Positions 1 to 64,000 of a stretch of 64,000 nt of DNA are shown here, piece after piece; positions within the stretch are counted from its first letter, which is position 1; each line of letters opens with the position of its first letter. Source of the DNA: a virus. Lineage: Duplodnaviria; Caudoviricetes. The translations under genes were made by a program, and so were the position numbers. The stretch spans positions 20,617-84,616 of IMG/VR virus record IMGVR_UViG_3300016263_001265. One strand, 5' to 3'. The notes below the pieces were generated by a model. The model was not told where the DNA came from. It was given only the letters and a program-made list of their open reading frames with translations, and made no database searches.

Positions 1-87
1 GGAGCAGACCGCGAGACATGCCGTCAAATATCCATGAGTCGGGAAGTTCGTTGTCTACAGAGTTCCATAGTTCGTCGAGCGGGTGTT

Positions 88-747
88 TCACTTTTCCCCC
101 TTTGTGATGATCTGGTTTGGCTCGTATGTCCATGCGTCCTGGTCGCCGAGCGGACTGAAGCGCTCACCCTCTGCCGAGTATTCGACCGTGCTGACCTTGA
201 AGTCCGGTGTCTTCTTGTTCTTGAATACCAGCGCCTCGTCGTCCCACAGGATGCGGTTGTTCGGCTGGGCCGCGAACTGTCCGTTCTCCAGTCGGATGAA
301 ATTGTACGACTTGTGTTCCGACGGAAGTCTCGAGTAGCCCGTGTCTAGCTCGTTTGGGTCGCCCTCGACAAGGTCGACAGTGAACATGTATGTGCCGTCG
401 TGCCACGAGCCCTTGGTGTCGCGGAACTTGCACCCCATCCCCTTGAGGAACGACTTCTCTATGACAGAGATCGCGTTCGTTCCGACATCCCAGAGTTGCA
501 GTGTTCCGAGCGGAAGGTCTGGGCTTGGGGTTCTAGGGCTCGTGGTGAATGCGCTGATCGGCAACTTGTCGTACAGCGCGCCGTATTCCGGCAGAAATGC
601 TTCGATGTAGAGTGCGCGGTGCCTCAGCGCCTTGACAGAAACCCAGTAGCACGGGGTGAACTCGCCGTGACCATCCTGCAGGTCGCGCAGGTACTCCTTG
701 CGGACATAGCAGGAAATCGGCGGAAGGTTGGCAAGCGGCTGCGGCAT
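88..747 (-). CDS. conserved phage hypothetical protein
   Basis: 219-aa ORF co-oriented with its neighbours, with a globular-looking composition; no catalytic motif recognised. Confidence 0.6.
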   Translation of the reverse strand: MPQPLANLPPISCYVRKEYLRDLQDGHGEFTPCYWVSVKALRHRALYIEAFLPEYGALYDKLPISAFTTSPRTPSPDLPLGTLQLWDVGTNAISVIEKSFLKGMGCKFRDTKGSWHDGTYMFTVDLVEGDPNELDTGYSRLPSEHKSYNFIRLENGQFAAQPNNRILWDDEALVFKNKKTPDFKVSTVEYSAEGERFSPLGDQDAWTYEPNQIITKGEK

Positions 748-759
748 CGTGCCCTCCGA

Positions 760-915
760 TCAGGAAAGCGCCCTGGCGATGCCAGCGGCGATTGCGACGA
801 TAGCGACGAGAAGGATCACCGTCGCGTAGACACCAGAGCCGTGCTGATTCAGTTCGCTTGGCTTTCCGGTGTAGACGAATTTAGATCCAGAAACCTGCTT
901 GATCTTCTTCTTCAT
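760..915 (-). CDS. small membrane protein (51 aa)
   Basis: Hand-translated MKKKIKQ...VYATVILLVAIVAIAAGIARALS; basic N-terminus plus one hydrophobic helix; ATG overlaps the MazG stop. Confidence 0.5.
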   Translation of the reverse strand: MKKKIKQVSGSKFVYTGKPSELNQHGSGVYATVILLVAIVAIAAGIARALS

Positions 916-1376
916 GCGTCCTCCCTATTGATGCTGCGTTCGATAGAGAACCCCTTCGGATATCTCATCCTCAGCTTCCGCTCGTTGATCTGGGCAACCT
1001 CCCCAAGGTCGATCCCGGTGACCGTGGCAATCTCGGAGATGTACCAGAGGATATCGCCGAGTTCCATGGTGAGGTAGGCGCGATCAAGTTCGTGCCCGTG
1101 CCCGACCCACTTCTTCAGGTGGTCGATCAGTTCTCCAGACTCGCCAGCCAGCCCCATGCAGGCGATGGCGGCGCGGCCTTTCGGTCCGGGGATTTCGACG
1201 TTCCCACGCGCCGTGACTGCCGCACCCGCCTGGTACGAACTGAAACTGAGCGGGACGTTCCCGCGGGTTTCGACACTGTGGTCGCAGCAGTTGCCCTCAG
1301 AGCACCCGACACACGCACAGTTGCATGCTTGTCCCAGAATCATCGTCGTTCCTCCGCTATCGCAATTCAGGCACAC
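912..1376 (-). CDS. mazG: MazG-like nucleotide pyrophosphohydrolase with Cys-rich N-terminus
   Basis: GLAGESGELIDHLKK...ELGDILWY...KLRMRYP matches the all-alpha NTP-PPase (MazG-like) signature. Confidence 0.85.
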   Translation of the reverse strand: MCLNCDSGGTTMILGQACNCACVGCSEGNCCDHSVETRGNVPLSFSSYQAGAAVTARGNVEIPGPKGRAAIACMGLAGESGELIDHLKKWVGHGHELDRAYLTMELGDILWYISEIATVTGIDLGEVAQINERKLRMRYPKGFSIERSINREDA

Positions 1377-1379
1377 GGA

Positions 1380-1538
1380 TCAACCCTTGAAGTGGGCGAC
1401 GATCATGTAGCCCAGGGTGATCCCGACCACCCCAAGGACGCCGGGGATGTTCGGCGGCGCTGGGACATACGCCCCAACAAGAGAGAAAAGCGCGCCAACC
1501 GCGGCACCGGTGACCAATGGAAGAATGTACTCGCCCAT
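1380..1538 (-). CDS. XapX/DUF1427-like small membrane protein (52 aa)
   Basis: Hand-translated MGEYILPLVTGAAVGALFSLVGAYVPAPPNIPGVLGVVGITLGYMIVAHFKG; two hydrophobic helices around a PAPP motif; GGAG RBS upstream. Confidence 0.65.
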   Translation of the reverse strand: MGEYILPLVTGAAVGALFSLVGAYVPAPPNIPGVLGVVGITLGYMIVAHFKG

Positions 1539-1547
1539 GTGAACTCC

Positions 1548-1724
1548 TTACTTGTCTGCCAGCCAGCACAACTCGCAATCGGTTGTGTCTGGAAGGTAGT
1601 ATTCCTTGCACTCGTGTTCCTTGAGTGCGTTGTCGAAGCAGTCATCGCAATGGAACGTGAACTGCTGATCTTTCGAGAACTTCGGATCGTGCTGTGCGCA
1701 GGGATCGAAATCTACCTCACCCAC
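1548..1724 (-). CDS. small Cys-rich hypothetical protein
   Basis: GTG start after AAGGAG; HCDDC and DCELC motifs. Confidence 0.5.
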   Translation of the reverse strand: MGEVDFDPCAQHDPKFSKDQQFTFHCDDCFDNALKEHECKEYYLPDTTDCELCWLADK

Positions 1725-2199
1725 ACTCGCACTCCTTCTGCATGATGGCAAACACCGGCATGCCAGGCTGGATATACGCACCCTCGACGTTGAAGGAGAT
1801 GTACTCGTCTGCATCGGAGAAGAACCGCTCTTCGTCCTCGAGTTCGACAGTCCGTGCGCCGTTTGCTGCGTGCTCGTCCATCATCTCACGCGCAAGCCGT
1901 TCCACCATCTTGTTCCTGTCGTAGATCGCCACGGTCTTCGGGCCGTCGCTGCCGTGGAAGATCGTCCCGTGTCCGATCAGGCAGTCGTCCCACCCGTCGG
2001 CATACAGCACGTCGTCGATCCTCTCTATTGCTGGTCTCACGATGGTTGTCTGTTCGTCCATCTCTTGAATCCTCCATACTCCGTGCGGCACACCGTAGGT
2101 GTTGTACCCGACGATGTGCATCCTGCCGTTTGGCAGTATAGCCCCGTAGAGCCTGATGTGCAAACCACGTACCGTGGCGCACACACCCAACCGTTTCAT
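1717..2199 (-). CDS. hypothetical protein
   Basis: ORF in operon; probable ATG at 2199 overlaps the upstream stop (ATGA). Confidence 0.55.
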   Translation of the reverse strand: MKRLGVCATVRGLHIRLYGAILPNGRMHIVGYNTYGVPHGVWRIQEMDEQTTIVRPAIERIDDVLYADGWDDCLIGHGTIFHGSDGPKTVAIYDRNKMVERLAREMMDEHAANGARTVELEDEERFFSDADEYISFNVEGAYIQPGMPVFAIMQKECECG

Positions 2200-2531
2200 C
2201 TTTTCCTGATCTTTTCCAGCGACCTCGGGTCGATAGGGGTGCTGACGTACCATGCGTCGAGCACCCATCGGGTCCAGAGATCTGGGTAGTACCCTGGGGC
2301 GTACCTGCTGGCAATCAGTTGCCTGTAGCGGCGGTCGGGTAGCAGGCGTATGTGGTTCACAGCAGAACTAGCCGCTACCTCAATTTTTCCGCAAAAAATT
2401 TTCCCTTCTTTCACATCGTAACGAAGCAAAGAAAAAGGAACGACTTGGACAGTATCTTCTTTGATGGCGATAACCATGCGATTCTGTTTCATCTTGAGCC
2501 GCGCGCGAGGATCACGTGTTCCCGTACCCAA
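2196..2531 (-). CDS. hypothetical protein
   Basis: ORF co-oriented and tightly packed in the operon. Confidence 0.5.
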   Translation of the reverse strand: MGTGTRDPRARLKMKQNRMVIAIKEDTVQVVPFSLLRYDVKEGKIFCGKIEVAASSAVNHIRLLPDRRYRQLIASRYAPGYYPDLWTRWVLDAWYVSTPIDPRSLEKIRKR

Positions 2532-2582
2532 GAGCCAGATGAAAACTCTTGGGTACGGGTCTCCGAAGGAGAGGCGACATTG

Positions 2583-2684
2583 TTATCTATTGACGATTCT
2601 GAACCAGAGGGTCCAGAGAGCCAACGACAACGTAGAGCCGACGACGACGGCTGCGACGTAACTGAAGAACGTACCGATATCCAT
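2583..2684 (-). CDS. small membrane protein (33 aa)
   Basis: MDIGTFFSYVAAVVVGSTLSLALWTLWFRIVNR, starting 1 nt after the ssb stop. Confidence 0.5.
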   Translation of the reverse strand: MDIGTFFSYVAAVVVGSTLSLALWTLWFRIVNR

Positions 2685-2685
2685 G

Positions 2686-3060
2686 TTAGAACGGGATGTC
2701 GGAGAAGTCTGGCTCTTCAGCCTCGGCCTTCGATCCGCCAGAACCCTTGCCTTTTGCCAGGAGATCGAACGTCTGCGCCGTGATCTGGATCGACGCCTTG
2801 TTCTCTCCGCTTCTTGTCGTGAATGTCTTGACGCTCGGGCTTCCAGCAACGCACACAAGGTCGCCCTTGTCGAGAAGGCGAACCGCCAACTCGGCCTGCT
2901 TCTCCCACACCGATACGTCGTACCAATTCGTGGTCTCCTCGCCTGCGCGCTTGTTCTTGACGGCGACGCTGAACGAGCTGACCTGCTTGCCGTTCTTGGT
3001 TGATCGCAGCTCTGGCTTTGCGCCGAGTCGACCGGTGATTTCCAATCTCTCCTTAGCCAT
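2686..3060 (-). CDS. ssb: single-stranded DNA-binding protein
   Basis: ITGRLGAKPELR, TNWYDVSVWEKQAE, LDKGDLVCVAG OB-fold motifs and acidic C-terminal DFSDIPF. Confidence 0.95.
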   Translation of the reverse strand: MAKERLEITGRLGAKPELRSTKNGKQVSSFSVAVKNKRAGEETTNWYDVSVWEKQAELAVRLLDKGDLVCVAGSPSVKTFTTRSGENKASIQITAQTFDLLAKGKGSGGSKAEAEEPDFSDIPF

Positions 3061-3438
3061 TTACAACTCCTGACTGAGAACCAGGACGATGTGTTCGTTC
3101 TTGTTCCCAAACTCTAGTTCCCACACACGTGGTATGAACCAGCGGTCGTTCACTTGAAGCCCCGTCGCGACCGCATCGAGCGTGAGCTTCAGCAAATTGT
3201 CCGCGTCCATCGGGCGATTGAGATGCGCCCAGATGTCGATGACGATTCGCTTCTTATCCACCGGAATAAAGTCCGGCCTCTTGATTATAGCAGACCTCGT
3301 GACCAGCGCAACCATCTCTTTCCACGCCTTTGCTTCTCGCGTCATGTAGATGATCCTTCCGGCAACTCGGTATGCCCTGTTCCACGAAGGTGGCCTTCCC
3401 TGCAACACAACAACGAGCGGGTCAGTCCAGCCTTCCAA
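3061..3438 (-). CDS. rusA: RusA-like Holliday junction resolvase
   Basis: PPSWNRAYR, DADNLLKLTLDAVATGLQVNDRW (D-x-D-N-x-x-K...D...D); probable TTG start at 3438. Confidence 0.85.
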   Translation of the reverse strand: MEGWTDPLVVVLQGRPPSWNRAYRVAGRIIYMTREAKAWKEMVALVTRSAIIKRPDFIPVDKKRIVIDIWAHLNRPMDADNLLKLTLDAVATGLQVNDRWFIPRVWELEFGNKNEHIVLVLSQEL

Positions 3439-4057
3439 GCCTGATACGCTGGTCTTCCCCTCCCACTTTGACAGCGCGACAGGTTTGCTGTAGGCGGGAG
3501 ACGAGAGCCCCATATCCAAGGGCGTCGAGCTCGTCGAGTCCGCGGTTCGTCGTGGCGATCGTCGAGAGGCAGGCACTGTATCGGCTTTCGACAAGGACGT
3601 AGAGCCGTTCGGCAGCCCAGTCTGTTGCCTTCTCCTTCCCCAAGTCATCCAAGACGACGACGGATGCGCGCGTCACGCAGAAGTCAAACAGGTCGATGAC
3701 TTCGCTGTCATTATACTTCATCGACTGGCGAATCTTATCCAAAAAGATCGGCACGTTGATGAACCTGATGTTTGTCGTCCCCGCGGCAATCTTCTCTCTG
3801 ATCGCCCCGACGGCGAGGTGGGTCTTTCCCGTGCCTGGCGGTCCGACGAAAAGCAGGCCTCTCTCGCCAAGCGGAGCCCGTGCCCACTCCTCGGCAGCCT
3901 TGAGGGCCGTATTAGAGCCATTCTGAGCCTTGAAATTCTCCAGGGTGCTGTCTAGGTACCTTTTTGGAATTCCTGCGCTCTGGAGCGCTCTGGGGAGGTC
4001 CTGCGGGGCCTTCGAGGTGTTCATCACCTCGTCTAGGTAGACCACGTCCTGGCTCAT
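3422..4057 (-). CDS. DnaC/IstB-like AAA+ ATPase (helicase loader)
   Basis: Walker A GPPGTGKTHLA, Walker B VVVLDDLG, TIATTN; adjacent to the replication initiator. Confidence 0.9.
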   Translation of the reverse strand: MSQDVVYLDEVMNTSKAPQDLPRALQSAGIPKRYLDSTLENFKAQNGSNTALKAAEEWARAPLGERGLLFVGPPGTGKTHLAVGAIREKIAAGTTNIRFINVPIFLDKIRQSMKYNDSEVIDLFDFCVTRASVVVLDDLGKEKATDWAAERLYVLVESRYSACLSTIATTNRGLDELDALGYGALVSRLQQTCRAVKVGGEDQRIRLGRLD

Positions 4058-4149
4058 CGGTCATCCTTCCAGCCAGTAAACGCGGCAACCAGGAACATGA
4101 TCGCCAGCAGGGCCATGAACAAGATCCCAGCCTTTGTCGTCGCTTCCAT
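4054..4149 (-). CDS. small membrane protein (31 aa)
   Basis: MEATTKAGILFMALLAIMFLVAAFTGWKDDR fills the gap between two replication genes. Confidence 0.45.
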   Translation of the reverse strand: MEATTKAGILFMALLAIMFLVAAFTGWKDDR

Positions 4150-4151
4150 GC

Positions 4152-4823
4152 CTACTCCTCCAAATGGGCGTCTCGGACACTTGCCGAAATCGCAACCCTT
4201 TTGTTGTTTCCGTTTTTCGACATTGCTGTCAGGTACGCAATCGGATCTCCCTTCAAATCTCGTAGCGCAGCCTCGCAGACCGCCGCCATCAGCGCGGGGA
4301 TTCCGCCAGGATATTCGCGCATCAACTTTGCGATTCTGGAATAGTCGTTTTTCTGCGGCACGATTCCATGCATCTGACCCATGAACTCGACCATCCTGCC
4401 CTGCTTGTTGCTGCTCGACACGATGTACTCGAGCCACTCTTTCATGCTTCTCGATGGAATCTCTTTTTCCCCAGTGACTCGCGCCATCCTGCTTCTCGCC
4501 GAAAGCGCCATCGCCTCTCTTGCCGCCTTCAGACCGTCGTCTGGCTCCTGCCACTCGTCCCAATCGTGGACAACAAGACCGTCGAGAAGTCCGACCCTGC
4601 GAAACTGGATGATGAATTTTGCGTTCTGCGTTCCGATCATCGCTTCGATGTGCTGATCAGACTCGAACACTCCGTTGGTTTCGGATGCAGCGCACAGAAG
4701 AACGATCCACGCCCACCGCGCATTGTTGTCCGAGAGCCTCCACAGTTTCTTGTGTCGTGGAAGATCGCTGTAGCAGCGCCAGTAAACTCGGTGAGCTTCC
4801 AGCTCGTCAATCGGGATAATCAT
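4152..4823 (-). CDS. putative replication initiator / replisome organiser
   Basis: N-terminal ...RHKKLWRL...RWAWIVLLCAASETNG resembles phage initiator winged-helix N-termini; lies upstream of the DnaC-like gene. Confidence 0.6.
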   Translation of the reverse strand: MIIPIDELEAHRVYWRCYSDLPRHKKLWRLSDNNARWAWIVLLCAASETNGVFESDQHIEAMIGTQNAKFIIQFRRVGLLDGLVVHDWDEWQEPDDGLKAAREAMALSARSRMARVTGEKEIPSRSMKEWLEYIVSSSNKQGRMVEFMGQMHGIVPQKNDYSRIAKLMREYPGGIPALMAAVCEAALRDLKGDPIAYLTAMSKNGNNKRVAISASVRDAHLEE

Positions 4824-4832
4824 CGTCTCTCC

Positions 4833-5702
4833 TTATTCCCAATCTGGCCAAAGATTTTTCTTCAGCGACGGAACAAGTCCGTACAGCTCCTTCCTGTTCT
4901 CGGTGATCGGCTGTGGGTGGCTTTCCCACTTGTTGCACAAAGACTTGAATTCGCATGTTGCGTGGGCAAACGCTGTCGGATTCGGATACACTGCGCCCTT
5001 CTCTATCGCATCCAGAAACGCGCGAGCGCCGATGTACATCTTGTCGATGTCGTCCTGCGTTCTCGTAGTGACTCGCCTGTCGACGTTCACGCCCTTGGCG
5101 GAGTTGCTGATGATGTTGAACGTCACGCTAGGGTTGTGCTCGAAATTTTCCCGTACCGCGTTCACATACGCTGTCGCCTGGATGTCCCCATGCTCGCGTT
5201 CCTTTTCCCATCGACGCTGCGCCGTCTTGTGCTCGACAACGTTGAAGTCCTTGTTCAACATGTCTAGGTTTGTCTTGAGAAGAATCGGAAGCTTCCCAAG
5301 CTTTGAATGCTTGATGTCGGACATCAACGTGTGCTCGACATACTTTGCCTCCCAGTTGTCGCCCTCAAGTATTGCCGCCCGAAGCATCTCCTCGCCGCCA
5401 AATCCTTCGCTGAGAAGGTCGCGCTCTTTTTCGGAGGACCAATCGACCTTCTCGGACTCAAGCGCCCAGACCTTTCTGTAATGGTTGTATACCGCAGAAA
5501 GATCTCCTGTTTTCTTGTGCCCAGTTATCGGGTCGTACCATCTCTGAAGCCCGGCGTGAACCGATGTGCCCACGGCAAAGTACGCCGTGGTCCTGTCGGT
5601 CCACATGCCAAGTCGGTACTTGTACCACCAGCGCAACGGGCAGGAGAGAAACTCTCGCAGCTCGCTTACACTGATGTGCTCTGGGTGTCGCTCCTCAATC
5701 AT
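4833..5702 (-). CDS. PD-(D/E)XK nuclease (RecB/Cas4-like exonuclease)
   Basis: HISVSELREFLSCPLRWWYKY, GTSVHAGL, NLDML...VVEHKT, QATAY motifs. Confidence 0.85.
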   Translation of the reverse strand: MIEERHPEHISVSELREFLSCPLRWWYKYRLGMWTDRTTAYFAVGTSVHAGLQRWYDPITGHKKTGDLSAVYNHYRKVWALESEKVDWSSEKERDLLSEGFGGEEMLRAAILEGDNWEAKYVEHTLMSDIKHSKLGKLPILLKTNLDMLNKDFNVVEHKTAQRRWEKEREHGDIQATAYVNAVRENFEHNPSVTFNIISNSAKGVNVDRRVTTRTQDDIDKMYIGARAFLDAIEKGAVYPNPTAFAHATCEFKSLCNKWESHPQPITENRKELYGLVPSLKKNLWPDWE

Positions 5703-6301
5703 CCAAGAATCTCCGCTCGGCGGCTCTTGAACTTCTTGACAAGCATCTCCCTTGAGACCTCGTCAATTTCAATACCGTCTGCGGACGAGTTGTTTACGCG
5801 CTGGCCGATGGCGTTCAACTGCTCGATGGTCTTTGCCGCGTCAAACTCTGCGACAAACTTCTCGATGTGCGGGGGAAGGACGACATCGTCAAACACCTCC
5901 GCTGCGGCCCTGGCAATGGACTTTGATGCTCCGCCCTTTGCCTTGATCTCGTCATCCGACGCGATGCGCTTTGACGGAAGCCCGGCCATGACCAGCGCAC
6001 GGCCGACTGCCGATGTCTCGCAGTTCTCAATCTCAGATCCGCGAGTGTACGGCGTGCTGCCTGGAATCTGCATCGCACTGTGACCGATGCCAGCAGGGCG
6101 ATCGTCCATGAACCCAAGCTCGTCGTTTGCGCCGCTATCGCCCTTGACTCCGCGATATGCACGCGCCTCGATTACAACGCGCTTTTCTGTGTGCTCGACA
6201 ATGCGCGTTTCAATGCGCGCATTGGGGTACGCCTCGTACCATGCGCGGATTCTCTCCGCGACATCAACGTAATCCTTCAGAACGCTCTTATCGAATGCCA
6301 T
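5699..6301 (-). CDS. putative ssDNA-annealing protein (Rad52/Sak-like)
   Basis: YVDVAERI...IENCETSAVGRAL...IASDDE; paired with the exonuclease gene. Confidence 0.7.
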   Translation of the reverse strand: MAFDKSVLKDYVDVAERIRAWYEAYPNARIETRIVEHTEKRVVIEARAYRGVKGDSGANDELGFMDDRPAGIGHSAMQIPGSTPYTRGSEIENCETSAVGRALVMAGLPSKRIASDDEIKAKGGASKSIARAAAEVFDDVVLPPHIEKFVAEFDAAKTIEQLNAIGQRVNNSSADGIEIDEVSREMLVKKFKSRRAEILG

Positions 6302-6302
6302 C

Positions 6303-6569
6303 TCAGCCCTCCTTGCTCATATACTGATCGAGATCCTCGAACAGCTTCTTCTCTTCAATGCCGAGAAACTCTGCAATGCGCTGTCGCATTGGCTTGCTTA
6401 TCGGCGCCTGTCCGTACTGTACCTGATTCAGGTAACCATAGGAAACCCCAAGGTGCCGCGCCAGAAACCTTCTTTTGATTCCAGTCTCTTCTAGGAGTCT
6501 CCAAACCTGAGCAGTCTTTTTCCTTTGGATCAAGCGCTGCTCTGCAAAATTAGGACCTGTCTGCTTCAT
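6303..6569 (-). CDS. XRE-family helix-turn-helix regulator
   Basis: IKRRFLARHLGVSYGYLNQVQYGQAPIS...RIAEFLGI; ATG at 6569 after a GGAG RBS. Confidence 0.75.
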   Translation of the reverse strand: MKQTGPNFAEQRLIQRKKTAQVWRLLEETGIKRRFLARHLGVSYGYLNQVQYGQAPISKPMRQRIAEFLGIEEKKLFEDLDQYMSKEG

Positions 6570-6573
6570 GAAT

Positions 6574-6816
6574 TCACTCCGCCCTATTGCTTTCTGTCGC
6601 TCCGACCAGCCACTCCTGGAGAGCATAGTTTATGCCCTCGTTGTACGCAACGTGGTCAGAGGGCTCTAGCATCGGCTCCATTGCCGCGGCGGCGTTCGCC
6701 GCCTCAAATCCGATAACCTCTCTAGGCTTGTCCAGAGATTCCGTCTTCTGAAGAATGCTGCTCAACTGCAGCTTGAATCTCCAACTCCCCAGTTGCGTCA
6801 TTTCCAGTTCCGTCAT
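6574..6816 (-). CDS. hypothetical protein
   Basis: ORF in operon; probable start MTELEMTQ. Confidence 0.45.
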   Translation of the reverse strand: MTELEMTQLGSWRFKLQLSSILQKTESLDKPREVIGFEAANAAAAMEPMLEPSDHVAYNEGINYALQEWLVGATESNRAE

Positions 6817-7027
6817 CTTCCTGTTTCCCCTTTCCGTGGAAAGAGCATTCCTCCAATATGCAAGAGGACTTTGCTGCCCCCGGCTTGTCGACGGTCTCTT
6901 CAAAGCTCATCATCCTGCCACCGCGCTTGCAGTGCTCGTTGGAGCAAAACAAGCCACCTGTGACCAGTTCGTAGAGCTTCCCGCCACAAGCGTAGCAGGA
7001 CCGCCACCAGATACCAACTTCGGCCAT
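6722..7027 (-). CDS. hypothetical protein with CxxC/CxxxxC motifs
   Basis: Strong RBS (AAAGGAGG) before the ATG; CYACGG and CSNEHC. Confidence 0.5.
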   Translation of the reverse strand: MAEVGIWWRSCYACGGKLYELVTGGLFCSNEHCKRGGRMMSFEETVDKPGAAKSSCILEECSFHGKGKQEDDGTGNDATGELEIQAAVEQHSSEDGISGQA

Positions 7028-7057
7028 ATACCCTCCTTTCGGATATGACCTTACTTG

Positions 7058-7066
7058 ATTATATCA
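7058..7066 (-). promoter_or_regulatory. extended -10 promoter for the leftward replication operon
   Basis: TGaTATAAT on the minus strand, about 30 nt upstream of the ATG at 7027. Confidence 0.6.
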
Positions 7067-7198
7067 CCCTTTGTCAAGGGCCTATCCGGCAGGCAGGCAA
7101 TGTGAAATTTCTGGTTGCCCTTTTTCACAATAGGGCCAAGGCCCCTGCCGATGATCCCGGCAGACCTTGCCATGCAGACCCTGCTGTCGCAGAGAATC

Positions 7199-7513
7199 CT
7201 AGGAAATCTCTTTGCTTCGATCATACCCAAAACCCTCCAGATACTCGTACAGGGCCTCTCGCCATCTCCTGGACGATTCGGTCTTAATCCTGTGGTGCCA
7301 CCCACAAAGTGTTACAAGATTCCACATCTCCGATGGGCCGCGTTTTCCCATCCCCGAATTGAAGACATGGTCTAGCTCCAAGTCTATTCTTCCGCCCGGG
7401 CCAAACTGACTTCCACATTCGTCGTGCATCCCAAGCCTCGGACCAACGCACCCGCGGTCCCTTAGCAAAACGCTTTTCCTTATGGCTGGAGTAACCGGAT
7501 CTTTGTGAGCCAT
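7199..7513 (-). CDS. HNH endonuclease (possibly a packaging-associated HK97 gp74-like nuclease)
   Basis: LELDHV...NLVTLCGWHHRIKT HNH motif; downstream of the portal. Confidence 0.85.
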   Translation of the reverse strand: MAHKDPVTPAIRKSVLLRDRGCVGPRLGMHDECGSQFGPGGRIDLELDHVFNSGMGKRGPSEMWNLVTLCGWHHRIKTESSRRWREALYEYLEGFGYDRSKEIS

Positions 7514-7659
7514 TATTTTCTTTTTCGCCCATTCTTCTTCTTCTCAAGGTCTCGCTCTTCAAGCATAGACTTGGTGGCTGGAATCTCTCCGTTTTTTCTC
7601 ATCACCTTGCAGGGAATGCAAAAGCATGGCTGCTGGTGATAAAGCTCACGACTTGCCAT
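7513..7659 (-). CDS. small basic protein with CxCxxC (48 aa)
   Basis: Hand-translated MASRELYHQQPCFCIPCKVMRKNGEIP...KKKNGRKRK; overlaps the portal stop and the HNH start (TAATG). Confidence 0.5.
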   Translation of the reverse strand: MASRELYHQQPCFCIPCKVMRKNGEIPATKSMLEERDLEKKKNGRKRK

Positions 7660-9826
7660 TTCTTTCTTTCGCCTCGACAGATCTCATTACCTTGTTTGAC
7701 CATGCCTTCCCCGGGTCTCCGCCCCAGAGTGCCCAGGCGATTCTGCCAGCAGAGGGGAATCCCTTTTGGCCTGGTGCCCATCCCTCTCCGCGCTTGTCAA
7801 CCTCGTGCCTGGCAAGGTAAGAGCGCATCTTTCTAACTCTGGCAATCGTCATCTTGTTGCCGATGAGCATTCGTGCGGTCTGCTGGCCAGGGCCAATTCC
7901 TCCGCGGCCAAACTCTCTTCTCCAATCAAGGCCACGACGCGCTTCTGACTTGACCCCAGATGGCACGTTCAGGTTTATTCCGTCTGCGTTTTGCTTTTCA
8001 ACATTTGCAATATTTTTTGCATTCGGATAGGAGGCGGCATATGCCTTTGCGATCTCTTTGTCCTCGTCATAGAAGGCTACGATTTCGTATCCGTTTCTTG
8101 CCGCCTTCTGGGCCTCGTATCGCTTGAACTGCAGCGTTGCATCTGAAGGGAACGTGTTTGGAATGACCTCTTCTACCCTGATTCCGCAATCCTCCATCAT
8201 GCCCTTGACCGCTTCGTTGTCGATCTTTGACTTCGTGATCGCAATGACGTGAACACCGGCTTCGATGTACATGTCAATTTCATCTATGACCTCAGAGGGG
8301 CAGTTTTCGCTTGCCACGTCGTCTGACTCGATAATGATCGCGGACTTCTTTCCCGATTGCTGTCTTGCATTCATATCTGGATTTGGCCTTTCTTCAAGCT
8401 GGTCTTTTCCTTGTGCACCCGGGCCGCCCCTCTCGTTGCCGCCAGGGCCTGGCTCGCCACCAACAGGCTCTGGGTTGCTCGGGTCTCCAACCTTGCCCTT
8501 GAGGTACAGCTCGTAATACCTCAAAGGCATGTAGCCCAACGGGCTTGGCATCCAGATCTCGTTGCCCAAATCGCCAACGGAATCCTGTCCGCGCTCCTTG
8601 AGCGCGTCATTGAGCCTGAGCCACGGCAGGCCAGCAAGCGCTGCCTTGTAGTAGTCCGCAACCGCCTGTGCCGACTCCCTGCCGACATCCGTGTATACAA
8701 ACCTAAGGTTTTTGTCGTACAACCAGACGATCTCGCGGGTAATGTAATCCGCGATCAGCTCGCATAGCGGTGCGATACCGTTGTCGGCAGTGAATGCCGC
8801 GCCGTACTCGGATGTGCTCTTGTTAACGTCAAAGTTCAAGCCGATGTCTTGCGGCTGCACGCCAAACACGGCACAGATCTTCCTCGCGAGGTAGATCTGC
8901 CATTCCATGAACTGCATGTCGCGGTTTGACTGGGCCATTGGAATCCACTTAACGCCCTTACCACCACCAGTAATGGCCGTCTGGCTCTTTCCGGCAATTT
9001 CGCCTTCCCAATATGACTTGAATGCGTCGACCTGGTCTGGCCTCACGCCCTCGCCCAAATCGATAATTCCAGGAGGCGTTGCCTGCTCGACAATGTTGTT
9101 GTTGTATTTCGCGGCCCTAAGATCCGCCTCAATTGTCTCCGCAAGGACTTCCAGCGGTGAGAGCCCAAGCGGGGAATACGTTACCTTGTTGGCAACAATG
9201 ACAACCATCTCTTCGTTCTTGTATTCGGCAACGACCTTGCCGGTGTCGTCGTATTCGTAGTACCTTGGCTTCTTGATGTTTGAGCCGTCCCAATTTGGAT
9301 CAAAAGCAATCCTTGATCCGTCTTTTGGCCAAAGGTTTTTGATCGGGTCCGAAGACTTTCCGGCTCGCGCCCCGACCGTCAGCTCCTTTTCAATGCATCC
9401 CTGATCAAGAACAAGAATGTCTTCGACAATCGGCTCAATGAAAGATCTCCACGAATCCATTCTTGTATTTGGATCTCTTAAGAGCGTTTTAATCTTCTCT
9501 ACAGCAACTGCGTTTGGCGTATTTTCTCCGTCAACCGTGACAATGTCCCACCTGGCCCTGCTGATCTGCTGTCTTCTAAGATTGATGGCGGCACGAATCC
9601 AGGGGTTGTTTCGCGACCACTTTCGCAGCATGTTGACAGATCGTTTCTGCACTGCGCTTTGACCGGCACCTCGCGCGTACGGCTGCGCGTCATAATTAGG
9701 AATAAGAATTGCGTCTTTTATGGCCTCAACATCTGCTGCGGCTTGCGTTTCTGTTTGGGTGCGCTTAATGCGCTCCCACGGCATCATTACCACGTAATCT
9801 GCTCCTTCGGCTTTCTTGTTCGCCAA
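7646..9826 (-). CDS. portal protein with C-terminal accessory domains
   Basis: HK97-like portal motifs (GLSPLEVLAETI, PPGII, FKSYWE, DMQFMEWQIYLARKICAVFGVQPQDIG, LRLNDALKERG) followed by about 280 extra aa. Confidence 0.92.
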   Translation of the reverse strand: MANKKAEGADYVVMMPWERIKRTQTETQAAADVEAIKDAILIPNYDAQPYARGAGQSAVQKRSVNMLRKWSRNNPWIRAAINLRRQQISRARWDIVTVDGENTPNAVAVEKIKTLLRDPNTRMDSWRSFIEPIVEDILVLDQGCIEKELTVGARAGKSSDPIKNLWPKDGSRIAFDPNWDGSNIKKPRYYEYDDTGKVVAEYKNEEMVVIVANKVTYSPLGLSPLEVLAETIEADLRAAKYNNNIVEQATPPGIIDLGEGVRPDQVDAFKSYWEGEIAGKSQTAITGGGKGVKWIPMAQSNRDMQFMEWQIYLARKICAVFGVQPQDIGLNFDVNKSTSEYGAAFTADNGIAPLCELIADYITREIVWLYDKNLRFVYTDVGRESAQAVADYYKAALAGLPWLRLNDALKERGQDSVGDLGNEIWMPSPLGYMPLRYYELYLKGKVGDPSNPEPVGGEPGPGGNERGGPGAQGKDQLEERPNPDMNARQQSGKKSAIIIESDDVASENCPSEVIDEIDMYIEAGVHVIAITKSKIDNEAVKGMMEDCGIRVEEVIPNTFPSDATLQFKRYEAQKAARNGYEIVAFYDEDKEIAKAYAASYPNAKNIANVEKQNADGINLNVPSGVKSEARRGLDWRREFGRGGIGPGQQTARMLIGNKMTIARVRKMRSYLARHEVDKRGEGWAPGQKGFPSAGRIAWALWGGDPGKAWSNKVMRSVEAKERNGKS

Positions 9827-10026
9827 GATCTAATTGCACTAGTAATTGCTGTCTGATCAAGGTCTTTGTTTACAATCTGTCTAGCCTCTGTGTAATTGAA
9901 TGGTATCATACGAACCCCGTCTACCATTCCTATTCCGCGAAAAGATGGGAGCCTAGACCACCACTTTGGCACGACGTATCTCCCGTCTTCAAATTGCATT
10001 TCTACGCTTTCGCTGATATCAAGCAT
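9787..10026 (-). CDS. hypothetical protein
   Basis: ORF bridging the 10019-10558 gene and the portal. Confidence 0.45.
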   Translation of the reverse strand: MLDISESVEMQFEDGRYVVPKWWSRLPSFRGIGMVDGVRMIPFNYTEARQIVNKDLDQTAITSAIRSWRTRKPKEQITW

Positions 10027-10558
10027 TTTCCTCTTCGTCCTCGGACATCATTTCCGACAGTGCATCTGGAGATATGTCGAGCCTCGCAATATCTTCCGGA
10101 TCAAGGGGGTTTTCTTCCCTGAACTTTTTCCAAAAACCATCATAAACCTTATCATCCTCATCTGCCACCCTGACCAATTCTTCTTCAACATGCCTTTGAT
10201 ACTTGATCTGCTGGGGCACGCTTCTCTTGAGCCTTGCGAGAAGCTTGTGGCAGTCGGCACACACTGCGTACCGCTTTTGGCCCTTTGCCCTGGGGACCAT
10301 TGGCTCCGGTATCAGGTCAATCTCCATGTGGTCAGAGCCGACCATGATCGTGCACAGCGCGCACCTTGGGTGGGCCCTATGTATCTCCTCATACCTTTTC
10401 ATGATCGGGGTGAGGGTTTTCTGTATCTTCCTCATGGCAAGGACGACCTCAATGAGGCCGCTTTCGGCCTCGTTTAGCTCCTTGCACAGGCGGCACTTGA
10501 CTGCCGTTTTTTCACACATGCTGACAGTATACACATATCCATGCATCTTGTCTAACAT
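10019..10558 (-). CDS. hypothetical Zn-binding protein
   Basis: CRLC, CALC and CADC motifs with an acidic tail; first gene of the portal unit. Confidence 0.55.
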   Translation of the reverse strand: MLDKMHGYVYTVSMCEKTAVKCRLCKELNEAESGLIEVVLAMRKIQKTLTPIMKRYEEIHRAHPRCALCTIMVGSDHMEIDLIPEPMVPRAKGQKRYAVCADCHKLLARLKRSVPQQIKYQRHVEEELVRVADEDDKVYDGFWKKFREENPLDPEDIARLDISPDALSEMMSEDEEENA

Positions 10559-10718
10559 TTGGTGTATTATTATGCGTAGGAATCAATAGCCTTGAAATTT
10601 GAAGCTATTAGGGGGATTATTCAGTGGTGCTTATACGGGACTATCTACTGACACAGTCGTCTACCAGCCTGCCTGGTAGGCCTGTCCAAATAGCAACCAA
10701 TCACGGTAGCCGGGGGAT

Positions 10719-12779
10719 ATGATTTTGGACTTCAAGATTTACACCAACGCCCTTAAGGCATACGAGTCAGAAGAGGGTGAAAAGTTCGTTTCGGGAACCA
10801 CATCATCAACCATTAGGGATCTCCATGGAGACGAGATGTCTCTTGATGCCCTTAAGAGCATGGCGGACACCGCAAGACAGAACATGACGGTGTTTCTAAA
10901 TCACAACTACAATGTTCCAGAGGATCTTTTTGGCTCAGCTACAAGCGCAGATATTGTTAAGCGATACGACCAAGAAAGTGGCCAGGAAGTATATGACCTC
11001 GATCTCAACATCCGCGTTGTTGGCGAGGATGAAAACCCAGAGGCAATGCGAGCGTATCGCGCAATAAAGAGAGGCGTAAAGCTTGGATTGTCCATTGGCG
11101 CAAGAGTTGAGAAGGCAAAGAGAAAGGCCGCAGAAGATGGCAAACCTGAATCAATCTTGATTGAGAAAGTGAGGCTTCTCGAAGCCAGCGTTGTTGGCAT
11201 TCCAGCCAATCAGAGATCCTATCTGCAAAATGCCGTCAAGAGCCTGAAGTCTGCAACGGAAATTGACAGCGATGTCTTCGTTGACGAGCCGTCAGACGAG
11301 AAGGCCGCGAAGTACAGTGTTGGCGACATGGTTCGCTGGGGGTCAAGCGGCGGCGATGCCACCGGCAAGATCACAAAGATAGTTTCAAACGGCAAACTTG
11401 ATGTGCCAGGCTCTTCATTTACAATAAACGGAACACCAGATGACCCGGCCGTCTTGATCCGCGTCTACAGAGACGGAAAGCCAACAGAAACTCTTGTTGG
11501 CCACAAGATGTCAACTCTTAGAAGCGCCAAGGACGCTGTTGAGGTAATCGACTCGGTAAAGGCTGTTGAGGTTGAGGGTGAAACTTCCCCCGAGAAGGCG
11601 CCGCTTGTCGGTGCGCTTTACAACCTTCTTGCCGAGGCCACTGCATTCTATCTTAAGGCTCACGGCGCCCATTGGAATGTTATTGGCGATGACTTCGCCA
11701 CCTATCATGATCTTTTTGGTGAAATCTATGAGGATGTGCACGGGTCTCTTGATCCGATTGCAGAAAGCCTCAGAAAGCTCAACTCTCCGGCGCCCGCTGA
11801 GTTGAAGGATCTTGCCAGAATGACAGTTTCCAGCGAAATTGCCGAGGATTATGAGGCCGAGAGCCTTGCCGCGGCACTTTATGCTGCAAACGAGTCCCTT
11901 ATTGAGGTGATTATGGTTGCCTTCAAGGCTGCCACCGATCAAAACCAGCAAGGGATTGCAAACTTCCTGGCAGAGCGTCAGGACATGCACCAGAAGTGGT
12001 CATGGCAGCTTCGCTCCTCGCTTGCCGAGGAATCCGAAGAGGAAACCGACGGAGTGTCGGGTGAACAGTCCGATGAAAATAGCGACGAGCAGGAGAAAAA
12101 TATGGACAACGATTTGGAGAAGAAGACTCGCGTCACCGTCACGGTAAGCACCGACGGCGACGAGAAGCAGCCAGCGGCAGTCGCCGCGCAGCCAGAAGCA
12201 GCTGACCAGGATGTCACAGAGGACAAAGAAGAGGTCAAGGCTTCTGCTGAGCCGGGTGACGGCGAGGCGGCAGAAACTGTTGAAGAGGAAGTCGCGGCAG
12301 AGGAGACCGAGAAGGATCCATCTGTCGAGGCCCTTGAGGCGCTTGGCGCCACGCTTGTCGAAGCCGAGAAGTCGGCCGACGGCGAAAATGAATCGTCCGC
12401 ACAGCCAGAAGTGGCCGAGGCGGAAGTTGTTGCCGGGGCGGCCGAAGAGGTCGTTGCGGCGGCGGAGAATGTCGAGGCTGACGAGGCCCCGTCGATAGAC
12501 GAGGTTAAGTCAATCGCAAAGTCCGCTCTCGATGCAGCCAATGCTGCCCACGAGGAGGTCGCTGCCCTTTCGGCAAAGGTGACCGAACTTGCTGAGGCCA
12601 AGGCCAAGGTCGAAGAGGATCTTTCGAAGGCGCTGGACCTTATTGAGCGCATTAGCGCACTTGGGGTTGGCCGAAAGTCTTATGACCGTCCGCAGGAAGT
12701 TCGTGTGAAGTCACCGGAGCTTGCTCCGTGGCTGAGCCCATATGTACAGCGCGTTCTTGAAGCGCGCGATGAGGAGTAA
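10719..12779 (+). CDS. prohead protease-scaffold polyprotein with Tudor-like and Dps domains
   Basis: HK97-type protease motifs (RDLHGD, FLNHN, GLSIG, LLEASVVGIPAN) in the first ~175 aa; KYSVGDMVRW...VGHKMSTL domain; Dps motif HWNV...H...D-x-x-x-E; acidic coiled scaffold-like C-terminus. Confidence 0.92.
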   Translation: MILDFKIYTNALKAYESEEGEKFVSGTTSSTIRDLHGDEMSLDALKSMADTARQNMTVFLNHNYNVPEDLFGSATSADIVKRYDQESGQEVYDLDLNIRVVGEDENPEAMRAYRAIKRGVKLGLSIGARVEKAKRKAAEDGKPESILIEKVRLLEASVVGIPANQRSYLQNAVKSLKSATEIDSDVFVDEPSDEKAAKYSVGDMVRWGSSGGDATGKITKIVSNGKLDVPGSSFTINGTPDDPAVLIRVYRDGKPTETLVGHKMSTLRSAKDAVEVIDSVKAVEVEGETSPEKAPLVGALYNLLAEATAFYLKAHGAHWNVIGDDFATYHDLFGEIYEDVHGSLDPIAESLRKLNSPAPAELKDLARMTVSSEIAEDYEAESLAAALYAANESLIEVIMVAFKAATDQNQQGIANFLAERQDMHQKWSWQLRSSLAEESEEETDGVSGEQSDENSDEQEKNMDNDLEKKTRVTVTVSTDGDEKQPAAVAAQPEAADQDVTEDKEEVKASAEPGDGEAAETVEEEVAAEETEKDPSVEALEALGATLVEAEKSADGENESSAQPEVAEAEVVAGAAEEVVAAAENVEADEAPSIDEVKSIAKSALDAANAAHEEVAALSAKVTELAEAKAKVEEDLSKALDLIERISALGVGRKSYDRPQEVRVKSPELAPWLSPYVQRVLEARDEE

Positions 12780-12782
12780 AAA

Positions 12783-14018
12783 ATGTCTGAAGTAAGAGAG
12801 AAGCTTCAGGACGTTGCTAAGGGACTTGATTCCCTTAATGACGCCCCGATTGGCAGAGAAATCGATACGGAGAAGAAGTCATCGTTCGATCCCGCCGAGG
12901 CCTTCGCCGTTCAGCGCGAGCTTCGCAAGAAGTTCTCAAAGCTGTCGACGATCGAGCTCAACGAGATGCTCGATGTTCAGGCCTCGACCCAGGCTGGCAA
13001 GCAGGCTGACTCAGCCGTGCTCAATCAGCTTGCGATGTCGAACCCACAGATTGCAAAGGCCCTTGATAGCTCGGCCGGTACGGCGCTTATCCGCCAGGAC
13101 CTCGAGCCAATCCTTTACAGCCTGTTTGTAAAGAAGTTCCCGTTCTTTGAGCGCATCCGCAAGGAGCCTGCAAACGGCCTCGTGCATGCGTTCAACCAGC
13201 AGACCGCCTACGGCGACGCAGTCTTCCAGACGGAGACCGGCACCGTGACGGACGATACCGCGACCTACAGCCGCCAGACGACCAATGTGGCCGTTCTTGC
13301 GACCCGCCGTGGTATCACGCTCAAGAATCAGTTTGCGCTTGGCCAGGGCGGCTCGCCGTTCAATGGCCTTTCGCAGGAGCTTGGCAGCGGCGTGACCGCC
13401 ATTGCGCACAAGCTTCAGAAGACCCTGTTCCAGGGCAACGCAACCGTCACGGCGAGCGCCGGATCCAACACCGAGCTTGGTGCTTATGACGCCAACTCGT
13501 TTGATGGTCTCCGCAAGCTCCTCGGGACGGCCGCCTCGGCTGGCAACGAGATCGTTGGCAAGGGTACGGCTTCGTACCTCTCGACGATCAACACGGCCGT
13601 CGCTGGTGTTCTGGACAACGGTGGCGCTCCGTCGGCCATCGTCTGCACCCCAACCGACTACGCTGGCCTTGTAAACGAGCTTACAAACCTCGTCCGCTAC
13701 AATGCCCCGTCGCAGGTTGACCAGGCTGCAGGCGCAACCTTCGGTTCGGTTGTAACGGCTGCGGGTTCACTCCCGATTCTTGCCGTTCCAGGCGATGCCA
13801 TTGGTCAGTACGCAATCTCCAGCACGGACTACCGCGATCTTTACATCGTGGACGAATCCGGATGGTCGATGCCATACCTCGGATCTGACTCGATCACGAC
13901 GCTCGAGATTCCGATTGGTGTCAACGGTGCCCTTACGCGCCTCTACATCATGTATGTGATGTTCGGGTTTGCCAACAAGGCCCCGCAGTTCCAGGCGAAG
14001 GTTCGCGTCACGGTCTAA
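12783..14018 (+). CDS. major capsid protein (HK97 fold)
   Basis: 411 aa directly after the protease; LIRQDLEP, FDGLRKL, PSAIVCTP, F-x-N-K-A-P motifs; GC-rich codon usage. Confidence 0.92.
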   Translation: MSEVREKLQDVAKGLDSLNDAPIGREIDTEKKSSFDPAEAFAVQRELRKKFSKLSTIELNEMLDVQASTQAGKQADSAVLNQLAMSNPQIAKALDSSAGTALIRQDLEPILYSLFVKKFPFFERIRKEPANGLVHAFNQQTAYGDAVFQTETGTVTDDTATYSRQTTNVAVLATRRGITLKNQFALGQGGSPFNGLSQELGSGVTAIAHKLQKTLFQGNATVTASAGSNTELGAYDANSFDGLRKLLGTAASAGNEIVGKGTASYLSTINTAVAGVLDNGGAPSAIVCTPTDYAGLVNELTNLVRYNAPSQVDQAAGATFGSVVTAAGSLPILAVPGDAIGQYAISSTDYRDLYIVDESGWSMPYLGSDSITTLEIPIGVNGALTRLYIMYVMFGFANKAPQFQAKVRVTV

Positions 14019-14031
14019 TCTAGTTTGCTGA

Positions 14032-14059
14032 ATGGGCCCCAGGGAGACCTGGGGCCCAT
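14032..14059 (+). terminator. perfect 12-bp hairpin with GAGA loop after the capsid gene
   Basis: ATGGGCCCCAGG-GAGA-CCTGGGGCCCAT; no U-tract follows, so terminator function is uncertain. Confidence 0.55.
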
Positions 14060-14079
14060 AAGGCAAGAGGGAGCATAAA

Positions 14080-14397
14080 ATGTTTGACGATAAGAAGGAA
14101 GCTCCTGCAGTAGATTCCTCGGCAGTTGCCAAGAAGGCCGTAAACGCGGCCAAGGCGGCGGTTGCCGACGACCAGATTGTCAAGGTTCGCACCCACGATG
14201 GTCTTTCTTCAATTGTTTTCGGTGACGGGACAATGGCAAGATTCCATCTTGGAGTTGCCAACATCAAGGCAAAGTATCTCGTTCAGGCGGTTGCCCAGGG
14301 CTGCACAGTTGAATCTGACGCACCGGCGGCAAAGCCAGAAGCGCTCAGCGCGGCACAAAAGGCCGAGCTGGAAAAGGTCTTTGGGAAGTCTGAGTAA
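14080..14397 (+). CDS. hypothetical head-associated protein
   Basis: GAGGGAG RBS; Ala/Lys-rich ORF between the capsid and adaptor genes. Confidence 0.6.
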   Translation: MFDDKKEAPAVDSSAVAKKAVNAAKAAVADDQIVKVRTHDGLSSIVFGDGTMARFHLGVANIKAKYLVQAVAQGCTVESDAPAAKPEALSAAQKAELEKVFGKSE

Positions 14398-14416
14398 TCA
14401 ATTTCAGTAGCTTGTG

Positions 14417-14459
14417 ATGGGGCTCGCAGGACCTATTTTAGGTGATTTGCGGGCCCCAT
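14417..14459 (+). terminator. extended hairpin (terminator or processing site)
   Basis: ATGGGGCTCGCA pairs with TGCGGGCCCCAT (one G-U) around the inner hairpin ACCTA-TTT-TAGGT. Confidence 0.5.
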
Positions 14460-14470
14460 TGCTTTAGGAT

Positions 14471-15391
14471 GTGAGCATGACAAGAATTACAATCAACATC
14501 ACGGATCCGACATCTGCGGCTGCGACTTACACGCACATACAGGTTGGCAGGGCGTCGAGCGAGGATGACGCCAATTCTCAGTCTGGAAGCTTTGTAAATC
14601 TTGGGTCTGTTGCGACCCTGAACCAGTATGTTGGCGTATACCAGCACATAGACTCTGGATCTCCGGTCGGATACTGGTACGTGTACAGGCTCTGGTCATC
14701 TAGCTCTGCTGGCTCATGGTCTTCCGCATTTCAGGGCAAAGAGCTTGGGTATATTACCGTGTCGGAGCTAAGAGACTACGAGATCGGCGCGCTTTCAATG
14801 CCTGACGGGACCGAGTCAACCGACAACAGGCTTGAAAGACTCATATCCGTTGCATCTTCAATGGTTGACAGTTACTGCGGTTTCTCCTTCCAGTATATGG
14901 AGTCAACAGAGCAGCACAGCTGGGATCAAAACACAAGAAGGGTATATCCCTACAATAGTCCGATCATCTCAGTAGAATCCCTTGAGGTTTTTGTCAGCAA
15001 CCAGCAAAAGGCCACCTTCAGCACAAATGACCTTTTTGTAAACACATCCCAGAACTACGTTGAAGTCACCAGCCTTGCCAACGTCACGTATTCTCTTTTC
15101 CCGGCAATAGTCGCACTTGGGCTCATCCAGCCGGTTGCAAAATTGACGTATAGACACGGGTTCAAGGTAACTCCACACGAAATAAAAGACGCAACCGCCC
15201 TCATCGCCATAGACCTTGCGGCAAGAGACTCGCTGTACCAAAGTGGCATGGGCCTGCTGACCAAGCTGACGGTAGGGGATACAACGATGGAGCGCCTGCC
15301 GCAGGTTGCTGCCGGTAGGTACTCTGCCCTATCCGTTCCGCCAACCGCGGCCGCAATCCTTGATCAATACATCTCGGTGTCCCTGAGATGA
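14471..15391 (+). CDS. head-tail adaptor protein with extra N-terminal beta domain
   Basis: YITVSELR...LERLISVASSMVDSYCG...P-HEIKDATALIA...AILDQY gp6/gp15-like pattern starting near aa 95. Confidence 0.75.
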   Translation: MSMTRITINITDPTSAAATYTHIQVGRASSEDDANSQSGSFVNLGSVATLNQYVGVYQHIDSGSPVGYWYVYRLWSSSSAGSWSSAFQGKELGYITVSELRDYEIGALSMPDGTESTDNRLERLISVASSMVDSYCGFSFQYMESTEQHSWDQNTRRVYPYNSPIISVESLEVFVSNQQKATFSTNDLFVNTSQNYVEVTSLANVTYSLFPAIVALGLIQPVAKLTYRHGFKVTPHEIKDATALIAIDLAARDSLYQSGMGLLTKLTVGDTTMERLPQVAAGRYSALSVPPTAAAILDQYISVSLR

Positions 15392-15723
15392 TTCCTGGAG
15401 CTATGGCAAAGGTCACCCTTAAAAGAAAGGGCCTGTCAAGCCAGGCGGCAGACGGAACGCCCATCACAACAGAAGAGATCATTTGGATCAAGAATTGTCA
15501 CTATCAATCCCTGAGGGAAGACGGAAGCAGGGAGCGAGCAACGCCAACCGGACCGGCATCAAAGCAACTGTATCGATTTTGGACCCCGTACCTCACCGGA
15601 AGAGAGAGGCCAAAGGTAGACGACAGGATGGAAACGGAAGGCCTCGAATTCCGCGTCATTGCGCTGGACTTCGAGGCCATCCGACACCATCTTCTTATCA
15701 GAGCGGAACGAATCGAGCGTTAG
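15388..15723 (+). CDS. head closure (stopper) protein
   Basis: Overlaps the adaptor stop; VTLKR...PKVDDRM...FRVIALD pattern. Confidence 0.65.
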   Translation: MIPGAMAKVTLKRKGLSSQAADGTPITTEEIIWIKNCHYQSLREDGSRERATPTGPASKQLYRFWTPYLTGRERPKVDDRMETEGLEFRVIALDFEAIRHHLLIRAERIER

Positions 15724-16925
15724 CTAGTCCTGCATCTCAGGACCTTTAGGTCGTCCCATCCGTCTTTGCTTACAACAAGGGTAAGAATTCCCGCTGGGGC
15801 TTCAACGCCAGCCACCTCCTTGAACCACTGGGACCCACCATCAAGGCTTGGGGACTGGATGTGGGTCCTTGCACCGTGCGTTGCAACTGCAAGGTTGTGG
15901 TAGTGACCAGTAAGCAGCAGCGTCGCGTCTGAAACTGGCTGCATTCCAAGCGCCTGCCTTGCCCACCATCCCTCAATCTTCCCGACGGCATTTCCGCCGC
16001 CCCGTTTTGCCTGATGCCCGTGGGCAAGCGCAACAATCGTACCGTAAACGTCAAGCGTGACGGTAAGATCATTTTTGGGAATTATGAACTTGACGTGGCC
16101 ATACGCCTCTTGGTTTGCATCAAGTATCTCGGCAACCTGCTCAAATACGGCAACGTCGTCGTTGTCACCAAAAGAGGTAAACGCCTTGCCGCCTTTCCTG
16201 TTTTCACCATGATTTCCAGGAACGCAGGCAACAAGAATTTCAGGGGCAAATCGCGACCACTGGGTAATCGCCTTTGTGATAAGCCTTCTTGCAACCGTTA
16301 CCTGCTCTCTCCTGTCAAGGTCGGCCTGGAAGGCCTGCATGTCGTAGTGGCCATCGCAGTTCTCAATGATGTCACCGAGACCAACAACCACCAGCTTGGA
16401 GAGCGGCGTACCAGACTTTCTAAGATCTTTCCACCTGGACTCGACCTCGTTGATGCCAGCAAGGAATCTCTCGACAATCTTCTTGCTACCGCCGCCTTCA
16501 CCCTTTCCGAGCTGGAGGTCGGATATCGTAACCACGAGCGCAGAGCCGCCATCTTCTACAGACGGCCTTGAGAACTTGTGCTTTTTTATCTCGTCTATGA
16601 TTTCTTTTACTTCTGCGCCTGACTCTGCCGTCTTTCTTACAACCTTTCCCTTCCACTGCCTATTGAGAACGCCAAGCGTGTCTCCCCAAACATTGAAAAG
16701 AACTGGCTCAACAACTTCAAACTTTTCTGGGTCAAGACCCCAGACCTTGAGTACGGTGCTCCAGTCTGGCGCATTTTCTGCTGGCATACCAGTGGTTGTG
16801 ACAGTGCCTTCGTTTCCGTTCCACGTAACCCCTGGCTCCCAGCCCTCTGGGTGCTGTCTCTTTGGCCTTCTTTCAGCCTGCAGTTCTGTTTGTATTGCTT
16901 TTATCTCGTCTATCGGACTAGACAT
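15720..16925 (-). CDS. calcineurin-like metallophosphoesterase (MRE11-like of actinophages)
   Basis: SDLQLG, GLGDIIEN, PGNHGE, AHGH, GHYH motifs. Confidence 0.85.
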   Translation of the reverse strand: MSSPIDEIKAIQTELQAERRPKRQHPEGWEPGVTWNGNEGTVTTTGMPAENAPDWSTVLKVWGLDPEKFEVVEPVLFNVWGDTLGVLNRQWKGKVVRKTAESGAEVKEIIDEIKKHKFSRPSVEDGGSALVVTISDLQLGKGEGGGSKKIVERFLAGINEVESRWKDLRKSGTPLSKLVVVGLGDIIENCDGHYDMQAFQADLDRREQVTVARRLITKAITQWSRFAPEILVACVPGNHGENRKGGKAFTSFGDNDDVAVFEQVAEILDANQEAYGHVKFIIPKNDLTVTLDVYGTIVALAHGHQAKRGGGNAVGKIEGWWARQALGMQPVSDATLLLTGHYHNLAVATHGARTHIQSPSLDGGSQWFKEVAGVEAPAGILTLVVSKDGWDDLKVLRCRTS

Positions 16926-17164
16926 TATTCACACCTACATTCTTTCCTGCGATGACGGCCAAGCGTATGGGGCCTAGCGTCATGGCCGTTTTTGAGCAGC
17001 CACCTAGATATGGCAACAAGCTCTATTGTTGAATCTCCAAACGCACGTGTAAGAGCCTCCTTTTCATCGCCGCCGAGCGACTCGAAGATTAGCCCTACGC
17101 TGCATTGGGGCCCCTTCTTCTTGGGGCTCCTCCTCATTTCGTCCAAGATCTGATCTACGGACAT
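16925..17164 (-). CDS. small hypothetical protein coupled to the phosphoesterase
   Basis: AAGGAG RBS; CSVG...TLGRHRRKECRC; stop overlaps the next ATG. Confidence 0.65.
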   Translation of the reverse strand: MSVDQILDEMRRSPKKKGPQCSVGLIFESLGGDEKEALTRAFGDSTIELVAISRWLLKNGHDARPHTLGRHRRKECRCE

Positions 17165-17263
17165 GCTTTCTCCTTGTCTTTTCGGCAGGAAGATTCCTGC
17201 AGATGGATACTATCACGTATGCGTATACTTGTCCACATAGATACAAAAATGTGGTGGATATAT

Positions 17264-17297
17264 AAGAGGCCCTGGCGGGGCGACGCCAGGGCCTCTT
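17264..17297 (-). terminator. perfect 14-bp hairpin, probable terminator of the lysis/tail transcript
   Basis: AAGAGGCCCTGGCG / CGCCAGGGCCTCTT with a 6-nt loop, just downstream of the 17322-17471 gene. Confidence 0.65.
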
Positions 17298-17321
17298 GTG
17301 GTGGGGGCGCGGGACCCCCTG

Positions 17322-17471
17322 CTACCTACCGAAGATTCTGCTCAAGATTCCGCCGCTCTTAGCAGCCGCACTCTTCTTCTTTTCCGCCTTTTTCGTAGCT
17401 TTTGGGGCCGACTTCTTCTTTCCAGCAGCCTTCTTGCTAACCGGCTTCTTTGGAGCTTTCTTACCAGACAT
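17322..17471 (-). CDS. Lys/Ala-rich histone-H1-like peptide (49 aa)
   Basis: Hand-translated MSGKKAPKKPVSKKAAGKKKSAPKATKKAEKKKSAAAKSGGILSRIFGR; lies between the holin gene and a terminator. Confidence 0.7.
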   Translation of the reverse strand: MSGKKAPKKPVSKKAAGKKKSAPKATKKAEKKKSAAAKSGGILSRIFGR

Positions 17472-17526
17472 TTCAGTGCCCTTTCACTTTATTACTACCA
17501 AGCGGTAGCAAGGCAAGTATACCAGA

Positions 17527-17910
17527 TTACTTCTTGTCTTCAACTTCGTCTGGGTCGTAGGCTTCGTTTGCCAGGCTCCCAGCCAGCTCGTCAGCAATGC
17601 CGTCACCGTCGGTATCAATGGCTGAACCGGCGATATGGGCAGTAGAGGCCTTTTCGGCGGCTACAGCCTTGGCCTTCCCAACCCCGAACTTGCCATCCTC
17701 TGGGTTCAGGGCGCGGACAATAACCTGCAGGCACGCGGCCAGACCGGCTGAAATGACCGTCCTGAAGTCCCCGCCACTGATGTCGAGAAGGGGAATGCCG
17801 AGACCCAAGGCAACCGCGATTGACGTTGCAATGAATGCGCGAGCTGCTTCCAGAAGCATTTCGTCAATACCGGTGTTGTCCTTAATCCAAATTAGTGCGC
17901 TCTTAATCAT
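17527..17910 (-). CDS. putative holin
   Basis: Two hydrophobic segments and VRALNPED motif as in actinophage holin-like proteins; follows the endolysin candidate. Confidence 0.65.
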   Translation of the reverse strand: MIKSALIWIKDNTGIDEMLLEAARAFIATSIAVALGLGIPLLDISGGDFRTVISAGLAACLQVIVRALNPEDGKFGVGKAKAVAAEKASTAHIAGSAIDTDGDGIADELAGSLANEAYDPDEVEDKK

Positions 17911-17923
17911 TTAATATCTCCTA

Positions 17924-18547
17924 TCACTTCTTCTCGATAATAATGACGTGCTTGAATGGCGGAGCGTTGTGCTCGCCCGACACGCGCTTTGAGTCGGCAA
18001 TTGCCTTGAGCTGAGCCTCGGTCACATTGACCGCAAACTGCTCCTTGCCCTTGCCAGACCTTGTTGGGCAGGCCCACATCCAGCCCTCTACGGGGTCCCA
18101 AGCAGCCGCGGTCATATGACCATAGCCACTGGTAATGTGAGTCTTGTCTTTCTTTGCCCAATACTTGGCCCAACCGGCGTGCCAGGCGCTAACCTCAACC
18201 TCTTTCGGGTAGCCAATCGGCTGCTGGACCCACACAATCAGGGCGGCGCCCTTCTTGCAGCTGTTCACAACATCAGTCCAGTCCTTTGCCCATCTGGCGT
18301 TTGCGCCGAGCACTTTGGCGGTTTTCATAAGGTCGCCAAGTGAAGAGCCGTTGTCGGACACGCCCTGCTTGTCCTTATGCCCGGTTGCCTTCTCTTTGGC
18401 GGCAATACCATCGGCAGCAGAGTAGTCCTTGCCAGGGGCGTATTGGAACACCCACGAAACTGCGGCAGCCGTGCTGGACGGACCACAGTCGTCTAGAATT
18501 CCGCCCTTTTCCTCATGATCAAGCTGAGACTTTACCTTGAACTTCAT
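17924..18547 (-). CDS. peptidase C39-like protein, putative endolysin
   Basis: SQL...DCGPSSTAAAV (Gln/Cys) and YGHMTA (His) papain-like motifs; position between tail fibre and holin. Confidence 0.7.
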   Translation of the reverse strand: MKFKVKSQLDHEEKGGILDDCGPSSTAAAVSWVFQYAPGKDYSAADGIAAKEKATGHKDKQGVSDNGSSLGDLMKTAKVLGANARWAKDWTDVVNSCKKGAALIVWVQQPIGYPKEVEVSAWHAGWAKYWAKKDKTHITSGYGHMTAAAWDPVEGWMWACPTRSGKGKEQFAVNVTEAQLKAIADSKRVSGEHNAPPFKHVIIIEKK

Positions 18548-18605
18548 GAAAACCCCCTAACTAGAACCTCATTTGAGGCACTGTCATTTTACCAGCGGGT
18601 GGGGG

Positions 18606-21600
18606 CTATTTCCTGTTTTCCAGTTCTGCGATCTTTGATTCGGCCAAAGAAAGTCTTGCCCTTGCGTCCTTTAGCGAGGATATCAGCGCATATGCAATCT
18701 GATAGATGTCTATTCCGGCAATCGTATCTTTTGTTTTTGGCGTCATGGCAGAAGGAAGAACGGACGCAATCTCTTGCGCGATTACGCCTATGGATACTCC
18801 CTCCTTTGAGGGGGTAAAGTACCCTTCTGACCTTACCTTTTCCAGATCCCACTCAAATGAGTATATGTTTATCTTGTCTATTGCCGAAGGGTCGATTTGA
18901 TACAAAGATATGTTTTTCTTATAGTCTGCGTCAGAAAACGAGTTGCTTGTGCTCAATGTGCCCCTAATCAGCAGGCCGCCGGTTTCATTCAAGACCATGT
19001 TTTTTGTCAGCGATGACCCGTTCCACTCGCCAAATGTTACCGACTCTCCGCTCGGAACAGCAAAGTCACCCTCTGCACCAGAGGCGGAAACATACAGTGC
19101 TGGCGCCCCACTTGGGTTCAAGTTGACGTTTTGCATAACCGCATCAACGGCTGTTAGCGTACCTCCGTTGCTTACGTCAAAGTTGCCTCCTATTGACAAG
19201 GAACCGCCTGTAATCGTAATGTCAGATGCGGAAACCGCCCCAGCAGTGTCTACGGTGAATGCATCGTTGATGTTGATTGATCCGCCAGTAATAGAGCCAC
19301 CTGTAACGTCAATATTTGCCGCCGTGACTGCACCTGAATTTGAAACCTGAAAATCACCGCTTCCAAAATTTATTCCGCCACCGGTTATTGTAATGTCACT
19401 CGCGGTTACCCTTCCGTCAAAGTCCACAGTGAAATTAGGGGAAGATATTGCAAGGTCGTCAACCTTGATTTCTACCGTTCCTGTGATTTGCGTCAAAGGA
19501 ACAGAGCCGCTTGAGTTGCTTGTAAACCTGATGACTCTGCCGTTTGACACCGTACCGTTCGTGTCGGACTGCGGGGTGATGTCGCCAGCGGATAGATTAA
19601 ACAGCCTTATAGTTCTTCCAGTTGTTGCCGATGCATACGGAGATATCGAGGTGAGTGAGACGGGCGTTGCCGCAGATGTCGCGTGCGTGTAGTTTATTGT
19701 CCTGTAGTTGTTGAACGAGCCACCGCTGGCAGATCCTGGCGTGACAAATGCGGCTGTCAGTCCTGATACAACCAGAGTCTTTCCGTTGTCAACTTTTGCC
19801 CCAGACAAAACCTGCGTATCAGACACTGGAACTAGTGCCACGGGCGAACCACCAGTTCCAGCAGATATTGGAAGTGTATAGGTTACAGAACAGTAGTTTG
19901 TCGCGTACGCCGCAGTCGTTGTGGCAATGTTTATGTTTGAACCGGCAGCAAGATACACATAGAAGTTTTTCCCAGTGTCGGCAATCCCAGACGCCGCTGT
20001 CAATGCAACGTTTGGCGTGTTTAGCGAGTATGTGAATGTGCTTGGATTGTTTCCAGAAGGAACGGTTGCAATAAACGATCCGCTGTACGGGACGGGCAGG
20101 CCGGTGATTTTCACCGTGTCGCCGCTCAATATACCATGCGCCATTGCCGTTGTTATTGTAACCACGTTGCTCGTGACTTGATATGATATTATGCTTGCTC
20201 CGGTTCCAACAACCTTTTTCCCTCCGTTGTAGTCACTGGCGGCACCAGAAATAGAAACGTAGTCTCCGTTTTTAAATGCAACGGGGGTAGATGTAGAAAA
20301 TATACCGTATCTTACCGGCGGAGTAGAGTCGTATACAGCGATTGCAAACGTGGCGACTGTATCTGATGGGGTATATGCCCATACACCTGGATCGTCTGAT
20401 GTTGCTGTTGTCAGGGTTTTTGTTGCAAGTGCAATTGTTGCGTTTGTTCCGGAAGTGTTTGTTCCATGTTTGGAAAAACCAAGAAGTGAGTATCCTGCAG
20501 GTGGCGTTACCGAGGTGACGTTTACGTCGTCAATTGCAAGCCCGGTGAGGATGACTGCGTTCTGCGTTGATCCAGGAACAGTTACAAGACCGGGATCAAC
20601 AGTATTGCCAGTGTTGACATACGTAGAAAGAGCAATCGTTCTTCCGGAACCGCTAGACCTAAAGACCTGGGTTCTTGCGACTGTTGCGGTGCTTGTCCCG
20701 GTGACTACAAGGGTTGGAACCGTTACGCCCGATTGAACAGTGTAAGAAAACAGAGAAACAGAAGGATCTGATCCACCTGTATTTGATCCAACCTTTACCC
20801 ACCCAACGCTTGTCGTTGCGTGCTGTGTTCCAGTGCTTTCGTCAGATGCAACCGCGCAAACAATGAGGTCTCCAACCTTGAGATCTGCTGCCGCTGGAGG
20901 CGTAACCTGCACAGATGTCGTACCAGTTGCCTGAGTTGTCAAACCGGAAACCACGCTTATTGACGGAGGAACAGAAGAAATATTGAAAGCTTGCGTCCTT
21001 ATGATTGGAGAGTCTGTCCTTGTTGCGGTAAAAACCCCGTCATACGGAGACCCAAGGCCAGAAACCACTATCGTCTCGTTTGCCGATATTCCGTGATACC
21101 TTGAAGTTCTTATCGTGGCAACGTTTGATACTCGGGAATAGTCTTCGACCGCAGATCCAAAGTCATGCGCTGTCCTGGTGCCATTTATTCCGGCAGTTCC
21201 TGTTGCAAGGATTTCAACGGAGTCTCCAGAGACAACCGAATGGGGAGTCGTAGAAACAAGAGTTGCGTACGTGTCTTGTCCTTGCGTCGGGACAAGGTCT
21301 GTGCCGAGGGCAGTCGGTACTCCCTGCGCCTTGAGCGCAGTGGCGTTCAATATGCTTCCTATGGACGTGGCTGTCGTGTTGGCGTCTGTGTCTGCACCCG
21401 TTATTGTTACCGAGTTTCCAGAGTCAAAGGCGTGCCAGTTGAGCGTTCTTACCGACACGGCTGATCCCCACTTGGTTTTGTGGGTAACGTCTTCGTCGGT
21501 GTGCTCAGCCGGAACGTCGGTCAGATTCATCGACGTATCTATTCCAGTTATCGTCACAAGCTGACCAGGAGATATTGCGTGTTCCTGGTTAAGCGATATT

Positions 21601-24600
21601 GCTCCTGTGGTACCGTTTTTTGCCTTTCTTGAGGTTGGAACGCTTAGTTCAGATATCGTTCTCGCCCCGTCAAATCCAGTCCCGGCTCCAGCGATGTTGA
21701 TGGTAAGCCCTGTCTCTGTAACACCATGTTCTCTTAGCGTCCAAACAGTCGCGTTGCTTCCGGATCTGTACTTGTAATAAAGGGTTCTTGTTCCAAGCGT
21801 TTCACCCCACCTGTTGTCTATGGTAATTTTCCCAGCCTTGAGTACCGATGCGTCTATTCCCGCAGCAGAAATAAGTCCCGTTGTGATAGAGCCAACAACA
21901 ACGTCTGAGGTGTTGATTGCGTTTTCCCAGGTCGTTCCCCCAACGGCAACCTTCCGCAGGCCAGGCGGCGTTCCGCCAAGGTGATACACGATCATTCCCT
22001 CTGGATATCTTGCCCTTAGCGCAGCACTGTTTGCTATGTCTGGCAAATCGCTTCCAGATATGATTTGAAGCGGTCTGAGGCTTGATTCAAGTTTATCAAT
22101 TGTTATAGATCCGTCTCCAATGTCAATTTGCGTTGCGTTGGGGGTTGTTGGATTTGTCGGATCTGAGTATTTACTGAATGTTCCATCTGTTGATATGGCC
22201 CTTACCCTATATCGATACTGAAGAGCCGTTATCAAGCCAGTGTCGTTTGCATACGTTGCATTTGTGTTTTGAATTGTTCTAAAGTCGTTGAAGTTGTAGT
22301 AGGCATATCCGTCTACGTCTACGCTGTCTATTGTTCCGCTTTCCAGGCAAACGTATTCAAAGCTGTTTGTGTACGTTTGTGAAACTACCCACTGGCCGTT
22401 TAAGGATAAAATGCTTTCGTCTTCTGAGTCTATCTCTATTCTAACTGTGTCATTTGCAACCATTCCGTGTGGAGTCTCTGTTTCAACCGTAACAGTTGAT
22501 CCCGAGCGAGAAACGGTAGCTATTTCCTTGAATATTGCGTCTTGCCTTTGAAGCTCAAACGAAGAAAGGTTTTTGTTTATTTCAACATCTTGATCAAATC
22601 TCCAGGAAAGAGATATCATTTTTTCGTTTGCGGAAACGGTCACATCCGTTGGTGTGTCCGGAACTGGCGGAACTGGATTTACATCGTCAAGCTCTTTTAT
22701 CTTTTCGCTCAGGCGTATAAACGCGCTTCTCTGAAGGCGGATGTCGCCGCCGACCGTGATCGTATAGACGACATCCATTCCCATCATTCTCGCCTGCACC
22801 GACTTGACAATAAGCGGCTTGGCAACGCCAACAAGCGTCCACAGGAAAGGTATTACCTGGCCAACTTCAGGTACAGGGTAGGTTGAGCCAGATGCGCTTG
22901 ATGGGCGCATCTCAAAGGTATACGATTCGATCGGCAAGCCGTTTTCTTTCCAGAAACCTTCTGCGGCAAGTTCTGCATCCTCAAGGGTTTCTACCCTTTC
23001 GTCGGTGATTGCCGCCTCAACTATCTTCCCGTTTGTTGCCCATATTCCTGGAACAAAGTCGTAGTCGACATACTGTACTGGATTTCCGCTGCCGTCTGTC
23101 AGCGCGACCTTGTTTCCGTTTTCGTCTTTTGTCCTGAAAACGGCGTACAGATGAAGCCTGTTTACCGATGCGCCAGACTCTACCGGGCTGCTTGGAACTT
23201 CCATCTCGTAAACTGGGACAGCGTATGAAACAGAGTCCTCAAAGTCGCCATATGCCATTTGGCCAGTAATTTCTATTGCACTCCAGTCGGTAAACGATGC
23301 AGATCCGTGTTGCTGGGTCGTGCATGTCCCCCTCAGGCCAAATGAAACAGCATTGGCAGGAACTTCAACAATCTTCCAGATTCTTTCCCAAGAATGAACC
23401 GATTCTCCAGTGAGGTTTCCTATATGAGTTGAACTTATCTCTGCCCCGGCAGAGTTGTACCAATCAACATATGCGCCCCATCTATTTTGATGATCTGATA
23501 CATGCCCCCTGACGGAAACAAAATACTTTTTCCCAACAGATGTAGGGACTCTTTTGTCTGTTGATGTCTCTATTGACGTGTTGGACGTGCTTGATAGAAC
23601 CGTGTATCCGTGGCCGTATGGGCCGCTTGTTGACGATTGCAACGAAAACCCAGAGGCGGTTGTCCACCCGTCGATGTTTCCATCGTACATCCCGTTGAAC
23701 ACAAGCTCTTTCGGAGTCTTTGCTCGATAGTGCAGTTTGCAAGAGTAGTTACCAGACCCGTCTAGCTGCCCCCTGTCTACCCAGTATTCTGCACCTGTTT
23801 TTTCTGATATGTAGTCAAGAACGTTCCTAACAGTTCTTCCTCCGTACTGCTCGGCATTTGCAGTATCGCTCTCTGGAAGATACGGGCTAAATCGATACTG
23901 CGTGTCTACTGCCTCAACTGCTGACGTAACGTCTAGCCCTATCTGGGAAAGCCAGGTTTTTTCAAAAAGACCGCCAAACACGGAAACCGGATATAGCCAA
24001 CTTCTGATGTTGTCTTTTCCAACGCCAAGCCTGTAGTAGCCGCTGTCAAACCAGTTTCCGGAAAGAGTTTGCGTGCTGGCTGGAGTTGAGGCTGGCGAGG
24101 TCAGTTTGTACATTTCGCCGTCCGCGTATCCACGGGGTGATCCGTAGTAGATATCCTCTGGTGATTGCGTGGTCGAGTACGAGGATATATATGCTGCGCC
24201 GCCAGACGATAGAATTGCGTTTGTTATTGAGGCGGCACCGTCTTCACCGTTGTTTTTGTATGTGATCCTGTTTTGCGCTGGAACGCTGTTGATAACCACA
24301 TAATCTTCAATCGCAACGGAAAATCCTGGAGTCTGAGGAATGCTAACAACAATCGGGTCTCCAACCGAAAGGCCGTGAGAAGACTCTGTTTGAATTGTTA
24401 CTATGTTTGAAGATCTTGATGCCGATGTTATCTTGATCGAAGAAAGAAGCGCCCTCGACTCTCTTGCCAGATAACTTTCGCTTGAAGACCCACTTCCGGC
24501 AGTTTTTACTATATAAATCCTGTGCCTATTTGCGTTTCCTGCGGTTTTCCACTTTACCTTGATGCTTTGAGTTGAGGTCCCGGCCGAAAGCGTAATTGTA

Positions 24601-25262
24601 TACGGCTTTGTAACTGGACCAATTTGTGGCGCCTGACCGTCTCTTCCTGGGATTGTTGTTGACAGCGCTTGCGCCCTGATCTCATATGTTCCGTCCGTAA
24701 GAGAGCCGCCAGTAGACTGCGATGTCGCCGAGAGACCGTCAACCTGGCCAACAACAGCAGGAAGGGCGCCAGCGAGGGTGTATGTCGTCTCTGTGCTGCC
24801 GGTGATGATATCAATGTCTCTCGAGTCTCTTGGCGCGTAATAGTCGGCAACAATGTGCTCTTCAAGCATCGCAGTGTTGTCGGCGCATTCAATATTCTGA
24901 GTTACCGTTCCACCTTCTCTTGATGTTGAAACCCTGGTGACCACGCCAGAAAACAAGACGGTGTCTGGAGATGTTGAGGTATCAAATATGATGACTTCTG
25001 TCTTGTTTGGGATTTCAATGACAAAAGACTCGTCAAGTATTGCCGCATTAAGCTTGTCTGCAAACGTCGCCCCAGAGTAGTCGTATACCGTCCCTTGGTA
25101 TGCTGGCAATATTGTCCACAGCTTTATCGTGGCTGTTGCGCTTGTTCCCTCGCTATTGCTTTCCCAGCTCAGGTTTTCGTAGTCGACGCGCGGGCTGATG
25201 TCATAGAAAGCCTGGGTCTGCCCCTCGTACTTAAGCCGAGCAAATATCTTTACCGTTGCCAT
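18606..25262 (-). CDS. central tail fibre/hub protein with FN3, carbohydrate-binding-like, FCCH-like repeat domains and C-terminal S74 chaperone
   Basis: Directly after the tape measure; S74 motif SDADYKKNI...IGVIAQEI...coiled coil; FN3 YRYRVRAIS; repeated T-x-x-x-HG-x-x-x-GD-x-V-x-I-x-G. Confidence 0.85.
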   Translation of the reverse strand: MATVKIFARLKYEGQTQAFYDISPRVDYENLSWESNSEGTSATATIKLWTILPAYQGTVYDYSGATFADKLNAAILDESFVIEIPNKTEVIIFDTSTSPDTVLFSGVVTRVSTSREGGTVTQNIECADNTAMLEEHIVADYYAPRDSRDIDIITGSTETTYTLAGALPAVVGQVDGLSATSQSTGGSLTDGTYEIRAQALSTTIPGRDGQAPQIGPVTKPYTITLSAGTSTQSIKVKWKTAGNANRHRIYIVKTAGSGSSSESYLARESRALLSSIKITSASRSSNIVTIQTESSHGLSVGDPIVVSIPQTPGFSVAIEDYVVINSVPAQNRITYKNNGEDGAASITNAILSSGGAAYISSYSTTQSPEDIYYGSPRGYADGEMYKLTSPASTPASTQTLSGNWFDSGYYRLGVGKDNIRSWLYPVSVFGGLFEKTWLSQIGLDVTSAVEAVDTQYRFSPYLPESDTANAEQYGGRTVRNVLDYISEKTGAEYWVDRGQLDGSGNYSCKLHYRAKTPKELVFNGMYDGNIDGWTTASGFSLQSSTSGPYGHGYTVLSSTSNTSIETSTDKRVPTSVGKKYFVSVRGHVSDHQNRWGAYVDWYNSAGAEISSTHIGNLTGESVHSWERIWKIVEVPANAVSFGLRGTCTTQQHGSASFTDWSAIEITGQMAYGDFEDSVSYAVPVYEMEVPSSPVESGASVNRLHLYAVFRTKDENGNKVALTDGSGNPVQYVDYDFVPGIWATNGKIVEAAITDERVETLEDAELAAEGFWKENGLPIESYTFEMRPSSASGSTYPVPEVGQVIPFLWTLVGVAKPLIVKSVQARMMGMDVVYTITVGGDIRLQRSAFIRLSEKIKELDDVNPVPPVPDTPTDVTVSANEKMISLSWRFDQDVEINKNLSSFELQRQDAIFKEIATVSRSGSTVTVETETPHGMVANDTVRIEIDSEDESILSLNGQWVVSQTYTNSFEYVCLESGTIDSVDVDGYAYYNFNDFRTIQNTNATYANDTGLITALQYRYRVRAISTDGTFSKYSDPTNPTTPNATQIDIGDGSITIDKLESSLRPLQIISGSDLPDIANSAALRARYPEGMIVYHLGGTPPGLRKVAVGGTTWENAINTSDVVVGSITTGLISAAGIDASVLKAGKITIDNRWGETLGTRTLYYKYRSGSNATVWTLREHGVTETGLTINIAGAGTGFDGARTISELSVPTSRKAKNGTTGAISLNQEHAISPGQLVTITGIDTSMNLTDVPAEHTDEDVTHKTKWGSAVSVRTLNWHAFDSGNSVTITGADTDANTTATSIGSILNATALKAQGVPTALGTDLVPTQGQDTYATLVSTTPHSVVSGDSVEILATGTAGINGTRTAHDFGSAVEDYSRVSNVATIRTSRYHGISANETIVVSGLGSPYDGVFTATRTDSPIIRTQAFNISSVPPSISVVSGLTTQATGTTSVQVTPPAAADLKVGDLIVCAVASDESTGTQHATTSVGWVKVGSNTGGSDPSVSLFSYTVQSGVTVPTLVVTGTSTATVARTQVFRSSGSGRTIALSTYVNTGNTVDPGLVTVPGSTQNAVILTGLAIDDVNVTSVTPPAGYSLLGFSKHGTNTSGTNATIALATKTLTTATSDDPGVWAYTPSDTVATFAIAVYDSTPPVRYGIFSTSTPVAFKNGDYVSISGAASDYNGGKKVVGTGASIISYQVTSNVVTITTAMAHGILSGDTVKITGLPVPYSGSFIATVPSGNNPSTFTYSLNTPNVALTAASGIADTGKNFYVYLAAGSNINIATTTAAYATNYCSVTYTLPISAGTGGSPVALVPVSDTQVLSGAKVDNGKTLVVSGLTAAFVTPGSASGGSFNNYRTINYTHATSAATPVSLTSISPYASATTGRTIRLFNLSAGDITPQSDTNGTVSNGRVIRFTSNSSGSVPLTQITGTVEIKVDDLAISSPNFTVDFDGRVTASDITITGGGINFGSGDFQVSNSGAVTAANIDVTGGSITGGSININDAFTVDTAGAVSASDITITGGSLSIGGNFDVSNGGTLTAVDAVMQNVNLNPSGAPALYVSASGAEGDFAVPSGESVTFGEWNGSSLTKNMVLNETGGLLIRGTLSTSNSFSDADYKKNISLYQIDPSAIDKINIYSFEWDLEKVRSEGYFTPSKEGVSIGVIAQEIASVLPSAMTPKTKDTIAGIDIYQIAYALISSLKDARARLSLAESKIAELENRK

Positions 25263-28200
25263 TTATATCCTTCCGACGCCAGATGACCTGAGAAGTGATC
25301 GCTGCGCCCTCGAGACTTCTTCGGCAAGCTTCCTTATGTCCTGATCGTTTCTGACCGTTGGATTGTTGATTATAACACTTGCGTTGACCGAACCGCCAGA
25401 ACCGCCAGCAGCGCCTATGCCGTGTATGGGGCGTATTCTCCTCGGGAACACCCTGGCGACGCCGCCAGGAACCACTTGCAACGTTTCCCTTCCGGCTTCC
25501 CCGACAGTAAACATCCCTGGGCCCATGATTGTACCGCCGCTTGCAAAATTTGCTATAGGATCATCTTTGCCAAGAATTTTGGTCAAAGACTTCAGGCTCA
25601 AAAGTCCAGCGGCAAATCTTTGCTCAATTGACTGCGCGTTTGCTCCTGTTTTTGTAGAATCAACGTATATTTGCCTCATCGGCGCACCAAACGCAAACCT
25701 GCCCAATGCGTTTGACATAATGCGACCAAACGTCATTGCAAAGGATATGCCCTTTTGTATTGGTCCGGCCGCCGCCTTGTCTTGAAGGGCTTTCCAGAGC
25801 CCCATGAATCTCAGCCTTACTGCATGAAGCGCAAGCTTCTGCGTGCTCTCCGTCATTGAGGCGGTTTCCTGGGCAACCTGGTTTGTTATGGTCATCCCGT
25901 GCCCCTGCCAGTTGTCGTATGGCCTTCCGCCAAGAGAGTCTGGTGAATTATTGGAGAAACCGGTTGTATCTGTTTCCACGTCGCCCGTGTCTCTCGGGTC
26001 GTTGAGTGACTTTATTGCACGCTTCAGTCTCTTTATCTGGGCTATGAATTTATCGACAACCTTCTTTAGCTTATCAATGATTGGGTCCCATGTTCCAACA
26101 AAATTATCACCAAATTCTGCCGCGTCTTGAACAAGATTTGCGTCCAGGTCTCCAACAATGGCAAACGACTCGCTGTAGAGCGCTTGTATCTTTGCAATTG
26201 CCTCATCGCCAGTAATTTTTCCGGCCTCAAGCTGAGCAAGTATGTCTTCCATTCCCTCTTGGAACTTAAGTCTGACAGATTCAAATTTTTGCTCAAGGTC
26301 TGTGACGGCGTTTTTGTACGGAGTCGATGTCAACGCCTCGTCGAGGGCAATCTTCTTCCTTTCTAGGGCCGCCTCCCTCACGGCCGCGGTCTTTGCCTCT
26401 TCTGCTTCACGCATTCTTGCCGCCGCCTCTAGCGGGTCGACGCTTGCGTCGTACTGAGCAAGCCTTGCCAGCTCAACGTTCCTTGTTGCCTCTCTGATCC
26501 TCTTTTCAATTTCAAGAAGCCTGTTCTTTTTCTCTTGTGCTTCAATTTCATCTCGCAAAGCTTTTACGTTTGTCGTAACTCCGTCGTACACAACTTCGAA
26601 CGTCGAGTCAAGCGTGTCCCTCGCTTTTTCAAGGTCTTTTTGAAGTCTTTCGTCAAAAAGCATCATGATTCTGTTTGATAGCCTTCCAGAAAGCTTTTGT
26701 ATTGTTGACCTAAGCTTGTCTACTGCAGCTTGAAGCTTGCTAACCTTTTTCTGAGCCGCCTCCGCAGCAGCACCGGCGTTGTATAGGTTGTACGGAAGGT
26801 TGTCAAGCTTGATTCCAAATTCTTTTGCAAGCACAGAAACAAACTCTTGCAGCTGCTCTAGGCTTGTAAACTTTGGCGCCTGCGCAAGCCTTATAGCGAG
26901 TTCTGCCATAGCCGCCTTGCCAGCATTTGAGTATGCAGTCCAGTCCCCAGCACCCTTTGCAACCGCCTGATTTTGCCTTGTCATTTCGTCGGTAATAAGA
27001 TTCAAGACCTTAAGCGTGTCTGCAAATTCTTTCTTTCCTATTGGAAGTCTTGCGGATACTGATTGGAGCATTTCAGATGTGCTTGGCAGTGTGTTTCCAG
27101 TGCCCTTCATGGCGCCAACAATTTCGTCAATTCTTATGTCATAGTTTTGAAGAAGGCCGTTAATCTCCTCAACGGTAAGCTTCGTGTCGGCAAATGCGTC
27201 CCTGAGAGCTATGGCCCTTTGGACCTCTGGACTGTCTACGATTCCGCCCTCTGCCTGCTGGGCCGCAACGTCTGGCATTCCAAGTGAGTCTGCAACACTT
27301 GTTCCGATGCCAGCTGTAACATTTGACGCAAGCACTGAGCCAAGGATCGGAAGAAGAAGTGCGCCGACACCGCCGGTAAGCCCTATCATTCCTGCGATTC
27401 CAGCGCCGATGGCGGCACCGCCAAGTGTTCCAAGAAGGTCAAACCCGCTTTCAACCGCCACCCTTCCGGTGTCCTCTCCAGACGATATTCTCCCGGCCGC
27501 GCTTGCAAGGGTGAGTCCGCTTGCAACAAGACCGCTTGTTCCTATCTTCTTCAACGCCCCAGCGCCAAAGTTAAGTGCTGTCTTTCCTCCAGTGATTGCC
27601 AATGTCCCAAGTCCCTTAATTCCAGTAAGCCCTGCGGACTTGCCCTTTGTAAGCGCGGCAAGAGCAAGGGCCGGAAGCCCAAGGCTTGTAATTTTTCCGA
27701 GCAACGAAGAGCCAGCTGTAACGGCGCCTGCCTTTGCTGCCTGCGCAAATGTTTTTACAGAGCTTGCAAACGCCGACACAGCAGTCTGGAATCTGCCAAA
27801 TGTGCTTACCGGGCCAAGCGCGCTTGTCTGTATTGGGGACCTGACAGTAAATCTATTTGCGGCAAAGTCAAGAGCGCTAGTAAATGGCCTTGCAACGGCC
27901 TGCCTTATTCTTTGCCCAATTGGCGCCATCGCCCCCTGCTCGCCCCAGTTGCCAACACCTGGGAATACTTTAGACATCGTTGCGCTTCTTGCCGAGAGAA
28001 TTCCTCTGTATGCTGAGTCAAATGCTCCGATAGATAATGTTATAACTTTGTTAAAAGCCGCAGTAAAACCAGAAGTAAATTTGCCGGAAATAAGATTTTT
28101 TATCTTTGGGATTGTATCCTGAACAACCCATGGCCACGTAAACAATTTGTACATCGCCTTGATGTATACGTCGATGGCCTTGTCTACGATTCTTAAACCT

Positions 28201-31200
28201 GATGCCTTAAGTCTTGACCCCATGTCAGCAACTGATGCACTCATTCTCTTAATTGCCGACGGTATATTTTCAATATTTTCTGCAAGATAAATAAGTGGCT
28301 TGTGCAGCCTGACCATGGCTTCGGCATACCTTTCCGCAGCCATAATCATCCTTTCAATCATGGTCAACTTTGCTATGCCCCTGATCGGACTTTGATCTGG
28401 AAGTCTAAGACCAAGGCTTTCTGCTGCGGCTGGGAGCAGTCCGGCTATCTTGGGTCCCGGAAGGAGTTTTTGGGCATTGATTGCCCCGGCTCCAAGCTGA
28501 AGATTCCCAGGGCCGAGAAGAAGCTGACGTGTCTGAGGAACTATGCTCGACAGCCCGCCAAACCTGAACCTCTTGTAATAGTCTCCAATTCTGCCCATTG
28601 GGCCGCCTACAAGGGCCATAATCGCCTCTCTCAGGCTCATTACCCTTCTCTGGAGTATTTCATCGGCCGTTGCAGAGAAATTTCCGGCATTAAGGCCAGC
28701 CCTTAAGGCAACCGACCTTCCAACCGTTGTTCCGCCACGGGCGCTCCTTGCTGTATATCCAAGAACGTCTCTTGCCCCAGCAAGCCCCCTGTTTTGAATG
28801 GCCTGGGCCAAAACAGACCTGAATGCGCCAGATGCCCTTGCGGCTCCGCCGGACGGCAGCGCACCCCTTGCCTCCATTGCCGCAAATCTTCTTGCAGAGA
28901 GCATCCCTGCCTCTGCGCTGCTTGGACCAATTCCAGCAAGCCTGGCGACAGCTCCTCCGCGCATATAGATACTGTTGTAAAGATTTCTTAGCGCATTATC
29001 CAGGCCGCCCATGATCCCAAGTTTTCCAGGAACAACCTGACCAGACCTTGGATCTATTGCAGACTGTGTTCCAAGAATCATTTGGTTTATTGGTACAACC
29101 ATCTTTTTTAGGAGAACGTAAGAAGTTGCAAGTCCAAGGGATTCGCTCAATCCTGGCATTGAGGTAAATGCCCTCATAATTAGCTCTACAACGTGAAGCA
29201 TCTTTTCTAGCAGCGGGGTGGCAACTTTTAGGAATGTGAGGAATGTTGCACCAAACGCCCCAGAGGCAATAGTGGCAATTCTTTGAAGAAGCGGTCCAAT
29301 CGTCGACTTCATCGTGTTGACCGCCATAATCATGCTGCCAAACATGCTTGTCATTTCATTTGTTTTTGACTCTCCAAGCATTGTGTTGATTGCTGAAATT
29401 CCAACAACTATTCCAGAAATCATTAGAAGCATTGGGTTTAGCCCGGCAGCCATTGAGAGAGCTTTTACGGCAATGATTACGCCAACAATTGACTGGGCTA
29501 GATCTGTTCTCATTATGTCGGCAAGTATTGCAATGCCGTCGCCAAACCTTTCGATGGCGCTCATTCCCTCTCCGCCGTCGTTCAGCGAGCTGAAAAGACC
29601 ATTGAAGGCATTGAAAACTCCATTGGCTGAGTTTGTGGCAATCGAGGTAAGGTCATTGAGTGTTTTGGTTGCCGGTGGAATTAACTTTGCAAATCCATCG
29701 GCAAACTGAGTAACAAGTCTTTGTGCGTATGTTGATTGAAAGAAAAGACCAAGGTCAATAACCGCATCTCTAGTTGCCTCGAATATTGGCCTTGTCACCC
29801 TGGCAACAAAGTATTGGCTTACGTCTGCAAGCGTCGAGAGACCGCCCTCAAATGTCTTTGAGAGCTTCTTCATTCCTCCGCCATAGTTCTGCGAAAGGCC
29901 GTCAATAATTGCGTCAGCCGCGCCCCTTCCGATTTTTCCGCCAGAAGTCAGGTCTCGAATGGCCTCAATCGGGTCTTCTGATATCCTTGTGAATATCGCC
30001 GCAATCTCTGAGCTACTTGATTTTGCAAGCCTTACCTGATTTCTTGTTGCCTTGTCTGTTACTTTTGTCGTTGCCGTGACCAGCGCAGCCTGCCCCTCAA
30101 CAGTTTGAACATACGCCTTATCTATTGTTTTCCCGTTGTATTCAAGAGTAATGTCTCCAGTTTTAACAAAGTCTTGCAAAAGTGCCCTGGAAAGGATTTC
30201 GTATCCAGCAATACCGGCATTTGCAAGCTGCATCATGTCGTTTTGGTATACTCGACCGGCTGATCGCATCTGACCAAGCGCGTATGTGATTCTTCTGATC
30301 TTGTCGTCTTCGCCACCGAGGGCCGCGACGGCGTCTCCTATTGATTGCAAGTTTGGAAGAATTTCTTTTGTCTCAAATCCAAACGCGCGCATTTTTCTTG
30401 CGGCTTCGACAAGTTCAGGGAACCTAAACGGAGTGATGTTGGCGAATCTTTGAATAGATTCAACCATGTACGTTGCTTCCTGAGTTGCCTTGCCGACATC
30501 AACAGTTTCGCCCTGCTTTTTCATTTCATTTTCAAAGAGGGTCTGGAACGCAACTGTTGAAGTTTCAAGTGTTGCATTGAACTTTATGATTCCGTCTTTG
30601 AAGTGCGCAAGAACTGCGCCAAGCGCCTGGGAAATTTCTCTTGTTATCTCTTGAGAGAAACCGAACTGAATTTGCTGCTTAAGATTGCCAAGTATCCCCA
30701 TTGTGTCGTTTGCAAACTTGGTAACACCATCAGTTCCGATTTGCGGTCCCGGTATGACCATGCCGCCAAATCCACCCATACCAAAACCACCGGCACCGCG
30801 AAGCGGGCCGCCAACCCCTCCTCCGCCACCGCCGCCAAACCCACCAGTTCTGACCGCGTATCCCGGGGGCCTCTGAGATCCGCCCCTGTCAAATGTAACG
30901 GCTCGCTGCGCTGCCGCAGACCTGATTGGAGCAGTTGTGGCCCTGAACGCCGACCTTGCCTCTCGCAAAATTTCGGTTTGTATTGATGCAAGCTGTCTTG
31001 GGAACATCTGTGCCATTCTTGTGATTGCGGCGGCCCTGGCTCTTCCCTGCATCTGCAAAGCCATTTGTGGACCGAGAGAGAGATTCCCCTCTGCATCAGA
31101 CGCATATCCAGTCGCTGGCCTTCCAGCCCGTACCGCCCTCTGGGCTCGTGAGATTGCCCTTGATTCAAGCCCTTTGAAAATCTCTGATTGAATCCTGTCC

Positions 31201-34200
31201 AGCTCTGAGCCAATTGTGGTTCTTTGTCCTCCCCGAACAATACCTGGAAGAATTTTCCCAAGAATTGCCCCAGACTTTATCTGATCTACACTGGCAGAAA
31301 GGGCCTTTTTCCTTGCCGCGTCGTAATCTGCTGCAGCCTTTTGATACTGAGCTTGCTCTGAGTCGACAAATCTGAATGGTCGGCCAGTCTTTGTTGCAGC
31401 GTTATAAAGCCTTGCCCCGATAGATCTGCCTGCGCCACCCTGCATTTTTCCGGCAATGCCGCCCTTGATGCCTGATGCGGTATCAAGTATTTCTTGTACT
31501 TTCTGGAGCGCAATAACAATCTTTTGAAGATTCCCAATGTTTGGAGATCTGATTTTTCCAATTTGATCCAACATGGTCCCAACCGGGCCAAGGTCGATAT
31601 TCGGTATTCTCCCACCAACGGCATGGCCAGCAACCGACTCAACGGCCCCAACGGCAGCCTCTGTAACGGTTTTTGCCGCACCTTTCGATGCAAATGCTGG
31701 AGTGACAATCTTTCTTGGTGCTCTTGTCGGAAGAATTCCAGCGGCTCGGTTTGGAAGCGGGCTTTGATCACCAAAATCAATTCTTCTTTCGAGTGGTATT
31801 TTCCCGGTTGCGTATCTTGCCGCAGCATTTGCTTGCCAATCTGCTCTTGCTTTTATTTGACTTCGTACGTTTGCCCGGAAGGCCTTCCTCTGGGCTGCGG
31901 CCGCCTTGGCGGCCTCAAACTGGCCCCTAAGGCTCGACATGTTTTCTGGAGAAAGATCAATTCCGGCTCTTTTCCCAATCTCACGAAGAGTTTCTTCGCT
32001 TCCGAATTTCTTTAAGAATCCTTTTCTTAAGACTTTTTCGCTTGGCGGCTTTGCCCTTCTCATTTGGGATGCAAGCCATTCGGCAGCCGTCATTCCGCTC
32101 TTGCCAGACCTGATGGTCTCGCTCTTCATGACATCGTCTATTGCTGACTTAATCGCCTCTTTTTGCTTCGGCGTTAGGCTTGGCCCTCCGGCCTGCTTCC
32201 CTCCGTGAATTGCCTTATACAAATCGAAGGCGCCAGTCTGAGCAAGCGGAACTCCGGTTGATGGGTCAAATCGCATCCCACTTGCGCGAACAGCATTTAC
32301 CATTGAAAGCATGGCTTTTCCTGCGTCGCCAAGTTTTGCCGCAGCTGCAGTTGCCTCTACATCAATTCCCTGCTTTTTCCCGCGGACTTTTGGTTGCATG
32401 ACAAGCTGATCTGCAGAAGAGATCAGTCCCTGCTTGACAAGGTATTTTTCTAGGCCGCTAATTCCCGTCGGCGGCTTGCCCTGGCCCGGGGCGGCAAACC
32501 TGTCCCCCTTTGCGCCAACAACAAACGGCCTTCCCTTTTCGTCGACGGGAACTCCTTGCTCGTTTACACCGGCGGCAGTACTGAGCTTCCCGGATGCCCT
32601 TGTCGCCCTGGATGACTTTTCTTTTGCCGAAGCGGCTTTTGCCTCTTGCCTTGCAAGCTTTGCCTGATCCCTCAGCCTTCCCATTTCTTCTGCGACCTGC
32701 TCTTTTGTGAGCGGTCTTTCTACCAGCTTTGAGGTTGCGCTTTCTGGCGTTGCCTTAAGCTGGCGAACACCTTCTTTTGTCAGGTCGTCAAACCAGGACT
32801 GAATGAGCTTTTTTGAGTAGCTTTCGTTGGGGAATATGTTTTTGAAAATGTCTTGAAGGGTTCCTTCTCCCTTAAGCCCAATAGACCTGAAGTCAAGACT
32901 TCCTCCTTTTCCAATGCCAAGACTTGCAAGAAGAGAGTCGATTCTTCTTGGGTCTACAGCTTCCCTGTCAATTCTTGAGCCGAGTTGCTGCCTTAGGAAC
33001 CCAAAAAGCTCCATCCTGGCAGCGCGACCGACGGCGTCCTCTCCGCTAACGGCAAACAAGCGCTTCAATATCTTTTCTGGATTCATTTTTGCCGCAGCTT
33101 CTGCTTGAATAAGATCTTCTTGAATTTGCTGATTCGTTTTTCCCTGGGCCCTCATCACGCTTTGCATTGTTCCGTTTGTAGAAGATGGGCTAAGGCCCAT
33201 CTCCCTTAGCTGATCGTACGTTATGATTCCCTTAGCGCTAAACACCCGATTGGCAACGCCCTCAAAACGTTCCATCTTGCCCAGGTACTTTAGGTCAATT
33301 GACGTGTAAAGTAGCTTGCCGCTTGCATCTTTATACGGCACTTTTCCACCGCCGATAACCTTCATTACCTCCTTATATCTTTGAGTTATTCCAAGAAGTT
33401 CTTCAACGGCAAGTCTTCCCTCCGGGGTAATTCTTCCAAGACTGTCAAAAAGCTTTCCTGAAAGATGCAAATTTGCAATTTCTGCGTTTTTTGACGCTAT
33501 GTGATTAGCAATACCGGCTCGAATGTTTGACATTGTGGTGTCGTCGGAAAACACCGAGCTCCTGAATATCGGCATATGTCTGCCCTGGAGGGGAAGATCC
33601 GATTTATCCCTAACTTCTGCTTGTATTTGCGCAAACTTTAGAATTGCAGCTTCAGTTTCAGATAGCGCTCCGGCATATCCTGTTGTCTTTCTTGCCCCAT
33701 ACGATGTCGCAAGCTCTTGAAGTATTTTTCTAGACGAAGAGATTTCTGGATCAAGAGCTTTTACAGTGTCTTTTACTTTTTGCCTGTACTCTTCTTGCCT
33801 CTCTTGCGGACTCTTTCCCCTAAAAATTTCACTGGGGCGCAAAATAATCTTTGCTTTTCCCATGCCAAGCTTTGGCAGCCTGGCGGCAAGTCCCTTTCCG
33901 CCCTTCTTGTCTACAAGTCCAGGGACAAGCCTCCTAATGGACGGCGGCATTCCACGCAAATGTTGATACATTTCAACAAGCGCATATTCGCTGTCAAGAG
34001 CGGCGACATACGCCCTCTCGTCATCTTTTCTTCCCTTGCGGGTTGTGCCCTGCAAATCTTTCCCAAGTCTGATTGCAAGCTTTTTTCTTTCTTCCGTTAT
34101 TGCACTAATTGTGCTAACGATAAAGGCTTTTGTTAGTCCGCCCTTAGGGATTCTTGAGCCATATTTTGTTTGCGATATTTCATCATGCATAGCCTCCAGC

Positions 34201-35687
34201 AAATTTTTTAGTTGTGATTCTAGTTCTTTTGTCTTTTCAATCTTGGCCGACCTTACCGCCCTTCTTTCGCCTCGCCTTGCTTCGGCCATTTTTTCTTGGC
34301 CTAGTTTTATTTCTGCTTGGGTTTCTATTGTTTCTCTTGAGCGATGAAGCTCCTTAAGGATTTTGACAACATCCCTTGCCTGTGACGATCCAGAGATCGC
34401 CATCTCTGCAGCCCGGAAATACCTTTTAAGTTGCTCTGCGGCTTTTGGATCAACAAGTATTTGATCGCCGCTAATAACTCTTTTTATTTGTATAGCTGAT
34501 GCATTTACAAAAACCCATGATTTCGCTTTTGCATCCCAACGGTAAAGCTCCGGTCCGTCTTTTGTAGTATCGACAAAGTACCCCTTGTTTCCTGTTGGCG
34601 GAGGGGCTTTAGAAACATCACCAGATTGATACTTTCCGTCTTTTACCGCTTTTAGTGCAAGCTTGAGTCTTGTTTCCTGATCTTGCATTGCGCCAGGGTT
34701 TTTTGACGCATATGCAAGAAACGCCTGGACTATCTTGTCTGATGATGAGCCGGTCAAGGAAACTTTTTCTCCGGCAAGTTTTCCAGTAGCAAGAATTTCT
34801 GCTATTTTTTGAAAATCTGATGCCGTGCTTTTTATTACATTTCTATCCGCTACGTTTCCGCTAAAGGTTATCTGGCCTGTTTTTGGATTTATCTTCAAAG
34901 AACCTTTTGTTCCAGGGTAAACAATTGAAGCCATCAATACTGAAATAGCTAGCTCTGGGTCTTTTTCAAATATGTTTCCTATCTGGGCCGCAAGCCCAGT
35001 TCTTTTTCCTCCAGAACCAAATCCAAGAACGCTAAAGGCTTTTCCAAGCTCGGTGACCCCTCTTCCTTCCGAATACTCAGAAAGAATTCCCTCCACTATT
35101 GCGTCTAGTGGACCGCCGAAACCCCTAATGCGAACCGCAGCCGGAACCTTTTTACCATCAAGTTCGTAAACTTTTTGAGACTCTTTTGACTGCCAAAATT
35201 CCCTGTCAAGCTTTGCAAATGGTCCCTGACGCATTGCTCTCGCGGCCGCAGAAACAAATCTTCTTTGAAGCCTTGCCTTGGCTCTATCTGCAACAGATAC
35301 TTTTGCTCTTGTTCTTGCTCCTTGAACTCGAGATGCCTCTGCGGAAACTCGAAAAGCTGATGTAACCCCTGCATTCTTAATGCTTTCAAAAAGCTTTGGG
35401 TCTTTTGATCTTATTTTTGTAAGAACTTCTAATACTTTCTTTCGCCCGGATGGCGTGTTTGGAATATCTTTTGGCACACCATAGCTATCTAGAGGAACAC
35501 CAACTGATTTAAGAAATTTAGTTATTCTCGGCCAGTCTGGCTCGGTATCAAATCCCTCGGCAAATTGAAAATCAACCGAACCAGCCCTTGTTACGCTTCC
35601 GGGAACAAGCTTATTCCAGACAAGGCCTTGAATGATATCTAGCGAATCATCTGTATCTAGAATAAAATCGTCTTTTTCTTTTGCCAT
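25263..35687 (-). CDS. tail tape measure protein (3474 aa)
   Basis: Tape-measure core (FANITPFRFPELVEAARKMRAFG...RITYALGQMRSAGRV) near aa 1700; hydrophobic segments; C-terminal FASGG...VGEAGRE; follows the chaperone genes. Confidence 0.92.
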   Translation of the reverse strand: MAKEKDDFILDTDDSLDIIQGLVWNKLVPGSVTRAGSVDFQFAEGFDTEPDWPRITKFLKSVGVPLDSYGVPKDIPNTPSGRKKVLEVLTKIRSKDPKLFESIKNAGVTSAFRVSAEASRVQGARTRAKVSVADRAKARLQRRFVSAAARAMRQGPFAKLDREFWQSKESQKVYELDGKKVPAAVRIRGFGGPLDAIVEGILSEYSEGRGVTELGKAFSVLGFGSGGKRTGLAAQIGNIFEKDPELAISVLMASIVYPGTKGSLKINPKTGQITFSGNVADRNVIKSTASDFQKIAEILATGKLAGEKVSLTGSSSDKIVQAFLAYASKNPGAMQDQETRLKLALKAVKDGKYQSGDVSKAPPPTGNKGYFVDTTKDGPELYRWDAKAKSWVFVNASAIQIKRVISGDQILVDPKAAEQLKRYFRAAEMAISGSSQARDVVKILKELHRSRETIETQAEIKLGQEKMAEARRGERRAVRSAKIEKTKELESQLKNLLEAMHDEISQTKYGSRIPKGGLTKAFIVSTISAITEERKKLAIRLGKDLQGTTRKGRKDDERAYVAALDSEYALVEMYQHLRGMPPSIRRLVPGLVDKKGGKGLAARLPKLGMGKAKIILRPSEIFRGKSPQERQEEYRQKVKDTVKALDPEISSSRKILQELATSYGARKTTGYAGALSETEAAILKFAQIQAEVRDKSDLPLQGRHMPIFRSSVFSDDTTMSNIRAGIANHIASKNAEIANLHLSGKLFDSLGRITPEGRLAVEELLGITQRYKEVMKVIGGGKVPYKDASGKLLYTSIDLKYLGKMERFEGVANRVFSAKGIITYDQLREMGLSPSSTNGTMQSVMRAQGKTNQQIQEDLIQAEAAAKMNPEKILKRLFAVSGEDAVGRAARMELFGFLRQQLGSRIDREAVDPRRIDSLLASLGIGKGGSLDFRSIGLKGEGTLQDIFKNIFPNESYSKKLIQSWFDDLTKEGVRQLKATPESATSKLVERPLTKEQVAEEMGRLRDQAKLARQEAKAASAKEKSSRATRASGKLSTAAGVNEQGVPVDEKGRPFVVGAKGDRFAAPGQGKPPTGISGLEKYLVKQGLISSADQLVMQPKVRGKKQGIDVEATAAAAKLGDAGKAMLSMVNAVRASGMRFDPSTGVPLAQTGAFDLYKAIHGGKQAGGPSLTPKQKEAIKSAIDDVMKSETIRSGKSGMTAAEWLASQMRRAKPPSEKVLRKGFLKKFGSEETLREIGKRAGIDLSPENMSSLRGQFEAAKAAAAQRKAFRANVRSQIKARADWQANAAARYATGKIPLERRIDFGDQSPLPNRAAGILPTRAPRKIVTPAFASKGAAKTVTEAAVGAVESVAGHAVGGRIPNIDLGPVGTMLDQIGKIRSPNIGNLQKIVIALQKVQEILDTASGIKGGIAGKMQGGAGRSIGARLYNAATKTGRPFRFVDSEQAQYQKAAADYDAARKKALSASVDQIKSGAILGKILPGIVRGGQRTTIGSELDRIQSEIFKGLESRAISRAQRAVRAGRPATGYASDAEGNLSLGPQMALQMQGRARAAAITRMAQMFPRQLASIQTEILREARSAFRATTAPIRSAAAQRAVTFDRGGSQRPPGYAVRTGGFGGGGGGGVGGPLRGAGGFGMGGFGGMVIPGPQIGTDGVTKFANDTMGILGNLKQQIQFGFSQEITREISQALGAVLAHFKDGIIKFNATLETSTVAFQTLFENEMKKQGETVDVGKATQEATYMVESIQRFANITPFRFPELVEAARKMRAFGFETKEILPNLQSIGDAVAALGGEDDKIRRITYALGQMRSAGRVYQNDMMQLANAGIAGYEILSRALLQDFVKTGDITLEYNGKTIDKAYVQTVEGQAALVTATTKVTDKATRNQVRLAKSSSSEIAAIFTRISEDPIEAIRDLTSGGKIGRGAADAIIDGLSQNYGGGMKKLSKTFEGGLSTLADVSQYFVARVTRPIFEATRDAVIDLGLFFQSTYAQRLVTQFADGFAKLIPPATKTLNDLTSIATNSANGVFNAFNGLFSSLNDGGEGMSAIERFGDGIAILADIMRTDLAQSIVGVIIAVKALSMAAGLNPMLLMISGIVVGISAINTMLGESKTNEMTSMFGSMIMAVNTMKSTIGPLLQRIATIASGAFGATFLTFLKVATPLLEKMLHVVELIMRAFTSMPGLSESLGLATSYVLLKKMVVPINQMILGTQSAIDPRSGQVVPGKLGIMGGLDNALRNLYNSIYMRGGAVARLAGIGPSSAEAGMLSARRFAAMEARGALPSGGAARASGAFRSVLAQAIQNRGLAGARDVLGYTARSARGGTTVGRSVALRAGLNAGNFSATADEILQRRVMSLREAIMALVGGPMGRIGDYYKRFRFGGLSSIVPQTRQLLLGPGNLQLGAGAINAQKLLPGPKIAGLLPAAAESLGLRLPDQSPIRGIAKLTMIERMIMAAERYAEAMVRLHKPLIYLAENIENIPSAIKRMSASVADMGSRLKASGLRIVDKAIDVYIKAMYKLFTWPWVVQDTIPKIKNLISGKFTSGFTAAFNKVITLSIGAFDSAYRGILSARSATMSKVFPGVGNWGEQGAMAPIGQRIRQAVARPFTSALDFAANRFTVRSPIQTSALGPVSTFGRFQTAVSAFASSVKTFAQAAKAGAVTAGSSLLGKITSLGLPALALAALTKGKSAGLTGIKGLGTLAITGGKTALNFGAGALKKIGTSGLVASGLTLASAAGRISSGEDTGRVAVESGFDLLGTLGGAAIGAGIAGMIGLTGGVGALLLPILGSVLASNVTAGIGTSVADSLGMPDVAAQQAEGGIVDSPEVQRAIALRDAFADTKLTVEEINGLLQNYDIRIDEIVGAMKGTGNTLPSTSEMLQSVSARLPIGKKEFADTLKVLNLITDEMTRQNQAVAKGAGDWTAYSNAGKAAMAELAIRLAQAPKFTSLEQLQEFVSVLAKEFGIKLDNLPYNLYNAGAAAEAAQKKVSKLQAAVDKLRSTIQKLSGRLSNRIMMLFDERLQKDLEKARDTLDSTFEVVYDGVTTNVKALRDEIEAQEKKNRLLEIEKRIREATRNVELARLAQYDASVDPLEAAARMREAEEAKTAAVREAALERKKIALDEALTSTPYKNAVTDLEQKFESVRLKFQEGMEDILAQLEAGKITGDEAIAKIQALYSESFAIVGDLDANLVQDAAEFGDNFVGTWDPIIDKLKKVVDKFIAQIKRLKRAIKSLNDPRDTGDVETDTTGFSNNSPDSLGGRPYDNWQGHGMTITNQVAQETASMTESTQKLALHAVRLRFMGLWKALQDKAAAGPIQKGISFAMTFGRIMSNALGRFAFGAPMRQIYVDSTKTGANAQSIEQRFAAGLLSLKSLTKILGKDDPIANFASGGTIMGPGMFTVGEAGRETLQVVPGGVARVFPRRIRPIHGIGAAGGSGGSVNASVIINNPTVRNDQDIRKLAEEVSRAQRSLLRSSGVGRI

Positions 35688-36304
35688 TTATCTTGCCTGT
35701 TTTTCTGCGCGCTTCCTCAGCGCCTCGATTCTTTCATTAACCAGCTGTTGCTTTGCTTCCGGTGAGCCAAATTGCATAACAAGTGCCTCAATGGAAGACT
35801 GCTTATCCGGCGCGTCAAGCATCTTTTTGCCACTGCCGGTTTTAGATACGGCGGAAGACGCTTTCATCTTCTTGTCGCGGCTTTCCATGTACCTGCCAAA
35901 AGATGCAATTTGGGGAAGGGTCATACGCATAAAATCGTCTGGTGTGTATCCAAACGCATCTGCGTACGACCCCATAATGACCCCCCAATCGATGTCTGAC
36001 CAGCTTACGCCGGATTTGCTGCTTTTCCCACCTGCTCGCCCTCCTCAGGCTCTTCCGGCAGGAGTCCGCTGTCTCTAAGAACCTTGGTTACCGTCTCCTG
36101 CATCGTTCTGATGTCGAAGCGATCACCAACTTCTCTTTCGGTGATTTCCGGTTCATTTCTCTTGATTGCAAGCCAAAGCACATATCTAAGGACGTTGAAC
36201 TTATTGAAGTCAATCTTGTCAATCGCCCCGTATTTGTCCTCAAGATCCGCCAGGTCATTGAGGTTTAGTGCCTTCTTCGGGCTGATTTCTACCAGGTTTG
36301 CCAT
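35688..36304 (-). CDS. tail assembly chaperone, -1 frameshifted long form (G-T type)
   Basis: -1 shift at G GGA AAA reads KSSKSGVSWSDIDWGVIMGSYADAFGY without a stop, joining the 35688-35975 ORF. Confidence 0.85.
36005..36304 (-). CDS. tail assembly chaperone, short form (G type)
   Basis: 99-aa ORF between the tail tube and tape measure genes, ending ...VGKAANPA. Confidence 0.85.
   Translation of the reverse strand: MANLVEISPKKALNLNDLADLEDKYGAIDKIDFNKFNVLRYVLWLAIKRNEPEITEREVGDRFDIRTMQETVTKVLRDSGLLPEEPEEGEQVGKAANPA
36023..36029 (-). other. programmed -1 ribosomal frameshift slippery heptamer GGGAAAA
   Basis: X XXY YYZ pattern in the correct frame, five codons before the stop of the short chaperone. 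Confidence 0.85.
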
Positions 36305-36383
36305 ATCTCCCTATCTCCTATACTTCCAATCACGGCAAGTCGCCGCGTGGATATCATAGCGCAACCAGCGCTAGATAATTTAT

Positions 36384-36419
36384 AAAACAGAAAACCCCCG
36401 AGAACAAGTCTCGGGGGTT
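36384..36419 (-). terminator. Rho-independent terminator after the tail tube gene
   Basis: AACCCCCGAGA-CTTGT-TCTCGGGGGTT followed by TTCTGTTTT on the minus strand. Confidence 0.85.
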
Positions 36420-36446
36420 CTGTTGGGCTTATGCCCTGAGCTTAGA

Positions 36447-36998
36447 TTAGCTCTCGATCTCCACGCGGACGATCTGGTCGCCAGCCGTGAGGGTCGTGTC
36501 AACAATGGCATTGAAGTCAATGTCCATCGTCGAAATGTCTTCTCGCATGAACGGGAAGTTCAGAGCCGTTGAGAATGCCTTGAAGAGGTGAACGACCACC
36601 TTCTTGTCAGGATCATCCGTGCGGCTGTGGACAAACTTCACATACATCGCGGACGGCTTGTCGTCGTACTCCGCCGTGAAGACGTTGTGCGTCGCCGTCA
36701 GGTTTCCTGCCGTGTTGCTCACCGTGCTCTTGGCAACGGTGAAGAAGCGGGCAAGGTTCTCGAAGTTGAGCTCGACCGAGCGGGCGGCTGCGGTGACGTT
36801 GCCACCGTAGTATCCGCGAGCGATCACGAAGTTCGACTGGCCGCGGAATTCCGCTTCCTGGAACTCGATGTTGAGCTCAACGTCACCACCGACTTCGCCG
36901 ATGGTGTAAATGGTCGTGTAGGTCGTCGAAAGCGCGGCTGGGTCCGCACCAGCGACCCACGGGGCGACCGAAAGGGTACCCGATCCAAGAGTCAGCAT
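36447..36998 (-). CDS. major tail (tube) protein
   Basis: 183 aa, GC-rich codons, typical tube pattern (GEVGGDVELNI...VVVHLFKA...FPF...DIDFNA); upstream of the chaperones. Confidence 0.8.
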   Translation of the reverse strand: MLTLGSGTLSVAPWVAGADPAALSTTYTTIYTIGEVGGDVELNIEFQEAEFRGQSNFVIARGYYGGNVTAAARSVELNFENLARFFTVAKSTVSNTAGNLTATHNVFTAEYDDKPSAMYVKFVHSRTDDPDKKVVVHLFKAFSTALNFPFMREDISTMDIDFNAIVDTTLTAGDQIVRVEIES

Positions 36999-37010
36999 GC
37001 TAGTTACTCC

Positions 37011-37406
37011 TCAAACTACTATCAACTTGTATCGAAGGCGCCTTCGATACTCCAATGTCGCCTCGTCGTACTCATCTTGCTCGGCGATCTTTTTAACAAG
37101 ATGAATCTTTATGCCCGATCCCGCGAAGTTCTTTGTGTTGATCAGAGCGTCAACACGGTTTGAGATCTCGCTCAGTTGCGGGGCCCCAGCGGTAGAAACC
37201 ACCAGCACTTCCACTTCCGGTCGATTTATCCCAAATGCCGCATCTGACGTTCCGCTCTCGACAGAGATCTTTATCGCTGGCAAGGCAGTCCGGACTGTTG
37301 CGGTGATCGGGTATATCTTCTTGTCGTTGGCAGTCCCGCTGAGCGAGGTTTGCAAGGTTGCATCCCCGCCAAGCTTGCTGAACAGCGACTCATATATTCC
37401 CTTCAC
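37011..37406 (-). CDS. tail terminator protein
   Basis: IYESLFSKLGGDATLQ...KIYP...LPAI...EISNRVDALI; immediately upstream of the tube gene. Confidence 0.75.
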   Translation of the reverse strand: MKGIYESLFSKLGGDATLQTSLSGTANDKKIYPITATVRTALPAIKISVESGTSDAAFGINRPEVEVLVVSTAGAPQLSEISNRVDALINTKNFAGSGIKIHLVKKIAEQDEYDEATLEYRRRLRYKLIVV

Positions 37407-37460
37407 AAAGAAGATAGTACGCTATCTGACTCTCGCCGCAAGGGTGGGCCGTTCTACGCC

Positions 37461-37910
37461 CTATTCTTCAACGTCGTCCCAGCCCATCGGTACGGCCTTT
37501 GGATGAAGCGGCTTCGGGCTAAACGGTCTTAACGGACAATCGGTAATCCTGCAAAATCTGTCGCCAAGAGTGCAACCAGCGCACATGCGGTTTATGACCA
37601 TCTGCCTTGCCCTTGCCTCTTTTTCCGCCTCTGGCATCGAGACCCTGAAATAGCCTCTATTGCTTTGCTGGTAGTCGAGTGAAATTCCAACCTTTTCCAT
37701 TGCCTTGGGTGGAATAGACCTTGCGCCAGTAAGCCATTGGCTAACAGATGATTTGCTGTATCCGAGCTTTGCGGACCAGTGCTCCACAAATCCCTTGACC
37801 GTCATCCCGGAGCACTCTTTTTCGGTGAGCATCTGAAACTCTCGCAGCGGACCCTCTTTCGAGAGGTGTCTCCAAAATTCGGTTTCCTTTAGTACCAGTC
37901 CGCCCATCAA
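37461..37910 (-). CDS. HTH protein with C-terminal Cys4 motif
   Basis: SAKLGYSKSSVSQWLTGARSIP (XRE-like HTH) and CAGC...C....CPLRPF. Confidence 0.65.
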   Translation of the reverse strand: MMGGLVLKETEFWRHLSKEGPLREFQMLTEKECSGMTVKGFVEHWSAKLGYSKSSVSQWLTGARSIPPKAMEKVGISLDYQQSNRGYFRVSMPEAEKEARARQMVINRMCAGCTLGDRFCRITDCPLRPFSPKPLHPKAVPMGWDDVEE

Positions 37911-37931
37911 GCGATCCCCTTTCTTTCGGGG

Positions 37932-38384
37932 CTAACGCTGGTTGAGCCCCCTAATTGCCGGGTCGAGTCGTCCGCCGTAGTACTTGCACGTGCGGCACTC
38001 TCGATCACCGTTCTTTCTCCAATAGGTGTTTTCCCACGTGTATTCGTGTCCGTGTCGGCAATGGGTTGCCCGTAGTTTTCCTGCATCGCCCCTCCTTGTG
38101 TTCATTCTCGGGGTAACGACCTCGAGATGCTCAAGGTTAACGCAGCCGCGATTTCTACACAAGTGGTCAATTTGCAACCCTTTCACAATAGGGCCGTGCA
38201 CGTTTTCGTAGTGCCACTTGTGAGCATTGATCTTCTTGCCGTGCTGGTCCTTGAACGCCCCGTATCCTGACGGGTCCTTTGCTCCAACCCAGTTCCAGCA
38301 TCCGTTTTCGGCCTTCGAGACGTGACGAAGAAACCGCGTCAGCGGCTCGGTTCTTGGTCTCCCGCGCTTGGTTTCTTTTTCCAT
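37932..38384 (-). CDS. HNH endonuclease with C-terminal Zn-binding domain
   Basis: CWNWVG...GYG...AHKWHY...IDHLCRNRGCVNLEHLE; THCRHGHEY...RECRTC. Confidence 0.9.
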   Translation of the reverse strand: MEKETKRGRPRTEPLTRFLRHVSKAENGCWNWVGAKDPSGYGAFKDQHGKKINAHKWHYENVHGPIVKGLQIDHLCRNRGCVNLEHLEVVTPRMNTRRGDAGKLRATHCRHGHEYTWENTYWRKNGDRECRTCKYYGGRLDPAIRGLNQR

Positions 38385-38412
38385 GCAGGGAGTATAGCAT
38401 AACGTTTATCGG

Positions 38413-38622
38413 CTATTCGCTCTTGGAGATCCTCAACGGCATTGTGACAGCCCACGCAATTGTAAGAACAAGAAGCGTACCGCCAACGAAGTTTCTGGTG
38501 TCTCCGTCTGGAAGGACAATCCAGCCGATAAGAAGGCCAAAAATCGTCCACGATTGGGCAATAAGATCGTTTGCAATTGCCCCAAGAGTTTCCCTGTTAA
38601 TAATATCTAGAATGTTACGCAT
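38413..38622 (-). CDS. small multi-pass membrane protein
   Basis: Hydrophobic segments [13 protein letters not shown] and [14 protein letters not shown]; overlaps the upstream stop. Confidence 0.65.
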
Positions 38623-39820
38623 TGTTTGATCTCCCCCGTAGCGTTCTTGACGCAGCGGACGCAGCCGCTACGGCTGACTGCGCCACTTGGGTGATAATCA
38701 CCGCAGCAACAATTGTTGGCCGAGCCTCTTCTCTCTCGGCCTCCGTGACATCTGATCCAAGCTTTGCGACGGCCGCAAGTGCCTCTCCTGGGGCTCCGAC
38801 AATGTCTGACGCAACATCAAACACTGCTTCAACCGCAGCTCCAACAGCCTCTGCAACCGCCTCTACGGCAGCCGACACAACGGGCTGTTCTGGCTCAGGA
38901 GAAGGAACGCTACTGGGATCAGGAGAAGGGGTGATATCCGGCGAAACACTTGGCGCCACGGTTCCTTCGGGCGTCGGCTCGGGTGAGGAAGTCGGGTCTG
39001 GTGTTGGTTCATTTGTCACCTCTGGGCTTGGAGTCGGCTCTTCAGTCGGCTCTGGACTTGGGGTTGGCTCTGGGGATGGCTCTACAGAAGGCTCTGGCGT
39101 GGGCGTAGGAGCCACGCTAGGGCTCGGCGTTGGCGGCTCTGGTGTAGGAGAAGGGGTTGGCTCAATTGAAGGCTCTGGAGTGGGCTCTGGGGTAGGCGTT
39201 GGTTCTGGCGTCGGCTCTGGGGTCGGCTCTGGGGTCGGGGTTGGCTCAACGGTCGGCTCTGGGGTCGGGCTGGGCGGCGGTGGGGTTGGGGTCCACTCTG
39301 GGGCTGGCGGGTTTGGGTCAAGCGTGGCTTCGACGTTTGTCCACAGCAGATAAAAACCGTTGTTGTAAAACTGCGCCTCTGGGTCGCCGCAGCATCGGCC
39401 CGCTCGAAGTCGATATTCGGAAACCGGAAGGTCGTTGATGATGATGTAAGAAGCCAGGGAGTATCCGCCGGTGTGCTCCGTGTATGCGTCGTCGTTGGCG
39501 GCAATCAGGTTTCCCTGGTTGTCATACAGCCACAACATTGAGTCAACGATGTTGCCGCACCATCCGCTGGTGGTGCCTTCGCACAGATCAGTCCAGATTT
39601 CAAGAGTTCCTGGCTCGTTGAGCGTGATCCAGTAATCCTGTGTTTCTGTGACAACGTACGGAGTCGGTTCTGGGGTTGGTTCTGGCGTAGGCGACGGCTC
39701 TTCTGTTGGCACGGGGTCGCCCTCAACGCCAAGCGCAGCACTTGGCGTTATTGCATAAACAGAAAGTGTCAGAACGATCAAAAACCAGGTGATAAGAAGA
39801 ACTTGGATATCTTTGCGCAT
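38615..39820 (-). CDS. secreted/surface protein with PPC-like domain and Pro/Thr/Glu linker
   Basis: Signal peptide; [19 protein letters not shown] motif; long (EPTP) repeat; Ala/Val-rich C-terminus. Confidence 0.8.
38890..39330 (-). repeat. coding tandem repeat encoding (E-P-T/S-P)n
   Basis: Repeated GGCTCTGGGGTCGG-type units on the plus strand. Confidence 0.85.
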
Positions 39821-40005
39821 TACTTCCCCTGTACGGAGAACCAGGCGATCAGGGATCCAATTCCGGTGACGCCAAGCAGGCCGACAATAAACTTGGCAAG
39901 CCTGTACGCACCGCGTGTTTCCGCCATCTCAACGCGCATGGCAGAAATCTCTTCTTCGATCTTATCGAGCCGATCGATGATTTGCTGGATGTTGTTTGCA
40001 GTCAT
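39820..40005 (-). CDS. small coiled-coil plus transmembrane protein (holin/XhlA-like)
   Basis: [12 protein letters not shown] coiled coil, then [18 protein letters not shown]. Confidence 0.6.
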
Positions 40006-40108
40006 ACACCATCCTTGTGTGCTAAATGATTTCAGCACAACTATATGTGGTGTAATCTACTTGCGCAATACTTTTTTGCTCTGCGTTATTATTCTGCTGT
40101 TGACTGTA

Positions 40109-40687
40109 CTATGGTTTCACCCAGATATTGACATACGACTTCAGAACCGGGGCAACTCCGTTATCCAAAAAGAATGCATTCACATATCTGTCTTTTCCAA
40201 AATAACGTTCGCAGTCATCAACGGCAATCATGCATCCAGAGCGAAGATTCTCATAGACGCAAGCTAATTCAGACAAATGATGAAGTGGCGCCCTATAGTC
40301 TCCGGTGGCATCGTAACTATCAAGAAAAAGGAGATCTATGTCCTTGAGATTTGATAGTCCCCTTAGTCCGGTTATGGAGTCAGACTCAATAACCTCTACG
40401 TTTTTAACCATTGCCCTGCACGCTGATACCGAGTCTTTTGATATGTCAAAAGAGCGGGCGGTCCCGCCGACCCTCCCTATGATCCAGTCCCAAATAATTG
40501 TTGACTGACCATCATCTATCCATGCGCCAGGTCTTCTCACGCATCCTGTTTCTACTATGTGCACAGGTCGGTCAAGAGATAAAAGTCTTTTCCCAATGTA
40601 TGAAAAAGCCTTCCACCTTGGACCCCAACTAAGCTTTGGGCTAAGCCAGTCCTTGAATTCAGAGTAGTTACTTGAATTTGAAGTCAA
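40109..40687 (-). CDS. class I SAM-dependent methyltransferase
   Basis: IVETGC, SFDIS, IDLLFLDS, MIAVDD motifs; start placed at TTG 40687 (ORF extends to 40777). Confidence 0.8.
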   Translation of the reverse strand: MTSNSSNYSEFKDWLSPKLSWGPRWKAFSYIGKRLLSLDRPVHIVETGCVRRPGAWIDDGQSTIIWDWIIGRVGGTARSFDISKDSVSACRAMVKNVEVIESDSITGLRGLSNLKDIDLLFLDSYDATGDYRAPLHHLSELACVYENLRSGCMIAVDDCERYFGKDRYVNAFFLDNGVAPVLKSYVNIWVKP

Positions 40688-41873
40688 ACTGAATTCCCTC
40701 AATTTCTTCCTCAAGCCGAGAAATGATGGGACCCCAATATGTCTTGTAGACATGCTCCACATCGTATTCCGACGCAAACCTTACGGCTTTGCTGCGCTTA
40801 TCTTTGGAGTCGCCAGAAGAAGACTTTAGTTTGTACGATTCTTCTAGCGCCTGCGTAATCTCATCTACATCCGGAACGCCCCACCATCCCTGCTGAAATT
40901 CGTCCCATTCCTTTCGGGCGCTCACCATCCACCCTGGTCCAACAAGTTCTGTTTGGGCGGTGAAATCAGTCACAATGACTGGGGCCCCGCATGCCTGCGC
41001 CTCAATGGTTGGAACCCCAAAGCCCTCCCCTCGAGACGTTGAAAGGAACACATCTGTCTCAGAATACGCCTCTGCCATATAGGACTGCGGCATGCCCTGA
41101 CGGTAGGAAAACTGATCAACAAATACCACCCTCTCGTCTGGTGCCCCAACCATCTGCAGGTACCTTGGAATATTTACACCCTCTGTGAGGCCATAGATTT
41201 CAGTATGTATATACAAATATGCGTCGTCGTGATTTTCTGCAAATTGCGACCAGGCGGAGATCATCTCTGGGAAGCACTTCCGAATTGGGGCAAGCCCTTT
41301 GTTGGCCGCTACAATCGTTGTCAAATGCGCATCTTTTGGAATGCCAAGATTTTTCCTAAACTCAGATTGTGTTGGCTTGTATGTCTTGGTGTCAACCGCG
41401 TGCGGCGAGTACATCACCATTGACTCTGGCATCCCAGCCTCAAGCATCTTTTCTTTTCCAAACTTAGACATGGCAATTGGCCACTTTGGCTTACCTTCCA
41501 TAGAGAAAAATCTAGCGACGCCGGGCGTCACATTGGCGTGATCAATAGGGGTCCACGCTGCAATAGGTATTTCTGACCACGCAACATTTTGTAGCGGCCA
41601 TACGTCGTATAGCATGATACCAATGCCTTTTCCTTCTGGCTTTCTGGTCATCCACCAAGCCATTTGGAGCGGAGCCAAATCCTCACTTGCCGGACCAACC
41701 CCGTGCGGCATGACTTTTATGCCATTGTAGTCAATGCTATCCCCGCCAAGACCATAGTTTGAGGCAATTGCAACAGGGTGGCCATCACGAAGAAGGCGTT
41801 GAGTGATAAGGTCGGTCTGAACGCCGTATCCACCAGGGACCCACGGCGCATTTGAATACCATGAAATTCTCAA
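40668..41873 (-). CDS. GT-B glycosyltransferase (GT4-like)
   Basis: GGYGVQT N-terminus, HAVDT, DVFLSTSRGEGFGVPTIEAQACGAPVI. Confidence 0.92.
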   Translation of the reverse strand: MRISWYSNAPWVPGGYGVQTDLITQRLLRDGHPVAIASNYGLGGDSIDYNGIKVMPHGVGPASEDLAPLQMAWWMTRKPEGKGIGIMLYDVWPLQNVAWSEIPIAAWTPIDHANVTPGVARFFSMEGKPKWPIAMSKFGKEKMLEAGMPESMVMYSPHAVDTKTYKPTQSEFRKNLGIPKDAHLTTIVAANKGLAPIRKCFPEMISAWSQFAENHDDAYLYIHTEIYGLTEGVNIPRYLQMVGAPDERVVFVDQFSYRQGMPQSYMAEAYSETDVFLSTSRGEGFGVPTIEAQACGAPVIVTDFTAQTELVGPGWMVSARKEWDEFQQGWWGVPDVDEITQALEESYKLKSSSGDSKDKRSKAVRFASEYDVEHVYKTYWGPIISRLEEEIEGIQFDFKFK

Positions 41874-41894
41874 CTTATCCTCCTTACGAAATTT

Positions 41895-42128
41895 CTACTT
41901 TAGGATGGCAGAAATCTCTTCATCCGTCAAACCGACTGCCTTAAGCTTTGAAATCGCAGAAGCCTTAAGCGCTGCAGCTTCGGCAGCCGCAGCCTCGGCA
42001 GCAATACGATTTGCTTCGTCTTGTGCAGCAAGCGCCAAGGAGTCCGCAATTTCCTGCTCAGTCATTGGACGGGTTACCTGCTCTCCAGTTGCGCAGTTTA
42101 CCTCAACAACAACATACTCTTCGCTCAT
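41895..42128 (-). CDS. small tail-associated hypothetical protein
   Basis: Follows the fibre genes; EVNCATGE...KLKAVGLTDEEI. Confidence 0.6.
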   Translation of the reverse strand: MSEEYVVVEVNCATGEQVTRPMTEQEIADSLALAAQDEANRIAAEAAAAEAAALKASAISKLKAVGLTDEEISAILK

Positions 42129-42141
42129 ATTAACCTCCTTT

Positions 42142-42942
42142 CTATTTTAGCCCGTAGGCGTATGCCGCCCAGCGTCTAATTGTATTCGATGATCCCCATT
42201 GAAACGAGATTGATGTAATCTCCGCCGATGCAGTGGTGCTATTTACGCCTATGGTTCCCGTTGAATAAAACATTGTGTTAAAACTTGGGCTCCCTGTCAT
42301 TGCGCACGACTTCAGTGTGAATGGTTTTTCTGCCTTTGCTTGGTTTGCATAGTCAAAAATTGTTAACTCTGCCCACGCGACTTGGTTTGTCTCGCTGCTT
42401 GCGGTAAACAAAAGCGGGTTGTTGTCGTCTACAGTAGCCGCGGTTGCAAGAGCTGTTGATGATGCAGTATTTCCCAATCGCTGGAATGAAAACAATCCGT
42501 TGTTTGCAGTTCCCCACGTAAGACCGTTGATGGACGTAATATATACGGATTCGCTTGTACTTCCAACCTGGCAATACAGGATAAACTTCACCGCTTGAAA
42601 TATCTGCGGGATTGAAGTAAAGCTTAATATTGGCTGTACCGTTCCGCCAGATGTTGAAACAGAAGAACCTAGGTAAAACATATTTGGGTAGTGATCTGCC
42701 GCCCATCCTACGCCAGCCGTCTTAGTGCTGTCGGCCTCGAGCAAGAATCCCGGACGGTTCTCAATTGGTATGGCTACCGATGTTGACCCAGTTGAACCAA
42801 TAATTTGACCAGCACTGGTTACACCAAATGTCTGAGCAGCTATTTTTGTGTCAATATCTGTGGCAAGGTTTTGCGTATCTGTTGCAATGTTTACTGCATC
42901 AGATGACAGCGGATACCGTATTCCGTTTGTCGTTGTTGCCAT
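42142..42942 (-). CDS. minor tail/fibre protein (paralog 3)
   Basis: MATTTNGIRYP N-terminus shared with neighbours; SFTSIPQ domain. Confidence 0.7.
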   Translation of the reverse strand: MATTTNGIRYPLSSDAVNIATDTQNLATDIDTKIAAQTFGVTSAGQIIGSTGSTSVAIPIENRPGFLLEADSTKTAGVGWAADHYPNMFYLGSSVSTSGGTVQPILSFTSIPQIFQAVKFILYCQVGSTSESVYITSINGLTWGTANNGLFSFQRLGNTASSTALATAATVDDNNPLLFTASSETNQVAWAELTIFDYANQAKAEKPFTLKSCAMTGSPSFNTMFYSTGTIGVNSTTASAEITSISFQWGSSNTIRRWAAYAYGLK

Positions 42943-42943
42943 C

Positions 42944-44341
42944 TTACTTCACCCCGTACAACTTAAATATGCCGCTTGCAAAAGTAACACCTGTTGTGGT
43001 TATGCTTGAGATTGCCGTATTGCCTTCTGCATACCTTACAGAGCTCAGCGACAATACACTTGCCAGGTCTCCACCAACAAAAAATGCTGCTGTTGATCCG
43101 GCGGTGCCGTGGGCAATTCCGGTAGTTGCGGTTCCGGGAGAATACCACAAAGATCTGGTCATATAGAGATAAGCGCCATCGTTAAAACTTGTTGCGGCAA
43201 TTGTTCCGGCAACCCCACTATTGTACGTGACGATAGATGTGCCGCTTGTTGTGACGCTTGCCGCAGTCCATGTTCCGTTAATGCCAAGTGCCGTTCCGCT
43301 ATATCCAGCAATGACAAATGTATCGCCAGTCATCAGGCCTGGTCTTTGCGTTGTGGAAAGATTAATTGTCACGGTTCCATTTGTTCCATGTCTTGCAAGT
43401 GTTCCGTTGATATCTCCAGATTTGCTATCACTTCCTTGCCAGAGGTCTTGTGGGGTTGAGCCGCCAGCTTTAGCAACAAGAGGAACCGTTGTATAACATG
43501 TGGCAGATGTTGTGTTCAAAAGTGTATCAACACCTGCAACACCACCGTAGATTGCTTGCCCAGTATGTGATGCTGGAAATATGTCTTCGGCAAAATGAAG
43601 ATATCCGATCCCATAGGCAGGGCTTCCTGCGGTAGAAGTTCTTCCACGATAGTCTGGGGTCATCGCAAAGTTGCTTCGTGATGTTATTGCATATCCAATC
43701 TTGTGAGTCCCGCCAGTCCCGGCGTATTCTGGAAAATATGCTTCAAAAAATATTCCATCGGCAGTGCTTCTTGCATGCGCAGCGGTGCTCATTGACATCG
43801 TGGTCGGAATAGATGGGTTTTGTCCGGCAAACCAGTAGACTGCGGACCCAACCGCGGTGCTCGCGTTGTTAGCATCCACCAATTGACTCAACTGATTGTA
43901 AAATCCCTGAGATGACTTATACACTGTTCCGCCATTGCTGTTAAACCTAATCCTAATTCCATTTGTTCCGCCGCCGGTAAATCCAGATGCGTGGCCCCTC
44001 AAAACAAGCATTGAGTATGTTGACGGTATGCTGGTAAATGACATTCCGCTAGTATTTGTTGCAATTAACTCAAGCGCATTATCGTATGTACCAGAGAATG
44101 ATCCGGACCAAGATACCCTGGCTGCGTCGGCTGTTCCAGCAGTCATCAAATAAGTTCCATCTCCACCGACCGGAAGCCGCGTCAAGGCGGTAGAGAAGAT
44201 CGGAAGATCCCCCTTTGTTGTAAGTTGTGTGACGGATTTGACATAGCTATTTGCAGCATCCGCGACGCGCTGTATAAATGTCCCCTCTATTTGATCCGTT
44301 GATGCTGGATACGGAATACCGTAATTTGGTGTGTTTGGCAT
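42944..44341 (-). CDS. minor tail/fibre protein (paralog 2)
   Basis: MPNTPNYGIPYP N-terminus; TTKGDL...RLPVG module; SFTSIPSTY domain with an FCCH-like insert. Confidence 0.7.
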   Translation of the reverse strand: MPNTPNYGIPYPASTDQIEGTFIQRVADAANSYVKSVTQLTTKGDLPIFSTALTRLPVGGDGTYLMTAGTADAARVSWSGSFSGTYDNALELIATNTSGMSFTSIPSTYSMLVLRGHASGFTGGGTNGIRIRFNSNGGTVYKSSQGFYNQLSQLVDANNASTAVGSAVYWFAGQNPSIPTTMSMSTAAHARSTADGIFFEAYFPEYAGTGGTHKIGYAITSRSNFAMTPDYRGRTSTAGSPAYGIGYLHFAEDIFPASHTGQAIYGGVAGVDTLLNTTSATCYTTVPLVAKAGGSTPQDLWQGSDSKSGDINGTLARHGTNGTVTINLSTTQRPGLMTGDTFVIAGYSGTALGINGTWTAASVTTSGTSIVTYNSGVAGTIAATSFNDGAYLYMTRSLWYSPGTATTGIAHGTAGSTAAFFVGGDLASVLSLSSVRYAEGNTAISSITTTGVTFASGIFKLYGVK

Positions 44342-45100
44342 TTATCCCTCAAAACTTCCGTACATTTCAATTCTGCTATCTGATGCGAATGGGTATAGCG
44401 AGGCGTGTCGTATCTCTATACTTGTTATCGCTGCCTGAGAGTCAATAAACCCAGAATTGTAACTTGCATTATCGTTGTTTCCGTTCCAATAAGACATTGA
44501 TGCCAAAATGACTTTTCTTCCGGCTGATGATGTGTAGTTTTGTATTTTAATGTGTATTGTGTTACAGCTTTGAATGTTCCATGTATCACTGCTTCTGACC
44601 TGTGCAAACCTTAGCCCAGACTGCGGGGTCACAATTGCGCCTGCGCTTCTGAGTTGGCTTGTAAAATTTACCAGTGTTCCGTTTATAAGTATATTTACCA
44701 ACGTGCTTCCCGCACCACCAGCACCGCTGACAAAATAAAATCTTCCAATAACGTCAAGGCTGTCGTATGTTTGTGGTATTGAAGAAAACAGCACCGACGT
44801 GTCCGATCCGTTTCCTTGGTAGCTTGCAATTGACCCGTTTATAGAGGAATCTGTGGTGAAGTCTTTTATCCACTGCAGCCCGGTTGATTCTGAAGAGTTT
44901 GCTTTTAGATATGTTCCATTTGCACCAACCGGGAGTCGGGCAAAGTCTGTCGCGCTTCTTGTGGTGAGGTCGCCTTTGGTCGTGGCAGACGTTGTGTTCA
45001 GCATTCCGTCAACGTCTTCTGCAAGGTTTTGAAGGTGCGTGCTGATAGCAACGGCGTCTGAGCCTGTTGGATACCTCAAACCTTTAGATGTTGTTGCCAT
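44342..45100 (-). CDS. minor tail/fibre protein (paralog 1)
   Basis: MATTSKGLRYP N-terminus; TTKGDL...RLPVG module; FSSIPQTY domain. Confidence 0.7.
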   Translation of the reverse strand: MATTSKGLRYPTGSDAVAISTHLQNLAEDVDGMLNTTSATTKGDLTTRSATDFARLPVGANGTYLKANSSESTGLQWIKDFTTDSSINGSIASYQGNGSDTSVLFSSIPQTYDSLDVIGRFYFVSGAGGAGSTLVNILINGTLVNFTSQLRSAGAIVTPQSGLRFAQVRSSDTWNIQSCNTIHIKIQNYTSSAGRKVILASMSYWNGNNDNASYNSGFIDSQAAITSIEIRHASLYPFASDSRIEMYGSFEG

Positions 45101-45101
45101 T

Positions 45102-45641
45102 TTATGCTACCTCGTACCAAAATGATACTTCTATTATATCATTTGTGAGAAAGTCAATTGGTCTGCCCGCCCTAATCGGCACGCTGTCTGGGATTGAGTT
45201 TGCAAATTCATACGTTTTAAGATTCACCAGATCATTGTAGCTTGGGATGTCATAAGCAATATCGCTATATTTATATGTCTGTCCATCAGAGTCTACTGAT
45301 AGAGAGATTGTTACTGGACTTGTATAGCTATTATAGTGAACATGAATTGGATACGCACGGGTGTACCTTTTTACAGCACCATTCCCGTTGACCATTTCAA
45401 TTGGCGAGCTCGGTAGCGTTGCCGTTAGCCCACTGCCAATGGTGGTAGTGCTTCCAACAGTGATGTCAATCTTGCCAAATACTGTTTTACCTATTTGCAC
45501 GCTTTTTGCGCTAACAGTGCCGTTTCCGATGCTGAATCCGCCACCAAAGGTTGGCGAATAGCTGCTCCAGGACCACGACGGGCCAGCATTCGTAATGTCT
45601 ACCCATGCGCCACTTGACCGTACATAGACTCTTTTGCCCAT
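45102..45641 (-). CDS. tail fibre-associated beta protein
   Basis: WSSYSPTF...IGNGTV...QIGKTVF pattern typical of fibre tip domains. Confidence 0.6.
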   Translation of the reverse strand: MGKRVYVRSSGAWVDITNAGPSWSWSSYSPTFGGGFSIGNGTVSAKSVQIGKTVFGKIDITVGSTTTIGSGLTATLPSSPIEMVNGNGAVKRYTRAYPIHVHYNSYTSPVTISLSVDSDGQTYKYSDIAYDIPSYNDLVNLKTYEFANSIPDSVPIRAGRPIDFLTNDIIEVSFWYEVA

Positions 45642-45680
45642 GTCAAATCACCGAATCTTTCTGGTTCATATACAAAAACA

Positions 45681-46913
45681 CTACCATGAGATCACCAAGC
45701 AATATCCGTCGCCGCCAACGCCACCGGTCCCATTAGTCGTAACGCCACGCCCGCCGGTGCCGCCTCCACCACCACGATATCCTTTTCCTCCAGCACCGCC
45801 AGTTGTTGTGCCGCCAGCCCCGCCGCCACCACCGCACCCTATTTCCGTTGCGTCACCACCAGCGACTCCTGTTGCTTGGGCAACATAGGTTGCGCCAAGT
45901 CCATATCCAGAGGTCTGACCAAAACCAGCTCCGCCGTTTCCTCCGCTTCCGGTGGTGCTGGTGCTGGAGGCGCCGCCACCAGCGCAACCGCTTGAATTGA
46001 CTGCGTTGACGGACGAACCTGCGTTTGCGTTTGCCCCCCAGCCGTCTGGTGTTCCAGTTGAGCTGTTTGCCGTAAGCGTTATCAATGTCCTGCCAATTGT
46101 TCTGTCTGCAAATTGCGTAGACGAAACCGTCCCCCTGCCGCCGCCAGTGGCACGCAGTTTTGATCCAAATGTGCTGTTTTCGCCTGTTGAGCCAGCATTC
46201 GTGGCATCAGTTCCACCAGCGCCGCCAGCGCCAATAGACACCGTTTCTGTTGCTCCAAGTTGTGATGTTTTGAAAAATCTTTGTATTGATTCTGCTCCAG
46301 ATCCGCCAGAAACGTTTCCTCCACCAGAACTTCCGCCGCCCCCACCGCCTATCAGCCACACCCATGTGACCGTTTTTCCGGCTGGCTTTGTCCATGTTGA
46401 GCTTCCTACAGAAGTAAATTCCTGAATATCTACCGTATCCATCCATGCAGGAATTCCAGCAGACAGTGCAAGAATTTGACCATTTGACCCCTTGGCGAGT
46501 CTGGTGACCGCCGAAGAACCAGTTGCGTAAATCATGTCACCAGATGCCGTCACAATATTTTTAGGGATTGCAGCTGCGGCAACATCGTATGCTGACTTTA
46601 CTGCGGTTGCACTAGCTGCAACTGAACTTGATGTTACATTGGTTGCGTCAGTTAAACCAGCAACCGATAATACGTCATCGTCAGAATCAATCCAAACATC
46701 GCCGCTTGATGCCCCAGATGGCTCAGATGTCTGATAGTAGACGGTATTTCCACTTCCTCCGCCGCCAGCGGCAGTCATGTCAAGCCAATTTACCCCATCG
46801 TGCACGTACACTTTGTCGTCAGACGTGTTGTAGTACATGTCGCCCTGCACGGCAGTGCCGGGCGGCGCAGAAGAGTACTGCGGAAGATTTACCTTCGCTA
46901 GTATTTTAGGCAC
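45681..46913 (-). CDS. tail fibre protein with glycine-rich C-terminal domain
   Basis: GDMYYNT module; QEFTSVGSSTWTKPAG...IGGGGGG Gly-rich domain. Confidence 0.75.
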   Translation of the reverse strand: MPKILAKVNLPQYSSAPPGTAVQGDMYYNTSDDKVYVHDGVNWLDMTAAGGGGSGNTVYYQTSEPSGASSGDVWIDSDDDVLSVAGLTDATNVTSSSVAASATAVKSAYDVAAAAIPKNIVTASGDMIYATGSSAVTRLAKGSNGQILALSAGIPAWMDTVDIQEFTSVGSSTWTKPAGKTVTWVWLIGGGGGGSSGGGNVSGGSGAESIQRFFKTSQLGATETVSIGAGGAGGTDATNAGSTGENSTFGSKLRATGGGRGTVSSTQFADRTIGRTLITLTANSSTGTPDGWGANANAGSSVNAVNSSGCAGGGASSTSTTGSGGNGGAGFGQTSGYGLGATYVAQATGVAGGDATEIGCGGGGGAGGTTTGGAGGKGYRGGGGGTGGRGVTTNGTGGVGGDGYCLVISW

Positions 46914-46934
46914 GGGCTACCTCCTCACGGGAGT

Positions 46935-48689
46935 TTACCCGACGACAACGACCCTGTACTGGTTGCTCGACGGCGCCGAAGCGAAGATGATGTCAACAGT
47001 ATCAACGGTCGTGTGCTGAATGTCTGGGTACACTCTTTCATAAGAACCAGATGCTTCATGCACGGATACTACCACGTCGCGTGTATTAAGGTTGTGCGTA
47101 ACAGTGATCGTGGTCGACGACCCGTTTCCGATCGTTGCTGTGTACTTCGTCGTAGCACCGAGGTTGCTCCTGGCAGCAGCGGCCGTAGTTGCGCCGGTAC
47201 CGCCGTTGACGATAGCCAGCTCGTTTGTGACAGCAGCGGACTGTGAAAGGTCAAGTGCGCCAAATGCAGGGGCCCCACCAGCCCCAGGAATCCTGAGAAC
47301 CTGGTTTGCGGAGCCAGCAGATGTCGCGGCAATTGCGCTTGTGCCACTCCCCAAAAGAACGCCGTTTGAGGTAAGGGTTGTTGCCCCAGTACCACCATTG
47401 CCGACGGCAAGCGTTCCGCTAACCTCGCTTGTGAGGCTGATGGTGCTTGACGTGGTGAATGCGTTTGTTCCGTCGGCCTTGAGGATGCCTGCCGTGAACG
47501 TTGCGGCACCAGTACCACCGCGGGCAACACCAAGCGTGCCGCTGGTCAGCTTATCGGTGCTGTGATTTGGAATGTCACTCGCAACGAGTGCGCGGAATGA
47601 CGGAGCAGACGGCCCACCAGATGCCGGTCCGGCAAACACATAGTTGTCAGAGGCCGACGATGCACCAGTACCGCCATTTGATACGGCAAGCGTTCCGGTG
47701 ACCGTTGCGGTGTTTAGCTCAACAGAGCCATCAGCCATCTTGGCTGACGTTATTCCGTTGTCTTTGACTTCCAGCTGGTTTGAGCCGTTGATTCCAACGG
47801 TGCTGTTGTCATACTTGACATCAAACTCGTTACCAGTGAGCGAAAGCGCATCACCTGCAGAGTATGCGCCAGAACCAGAGAACTGCGTGAATGTAAGCGC
47901 AGTGGTTCCGATGGTAATTGTGCCAGTCGTGCTGAGAACCCAACCGGTCGCAGCCTGCGTTGTTCCGTATTCAACGAACGTGAACGCACCAGCGCTTACA
48001 GCTGGCGTTCCATCAAAGTCATCCGCTCGAGACCAGGATCCGCTTGCGGCAACGTAAATGCCGTTGTCAGCTCCAGTTGTCTGATTCTTGACGAGGACTC
48101 GCTCGCCAGCTTGCAGCGTGTGGCCATCAATCGTGAGAAGACCGCTGAGTGACGCAAGGTTTGCAGTTGTCGCAACATGAACAGACTGCTTTACATCAAG
48201 ACCCTGCGCAACAGAATCTACGTAGGCCTTGGTTGCAGCATCAGTTGAGTTGGTTGTCGTTCCCGTGAGTGTGACCATGCGGGCGTCGATATCTCGCGCC
48301 GAGAAGTCTCCGTCCGAATCTCGCTTGACCAGCGTGCTGGCGGTGTTGCTGTCAGTTGCGTTGTTGACCAGCGTGTAGTGCGCTGCAGACATTGAGCCCG
48401 CGCTGTCACCATCTGCCGCGTCAATGCTGATTGTGGCTACGCCATTAGAGACACTAACCTGAATCGGAGCCGTACCAGCAATCCCGTCAACAGAACCAAC
48501 GGACTCCCATGCGGAGCCGTTGTAGACCATCAAGCCTACAGCGCCGTCGTTGATATCCGAGTTGTAGTAAATCTGACCAGTAACAGGAGACGACGGCGGC
48601 GTCGCAAGGACCTGGATAACGCCGTTTCGGAGCTCATTCTTCTGTAGGTCAAGGAAGCTGCTAAGCGTTAGACTCGTCAGGATTTTCAC
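46935..48689 (-). CDS. tail fibre/collar-like structural protein
   Basis: DAATKAYVD, GERVLVKNQ...NGIYV motifs and repeated L-x-V-x-x-GGTGA beta repeats. Confidence 0.75.
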   Translation of the reverse strand: MKILTSLTLSSFLDLQKNELRNGVIQVLATPPSSPVTGQIYYNSDINDGAVGLMVYNGSAWESVGSVDGIAGTAPIQVSVSNGVATISIDAADGDSAGSMSAAHYTLVNNATDSNTASTLVKRDSDGDFSARDIDARMVTLTGTTTNSTDAATKAYVDSVAQGLDVKQSVHVATTANLASLSGLLTIDGHTLQAGERVLVKNQTTGADNGIYVAASGSWSRADDFDGTPAVSAGAFTFVEYGTTQAATGWVLSTTGTITIGTTALTFTQFSGSGAYSAGDALSLTGNEFDVKYDNSTVGINGSNQLEVKDNGITSAKMADGSVELNTATVTGTLAVSNGGTGASSASDNYVFAGPASGGPSAPSFRALVASDIPNHSTDKLTSGTLGVARGGTGAATFTAGILKADGTNAFTTSSTISLTSEVSGTLAVGNGGTGATTLTSNGVLLGSGTSAIAATSAGSANQVLRIPGAGGAPAFGALDLSQSAAVTNELAIVNGGTGATTAAAARSNLGATTKYTATIGNGSSTTITVTHNLNTRDVVVSVHEASGSYERVYPDIQHTTVDTVDIIFASAPSSNQYRVVVVG

Positions 48690-48702
48690 GTTGTTTTTCT
48701 CC

Positions 48703-48978
48703 TCAGTTTAGGTAGGCGTAGCCGCCAAAGGCTGCTGCAAAACTGACTGTAATCTGATTATCAGAGTTATACAAGACTTCCCCAATCTGGACGTTTCCAG
48801 AGCTGTCTACGACGGTGACGCTCGGCCTGCGGCCAAGGTTGTGGTTTATTGTCCAGGTGCTTGACGGGGATGCCTGGCTATGGGTGTATGTGCTTCCAGA
48901 AACTACGTTTGTCGAAGTCGAGGTTGTAACCGTAAAATTTGAGTCTTCTGTGATAATGACATTAAAGTCTTCGCTCAC
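48703..48978 (-). CDS. small virion structural protein
   Basis: YTHSQASPSSTWTINHNLG...PSVTVVD, resembling the C-terminal domain of the 46935-48689 protein. Confidence 0.6.
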   Translation of the reverse strand: MSEDFNVIITEDSNFTVTTSTSTNVVSGSTYTHSQASPSSTWTINHNLGRRPSVTVVDSSGNVQIGEVLYNSDNQITVSFAAAFGGYAYLN

Positions 48979-49319
48979 CTGGTGACCTCCCCTGAGACCT
49001 TAAAAGCCCCCTCAATGACACGAACGACCAGGCCGGACGGAGCCACGATTTCAAGATCGTACCGATAGTTTCCAGCCGCAACCTTTGTGGTGGCCGCAGC
49101 CGGTATGGTGATCTCGATTTCCCCGTTCGCCTGAAGGTCAATCCCTTGGGACTCGGTGAGGCTCAAAACGGCCCCGTCCGCCCCCCTTGAGGACCTAACT
49201 TTCATTCTCGCCGTATACGCGCTCAAATCCACCGTGTTGCCGCTTGCGTCTTTGTAGGTAACCACGCGCACAAAAGTAGAGCCTTGTTCGCAGATAATGT
49301 CGTAAATGTTGGCTGGCAT
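48975..49319 (-). CDS. BppU-like Ig-fold baseplate/tail protein
   Basis: EQGSTF...VDLSAYTARMKVR...YRYDLEI...RVIEGAF. Confidence 0.65.
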   Translation of the reverse strand: MPANIYDIICEQGSTFVRVVTYKDASGNTVDLSAYTARMKVRSSRGADGAVLSLTESQGIDLQANGEIEITIPAAATTKVAAGNYRYDLEIVAPSGLVVRVIEGAFKVSGEVTR

Positions 49320-49394
49320 GTGGTGATTCTCGCATTTCTGTTTAAAAAATCAACAGTGTGTGCTTTTACGGTGCCTATAGTGTATCATCTTTGC

Positions 49395-49928
49395 ATGGGA
49401 AAGCCGGGCAGAAAACCACAAGCGCAAATAGACGCCTTACGGGAGCAGATTACGCAACTGCTCCTAAACGGCGTGCCTACCGCCCAGATAGCAAAGGCAA
49501 CCGACCTTTCCGTTCATACCGTTAGGGAGCACATCAGAAACATAAGAAAAAAGTGGTCTGAGGATCAGCCAGATCAAACCCTTACCAGGGCAGAGTTGAT
49601 CCAAAAGGCAAGGATGATCGGACAGCAGGCGGCTGTTGGGGCGTCAAAGGCAAGGGGGTCAGCCATGGAAATTCAGTATCTCAAAATTCAAATTGAGATT
49701 TTAGACAAAGTTGCAAAACTTACGGGGGCATACGCTCCGGTTCGGCAAGAGGTCAGCGGGGTCGATGGTGGCGCAATAGAAATCTCCAAGACACCGCACG
49801 AAATTGACAACCTGACAGCAGCCGAACTTTCGGATCGGCTTTTTGTTTGGGCAGAGCAACTAGAAGAGGCGTCTAAGGGTGCAGAAAACGAAACAAAGCA
49901 AATCACGTCAGACACCACCTCCAACTAA
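49395..49928 (+). CDS. terS: terminase small subunit
   Basis: N-terminal HTH, helical core, EVSGVDGGAIEI C-terminal motif; upstream of TerL; probable leaderless ATG at 49395. Confidence 0.75.
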   Translation: MGKPGRKPQAQIDALREQITQLLLNGVPTAQIAKATDLSVHTVREHIRNIRKKWSEDQPDQTLTRAELIQKARMIGQQAAVGASKARGSAMEIQYLKIQIEILDKVAKLTGAYAPVRQEVSGVDGGAIEISKTPHEIDNLTAAELSDRLFVWAEQLEEASKGAENETKQITSDTTSN

Positions 49929-51339
49929 CGAGCAGTACCGCTCCTGGCTGAGGGACAGGGCAGCGCAAGACGACGCTGCCTTTGCCGAGTATGTAAGCGG
50001 TCTTATATTCCCAAAACATCTTAGGGAGATGGAGGACTTTCTTTCTCAAAACCCACGCGCTCTTGTTTTGATGCCAAGAGGTCACGCAAAAACAACGCAG
50101 CTGATTCATCGCGCCGCGAGGCTGGTTGGGCTGACAAAGGGAAACATAAGAATCGGCATCGTCACCTCTGTTTTGTCTGACGCTCTTGCAAGATCCAGGG
50201 CTATAAAAAGCATTGTTGAGTCTGCAAAATTTGCCGAGATATTTTCGTGGGCAAGAGATGGCGTTGCCGGAAACAAGTGGACTGACGAGGTCTGGACAAT
50301 CAAGGGAGTCAACCTTGGGAAAGACGCGACCTGTTTTGCGGACGGGCTGACCTCCATAAAGCCGGGCCCACGTCTGGACCTTCTTATCGCCGACGACTTG
50401 GTTGGCCTGAAAGAAAATGCAACTCCGACACAGCGCCAAAAAGCAAGCGAGACGTATTGGCAGGTGATCGACCCGATGTTGGTCCCTGGAGCAACAAGGT
50501 GGTACATCGGAACAAGGTGGCATGAAGACGATTTCTACGCCGAGCTCACAAGCAAGGGAATACCGACATACCTGAGAAGGTCCATAGAGGAGCAGGGTCC
50601 TCTTTGGCCTCAGATGTACACGGTCGAAGACTTGGAGAAAAAGCGCGAGGAGCTGGGCACCCCGATATTCAACCTTCAATATCAAAACGACGTAACGTCG
50701 ATGGGTGGGAACATCTTCAGGTACGAGTTTTTTCAGTACGTCGACTCGATTCCTCCAGGGGCCAGAAGGGTTGGAGTTGACCTTGCCGCCTCAGAAAAAG
50801 AACGCTCAGACTATACGGCTGCCGTTGAAGTCGTGGAAGACGAGGAGCACAACCTTTACGTTGTTGGGGCATATCGAACCAGGATTCAGCAGGGGCATCA
50901 AAAGTGGCTTACGGGCGTGGAGAGAGACGGGACTATCATCGACGACCCGACAAGCCCAAAACTGCTTTGGCCAGCAAAGTTTGTTGGGCTAAAAGGCCAA
51001 AGGGACGTTTGGGGCGACGAGCCGCGAAGACTGACAGAGGTAAACGTTGAAGTAGTTCAGTATCAATCAACCTTTGTGCGAGAGCTTGTCAATGAAACAA
51101 GGCTTCCGGCGAGAGGTGTTCGCCCAGAAAAGGACAAGGTTTTTAGGTCAAGGTCTCTTGCCGCAAGGTATGAAGCCGGAAAGGTGTTTCACCTGAAAAA
51201 CGGACCAGGGATTCGGCAGCTGGAGTCGGAGATGATGTCGTTCCCCAACAGCGAGCACGACGACCTGGTTGACGCGCTTGTCTACGCAGCAGACGTTGGA
51301 AACTCTGGTTTCTACTTTACGGCAGCCAAGAGGTCTTAA
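49879..51339 (+). CDS. terL: terminase large subunit
   Basis: Walker A PRGHAKTT, Walker B LLIADD, GTRWHEDD, GVDLA...DYTA, HDDLVDAL. Confidence 0.95.
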   Translation: MQKTKQSKSRQTPPPTNEQYRSWLRDRAAQDDAAFAEYVSGLIFPKHLREMEDFLSQNPRALVLMPRGHAKTTQLIHRAARLVGLTKGNIRIGIVTSVLSDALARSRAIKSIVESAKFAEIFSWARDGVAGNKWTDEVWTIKGVNLGKDATCFADGLTSIKPGPRLDLLIADDLVGLKENATPTQRQKASETYWQVIDPMLVPGATRWYIGTRWHEDDFYAELTSKGIPTYLRRSIEEQGPLWPQMYTVEDLEKKREELGTPIFNLQYQNDVTSMGGNIFRYEFFQYVDSIPPGARRVGVDLAASEKERSDYTAAVEVVEDEEHNLYVVGAYRTRIQQGHQKWLTGVERDGTIIDDPTSPKLLWPAKFVGLKGQRDVWGDEPRRLTEVNVEVVQYQSTFVRELVNETRLPARGVRPEKDKVFRSRSLAARYEAGKVFHLKNGPGIRQLESEMMSFPNSEHDDLVDALVYAADVGNSGFYFTAAKRS

Positions 51340-51719
51340 ATCCTCTTGAGCCTCCAGACCGTACTCTTTTTGCACTTTGCGCATCCGTATTGAACAAAGT
51401 TGCTTGCCAGGCTTCCGGCAATGACCTCCTTTGGCATCTCCCCTGCACGCTCGCTGCAGACAGAGCACTCCCATACCTCGACGAACTTCTTCGGCTCGCT
51501 TGAAAGCCGATAAAGCCAGATGTCCCTGTTTTTGTCTGGGTGCCTCTTGGCTTCAATGTTGTGACCTTCGTCCCTAAGTTCACGCAATCTTTTGAGACCT
51601 TCGCTTCCGCCAATTTCTGGACTTGCGATCTCGGGGCCCTCAATCCATGCGTTGAGGTTTTCAGTAAGCAGCTTCAGCACCGCTTCTTTTCTGCTCATTT
51701 TGTTCTGGTTCAAGATCAA
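51336..51719 (-). CDS. winged-HTH protein with Zn ribbon
   Basis: GGSEGLKRLRELRDEGHNIE; CSVC and CAKC. Confidence 0.65.
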   Translation of the reverse strand: MILNQNKMSRKEAVLKLLTENLNAWIEGPEIASPEIGGSEGLKRLRELRDEGHNIEAKRHPDKNRDIWLYRLSSEPKKFVEVWECSVCSERAGEMPKEVIAGSLASNFVQYGCAKCKKSTVWRLKRI

Positions 51720-51878
51720 ATCCTCCCCTGTATGATACTCCTGTTAGGGTGGCTGGATGATACATCTGTCGCATAGAAATTGTCAATGCCGCGGCAATTG
51801 ATTTTTTTGCAAGAAATCAAGGCCGAGAATGACAAGGAAATGCTGGTCAATTGCGTGAAAATTGGTTGAAAATCAGGC

Positions 51879-52085
51879 CTAATCTGACCCTGATTTTCTG
51901 TTCTCAATCCTGATCTCCTCCATCAAGATTGACAGGGCCTTCTGCAGCCCCAGGACGTAGGAAACCCTTGAAACCGCGTCTACTTTTCCAATGGATATTT
52001 TGTAATCTTCAGTCAGCGCCGAGGAAACCGTTGAGGCGATTCTTTTCGCGGCCCTAGTAGCAGGTGTCTCTGACTGCACCGGCAA
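51879..52085 (-). CDS. hypothetical protein
   Basis: ORF with RBS in the leftward operon. Confidence 0.5.
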   Translation of the reverse strand: MPVQSETPATRAAKRIASTVSSALTEDYKISIGKVDAVSRVSYVLGLQKALSILMEEIRIENRKSGSD

Positions 52086-52440
52086 TCTCCTTGCTTATGC
52101 TTTCCCCAACTTCTTTTGCCCCTCTTGCCGCAGTAAGAACCTGAGAGCTTCTGCCGGACACAACAAACCTGATATCAAAAGCCCATATACCGCCAGTCTC
52201 CTTGGGCATCTGGCACTTCACCACGATCAGCTCCTCTTCGCCCTGCTTGCCGTATTTTTTAACCACAAAGGTCAGCCACCTGAAGACTTTTGAGATGATT
52301 TCTGCTGCCAAGTCCTCTTCCGACTTGAAGCGATACCTTTTGGCAAGGGACCTTATCGAGGATTCATAGAAAAGCCTGGACTCCTCTGTCCCAGACTGCG
52401 ACCAGACCAGCGATTGCTCCAGATCGTCCATGGCCTGCAT
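52054..52440 (-). CDS. hypothetical protein
   Basis: ORF in the leftward operon. Confidence 0.5.
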   Translation of the reverse strand: MQAMDDLEQSLVWSQSGTEESRLFYESSIRSLAKRYRFKSEEDLAAEIISKVFRWLTFVVKKYGKQGEEELIVVKCQMPKETGGIWAFDIRFVVSGRSSQVLTAARGAKEVGESISKEIAGAVRDTCY

Positions 52441-52467
52441 TGTACACCCGATTTTTGATAAATCAGA

Positions 52468-52650
52468 CTATTGAAGGTTGCGTATGATGTCGATGCATGA
52501 GGCAACAACTTCGTCAAGGTTTCTCCCAACGGAGCTCCCGCAAATCCTTTTTTCCCGTCGGTCCCAAATGACGGCAATCCAGTCGTTCCCGTGCAAGCCG
52601 ATATGGATAACTTCGTATCTATTTTTCTTGGTAGTACTTGTTGCGTTCAT
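52468..52650 (-). CDS. hypothetical protein
   Basis: ATG overlaps the upstream TGA. Confidence 0.45.
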   Translation of the reverse strand: MNATSTTKKNRYEVIHIGLHGNDWIAVIWDRREKRICGSSVGRNLDEVVASCIDIIRNLQ

Positions 52651-53018
52651 CTGAAAAGCTCCCAGTCTGATTCGTCAAGCCTTTTTCCCCAAACGCCTCT
52701 TTTGAGGGAGATGGCAATCAGGGCATAGTTCGCTATGTCCTTTAGCGCGTCTTCAAACGCCTCGTCCCGATGTTCGTCTATAGGATCAAGAAGGACTTGC
52801 CCACCGACAATCCTGCCATTCAAACTCTTCATGACTCGGGACAGCTTGTCGTTGGCAATCCTACTCATGACCCCATGCAATCCTAGCTGCTGTATGTTCA
52901 AATTTCCATACTTTGCCTGTCTTTCGACAAGCAGCGCAAAGCATTCGGAAAAAAGTTCTCGGAACACATCCTGGAATGTTTCTTCTTGCTTGTTCATTAG
53001 AGCGATCGCCAAATCCAA
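52647..53018 (-). CDS. nucleotide modification-associated domain 1 (Nmad1/DUF1599-like) protein
   Basis: LLVERQAKYG...RIANDKLSR...EDALKDIANYALI. Confidence 0.8.
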   Translation of the reverse strand: MDLAIALMNKQEETFQDVFRELFSECFALLVERQAKYGNLNIQQLGLHGVMSRIANDKLSRVMKSLNGRIVGGQVLLDPIDEHRDEAFEDALKDIANYALIAISLKRGVWGKRLDESDWELFR

Positions 53019-53191
53019 ACAACACCGGCGGCTGTTCCAAAGAACACAAACGCCGCAGTGACTACCGCAGCAATCGCCCCGTCCTCACCGCTGTTTGCTC
53101 TTTTTGACATCTGCACAAGCATGACAAGGTTAAAAAGTGAAACAAGCGAAAGCCAAACGACAATGATTTTACCTAGGGTTGCGAGGTCCAT
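52997..53191 (-). CDS. small membrane protein
   Basis: Two hydrophobic helices. Confidence 0.5.
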   Translation of the reverse strand: MDLATLGKIIVVWLSLVSLFNLVMLVQMSKRANSGEDGAIAAVVTAAFVFFGTAAGVVWIWRSL

Positions 53192-53372
53192 CCCTTTTTT
53201 CTCCTTTTTTGGTTACCATCGGCAGGCACTCGACGCAAACAGTTTTGTTGCCCCATCCGCCGCCGTCATCATACCCAAGATTCACAACGTACTGCTTCCT
53301 CATGCGGCAGATCCCGCATGTCGGGTTGACCTTATTGCTTTTTAGCTCCCGCATCGCCAGCCCTCTTTGCAT
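53169..53372 (-). CDS. small Zn-finger-like protein
   Basis: CGIC...CVEC. Confidence 0.45.
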   Translation of the reverse strand: MQRGLAMRELKSNKVNPTCGICRMRKQYVVNLGYDDGGGWGNKTVCVECLPMVTKKGEKRDGPRNPR

Positions 53373-53550
53373 GCTCCTTGCATGTATACCTCATTGTAGA
53401 CCTCTTTGAGGCTACGGTAAACACGATTTCTTTGTATGAAAAAATTGAATTAGACATGAGCTTATTGCCGCACACGGAGCACGACCTGTTGGTCTCTCGC
53501 ACTGTTGGCGGCGGTCCCGACTTCTTCTTGGCTACAGTTTTTGCTGCCAT
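53332..53550 (-). CDS. small basic Zn-finger-like protein
   Basis: CSVCG...TCKEH; extended -10 (TGtTATTCT) 6 nt before the ATG at 53550. Confidence 0.55.
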   Translation of the reverse strand: MAAKTVAKKKSGPPPTVRETNRSCSVCGNKLMSNSIFSYKEIVFTVASKRSTMRYTCKEHAKRAGDAGAKKQ

Positions 53551-53697
53551 TAGAGGAGAATAACACAGCAAAATGAAAAGGTGTTGACTTCCCCTTTTTC
53601 ATGTGGAAATATCCTTCAATCGGCGCTGCCATAGCCTCGCCGACGGCCCTTGTGGCCTGCCGCCCGGTGGTTTCCTCCTTTTCCATCGGGCGGCAAC

Positions 53698-54375
53698 TCA
53701 CTCTGGAGTGTCTTTCCCGTCAACCAGCCACAAGAAGAACCCTGTTGCCGTACCCTTCTTTTCGACGTATCTGCGGTACGCCATGACCAGCGGCTCGGCC
53801 TCTTCTCTTGCAAGCCGCAGCTCAATTCCGCCTATCTTCACAAGCATTGCCATGTTCGGGTCAAGCGGCGGGGCTGGCCTTTGGGCAATCGTTCCGTCAA
53901 CTGACTCGAGCATTTCGCTTCGCATTGCATTAGGGTCGGAAATTTGCGGAACCTGAATTCCCTGTACGTATGACGAGTCGGACGACGGCGCTTCTCCTCC
54001 TTCGTCCATGTATCCAGTTGCAAGCAAGAGGTCTTGCTCTTGGATGCTCTCAATCAACTCGTCAAGCAAATCTTCGTCGTAGAATCCAAGGTCTTGCGTG
54101 CGATTGTCCGCAAGCGCAAACGCTGTTGCCGTCTGGTCGTCGTCGTCAACCCACACGACAGCGATTTGCTTCCAGCCAAGCTGCCTGGCGGCAGCGAGTG
54201 TGTGGTTTCCGGCGATAACTTCACCGGTCTTTCTTCTGGCAACAATTGGCTTGCGCTGACCAAATCGCGCAAGCGACTTGGCAACAGCATCAATGTTTCC
54301 CTTGCGCGGATTCTTCTCCCAGTTTACAAGGTTTTCCATTGGCGTTGCCAAAGGGATAAGGTCGTCTGCAATCAT
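53698..54375 (-). CDS. ParB/Srx-like N-terminal domain protein
   Basis: NPRKGN...SLARFGQRKPIV...IAGNHT...ALADNR. Confidence 0.9.
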   Translation of the reverse strand: MIADDLIPLATPMENLVNWEKNPRKGNIDAVAKSLARFGQRKPIVARRKTGEVIAGNHTLAAARQLGWKQIAVVWVDDDDQTATAFALADNRTQDLGFYDEDLLDELIESIQEQDLLLATGYMDEGGEAPSSDSSYVQGIQVPQISDPNAMRSEMLESVDGTIAQRPAPPLDPNMAMLVKIGGIELRLAREEAEPLVMAYRRYVEKKGTATGFFLWLVDGKDTPE

Positions 54376-54737
54376 TTTCCCCTCCTGCTTTCAATCGATG
54401 ACTTCAATGATTCGAGTGTTTTTCTTGCCTCTTCAAACGACTGTGCAACTCTGCCCAGTGATCCAACCAGCTCTTCTTCCATTTTCAAAACCCTTGTCAT
54501 CTCTGCGTTGTTCTTTGCCTCAATTTGCGCGTACTCATCCAAAATCGTTTTTGCGATTTTCGACCTCGACGGTATGCCCTTTGACGCATAGCATCGCAAC
54601 GTTTCCGGCGTGACGCCATACTTCTGGGCAAGAACCTGACAAGCCCCCGTGATCGTGTTCACCTCTCTGGGCGACCGATACATCAAGACTTGCTGAACCA
54701 TCCAGCCGTCAACCACGATTGGTCCGCTTCTTGCCAT
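54372..54737 (-). CDS. hypothetical DNA-binding/coiled-coil protein
   Basis: LAQKYGVTPETLRCY HTH-like segment followed by a coiled coil. Confidence 0.55.
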   Translation of the reverse strand: MARSGPIVVDGWMVQQVLMYRSPREVNTITGACQVLAQKYGVTPETLRCYASKGIPSRSKIAKTILDEYAQIEAKNNAEMTRVLKMEEELVGSLGRVAQSFEEARKTLESLKSSIESRRGK

Positions 54738-54812
54738 CCTACACTCTCCATTTTTGCGCCAGGCCCTTTTGCTGGCGTGGAGAGTCTAAACGATCTTGTG
54801 ACTACGTGCAAA

Positions 54813-54977
54813 TCAGTAGTAGTCGGAGCACGATGCGTAATACCCGCACTCGCAAACAAGTTTGCATTTTTGATCAATCATCTCCTTGCCGCAGTTTGGA
54901 CAAGTTCGTACAATATCTTCCTCGTTGATATCACTGAACACAAAATCTGGATTTTCTGTTGACAAGTCGTTTTTCAT
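54813..54977 (-). CDS. CPxCG-type Zn-finger microprotein (54 aa)
   Basis: Hand-translated ...[31 protein letters not shown]; AGGGGTGA RBS upstream. Confidence 0.7.
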
Positions 54978-55011
54978 CGGTACAATCACCCCTATTGTTC
55001 TCAGGTAACAG

Positions 55012-55210
55012 GAACCATATGGTTCTCAGGTATTACAGTTACCATGGTAACAGTATTCAAAGAAACAAGGTAAATATACGGATACAGTATTCCTCTAGTA
55101 CCTTCGGTACTATGTACCTCAGGTACTATCGGAATACTGTATCCGATCACTACGGTATCTTAAGAACATTCGGTATTTCATACCTCATGTTCTTAAAATA
55201 CCTACGTGAT
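55012..55210. repeat. cluster of perfect palindromes and nested inverted repeats
   Basis: GAACCATATGGTTC, GTTACCATGGTAAC, a 15-bp IR (55079-55093/55131-55145) and a 10-bp IR (55160-55169/55187-55196). Confidence 0.9.
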
Positions 55211-55348
55211 CTATTTTCCTCCCTTACCCCTACCCCTTTCCCTCCGATGACGCGGTTCAACTGATTGTTACTTTGAGGCGATTTGACAGGTTGCTTTCTT
55301 TGAGCGTATGCTTCGGTTGTCGGGAGATACCCGAAGAAAGGAAGGAAC

Positions 55349-55699
55349 ATGGAAAAGGAGCAGATCTCCATTTCGCAAGCGGCGAGCATTCTCGGGGTTT
55401 CGTACTCTGCGGTTGTTCAGGCTTCGAGGAGATACGGTTGGAAGAAGTTCAACGCTGGGCAGGGACCAAACGGCGGAAGGCCTCGGGTGATGTACTTGAA
55501 GTCTGATGTCGAGAAGTATGCTGGGTCAAGAAACCAGCAAACCTTCAAGTCGCGGAAGGTGACCGAAGGCATCTTGGAGGCAGTCGCGGCTGCCGCGAAA
55601 AACAAGAAGACAATCGGTCGAGTTGCCAAGGAGCTTGGCGTGAGCCACTTCTTGGTCGGAAGCGCAGCATACGAGCTTGTTGCTCGTAGCGGAAAGTGA
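55349..55699 (+). CDS. helix-turn-helix domain protein (Xis/MerR-like)
   Basis: ISISQAASILGVSYSAV...YLKSDVEKY, plus a second HTH-like IGRVAKELGVS. Confidence 0.7.
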   Translation: MEKEQISISQAASILGVSYSAVVQASRRYGWKKFNAGQGPNGGRPRVMYLKSDVEKYAGSRNQQTFKSRKVTEGILEAVAAAAKNKKTIGRVAKELGVSHFLVGSAAYELVARSGK

Positions 55700-56100
55700 G
55701 GAAAAAAGTGGACGCAACAAAATCTGGAAAGACACAAAAACAATTTTTTGCATTCATCGTTGCAGCAGCAGTTCTGTCTGGTCTGATCGGGTTTGGTCTT
55801 GGGAGCTCGTCTGGATACGCAAGCGGAAAGACAGACGGATACAACGACGGATTTGACAAGGGCAGCAGGGACGCTTGGGGTCGTGCCGTTGAGGCAGCGA
55901 CGCTGAAGGCGTATTGGGCTGGTGCCTTCGATGCATGCAACATGGTGTTTGACGCAACTGGGTGGGAATACATCTATGTGAACATCCAGGCTGGCGGCGG
56001 CACAATCTCACGTGAGTACTTCTGCCGAGACAACGGTGACTACAGCGGAACGCCAGTTTTCGATATTCCGTTTGTACCAGCAGAGCTTGAATCAAACTAA
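55696..56100 (+). CDS. membrane-anchored hypothetical protein
   Basis: N-terminal hydrophobic helix followed by GY-x-x-G repeats. Confidence 0.6.
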   Translation: MRKKVDATKSGKTQKQFFAFIVAAAVLSGLIGFGLGSSSGYASGKTDGYNDGFDKGSRDAWGRAVEAATLKAYWAGAFDACNMVFDATGWEYIYVNIQAGGGTISREYFCRDNGDYSGTPVFDIPFVPAELESN

Positions 56101-56110
56101 AAGTTCGGTT

Positions 56111-56186
56111 GCCGTCGTAGCTCAGTGGATAGAGCAGCTGCCTTCTAAGCAGTTGGTCGCAGGTTCGATTCCTGTCGACGGCGCCA
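56111..56186 (+). tRNA. tRNA-Arg(UCU)
   Basis: GCCGTCG/CGACGGC acceptor stem, D arm, anticodon loop CTTCTAA, GGTTCGATTCC T arm, encoded CCA. Confidence 0.95.
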
Positions 56187-56207
56187 ATTTGGTGGTATAA
56201 TCAGCCC

Positions 56208-56540
56208 ATGGACCGAGCGAAGGCTCTGCAGATAATGCAGAAAACCGAAGCGCAAATGACCGTCGGCGATGCCTGGCGGGAGATTGTTGACCCAAACTTC
56301 TACTTGAACGCTGGCTGGCCCGGCGCGTGGGTTGACCAAATGGTCAGGAAGCACCAAACTGGAGATGGATACGTCCTTGGTGTTTGGCACGCAGAGTTCT
56401 TGGAAAATCTCTGCAAGGCTATGGACATAAATCCCTCCACATACGAAAACGACCAGAGCGCATACTTGAGATACAAGGGAATGGCGCTGCAAATCTGGTT
56501 GGCGCATTACGAAGAGGAGGAAAAGCGTGGAAAGGCGTAA
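56208..56540 (+). CDS. hypothetical protein
   Basis: TGGTATAAT 6 nt upstream of the ATG. Confidence 0.6.
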   Translation: MDRAKALQIMQKTEAQMTVGDAWREIVDPNFYLNAGWPGAWVDQMVRKHQTGDGYVLGVWHAEFLENLCKAMDINPSTYENDQSAYLRYKGMALQIWLAHYEEEEKRGKA

Positions 56541-56742
56541 GGCAAAAAAGCCGCTCAGTCGGATGAGCAACAAAGAAATTAGAAGCGTTCTTAGGCAAAG
56601 ATATTTGATGATGAGTTGGGTTGCATATCTCGACGAAGAAGGCGAGAGGGTTCAAACCGAGTACATCAAGGAATCGCTTCTTGGAATCGAATCCGTAGAA
56701 AAAGAAATCGCCAAACGTGAGATGGAGGTTTCTGTCAATTGA
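56527..56742 (+). CDS. hypothetical protein
   Basis: GAGGAGG RBS; translationally coupled to neighbours. Confidence 0.5.
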   Translation: MERRKAKKPLSRMSNKEIRSVLRQRYLMMSWVAYLDEEGERVQTEYIKESLLGIESVEKEIAKREMEVSVN

Positions 56743-57275
56743 TTGAACAGGTTGTTAGGGCGGCGATAATTGCAATTGGAATTGCGATTGTTGGCGCGCC
56801 CCCTGCAACCGTCAACAAAACCACGGGTTTTTGGCCAAGGGACACCTGGTATGCGGAAGATATCGTTCTTGATGACCAAGTCGACAAAGTCGTTGGTGTT
56901 GCAAGTTGGTACGACGCATCGAAAAACAACGCCTGGTATACAGTCGAAACCCAGTGGGGAAAACCGGTAAAGTTCTACGCGGCTGCTGGGCCTGAGCTGA
57001 GAAGGTTCATCGAAGATTTTTATGAAACCGACATCGGCGGGTCTGGGTATTGGCAAAGACTTGCCGAAAAAGACAAAAGACCACGCCTCAGAATCACGTC
57101 AAAAAAGACGGGCGAAAGCGTTGTTGTCATCGTCACGGACTGGTGTGGGTGCCACGGCGGCAGCGACGGGAAGCAAGACGACAAGATCATTGACCTTGCG
57201 CCTGCGGTTTTCGACGCGCTTGGGGTGCCCCTTGAAAGCGGCATTATGAAGGTCACTATCGAGCCAGTAAAATAA
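56739..57275 (+). CDS. RlpA-like double-psi beta-barrel protein, secreted
   Basis: Signal/TM segment; GVASWY, AAAG, TGESVVVIVTD, IIDLAPAVFDALG, GIMKVTIEP. Confidence 0.8.
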   Translation: MIEQVVRAAIIAIGIAIVGAPPATVNKTTGFWPRDTWYAEDIVLDDQVDKVVGVASWYDASKNNAWYTVETQWGKPVKFYAAAGPELRRFIEDFYETDIGGSGYWQRLAEKDKRPRLRITSKKTGESVVVIVTDWCGCHGGSDGKQDDKIIDLAPAVFDALGVPLESGIMKVTIEPVK

Positions 57276-57305
57276 CGCGATTTTGGGGTGTGTATAATGC
57301 GCCCC

Positions 57306-58289
57306 ATGAAACGAATCGTTGTTACTGGCGCTGGCGGCTTTATTGGCGGCTGGCTCGTCCGCGCTCTGGTCGACAGAGACGAGGGCCAAGTCATCGCCGT
57401 CGACAAAAAGCCGCTGTCCGAGTGGGAGCAAATTGTTTCCAAGGCTGGCTCTTTTGGCGGCACCGATTTGTCCGTGCTTGAAAACTGCAGAAAGGCAGTT
57501 GAGGGCGCAGACGAAGTTTACAACCTTGCTGCCGACATGGGCGGCATGGGTTTCATCGAACACAACAAAGCTGCCTGCATGCTTTCCGTTCTCACAAGCA
57601 CGCACATGCTGCTTGCGGCAAAAGACGCTGGCGTCAAAAGATTTTTCTATTCTTCCAGCGCTTGCGTTTACGCGGCAGACAAGCAGACAGACGCAAACGT
57701 CACCGCGCTGAAAGAAGAAGATGTGTATCCGGCAATGGCCGAAGATGGCTACGGCTGGGAAAAACTTTTCTCCGAGCGGATGGCCAGGCACTTCATGGAA
57801 GACTATAAACTCGAAGCCAGAGTGGCCCGCTTCCACAACGTCTACGGTCCAAACGGAACGTGGACTGGCGGAAGGGAAAAGGCTCCGGCTGCAATATGCA
57901 GGAAGGTTGCCGAGGCGGTAATCAGCAGAAAGCCAGAGATAGAGATTTGGGGCGACGGAGAGCAGACCAGGTCGTTCATGTACATCGACGATTGTGTTGA
58001 CGGCATTCTGAGAATTATGCAGTCGGATGTGCGCGAGCCGCTCAACCTTGGGTCGTCTGAGCTTGTTTCGATCAATCAGCTCGTTTCGATGGTCGAAGAA
58101 ATCGCCGGAATAAAGCTTGAAAGAAGATATGACCTGTCCGCTCCGAAGGGCGTCAGGGGAAGAAACAGCGACAACACAAAGATACAAAGTCTTCTTGGTT
58201 GGCAGCCATCTATCTCTTTGCGCTCCGGAATGGAGAAGACATACGCCTGGGTGTACGACCAGGTTGCATCAAGAAAGGTGAGCGGTTGA
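57306..58289 (+). CDS. GDP-mannose 3,5-epimerase-like NAD-dependent epimerase
   Basis: TGAGGFIG, LAADMGGMGFI, YSSSACVY, YGWEK, GREKAPAAICRK, WGDGEQTRSFMYIDDCV; probable leaderless ATG at 57306. Confidence 0.9.
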   Translation: MKRIVVTGAGGFIGGWLVRALVDRDEGQVIAVDKKPLSEWEQIVSKAGSFGGTDLSVLENCRKAVEGADEVYNLAADMGGMGFIEHNKAACMLSVLTSTHMLLAAKDAGVKRFFYSSSACVYAADKQTDANVTALKEEDVYPAMAEDGYGWEKLFSERMARHFMEDYKLEARVARFHNVYGPNGTWTGGREKAPAAICRKVAEAVISRKPEIEIWGDGEQTRSFMYIDDCVDGILRIMQSDVREPLNLGSSELVSINQLVSMVEEIAGIKLERRYDLSAPKGVRGRNSDNTKIQSLLGWQPSISLRSGMEKTYAWVYDQVASRKVSG

Positions 58290-58290
58290 A

Positions 58291-58899
58291 ATGGGGGCAA
58301 AAAGACTCTCTCTCTTGATACCGACGTTGAACAACAGATCGAAAATGTGCGAGCGGCTTACCTCGAAAATCGTTGATCAGCTGACGACCGAAGTGGAGAT
58401 GATGCTTCTACCAGACGACGGACAAAGGACAATCGGGGAGAAGAGAAACGCCCTGGTCGAGGCTGCGATAGGCGACTACGTTGCGTTCATCGACGACGAC
58501 GACATGATCAGCGACGACTACATCGAGAGGGTGCTTACCGCGCTTGAGGGGAACCCGGATTGCGCCTCTTTGAACGGATACATATACCAGCCAGACAAAA
58601 GCAAAAGAGTGTTCACGCACTCGATCAAATACGACGGGTGGTATACCAAGGACGGGGTTGATTTCAGGACGCCAAACCATCTCAACGCAATCAAGAGAAA
58701 GCTTGTCGAGATGGTTGGCTTCAAGCACATAAACTCCGGCGAAGACCACGACTTTTCAAACAAAATCCGACCATACCTGGAAACCGAGGGCGAAATCACC
58801 GCCGTCATCTATCACTACTACCCCTCGGCTGAGTTCAGCCACCCGAAGGCCAAGTTCAAGCCGGAATCGGAAGACGACGCATCGGTGTCGGGTCAGTGA
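58291..58899 (+). CDS. GT-A (family 2-like) glycosyltransferase
   Basis: LSLLIPT, GEKRNALV, YVAFIDDDD, GED. Confidence 0.88.
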   Translation: MGAKRLSLLIPTLNNRSKMCERLTSKIVDQLTTEVEMMLLPDDGQRTIGEKRNALVEAAIGDYVAFIDDDDMISDDYIERVLTALEGNPDCASLNGYIYQPDKSKRVFTHSIKYDGWYTKDGVDFRTPNHLNAIKRKLVEMVGFKHINSGEDHDFSNKIRPYLETEGEITAVIYHYYPSAEFSHPKAKFKPESEDDASVSGQ

Positions 58900-59588
58900 A
58901 GCTTCTTATCAAGTTTCCCACGAGGCAGCGCCCTACAATGTTCTTTGACACGCTTTCAAAGTACATCACAATGGCTTCAGGAAAGCACCACATCGAGTAC
59001 ATCATCTCGATGGACGAAGACGACGGCACGATGAACAACGACGCCGTAAGGAAGAGGCTGGAAACGCTCAAGGAGAACGGCATAGATATCAAATACTTTT
59101 ATGGAAACTCGAAGACAAAGATTGAGGCGATCAACGCCGATATGGACAAGGCAAGCGACGACTGGGACATGGTGTTCAACGGGCAGGACGACATGATTCC
59201 AACCGCGGCTGGGTATGACGATGTGATGCTTACACGGCTTGTCGAGTTCTTCCCAGACACCGACGGGGCAATATGGATCAACGACCAGTTCATGGGATAT
59301 GACACAAACTGCACAATCGTGTCTGCCGGTAGGAAGTACTACGACCGGTTCGGATACATCTACTACCCAGGGTACGACTCGCTCTTTGCCGACAACGAAT
59401 ACACCGAGGTTGGTCAGGCGCTCGGGAAGCTGATGTACATATCGGACAGGATCATGAAGCACGACTGGGTTGGCAAGAACCAGTCTCTTGACCCACTTAT
59501 CCAGAGAAACGAGGCGTCTGACAAGTACTCATCTGACCGAAAAATCTTCGAGGACCGGAAGAGGCGCGGATTCCCAAAGGATCGGTAA
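58896..59588 (+). CDS. GT-A (family 2-like) glycosyltransferase
   Basis: LLIKFPTR, MDEDD, KIEAIN, QDDMIP, FADNE. Confidence 0.8.
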   Translation: MKLLIKFPTRQRPTMFFDTLSKYITMASGKHHIEYIISMDEDDGTMNNDAVRKRLETLKENGIDIKYFYGNSKTKIEAINADMDKASDDWDMVFNGQDDMIPTAAGYDDVMLTRLVEFFPDTDGAIWINDQFMGYDTNCTIVSAGRKYYDRFGYIYYPGYDSLFADNEYTEVGQALGKLMYISDRIMKHDWVGKNQSLDPLIQRNEASDKYSSDRKIFEDRKRRGFPKDR

Positions 59589-60106
59589 TGCGCATTACCG
59601 ACGAGTCGCCAGAGACGCTTGTTCCACACCCGGCAAATCCAAGGGCTGGGGACGTTGGCGCAATCGTGGAGTCAATCAAAAAGAACGGATGGCACGGCGT
59701 TGTCGTCTGTCAGTCTTCCACCAGGTACATCCTGGTCGGAAACCACCGCGTAAAAGCCGCGATGATCATCGGCATGAAGACAATCCCCGTTCAGTGGGCA
59801 GACGTTGACGAAAACCGGGCGAAGGCAATCCTTCTTGCGGACAACCGTGCGTCGGACCTCGGGTCGTACGACGACGAGATATTGGCAAGGCTGGTGTATG
59901 AGACCGCCGTTGATGGCCTGCTCGACTCAACCGGATACGACATCGAGGACATGGACAGGCTGGTCAGGCAGGCGATGGAGCCAGACTCATCAAGTCTCGA
60001 CGAGAAGAAGACAGAGTGCCCGATGTGCGGGCACAGGTTTTATGCCGTTGCGCTCGGCGGCAGGCGAGGAAAGCGCCCGTCCCATCCGGGCGGCTCAAAG
60101 CCATGA
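59588..60106 (+). CDS. ParB/Srx-like N-terminal domain protein
   Basis: HPANPRAGD...ESIKKNGW...VGNHR...LLADNR; C-terminal CPMCG. Confidence 0.9.
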   Translation: MRITDESPETLVPHPANPRAGDVGAIVESIKKNGWHGVVVCQSSTRYILVGNHRVKAAMIIGMKTIPVQWADVDENRAKAILLADNRASDLGSYDDEILARLVYETAVDGLLDSTGYDIEDMDRLVRQAMEPDSSSLDEKKTECPMCGHRFYAVALGGRRGKRPSHPGGSKP

Positions 60107-60261
60107 GGGGCGTTGATCCACTCTATCCTCACGGCGGGCTTTTCGATTTCCTTCAAGACAAAGTCAAGCGCTTCTTCCGCGCTGATCGCAAGCATGTTCT
60201 CCTTGCCGATGTCTACCCGCCATACCTCGATCTTTCCCGGGAGGCGGGTGATCTTCACCAT
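60040..60261 (-). CDS. hypothetical protein
   Basis: ATG 2 nt after the thioredoxin stop; overlaps the ParB 3' end. Confidence 0.35.
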   Translation of the reverse strand: MVKITRLPGKIEVWRVDIGKENMLAISAEEALDFVLKEIEKPAVRIEWINAPHGFEPPGWDGRFPRLPPSATA

Positions 60262-60263
60262 GC

Positions 60264-60566
60264 TTACATGTCGACTTTCTTGATGATGTCCTCTGCCTTC
60301 AAGAGACCCGAGGCGGCAGTCGGCGTTCCTCCGTTGTTTACGAACAGCATCAGGGGGATGCTTTTGATGCCGTACTGGGCCACAAGGTCTGGGCGCTCGT
60401 CGACATTCACTTTGACGATCTTGATGTCTGGCCTCAGGCTGTCGACGCGCTCTATCTCCTTCCCGAGGGCCCGGCACGGCGAGCACCAGGGCGCCCAGAA
60501 GTCGACGACAACCTTGCCTTTTGAAATCTCTGAATCAAGGGACGAAGTGCCAAGGGTGGTAATCAA
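60264..60566 (-). CDS. trxA: thioredoxin
   Basis: VVVDFWAPWCSPC...VKVNVDE...YGIKSIP; TTG start after GGAGG. Confidence 0.92.
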   Translation of the reverse strand: MITTLGTSSLDSEISKGKVVVDFWAPWCSPCRALGKEIERVDSLRPDIKIVKVNVDERPDLVAQYGIKSIPLMLFVNNGGTPTAASGLLKAEDIIKKVDM

Positions 60567-60703
60567 GGGGGTCCTCCAATCGCTATATTTTCTTTTTCTC
60601 GCACCCAGAATTATGCCATATAGACTGACCCTTTGCACCACTGCTATGCTCTGCCTGGAGAGGCCGAAATGAAGAGGATGATACAAACGTTTAGGGGGTT
60701 AGC

Positions 60704-61108
60704 GTGACGAAGGCTGACAAGTGGACGGCGCTTGAAAACTGGCTGGAAGATGCCAAGGTCGCTTTCCAGATTCAAGACTGGGAAATCGTTGTTTTGCGCG
60801 ATGCGGCGGAAATAGACGCGCACGCCGACATCGACGTTTCAACCCAGAGAAACTCAGCTCAGCTCCGCGTCCAGAGAGACTTCTTTGATCTGACGCCGGA
60901 AAAGCAGCGCCTCGTCCTGTGCCACGAGCTGGGGCACATCATCACCTCTCGTGCGGACAACGTTGTCGAGTCGCTTGAGCACGTGCTCGGCAAGATGTCG
61001 TGGAGCACCTTTGACCCAAACTATGTGGATGCAAGCGAGCGCATGGTTGAGCACTACGCCAGGATCATTGCCCCGACGATGCCGCTCCCGAAGCTGCCGA
61101 AGAAGTGA
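60704..61108 (+). CDS. HExxH Zn-metalloprotease-like protein
   Basis: LVLCHELGH motif with a downstream E...VEH. Confidence 0.65.
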   Translation: MTKADKWTALENWLEDAKVAFQIQDWEIVVLRDAAEIDAHADIDVSTQRNSAQLRVQRDFFDLTPEKQRLVLCHELGHIITSRADNVVESLEHVLGKMSWSTFDPNYVDASERMVEHYARIIAPTMPLPKLPKK

Positions 61109-61557
61109 AGTACCCGGCGGTTATTGCCTCAGATACTCCAGAAGATTCAGAAAAGTTCTTTTTCTCATGGAAAGACACGGTTGACTTTTTGATCATGGTT
61201 GCCGACCAGAACAAGGTCGATGTTGATTTTGTCGTTCTGCATTATCACAAGGATGCCCCAAATCACGAGGGCGGGCATCACGAAATGGGCACGTCCAACT
61301 ACCTACAGAAAAGAATCACCCTGTGCGAGAACAGCAGGGCAATTGTGCTTCATGAAATCGCTCATCTCTGGTCGATGGAGCACCATACTGAAAAGTGGGC
61401 GTTCACCTACCTCTATTTGCTACGGAAGTATCTTCCAGAAGAGGAATACGAGCGAGAGGCCGGAGCTGCCGCAACGCGATATCCCTCGCTTATGACCGTT
61501 GCGCGTGATTGGATGCTTGAGGGAAGGCTTGAGGGAAGATACGTTTTTCTTATGTAG
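61105..61557 (+). CDS. HExxH Zn-metalloprotease-like protein (SprT/YgjP-like)
   Basis: IVLHEIAH...EHHTEKW (HExxH...H..F/W). Confidence 0.65.
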   Translation: MKYPAVIASDTPEDSEKFFFSWKDTVDFLIMVADQNKVDVDFVVLHYHKDAPNHEGGHHEMGTSNYLQKRITLCENSRAIVLHEIAHLWSMEHHTEKWAFTYLYLLRKYLPEEEYEREAGAAATRYPSLMTVARDWMLEGRLEGRYVFLM

Positions 61558-61578
61558 CGAAGCGCGTGAGGGATCGAA

Positions 61579-61649
61579 GCCCGTAGGGGCGAGACTCGCC
61601 GCAGCGAGGCTCGACCGTGAGGCGAGAGCCCGACCCGAAGGGGCACGCC
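61579..61649. other. GC-rich multi-hairpin intergenic element
   Basis: GCCC-GTAG-GGGC, CGAG-A-CTCGC-CGCA-GCGAG-G-CTCG, CC-GTGA-GG, CCC-GAA-GGG. Confidence 0.55.
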
Positions 61650-61688
61650 CAGATGGTCATTTGACAAGAGAATCCCAAACAACCTATC

Positions 61689-61976
61689 TTGCAACAACAG
61701 AAAGGGAACGGTGCAGTGATCGGAATGCTTGAAAACGAGAGGGAACGAGCAGAGATCTCCAAGATGAATCTCCAGGCCGCCTACGGACTGTGGAAAGAAG
61801 GAAAGCTCAGACTGCTGATGGCTCGCTATGCAGCCAGGGTGTGCGAATGCGATTGTGGAAACAGAGCCCAGTTGATGTGCGCACAGAGCAACCATTGGGA
61901 GATGCGCCAATCCCTCGCATACGGGCTGAAAGCCGACGGAGAAACGCTGCATGAAGGGATTATTTCCCAGGGTTAG
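61689..61976 (+). CDS. hypothetical protein
   Basis: ORF downstream of TTGACA-N18-TATCTT; CECDCG...C. Confidence 0.5.
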   Translation: MQQQKGNGAVIGMLENERERAEISKMNLQAAYGLWKEGKLRLLMARYAARVCECDCGNRAQLMCAQSNHWEMRQSLAYGLKADGETLHEGIISQG

Positions 61977-62186
61977 GAAAACCATAGTTATGCACAGGGT
62001 TGTGGATATGTGTGCTCGTTTGTGCACAAAAGGTTATTCTGATGGCTCATAAGGGGTGGAAAAGGATGATAGTTTTGGTTGAGGTGGAGGGGGGTTGGGA
62101 ACACGGCGCCGCCCCCCGACCGAATGCTCCTGAAAACATTTCACGCTCACAACAAGCGTTTCCGTTCTCAACGATGAGTTATTCTG

Positions 62187-62414
62187 GTGGCTCATATGGG
62201 CGATAACGGCCAGGTTATGGGAATGTGCAACTACTGCAACGAGTTAGGCAGGGTCTACGAGCAGGAAGACGAATATCGATCGATTTTCCTGGTCTGCCTC
62301 CGGTGCATCAACGATATCAACACCCGCCTAAGATTGGATGATCTTCAGAGAAGGCTGCGCAAGCGCAGGATGATCGACGACGACGAAGACCAGAGTTATT
62401 CCGGGAGTGCATAA
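62187..62414 (+). CDS. small Zn-finger-like hypothetical protein
   Basis: CNYC...CLRC. Confidence 0.45.
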   Translation: MAHMGDNGQVMGMCNYCNELGRVYEQEDEYRSIFLVCLRCINDINTRLRLDDLQRRLRKRRMIDDDEDQSYSGSA

Positions 62415-62436
62415 GAGTTATTCAAACTGCATATAT

Positions 62437-62512
62437 GGGGACGTAGCTCAACGGTTAGAGCACTGAGCTTATATCTCAGCGGTTCCTGGTTCGAATCCAG
62501 GCGTCCCTACCA
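62437..62512 (+). tRNA. tRNA-Ile(UAU)
   Basis: GGGGACG/CGTCCCT acceptor stem, discriminator A, CCA; anticodon stem CTGAG/CTCAG with loop CTTATAT; GGTTCGAATCC T arm. Confidence 0.92.
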
Positions 62513-62536
62513 CACTTCGCCGAGTTATTCACGTTT

Positions 62537-62600
62537 GGGTTATTGCGCGGGCTTGTGGGATCGAACCCGAGTTATTGCCTGGGGTCGTGGGATAGAACCG
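62537..62600 (+). repeat. imperfect 32-bp tandem duplication (25/32 identical)
   Basis: GGGTTATTGCGCGGGCTTGTGGGATCGAACCC followed by GAGTTATTGCCTGGGGTCGTGGGATAGAACCG. Confidence 0.75.
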
Positions 62601-62630
62601 CCTCTGGTGCCGATTTGCGCCACGCTGGCA

Positions 62631-62666
62631 AAAGAAAACCCGCGCCCTGGTGTCCAGGGGCGGGTT
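62631..62666 (-). terminator. Rho-independent terminator of the right-end leftward operon
   Basis: Minus strand AACCCGCCCCTGG-ACA-CCAGGGCGCGGGTT followed by TTCTTT. Confidence 0.75.
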
Positions 62667-62706
62667 GAGGTGATCCGAGGCTCCTAGCCCCGTTTATGGG
62701 CTGTTA

Positions 62707-63078
62707 TTATTCGTTATTGTCTGGGACGAAGCCCTTGGCTTCAAGACCCTTGAAGCAGGCGGGACAGAGGAATGCGCCAGGATCTTCCCCCTTGGCTGGG
62801 ATCATCGTGAAGTACGGCTTGCCGATCAGACGCTCTTCGCAGTCGTAGCAGTCGTAGTACGGAAGATCGATTGATCTTTCCGTGTCGGCAGCAGAGGCTT
62901 GGCGCAGCCAGTCGAGGTCTTCGTGGGTGACCGTGACGATGCCGCGCTGCCTCGATTCCATCCAGTTTTTTGTCTTGCCCCGATCCTGTGCGTATTTGTA
63001 CAACTGCCGCTTCGTCACGCCAAGGCTGCTCGCCCACGCGAGGAAGATGCGGCGAAACTCTGCTTGATTTTCATCCAT
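62707..63078 (-). CDS. hypothetical protein with Zn finger
   Basis: CYDC...CPAC. Confidence 0.6.
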   Translation of the reverse strand: MDENQAEFRRIFLAWASSLGVTKRQLYKYAQDRGKTKNWMESRQRGIVTVTHEDLDWLRQASAADTERSIDLPYYDCYDCEERLIGKPYFTMIPAKGEDPGAFLCPACFKGLEAKGFVPDNNE

Positions 63079-63309
63079 CTACAAGATGTCCTTTATTGCG
63101 TCAGAGATGAGTCCCTGTGCCCGTGCCAGAGTCATCTCTGGCGTAAGGTCATAATCCACGATAACCTCAGAACAGTCAAGGCACTCCAACGCAATGTTGT
63201 GGATGTCCCCGTCAAGGCTCTCCTTCTTTCTGATTGATGTTTGAGCCGTGCCGAGGTCGGGGCCATACACCCCGACCTCGATCTCGTGTCCCCTGTGTCT
63301 GCTAGGCAT
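63079..63309 (-). CDS. hypothetical protein
   Basis: ATG at 63309 after GGAGGAG; LECLDC. Confidence 0.55.
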   Translation of the reverse strand: MPSRHRGHEIEVGVYGPDLGTAQTSIRKKESLDGDIHNIALECLDCSEVIVDYDLTPEMTLARAQGLISDAIKDIL

Positions 63310-63610
63310 CGATCTCCTCCAAGTCGTAGTCCTCTGCGCGCTCATCAAGGATGCGCTCCAACTTGTAGGACTCGATGTCGCCGACAAACTCGGTGATGCT
63401 CTTCCCACAGTCGTAGCACTCGATTGACGAGATGTACGCGCCGCCATCGCTCGTCGAATAATCATTGGCGAGTTGGATGGTCATGCCGCCCATGCCGCTT
63501 GGCGTGCCAAACGGCTCGAACGACATCAAGATGTTGCCGAGGAAGTAGACTCCGCGTCGGGCATCTCCCTGCGGCTTCTCCCTGAGATCACATGACTTAT
63601 GAACCAACAT
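63302..63610 (-). CDS. hypothetical protein
   Basis: ATG at 63610 after AGGAGG; IECYDC. Confidence 0.55.
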   Translation of the reverse strand: MLVHKSCDLREKPQGDARRGVYFLGNILMSFEPFGTPSGMGGMTIQLANDYSTSDGGAYISSIECYDCGKSITEFVGDIESYKLERILDERAEDYDLEEIDA

Positions 63611-63618
63611 ACAACCTC

Positions 63619-63813
63619 CTAGATGACGGTGTTGATTCCGTCTTCGTCTGTCCATTCGGTTTCAAACACCTCTGGCATGGCATAGGCGTCCCACTCGCCG
63701 AGCGGCGTGGCTTTGGCGATCTTCATCGCCTCGGCGCGTGCGTCGGGGATGTTGTCCGCCTCTACCTCGATGTCCAGATACAGCGGATACTGAACCTTGA
63801 TCGTGTACTTCAC
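63619..63813 (-). CDS. hypothetical protein
   Basis: AGGAGG RBS; coupled to the upstream gene. Confidence 0.55.
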   Translation of the reverse strand: MKYTIKVQYPLYLDIEVEADNIPDARAEAMKIAKATPLGEWDAYAMPEVFETEWTDEDGINTVI

Positions 63814-63992
63814 TTGACCTCCTGCTCTGGGTAGATCATGAGCCGACCGCCGTCGTTGATCTCGTCGTCGGCAGCCACGATCACCTGATACACCTTGCCC
63901 TTGATCATGACGCGAAGAACAGGAATGTTGATTCCTGATTGGTCGTCTACATACCCGCCGAGGATCACGCCACCTGCGAGCGGCTCGATCAT
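63810..63992 (-). CDS. hypothetical protein
   Basis: GGAG RBS; 60-aa ORF. Confidence 0.5.
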   Translation of the reverse strand: MIEPLAGGVILGGYVDDQSGINIPVLRVMIKGKVYQVIVAADDEINDGGRLMIYPEQEVK

Positions 63993-64000
63993 CTCCGACA

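Follow-up and report, generated by a model that had tools for sequence, protein, structure and literature searches.

Portal and protease-scaffold genes of an uncultured freshwater phage carry extra domains that are probably loaded into the capsid

Introduction

Why do two head genes of a phage carry four additional domains, and could these domains travel in the capsid? We addressed this question in a 64,000-nucleotide stretch of DNA (the window) from an uncultured, long-tailed freshwater phage of about 85 kb. The region described here is its head module, and no cultured member or cultured relative of this phage clade is known. The original prediction treated the portal and protease-scaffold proteins as carriers of passenger domains that the prohead protease releases at lysine-containing junctions. 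Our comparisons partly support this reading. Cargo loading in cis through the two genes is well supported by comparison of homologous sequences; cleavage at the junctions and retention of the cargo in the virion are steps that we only infer.

Results

A protease-scaffold gene with exchangeable cassettes

The protease gene, its predicted nested gene and the adjacent capsid gene comprise the following features.

10719-12779, plus strand: S78 protease-scaffold gene, 686 aa (Pfam Peptidase_S78, Hva1_TUDOR and Ferritin)
10719-11258, plus strand: S78 prohead protease domain, residues 1-180 (Pfam Peptidase_S78)
11301-11312, plus strand: junction K195-A-A-K198 ahead of Tudor
11313-11528, plus strand: Hva1-type Tudor cassette, residues 199-270
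11559-11600, plus strand: junction K281-A-V-E-V-E-G ... E-K293-A ahead of Dps, a conserved motif
11601-12029, plus strand: Dps (mini-ferritin) cassette, residues 295-437 (PDB 8ff9, Pfam Ferritin)
12091-12104, plus strand: predicted nested-gene start, with internal Shine-Dalgarno AGGAG (12091-12095), 6-nt spacer and ATG (12102-12104, Met462)
12102-12779, plus strand: nested scaffold protein, 225 aa, residues 462-686 (predicted product, from translation)
12783-13058, plus strand: capsid delta-like N-terminal region, residues 1-92, ending at I90-A-K92 / A-L-D
13059-14018, plus strand: mature major capsid protein, HK97 fold, SU10 type (Pfam SU10_MCP, 9.2e-10, residues 98-401)

The protease domain matches Pfam Peptidase_S78 (1.5e-7, 32.1 bits; cut-off 21) and NCBIfam proheadase_HK97 (2.7e-11, 43.8 bits, under that model's cut-off of 59), and residues H62, S125 and E155 are invariant across 25 sequences. 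The Tudor cassette matches Pfam Hva1_TUDOR over residues 202-254 (4.9e-8). The Dps cassette aligns with PDB 8ff9 (1.2e-19), with the H-W-N-V...H and D-x-x-A-E positions lining up, and matches Pfam Ferritin over residues 299-436 (7.7e-8). It is acidic, retains intact ferroxidase ligands and lacks a Lys-rich tail.

We compared 162 distinct homologues of this gene. The protease end and the C-terminal scaffold end do not vary, and the middle takes 15 cassette architectures, although these homologue counts overstate independent events because the protease domains form only 16 clusters at 90% identity and 6 at 80%. Every multi-member cluster with at least 90% protease-domain identity contains 2-7 architectures. 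Tudor is missing in close relatives such as P0009. Dps is missing or deleted in some relatives, with deletion scars in P0038 and P0113, and two close relatives of the PROT-CTD form, P0090 and P0097, have neither domain. These sequence comparisons support the view that the protease-scaffold gene carries cassettes that can be dispensed with and that are shuffled among homologues.

A predicted nested scaffold gene

As in lambda C/Nu3, the protease gene is predicted to contain a nested scaffold gene, which would start at Met462. A Shine-Dalgarno sequence and in-frame start lie at most 16 codons upstream of TRVTV in 30 of 40 sequences and at -28 codons in the remaining 10; the background is 0.6% per codon, or about 9% expected per 16-codon window. 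This start is kept as ATG or GTG after AGGAG, AAGGAG or GGAG despite differing encoded residues. An internal start also occupies the homologous place in 7 of 11 proteins without TRVTV, and the database ORFs P0392 and P0396 begin at a Met homologous to Met462. The portal linker, used as a control, yielded no conserved internal start.

The predicted scaffold protein (net charge -37) begins with E-K-K-T-R-V-T-V-T-V, followed by an acidic linker with E-V-K507-A-S and a coiled-coil-like C-terminal domain. This domain contains I-A-K601-S-A-L-D and L-S-K637-A-L-D and ends in the tail P-W-L-S-P-Y; AKSALD is found in 160 of the 162 homologues and [PT]WL.P in 156. The motif LEKK/TRV had been proposed as a cleavage junction. 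It is present in 130/162, but it sits 5 codons past the conserved internal start and coincides with the N-terminus of the internally initiated scaffold, so its conservation is explicable without cleavage.

Lysine junctions in the capsid and protease-scaffold proteins

We predict that I-A-K92-A-L-D is the capsid maturation site. The pattern I-[ATS]-K-[AL]-L-D, read by eye, occurs at the proposed IAKA/LDS junction in 39 of 39 aligned capsid proteins. The other capsid motif put forward, TEKKS, proved to be conserved only within the window's own clade. A pattern common to the capsid site and scaffold has three matches in 128,000 six-frame residues, all in the capsid and scaffold proteins, but it was drawn up after two of the three had been seen.

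A Lys-Ala/Ser dipeptide (K[AS]) is common to the cassette junctions, capsid site K92, scaffold site K601 and the portal junction ahead of the HAD-like domain. The bare presence of Lys is weak evidence because K[AS] is frequent by chance (across these proteins, 32% of 16-residue windows contain it); its conservation is what exceeds chance. K[AS] lies within 16 residues upstream of 267 of 272 anchored cassettes of four unrelated types (control windows, 32% and 22%). Both junctions proposed on either side of Tudor hold up: K[AS] precedes Tudor in 107/111 cases (DEKAAK/YSVG in the window) and Dps in 112/113 anchored cassettes (PEKA/PLVG). The motif [KE][AES][VLF][EDPA][VIA]EG at the junction before Dps is found in 126 of the 162 homologues.

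The HK97 prohead protease gp4 cuts its capsid protein after Lys103, and its C-terminal tail is a capsid-targeting signal. By analogy, the window protease would cut after Lys at K/A or K/S, whereas the head proteases of T4 and phiKZ cut after Glu. The window protease resembles gp4 in its S78 family, in the Lys ahead of the predicted mature capsid N-terminus and in its conserved C-terminal tail. Unlike gp4, a small stand-alone enzyme without scaffold or passengers, it has both.

A fixed extension on the portal

The portal gene lies on the opposite strand.

7646-9826, minus strand: portal gene, 726 aa from a TTG start
8492-9826, minus strand: portal core, residues 1-445 counted from the TTG
8342-8491, minus strand: linker, residues 446-495, Pro/Gly/Gln-rich and hypervariable in an alignment of 40 portals, ending S-G-K493-K494-S
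8012-8341, minus strand: degenerate HAD-like domain, residues 496-605 (HAD model matches in relatives)
7649-8011, minus strand: AWALWGG domain, residues 606-726, basic (phrog_2859)
10019-10558, minus strand: Cys-rich conserved ORF, 179 aa, between the portal and protease genes (context only)

The core matches Pfam Phage_portal over residues 76-410 (1.4e-39) and PDB portal 8q7d (1.3e-12). AAGGAG precedes a GTG at 9793 (residue 12), and the 715-aa portal of database cluster P0121 fits this start, which is more likely than the TTG. The Cys-rich ORF matched no Pfam or PHROG family and has a homologue at 79 of 80 related loci.

The HAD-AWALWGG extension is fixed in 40 of 40 distinct full-length portals. 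The window's own HAD-like domain matched no HAD model. Among 30 relatives, 15 matched LNS2 (best 1.3e-4) and 6 matched HAD_PNKP; in the portal alignment, distant relatives have D-I-D-G-T at HAD motif I, where the window has E-S-D-D-V. All four extra domains are located where they had been predicted, the HAD-like domain being recognizable only through its relatives. The SGKK/SA junction is likewise borne out, with Lys in the last 8 linker residues of 40/40 portals and 2.9% Lys in the remainder of the linker. The proposed VEKQ/NADG junction between HAD and AWALWGG is only loosely conserved: 36/40 portals have a Lys there, but its register varies and none is fixed. Shuffling of domains between the portal and protease genes was not seen within the clade.

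AWALWGG is a real domain family, judged by sequence comparison. Residues 606-726 match phrog_2859 (1.9e-19), and neither Pfam nor a PDB sequence search gave a match. With 46 of 121 columns invariant, it is the best-conserved part of the portal, and it is strongly basic (net charge +13, pI 11.1). The family comprises 3,764 clusters (E<=1e-3), and its fusion partners include MuF as well as four families of portals and five of prohead proteases. In 78 scanned representatives, these partners were head-internal carriers. The protease partners were S78 (18), Mu-like_Pro (5), S78_2 (2), CLP_protease (2) and SDH_protease (2); the portal partners were Phage_portal (12), Portal_Mu (6), Phage_portal_2 (4) and Phage_portal_3 (2). 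Other partners were Phage_Mu_F (5) and capsid (2), and InPase occurred alongside AWALWGG in 3 proteins. In the cultured Roseobacter phage CRP-811, gp45 is an AWALWGG-Tudor-S78-capsid polyprotein that must be processed to yield capsid protein. In unrelated phages, the window's passenger domains turn up on portals, on prohead proteases, on MuF and on fusions of protease with capsid protein.

Discussion

The explanation we favor, which we hold to be probable on balance but far from firm, combines a nested protease-scaffold gene, cassettes in the prohead, probable cutting at K-A/S junctions and a portal-borne pair of domains. The long form would run from S78 protease through Tudor and Dps to scaffold, and the internal ribosome-binding site and ATG (Met462) should yield an abundant scaffold-only short form. 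The scaffold end shared by both forms would co-assemble with the capsid protein and, by analogy, would thereby bring the long form and its cassettes into the prohead. Because K-A/S occurs at the cassette junctions as at the capsid site and two scaffold sites, the protease probably cuts there; it would digest linkers and scaffold and leave folded cassettes in the shell with the DNA. Dps would probably sequester iron and consume peroxide, protecting packaged or freshly injected DNA. The portal would bring 12 copies of its fixed C-terminal pair, the degenerate HAD and basic AWALWGG domains, which follow a variable linker with a terminal Lys and may stay tethered at the portal's inner mouth or be freed. 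For AWALWGG, nucleic-acid binding at the portal or ejection along with the DNA is probable. The accessory domains are built into two proteins necessarily located within the procapsid.

The extra domains might instead be attached working parts of assembly. In this reading, AWALWGG would make up an inner crown of the portal with the HAD remnant, there to handle the DNA end or dock the protease; Dps would be a 12-valent hub clustering protease-scaffold molecules; and Lys-Ala/Ser would be a linker habit or recombination joint rather than a cleavage site. Portals never lose AWALWGG, and no other part of them is as conserved, a pattern more in keeping with a built-in function in assembly or DNA handling than with optional cargo. 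The basic character of AWALWGG, the lack of a fixed Lys at the HAD/AWALWGG junction and its invariable attachment in the census to portal, protease or MuF point the same way. However, P0090 and P0097 indicate that Tudor and Dps are dispensable for assembly, other phages place AWALWGG N-terminal to the protease and in polyproteins that need cutting, and four unrelated cassette types share the K-A/S junction with the predicted capsid site. We consider this alternative doubtful.

Still less probable is that the cassettes work only in the infected cell, are fused for co-expression and are lost together with the scaffold by destruction or expulsion, leaving nothing for the virion to carry. Prohead proteases commonly digest themselves and scaffold, which counts for this idea, and Dps could simply be degraded or expelled along with the scaffold. 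It might ease oxidative stress, much as a stand-alone phage Dps gene would; Synechococcus phage S-SRM01 has such a gene, and Benler et al. 2021 (PMC8008677) interpret free Dps genes of phages as host-helping enzymes. Against this, fusion between protease and scaffold tail puts the domain within the shell, late-gene timing fits cytoplasmic protection poorly, the virion proteins portal and MuF bear the same passengers, and the conserved junctions suggest release, not wholesale degradation. We give almost no credence to the idea that errors of assembly or gene calling, such as chimeric contigs, frameshifts or overlooked stop codons, created the fusions. In its favor, the sequence comes from an assembled metagenome, and TTG and GTG compete as the portal start. 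Against it, hundreds of independent contigs, drawn from several sources, have these open frames too (561 matches, 134 IMG/VR relatives and 2,943 portal-type matches).

The favored explanation extends known arrangements. In lambda C/Nu3 and Mu I/Z, a single reading frame encodes the protease at its N-terminal end and the scaffold at its C-terminal end, the scaffold with an internal ribosome-binding site and start of its own, and the shared C-terminus carries the protease into the prohead. The window gene likewise has an N-terminal protease and an in-frame scaffold with a predicted internal start. Unlike those genes, it has folded domains (Tudor, Dps and others) between protease and nested start, the accompanying capsid protein has its own delta-like N-terminal region, and its protease is an HK97-type S78 enzyme, which is not known to belong to the lambda C type. 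The lambda nested genes were reportedly described by Shaw and Murialdo in 1980, a reference listed in PMC8508860.

Cargo in phage heads also has precedents. T4 internal proteins reportedly bear a capsid-targeting sequence, and the prohead protease is reported to trim the ejection proteins of phiKZ and SPN3US (PMC9026906, PMC10052503, PMC7411985). As in those phages, non-structural proteins in the window would enter the prohead, undergo cleavage by its protease and remain with the DNA; there the cargo comes from separate genes with their own propeptides, whereas here it is fused in cis to protease-scaffold and portal. The passages we draw on from Iyer, Burroughs, Anand, de Souza and Aravind (2017, PMC5512222) predict that effector-like PBECR, 2H and InPase domains fused to portal or MuF are packaged and injected, and propose zincin-type metallopeptidases as processing enzymes. 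Those passages mention neither Dps, Tudor, the WGG motif nor a prohead protease as carrier, though AWALWGG may be among the 40 new domains in that paper's supplementary list. The two sets share effector-type domains on portal or MuF, and InPase meets AWALWGG here. The review PMC8939255 covers encapsulins that enclose ferritin-like cargo, along with engineered P22 particles loaded by scaffold-protein fusions. In common with the window, as we read it, are an HK97-fold shell, ferroxidase-type cargo and a C-terminal segment that would bind the shell interior. Compared with the systems described there, the window comes from a phage that packages DNA and has a portal, a protease and a tail, its cargo is Dps rather than encapsulated ferritin, and its targeting part is a whole scaffold domain rather than a short peptide.

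T4 internal proteins, portal/MuF effector fusions and encapsulin cargo are already-known kin of this probable head-gene cargo. Head genes with extra domains, including an iron-detoxifying Dps, that are probably loaded into the capsid represent a variation on a known phage strategy.

Head module and genome setting

The window derives from a source contig of 84,616 bases. Searched as nucleotides against 50,697 phage records, the region had no match; protein searches of those records identified no close relative in culture, and every relative comes from metagenomes. The protease-scaffold protein matched six phage records, none reaching 80% query coverage. The portal protein matched 397, and those listed match the portal core only. 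The relevant genes are as follows.

7646-9826, minus strand: portal gene of the divergent head module
10019-10558, minus strand: Cys-rich 179-aa ORF with several C-x-x-C pairs, between portal and protease, with a homologue in 79 of 80 related loci
10719-12779, plus strand: protease-scaffold gene, 686 aa
12783-14018, plus strand: major capsid protein, SU10 type, 411 aa
Head module, plus strand, listed after the capsid gene: small ORF and head-tail adaptor
25263-35687, minus strand: tape measure protein, 3,474 aa, residues ~1731-1835 matching tape measure families
49879-51339, elsewhere in the window: large terminase

The 3,474-aa tape measure protein is present, and the phage is therefore long-tailed. 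It is followed by a 2,218-aa protein with no PHROG match (18606-25262, minus strand), and the two together point to a tail of unusual length with a giant distal tail protein. A gene for an SbcD/Mre11-like exonuclease (15720-16925, minus strand; phrog_284, 7.5e-68) sits within the structural region, on the opposite strand right after the head-tail adaptor genes. The Cys-rich ORF at 10019-10558 matched no Pfam or PHROG family. As listed, the portal begins at a TTG without a ribosome-binding site; a GTG lies 11 codons downstream (9793) behind AAGGAG (window 9760-9826, minus strand). The true start is probably 9793, and the database cluster of the window portal has a length of 715 aa.

Accessory domains of the protease-scaffold and portal proteins

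The protease-scaffold protein belongs to the Peptidase_S78 family (PF04586, residues 55-176, 1.5e-7), scoring 32.1 bits against a cut-off of 21. The NCBIfam proheadase_HK97 model gave 43.8 bits, under its cut-off of 59. HK97-type S78 proteases have a conserved catalytic His and Ser. Residues H62, S125 and E155 are invariant across 25 aligned protease sequences, and a PDB search returned no solved S78 enzyme to which the protease could be aligned. Two further domains follow, Hva1_TUDOR (residues 202-254, 4.9e-8) and Ferritin (residues 299-436, 7.7e-8). The ferritin part is a Dps, a ferritin-like four-helix bundle whose inter-subunit ferroxidase site uses two His, an Asp and a Glu: it matches PDB 8ff9 at 1.2e-19 across 145 residues, and its ferroxidase ligands, H-W-N-V...H and D-x-x-A-E, align with those of solved Dps proteins and are kept in relatives. 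Dps proteins form dodecameric cages and bind DNA by means of a basic tail; this domain is acidic (net charge -13, pI 4.6) and does not carry a Lys-rich tail. A second in-frame ATG, at 11913-11915 (Met399), lies within the Dps domain behind GAGGTGAT and is probably there by chance.

In the portal, the core (Phage_portal, 1.4e-39) ends near residue 445 and is followed by a Pro/Gly/Gln-rich linker of ~50 residues and then by two domains. Among 30 relatives, the first of these matched the HAD models LNS2 (15), HAD_PNKP (6), Acid_phosphat_B (3), Hydrolase_3 (3) and Hydrolase_6 (2). The window's own copy matches no HAD model. Motif I of the HAD phosphatase superfamily is D-x-D-x-T/V with the nucleophile Asp; the window copy reads E-S-D-D-V, where a more distant clade has an intact D-I-D-G-T. 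The window copy falls outside the superfamily as defined by that motif and appears to be HAD-like by descent only. In the distant clade (L005, L007 and other related IMG/VR loci; portal residues ~500-600), the domain retains D-I-D-G-T-L-T and matches the HAD models of PNKP phosphatase and acid phosphatase. There the portal may carry a phosphatase that is still active, with a dead copy in the window clade.

The second portal domain, AWALWGG (residues 606-726), is the best-conserved part of the portal, with 46 of 121 columns invariant in an alignment of 18 sequences at 61-87% identity. The domain is strongly basic (net charge +13, pI 11.1) and has no Pfam family. Pfam matches at E up to 10 were meaningless for both portal passengers, and a profile from the alignment of the extension found nothing below E 0.65 among PDB chains. 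The original prediction that the two genes together carry four passenger domains is borne out by a Pfam match for Tudor, by Pfam and PDB matches for Dps, by relatives for the HAD-like domain and by conservation for AWALWGG.

Variable cassettes in the protease-scaffold gene

A word-indexed search found 561 homologues of the protease-scaffold protein at E up to 0.001 among 8,000 candidates scored. Pattern scanning of IMG/VR turned up 134 relatives, and the 80 best were retained as loci. The 120 proteins listed and the full-length ORFs taken from these loci together made 187 sequences, or 162 after removing duplicates; the 120 database proteins are the best matches to a Dps-bearing query, and the sample is biased accordingly. 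The protease domain comes first in all 162 proteins, and the same C-terminal domain comes last in all but three (the database homologues P0098 and P0110 and one truncated form). Between them we found 15 architectures. The most frequent were Tudor-Dps (54), Dps (30), Tudor (24), Dps with a second Tudor-like cassette (17), Tudor with Tudor2 (12) and Tudor-Dps-Tudor2 (11). P0090 and P0097 have nothing between the protease and the C-terminal domain. A fifth passenger type of ~125 residues, "KLPFAD", is carried by several of the proteins ahead of or behind Dps, where it replaces Tudor or follows Dps (P0018, P0084, P0095; L003, L007); it has no Pfam match at E<0.01.

Single linkage at 90% protease-domain identity grouped the 162 proteins into 16 clusters, and all counts given here run over these related sequences and so put the number of independent events too high. 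Within every one of the 11 multi-member clusters there are two to seven architectures, and stumps of a deleted Dps remain in P0038 and P0113. Because closely related proteases differ in this way, and because deletion stumps and empty forms occur, the cassettes are gained and lost quickly and are dispensable for assembly. The portal extension behaves differently. Portals were found in 78 of the 80 loci, and the 40 distinct full-length ones (709-740 aa, window included) all align to the end of the window portal. Shuffling of cassettes between the portal and protease genes, which had been anticipated, is thus absent within the clade.

A predicted nested scaffold start

An in-frame ATG (Met462, 12102-12104) lies behind AGGAG (12091-12095) with a 6-nt spacer, five codons ahead of the sequence E-K-K-T-R-V-T-V-T-V (the TRVTV block). 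This signal closely resembles that of the capsid gene (GAGGAG, TAAAAA, ATG) and is far better than the start signal of the long form itself. In 30 of 40 distinct relatives bearing the TRVTV block, an in-frame ATG or GTG occurs at most 16 codons upstream of the block behind AGGAG, AAGGAG or GGAG, and the remaining 10 have AGGAG, 6 nt and ATG at 28 codons upstream. The internal start is kept though the encoded residues vary by clade (Q-E-K-N-M, V-E-N-S-M, E-G-D-T-I-V and others). Of 11 relatives without the block, seven have a site at the homologous place and four have none by the criteria applied. Elsewhere in the genes, such sites occur at 0.6% per codon, or ~9% per 16-codon window. The portal linker, used as a negative control, holds no conserved SD and start site in the 40 portals, which rules out the portal extension as a separately translated nested gene.

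The short form would be a very acidic protein of 225 aa (net charge -37), and all passengers fall in the part that only the long form contains. Gene callers placed the starts of P0392 and P0396 at exactly the homologous Met, but the support from them is weak, as their contigs are short and probably start within the gene. In lambda, the C/Nu3 gene is a known nested protease-scaffold gene. The in-frame internal ribosome-binding site and start that characterize lambda C/Nu3 and Mu I/Z are present here as AGGAG and ATG (12091-12104). Because this signal is conserved in frame and above background, the gene looks like one of the lambda C/Nu3 or Mu I/Z type, encoding a long protease-cargo-scaffold protein and a short form that is scaffold only. 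P0400 (355 aa, on a 29-kb contig) is scaffold-like and has an unrelated 40-residue N-terminus ahead of an E-D-E-E-T-E-M stretch; in this relative, the scaffold may have split off as a gene of its own.

Conserved lysine junctions

The original prediction placed protease cleavage at Lys-containing junctions flanking the passengers. Bare lysines are uninformative: a 16-residue window of these proteins holds K-A or K-S in 32% of cases (22% in the acidic scaffold linker). The presence of Lys alone is therefore no evidence; the evidence is its conservation. We anchored the cassettes at their domain starts, which was possible for all but 10 of 282. A K-A/S lies at most 16 residues upstream of the anchored start in 107 of 111 Tudor, 112 of 113 Dps, 42 of 42 Tudor2 and 6 of 6 KLPFAD cassettes, so the junctions proposed before Tudor and Dps are conserved. 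Dps is additionally preceded by a K-A-V-E-V-E-G block in 126 of the 162 proteins. An unanchored pattern for the post-protease junction (159 of 162) was discarded as invalid, since it also matches a K-S in the last helix of the protease.

In the portal, the junction proposed at SGKK, before the HAD-like domain, also held: Lys is present in the last eight residues before this domain in 40 of 40 sequences, against a Lys frequency of 2.9% elsewhere in the linker. In many distant-clade portals, this is the sole Lys of a ~51-residue linker. The proposed junction before AWALWGG (VEKQ) fared less well, as its Lys is present in 36 of 40 portals but its register wanders.

The capsid site proposed at IAKA|LDS is conserved as I-[A/T/S]-K-[A/L]-L-D in 39 of 39 aligned sequences. 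The SU10 capsid domain, with S-x-G-x-A-L-I-R at its start, follows five residues later. A cut after K92 at this site would take off a 92-residue delta-like region. The other N-terminal capsid motif singled out, TEKKS, is clade-specific and falls in a gap in other clades. Related sequences occur in the scaffold C-terminal domain, as I-A-K601-S-A-L-D (core A-K-S-A-L-D in 160 of 162) and L-S-K637-A-L-D. A common capsid/scaffold pattern, written after two of its three matches had been seen, has only those three matches in 128,000 six-frame residues of the window, at the K92, K601 and K637 sites. Finally, LEKK|TRV had been proposed as a cleavage junction within the protease gene. The block itself is conserved, and this conservation is equally explained if the block is the N-terminus of the nested scaffold.

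AWALWGG in other phage head proteins

A profile search of 1.84 billion representatives recovered 3,764 AWALWGG proteins at E up to 0.001, 2,100 at 1e-10 and 273 at 1e-30. The domain is placed N-terminally, in the middle or C-terminally, with up to three copies per protein. Three AWALWGG-profile stretches each occur in P0243 (1453 aa), P0317 (1588 aa) and P0356 (1184 aa), which may be polyvalent-type virion proteins with tandem copies. From 148 stored top matches, 78 were scanned against Pfam, taken in rank order from those of at least 300 aa and within the size limit.

Pfam models found in 78 AWALWGG proteins
Prohead proteases: Peptidase_S78 18, Mu-like_Pro 5, S78_2 2, CLP_protease 2, SDH_protease 2
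Portals and MuF: Phage_portal 12, Portal_Mu 6, Phage_portal_2 4, Phage_portal_3 2, Phage_Mu_F 5
Capsid models: 2
Other passengers: InPase 3, DUF6582 3, DUF5824 3, HAD models, NUDIX 1, Ferritin 1

Cultured phages also carry the domain. In 38 records, the gene that encodes AWALWGG bears the annotation capsid maturation protease, prohead protease, major capsid protein or minor head protein. Roseobacter phage CRP-811 gp45 has the order AWALWGG-Tudor-S78-capsid, Synechococcus phage S-CBS3 gp04 has AWALWGG-S78-capsid, and Pontimonas phage phiPsal1 gp006 has AWALWGG-S78. Limnohabitans phage DC31 fuses AWALWGG to an XkdF-type protease and encodes a Tudor domain in the next gene. The same passengers are thus fused to all the kinds of protein that necessarily end up within a prohead, and some of these carriers are polyproteins that need cleavage. 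In the ESM Atlas, the stand-alone homologue P0260 led only to unnamed viral clusters, with Hva1_TUDOR in 36% of one and S78_2 in 18% of another, which we treat as leads only; the window's sequence is absent from the Atlas.

A proposed model for cis-loaded head cargo

The sequences show what the domains are, that they are modular, that the junctions are conserved and that a nested start signal is present. The original prediction went further, proposing that the head protease cuts the portal and protease polyproteins at Lys junctions and so loads cargo domains at fixed stoichiometry. We infer the following route. The shared scaffold C-terminus, which is coiled-coil-like and ends P-W-L-S-P-Y, would bind the interior of the capsid protein, and long and short forms would co-assemble. 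The weak start signal of the long form, set against the strong signal of the short form, suggests that there may be few long forms per head. The S78 protease would then cleave the chains on or close to the Lys-Ala/Ser junctions, after K92 or near it in the capsid protein, and within the scaffold. Small acidic fragments would exit, while folded Tudor (7.6 kDa) and Dps (15.8 kDa) would remain with the DNA. The 12 portal copies of HAD-AWALWGG would point inward, with putative release at K493/K494. The passengers probably enter the prohead. Cleavage at the junctions is an even call, and for retention in the virion the odds fall slightly the other way.

Cis-fused cargo in the protease-scaffold and portal would be a variation on cargo-loading and effector-fusion strategies that are already known. 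The internal proteins of T4 are encoded by separate genes, carry a short N-terminal targeting peptide and are cleaved by a head protease that cuts after Glu. The passengers described here instead lie within the protease-scaffold protein and at the C-terminal end of the portal; the system would work like that of T4 without being a member of its type. Loading of cargo and its trimming by the head protease are described for T4 and phiKZ-like phages (PMC9026906, PMC10052503, PMC7411985). Iyer et al. 2017 (PMC5512222) reported effector domains joined to portal and MuF proteins and predicted their injection. The available text of that paper makes no mention of Dps, Tudor or WGG and invokes metallopeptidases for processing. 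As delimited there, the polyvalent or portal-fused class has at least two accessory domains on a packaged module, as does the portal with its HAD-like and AWALWGG domains. AWALWGG also co-occurs with MuF, InPase and NUDIX.

Encapsulins hold ferritin-like cargo in HK97-fold shells, and engineered P22 particles are loaded by scaffold fusion (PMC8939255). Encapsulins have no portal or DNA packaging and recruit cargo by a short targeting peptide at its C-terminus, whereas the window encodes a portal, a large terminase and a tape measure, so the likeness is one of analogy only. Phage Dps genes are reported as free enzymes (PMC8008677). The open-access literature searched yielded no paper that deals with Dps or Tudor within a protease-scaffold gene, with DUF2945 as a component of phage heads or with the AWALWGG motif. 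To our knowledge, little is known about proteins that travel inside phage heads beyond T4, P1 and giant phages.

The broadest reading is that a large group of freshwater phages loads cassettes through Lys-Ala/Ser junctions between a protease and a nested scaffold, with the Dps in the head as a natural encapsulin-like shield of the phage DNA against iron and peroxide and AWALWGG as a universal head-internal DNA-end or ejection protein of tailed phages. Taken whole, we consider this reading tentative and rather doubtful. The proposed cis-loading arrangement is shared by several hundred metagenomic contigs at the least (561 homologues; 134 IMG/VR relatives). It would be a simple route of protease, cargo and nested scaffold in which the cargo can be swapped, and comparative sequence alone points to it. 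AWALWGG is among the more widespread uncharacterised head-associated domains and now has a context in portal, prohead protease and MuF proteins. CRP-811, S-CBS3, phiPsal1 and DC31 offer cultured carriers for testing, and the junction rule supplies concrete peptides for metaproteome searches. Dps within the shell would bear on virus decay in sunlit waters through iron and peroxide chemistry, and in a Dps-loaded head, encapsulins and the engineered P22 nanoreactors would have their counterpart in nature. If the broadest reading is true, these phages would form a living link that joins phage capsids to ferritin-loaded encapsulins.

Follow-up and report, generated by a model that had tools for sequence, protein, structure and literature searches.

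Dps proteins (mini-ferritins) typically form a 12-subunit cage with 23 symmetry, and their ferroxidase sites are inter-subunit. A Lys-rich terminal tail for DNA binding and acidic side chains along the ferritin-like three-fold pore through which iron enters are typical, but not defining, traits of these proteins. The phage domain described here resembles the cellular proteins of P. aeruginosa (8ff9) and Listeria innocua in the four-helix bundle, the BC-loop helix, and the spacing of the His, His, Asp, and Glu ligands. Cellular Dps is a free protein of ~150 residues, whereas here the domain is found within a head-assembly protein of 686 residues. It is also acidic, without the Lys-rich DNA-binding tail of the cellular proteins, and N-Q-Q-G-I-A-N replaces the S-D-E-P-T-A-D segment of 8ff9.

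The delivery of a ferritin-superfamily ferroxidase into an HK97-fold shell, via a C-terminal extension or fusion, is a feature of the encapsulins. Their encapsulated FLPs, of the EncFtn and IMEF types (the phage type being Dps), work as small oligomers, not as cages. An encapsulin shell lacks portal, terminase, and tail and is encoded in a cellular operon; the record analysed here is not of this kind, its shell being a true virus capsid with all three. By analogy, the scaffold tail is a plausible counterpart of the encapsulin targeting segment, with the difference that it is linked to a protease and normally removed. Furthermore, the phage cargo must share space with, or yield to, 85 kb of DNA.

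Nested protease/scaffold genes are represented by C/Nu3 of lambda, I/Z of Mu, and UL26/UL26.5 of herpesviruses. As in the lambda C/Nu3 type, the present gene, which immediately precedes that of the capsid protein, joins an N-terminal protease and a C-terminal scaffold in a single frame, and a conserved internal Shine-Dalgarno sequence with a start codon could give free scaffold. It differs in one or two extra folded modules (Tudor, Dps), combinatorially variable, that separate the protease from the nested start. The internal proteins of T4 carry a capsid-targeting sequence. Passengers delivered by the virion further include the MuF-fused polymorphic toxins (PMC5576092) and the polyvalent proteins (PMC5512222). 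All these share with the present protein an effector domain riding on a head-internal carrier; in respect to the MuF and polyvalent effectors, however, the carrier is here a protease-scaffold, and the predicted cargo is an antioxidant/iron enzyme instead of a toxin or an anti-defence enzyme. Neither Dps nor ferritin is mentioned in PMC5576092 or PMC5512222.

A phage-encoded Dps fold is also present in stand-alone Dps-like proteins (Kuravirus SU10 gp67, PHROG 3636, Synechococcus phage S-SRM01), but these are separate genes outside the head-assembly proteins, that of SU10 being a middle gene. SU10 and this phage have a common capsid protein family (PF17236), the Kuraviruses being distantly related. 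The only sample in which SU10 gp67 was detected is a PEG preparation that had not been purified (PMC4281155), and the later cryo-EM study of the SU10 virion, searched as text, does not mention it (PMC9509320). Compared with all these, Dps in a head-assembly protein is a variant on already known capsid-cargo systems. The literature searches returned no paper describing Dps carried in a phage head-assembly protein or virion, in agreement with the sequence-only reading of this DNA, which had regarded it as undescribed as a virion system.

Organization of the polyprotein gene

The window (the whole stretch of DNA analysed, 64,000 nucleotides) belongs to a virus record that represents a complete genome of 84.6 kb with terminal repeats. 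Profile searches identified among the genes of the record a portal, a large terminase, a head-tail adaptor, and a fibre. The phage is an uncultured one from freshwater: among sequencing runs, a freshwater run is the probable source, and one lake run contains 30% of the sequence words; other runs contain small shares, which were not counted as evidence.

The features of the locus are collected in Table 1. The 686-residue open reading frame comprises, in this order, an S78 prohead protease, a Tudor-like barrel, the Dps domain, an acidic spacer, and a coiled-coil scaffold. In the AlphaFold model of the polyprotein, low-confidence linkers (pLDDT <50) separate the folded modules, and the modeled gene product is a beads-on-a-string polyprotein for head assembly. 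The capsid gene starts 4 nt past the polyprotein stop. The sequence-only reading had described the Dps domain as embedded in a prohead protease-scaffold polyprotein, which is correct, because Peptidase_S78 and Hva1_TUDOR are found in the same frame, directly upstream of the SU10-type capsid gene. No full-length relative of the polyprotein is present in the cultured-phage collection, where the only matches are pieces of Tudor-like type and a cyanophage Dps with 26% identity. The C-terminal 297 residues of the portal protein have no match in Pfam.

Table 1. Positions of the features in the window and the evidence for each of them.
Feature	Position	Strand	Evidence
Portal protein, ~300-aa C-terminal extension	7646..9826	-	Phage_portal E 1.4e-39, aa 76-410; phrog_2859, aa 606-722
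Protease-Tudor-Dps-scaffold polyprotein, 686 aa	10719..12779	+	Single open frame; Pfam S78 + Hva1_TUDOR + Ferritin
Prohead serine protease domain, aa 1-185	10719..11273	+	Peptidase_S78 E 1.5e-7; phrog_80 head maturation protease E 8e-10
Tudor-like beta-barrel passenger module, aa 197-268	11307..11522	+	Hva1_TUDOR E 4.9e-8
Dps (mini-ferritin) domain, aa 291-436	11589..12026	+	Pfam, PHROG, PDB phmmer, AlphaFold, Foldseek
Ferroxidase-centre ligand codons: H318 11670-11672, H330 11706-11708, D345 11751-11753, E349 11763-11765	11670..11765	+	Invariance, 8ff9 spacing
N409-Q-Q-G-I-A-N415, neutral pore-helix start	11943..11963	+	Aligned to acidic S-D-E-P-T-A-D of 8ff9
Acidic disordered spacer, aa 437-461, after A436-x-E438	12027..12101	+	pLDDT <50 from aa 438; net charge -11
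Internal Shine-Dalgarno AGGAG (12091-12095), 6-nt spacer, M462 ATG (12102-12104)	12091..12104	+	Layout as at the capsid gene's start
Scaffold module, aa 462-686: disordered acidic part, long helix 593-647, C-terminal helix 674-685 (APWLSPYVQRVLE)	12102..12779	+	AlphaFold model
Major capsid protein, SU10-type HK97 fold	12783..14018	+	PF17236 E 9e-10; phrog_752

The Peptidase_S78 match extends over residues 55-176 of the 686-residue frame (Pfam, 32.1 bits, above the cut-off of 21). Residues H36, H62, and S125 are invariant in the alignment of 28 relatives and are the inferred candidates for the catalytic residues of the protease. In the Tudor module, which is variably present among close relatives, the Hva1_TUDOR match of Pfam spans residues 202-254, and the beta strands of the AlphaFold model are located between residues 204 and 263. 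PDB sequence searches gave zero matches for the protease piece and matches at chance level only for the Tudor piece.

At the boundary between the Dps domain and the spacer, A436 and E438 show little or no variation among relatives. The M462 residue is invariant among close relatives, and in 13 of 16 loci a Shine-Dalgarno sequence with a start codon (GTG where the Met is missing) lies 6-8 codons 5' of the TRVTVTV anchor; of such sequences it should be said that Glu-rich coding sequence yields GGAG-like words by chance. The promoter/terminator scan found no internal promoter before M462. Free scaffold is probably also made from this predicted internal start. The scaffold module (pI 4.2) is common to all architectures, Dps-bearing or Dps-less.

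The Dps domain and its ferroxidase ligands

A complete Dps domain had been placed by the sequence-only reading at 11601-12023 on the plus strand (aa 295-435), and the sequence it quoted is present there. The Ferritin profile of Pfam (PF00210) matches residues 299-436 with an E value of 7.7e-8 and 32.8 bits, above the cut-off of 24.5, and covers profile positions 3-137 of 142. The match to PHROG 3636 has an E value of 2.3e-25, and chance does not come near to explaining such matches. In the PDB the best match is P. aeruginosa Dps (8ff9, E 1.6e-19; 33% identity, TM 0.86), and the other top matches are named Dps or Dps-family. The AlphaFold2 model of the Dps piece (149 residues, pLDDT 91) is composed of four long helices (5-30, 36-63, 90-117, and 121-146) and a short BC-loop helix (72-76), and Foldseek aligned it to ~30 Dps crystal structures with TM values of 0.86-0.89. 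The HMM match and the modeled four-helix fold both bear out the original assignment, and residues 291-436 are confirmed, by sequence and by model, as a genuine Dps domain.

The domain has a pI of 4.7 and a net charge of -11, and its flanks are acidic or neutral linkers. A DNA-binding Dps was rejected, as DNA binding is unlikely for an acidic domain without the Lys-rich tail.

The four putative metal ligands, H318, H330, D345, and E349, occupy the positions given in the sequence-only reading, with the spacing of +12/+15/+4 that it had pointed out; the phmmer alignment shows the same spacing in 8ff9. All four are invariant in 82 of 82 unique relatives, and so is W319. In the AlphaFold2 model, H330 is separated from D345 and E349 by 15-19 residues of a single helix, hence a partner subunit would be needed for a four-ligand site. 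The start of the pore helix is likewise conserved among the relatives (N409 and Q411 in 81 of 82, N415 in 82 of 82), and the N-Q-Q-G-I-A-N residues are also retained in stand-alone phage-type Dps. Since Asn and Gln replace the usual acidic residues of the pore, cage-type iron uptake of the classical kind may not apply to this domain. Of the Dps columns, 35% are invariant in the alignment of 28 relatives, the same share as in the protease and a higher one than in the scaffold, and the mean frequency of the top residue is 0.82 for Dps and 0.81 for the protease. In terms of sequence, the Dps domain is conserved to the same degree as the protease.

Distribution of the module among relatives and on other carriers

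Among close relatives, Dps, Tudor, or both are absent in some, with the protease and the scaffold retained. A Dps-less relative (L001) has a capsid protein 93% identical and a portal 85% identical to those of this phage, and in another locus (P0039) a Dps remnant of 16 residues is left. In the IMG/VR relatives, no Dps was found elsewhere in the Dps-less near-complete genomes, and in the complete genomes with Dps the polyprotein gene is its only location. The tree of protease and scaffold requires at least 14 gains or losses of Dps. The domain is present in every major clade of the family. The order of the modules also varies, Dps lying on either side of Tudor or, in L042, N-terminal to the protease. 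As relatives with near-identical capsids do without Dps and encode none elsewhere, Dps is, judging from these genomes, an optional passenger or cargo and no structural part. Its repeated loss shows, at the level of gene content, that the Dps function is dispensable.

In a large protein collection, the protease-Dps fusion occurs in no fewer than 113 proteins, counted as clusters at 90% identity. When the best 150 representatives (50%-identity clusters) of this Dps type are considered, 54 are multidomain proteins: 17 with S78, 3 with the XkdF-type S78_2, and 2 with MuF, the partners in the remaining ones including HAD phosphatase, zeta-toxin kinase, RelA_SpoT, and WGR. The head module of L042 contains a portal, a HAD-Dps-S78 protein, and an HK97 capsid protein. 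The head-module context was also confirmed for MuF-Dps (L006), and the Phage_Mu_F fusion of Dps in P0195 lies in a head module. By these domain assignments, the phage-type Dps recurs on head-internal carriers (HK97-type S78 protease, XkdF protease, and MuF) across unrelated lineages. The best-studied MuF protein, Gp7 of SPP1, binds the portal and is found in the capsid in only 1-2 copies (PMC5576092), so a 12-mer is hard to reconcile with the MuF-Dps lineages.

Proposed capsid loading and alternative explanations

The reading preferred here, with a probability of roughly 0.6, is that Dps is a putative ferroxidase cargo, brought into the prohead and released by maturation cleavage. Because the Dps domain sits inside the protein predicted to build and mature the head, it is most likely loaded into each new capsid. 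Prohead loading, already proposed by the sequence-only reading, is well supported, in an inferential way, by the position in a protease-scaffold protein, the optional nature of the module, and its recurrence on other head carriers.

In the proposed mechanism, the scaffold would be translated also alone from M462, after the example of lambda C/Nu3. The scaffold end of the polyprotein would co-assemble with free scaffold and the SU10-type capsid protein, the shell that would receive the Dps cargo, and the protease, Tudor, and Dps modules would in this way enter the prohead. The activated protease would then cut the conserved linker motifs A282-V-E284, [D/E]-K293, and A436-x-E438, releasing Dps as an acidic product of ~16-20 kDa. 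The 'A-x-E' and '[D/E]-K' motifs are candidates only: no junction motif is shared with the N-terminus of the capsid protein, and a cleavage site is not assignable, since the capsid N-termini are conserved throughout and 'EKK' is deleted in one relative (L003). The released Dps would pair across the two-fold axis, as dimers at the least and perhaps as 12-mers, giving inter-subunit ferroxidase sites that would consume Fe2+ and H2O2 beside the DNA, either in the virion or, post-ejection, in the next host. A more specific version, in which Dps is retained after maturation in the DNA-filled heads of a sizeable group of freshwater phages, in a partly encapsulin-like manner, and as dimers or 12-mers oxidises Fe2+ with H2O2 by the genome, is tentative and rather doubtful.

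Alternatively, Dps could work only in the infected cell, late, buffering iron and peroxide during DNA replication and packaging; the fusion would then provide late and abundant expression, and any Dps entering the prohead would be degraded or would leave together with the scaffold, with no role in the particle. The Kuraviruses, also of the SU10-type capsid family, have a stand-alone Dps-domain protein encoded by a conserved middle gene (PMC4281155; BFVD match), which suggests an intracellular role for that protein, dps and catalase are induced in hosts upon phage infection (PMC7354516), and an acidic Dps with an acidic tail resembles scaffold material displaced by DNA. We consider this explanation unlikely, as unrelated lineages repeatedly fuse Dps specifically to capsid-internal carriers, not to cytoplasmic proteins, Dps is never a separate gene in the polyprotein lineage, and a tethered enzyme produced at the very end of infection would be a poor cytoplasmic buffer. 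The repeated loss of Dps with unchanged capsid proteins, together with the non-canonical pore residues, would fit also a domain that is loaded and released but is non-catalytic, an inert folded filler or a leftover tolerated in the head. The invariance of the four ligands and W319 in all 82 relatives, a share of invariant columns as high as in the protease, and retention in every major clade make such a passive role quite improbable.

A structural role was also considered, in which the Dps oligomer would act as an organiser and make the polyprotein a multivalent hub for nucleating the scaffold core or setting its size. Dps proteins assemble into 12-mers (PMC11202242), fusion scaffolds have already been built from Dps (Dps-spike chimeras are among the PDB matches), and the model has long flexible linkers at both Dps termini. 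A hub, however, needs no invariant ferroxidase ligands, the order of the modules is variable, and relatives that share the scaffold tail and have a capsid protein 93% identical assemble Dps-free, these natural variants already suggesting normal, normal-sized proheads without Dps. The structural reading is very improbable, and Dps as an essential scaffold hub was rejected on account of the Dps-less relatives.

If the preferred reading, ferroxidase cargo loaded with the scaffold, is true, this would be the first natural redox/iron enzyme packaged into a tailed-phage capsid via the scaffold route, and it would suggest that oxidative or iron damage to packed DNA selects on free virions in lake water. 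Iron would be placed inside capsids, beyond the tails considered in the Ferrojan Horse idea (10.1101/674382). The locus would also offer a concrete test system for the proposed kinship of scaffold proteins and encapsulin cargo; scaffolds keeping a biochemical function and procapsids acting as reactors were put forward, as speculation only, in a 2026 paper (PMC13669383). Should Dps be retained in the head, each virion would have its own Fenton shield and perhaps hundreds or even thousands of iron atoms, such virions would constitute an unrecognised pool of colloidal iron, and the phage would be a living intermediate between phage scaffold and encapsulin cargo. The protease-Dps arrangement is not rare, and the 'cargo slot' that follows the protease and precedes the nested scaffold may serve for the loading of foreign proteins into capsids.

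The Dps domain and its metal ligands

The complete Dps domain that the sequence-only reading had placed in a prohead protease-scaffold polyprotein is confirmed as an observation, and its interpretation is supported in part. Positions 11601-12023 (+) code for residues 295-435 of a single 686-aa ORF (10719-12779), in which Pfam recognizes three domains, Peptidase_S78, Hva1_TUDOR and Ferritin PF00210 (32.8 bits, cut-off 24.5). In PHROGs the polyprotein matches phrog_3636, a phage Dps-like family (E 2.3e-25), together with head-maturation-protease families. The best solved-structure match of the 149-aa Dps piece is Pseudomonas aeruginosa Dps (8ff9, E 1.6e-19), and the top matches are named Dps or Dps-family. 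In the alignment to 8ff9, the ferroxidase-centre ligands His, His, Asp and Glu are matched by H318, H330, D345 and E349 with the identical +12/+15/+4 spacing, as had been read from the sequence. The AlphaFold2 model (pLDDT 91) consists of four long helices and the short BC-loop helix typical of Dps, and superposes on ~30 Dps crystal structures with TM values of 0.86-0.89. Since H330 and D345/E349 are located on the same helix of the model, 15-19 residues apart, a four-ligand metal site requires a second subunit, which completes the ferroxidase metal site in every Dps.

The domain belongs to the Dps family and is atypical in two respects. It is acidic (pI 4.7, net -11) and the Lys-rich tail is absent, so the database label 'DNA-binding protein' is unsupported; public annotations of these proteins read 'DNA-binding protein Dps' or 'Prohead protease', uncommented. 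The segment N409-Q-Q-G-I-A-N415 aligns with the acidic S-D-E-P-T-A-D at the start of the 8ff9 pore helix, the Asp residues of which line the iron-entry pore in Dps. N-Q-Q-G-I-A-N is invariant or nearly so in the Dps domains of the polyprotein family, is found too in stand-alone phage-type Dps, and marks a distinct phage Dps subfamily.

A large protein collection holds 561 polyprotein relatives in all, and the Dps domain is present in 113 of the 120 listed. H318, W319, H330, D345 and E349 are invariant across 82 unique Dps domains. In 28 full-length relatives the mean top-residue frequency is similar for Dps (0.82) and protease (0.81), 35% of the Dps columns are invariant, and the scaffold helix is less conserved than Dps.

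Polyprotein anatomy and a putative nested scaffold

The window is taken from a virus record of 84,616 bp that is complete, with direct repeats at its ends, and probably originates from a freshwater metagenome. The polyprotein gene, with S78 and Ferritin in one ORF, lies upstream of the capsid gene; elsewhere the window encodes a head-tail adaptor, the large terminase, a 2218-aa fibre and a 3474-aa protein in which one domain is tape-measure-like, and the window ORFs scanned showed no genes for a tail tube or sheath. No full-length relative of the polyprotein was found in cultured phages. The full-length model, built on 28 relatives, shows folded modules as beads on a string with disordered linkers.

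Features of the window and segments of the polyprotein
Feature	Position	Strand	Residues	Remark
Portal gene	7646-9826			divergent from polyprotein gene
Portal C-terminal extension	7646-8539	-	430-726 (portal)	~300 aa
Protease			1-161	full-length model
Peptidase_S78			55-176	Pfam
Low-confidence linker			162-196	full-length model
Hva1_TUDOR (DUF2945-like) beta-barrel	11307-11522	+	197-268 (Pfam 202-254)	behaves as second mobile passenger module
Beta-barrel (Tudor-like)			204-263	full-length model
Low-confidence linker			272-288	full-length model
Dps			291-435	full-length model
Ferritin PF00210			299-436	Pfam
N-Q-Q-G-I-A-N	11943-11963	+	409-415	
Long acidic low-confidence stretch			438-590	full-length model
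55-residue helix			593-647	full-length model
Terminal helix			674-685	full-length model
SU10-type major capsid gene	12783-14018			directly downstream of polyprotein gene
2218-aa fibre	18606-25262	-		Peptidase_S74 chaperone domain at end
3474-aa ORF	25263-35687	-	1731-1868 (ORF)	sole Pfam match, tape-measure-like TMP_3
tRNA-Arg(TCT)	56111-56186	+		phage tRNA gene
tRNA-Ile(TAT)	62437-62512	+		phage tRNA gene

M462 is downstream of every inserted module and invariant among close relatives. An AGGAG lies 6 nt ahead of its ATG (12102), and the capsid gene starts with this layout too. In the nucleotide sequence of 13 of 16 loci, GGAG/AGGAG and a start codon lie 6-8 codons ahead of the conserved TRVTVTV segment; these loci include a subgroup with differing amino acids and GTG as the start. 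A nested scaffold protein from M462 is likely, and is rated no higher because Glu-rich coding sequence yields GGAG-like words by chance. If real, the start would make the gene a pair of the lambda C/Nu3 type in which the space between protease and nested start is a cargo slot, and Dps would be present at the copy number of the protease, not of the scaffold.

The portal extension contains 'PSAGRIAWALWGGDP' and matches phrog_2859 (unknown function); Pfam returned no match, leaving a HAD-like reading unsupported. P0160, a 377-aa Dps+Tudor protein of another phage, ends in a near-identical motif, so the extension may be a third mobile head-internal module.

Dps as a passenger on several carriers

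Among close relatives the protease (aa 1-185) and scaffold (aa 459-686) are almost identical and differences are confined to the middle, where nothing, Tudor, Dps, Tudor-Dps, Dps-Tudor or Tudor-Tudor is found. Relatives may have one Tudor module, two or none, and it may also follow Dps; in cultured phages the module is matched most closely by a hypothetical protein of Limnohabitans phage DC31 (54% identity) and by a region of Roseobacter phage CRP-811 that is annotated as major capsid protein. One Dps-less form retains the first 16 Dps residues, a deletion scar. In a 79-kb contig with neither Dps nor Tudor (L001), the capsid protein and portal are 93% and 85% identical to those of the window. 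No ferritin-like gene occurs anywhere in near-complete genomes that lack Dps; in complete genomes that carry it there is a single one, and it lies within the polyprotein gene. In the protease + scaffold tree (118 rows, a sample skewed towards Dps because the query carried it), the 19 Dps-less rows turn up across the majority of major clades, and at least 14 changes are needed to account for the well-supported branches. This pattern speaks against an essential scaffold hub; Dps is carried as a passenger and is no building part. A further module, with the motif 'WDGAAAK..IF.WAG', follows Dps or replaces Tudor in the relatives P0085, P0093, P0096 and P0019; Pfam returned no name for it.

Across 1.84 billion cluster representatives, searched exhaustively, there were 3909 matches; among the best 150, 62 have this Dps type and 54 of the 62 are multidomain. 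Fusion to capsid-internal carriers is recurrent. The domains that Pfam identified in these 54 are Peptidase_S78 (17; best E 1.6e-49, canonical HK97-type proteases), HAD acid phosphatase (4), XkdF-type S78_2, zeta-toxin kinase and Tudor (3 each), Phage_Mu_F (2), and RelA_SpoT and WGR (1 each). The head module at locus L042 is that of an HK97-like siphovirus, with terminase, portal, HAD-Dps-S78 protease, Phage_capsid, connectors and tape measure. In L006 the terminase is followed by a 635-aa gene with no Pfam match, taken as the portal because of its position, and then by MuF-Dps. Further architectures with the same Dps type (P0145, P0155, P0174, P0178, P0250 and P0274, from other phages) are tandem Dps-Dps, XkdF protease-Tudor-Dps-zeta toxin, Dps-zeta toxin, HAD-Dps-S78, DUF5824-Dps and Dps-WGR. 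Multidomain effectors on such carriers form the 'polyvalent protein' theme (PMC5512222), a paper in which a text search found no mention of Dps or ferritin.

Proposed role in the prohead and known systems

We infer that the scaffold end would carry the polyprotein into the prohead, where the protease would cut the linkers. The conserved A282-V-E284 and [D/E]-K293 before Dps and A436-x-E438 after it are candidate sites. The freed acidic Dps, at least as dimers, would remove Fe2+ and H2O2 near the DNA. The suggested co-assembly of Dps is favoured as far as prohead entry is concerned; DNA binding is not, given the charge and the missing tail. Freed Dps could be kept in the filled head, ejected with the DNA or lost with the scaffold. 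Capsid pores would offer no exit for a 12-mer of ~9 nm (PMC11202242) but perhaps one for a monomer. Gp7 of SPP1, the MuF protein studied in most detail, attaches to the portal and occurs in the capsid at a reported 1-2 copies (PMC5576092). Together with the neutral pore residues, this copy number suggests that the phage Dps may act as a small oligomer; ferritin-like proteins that are encapsulated likewise form no cages (PMC11202242).

The earlier remark on not knowing this as a described virion system agrees with the literature searched, which contains no description of Dps within a protease/scaffold or as capsid cargo, and a 2026 paper merely speculates on retained biochemical function of scaffolds (PMC13669383). 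Judged from sequence comparison, scaffold-borne Dps appears to be a variation on known capsid-cargo systems, widespread in uncultured phages. The logic resembles that of encapsulin ferritin cargo, though with a true virus as the shell; nested protease/scaffold genes share the chassis, but here cargo is inserted; MuF and polyvalent passengers and T4 internal proteins share the delivery idea, with other carrier and cargo here. The fourth of the closest analogues is the stand-alone phage Dps-like gene. Gp67 of the Escherichia phage SU10, which shares the capsid-protein Pfam family, has a stand-alone Dps fold (BFVD match A0A0B4N267, TM 0.80). It is a middle gene conserved in all C3-morphotype phages, and MS detected its product in an unpurified preparation only (PMC4281155); it is not mentioned in the searched text of the SU10 cryo-EM virion study (PMC9509320). 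The ferritin-like protein seen by MS in Vi01-like phages and discussed for tail entry (PMC10892097) is a different protein and a different idea.
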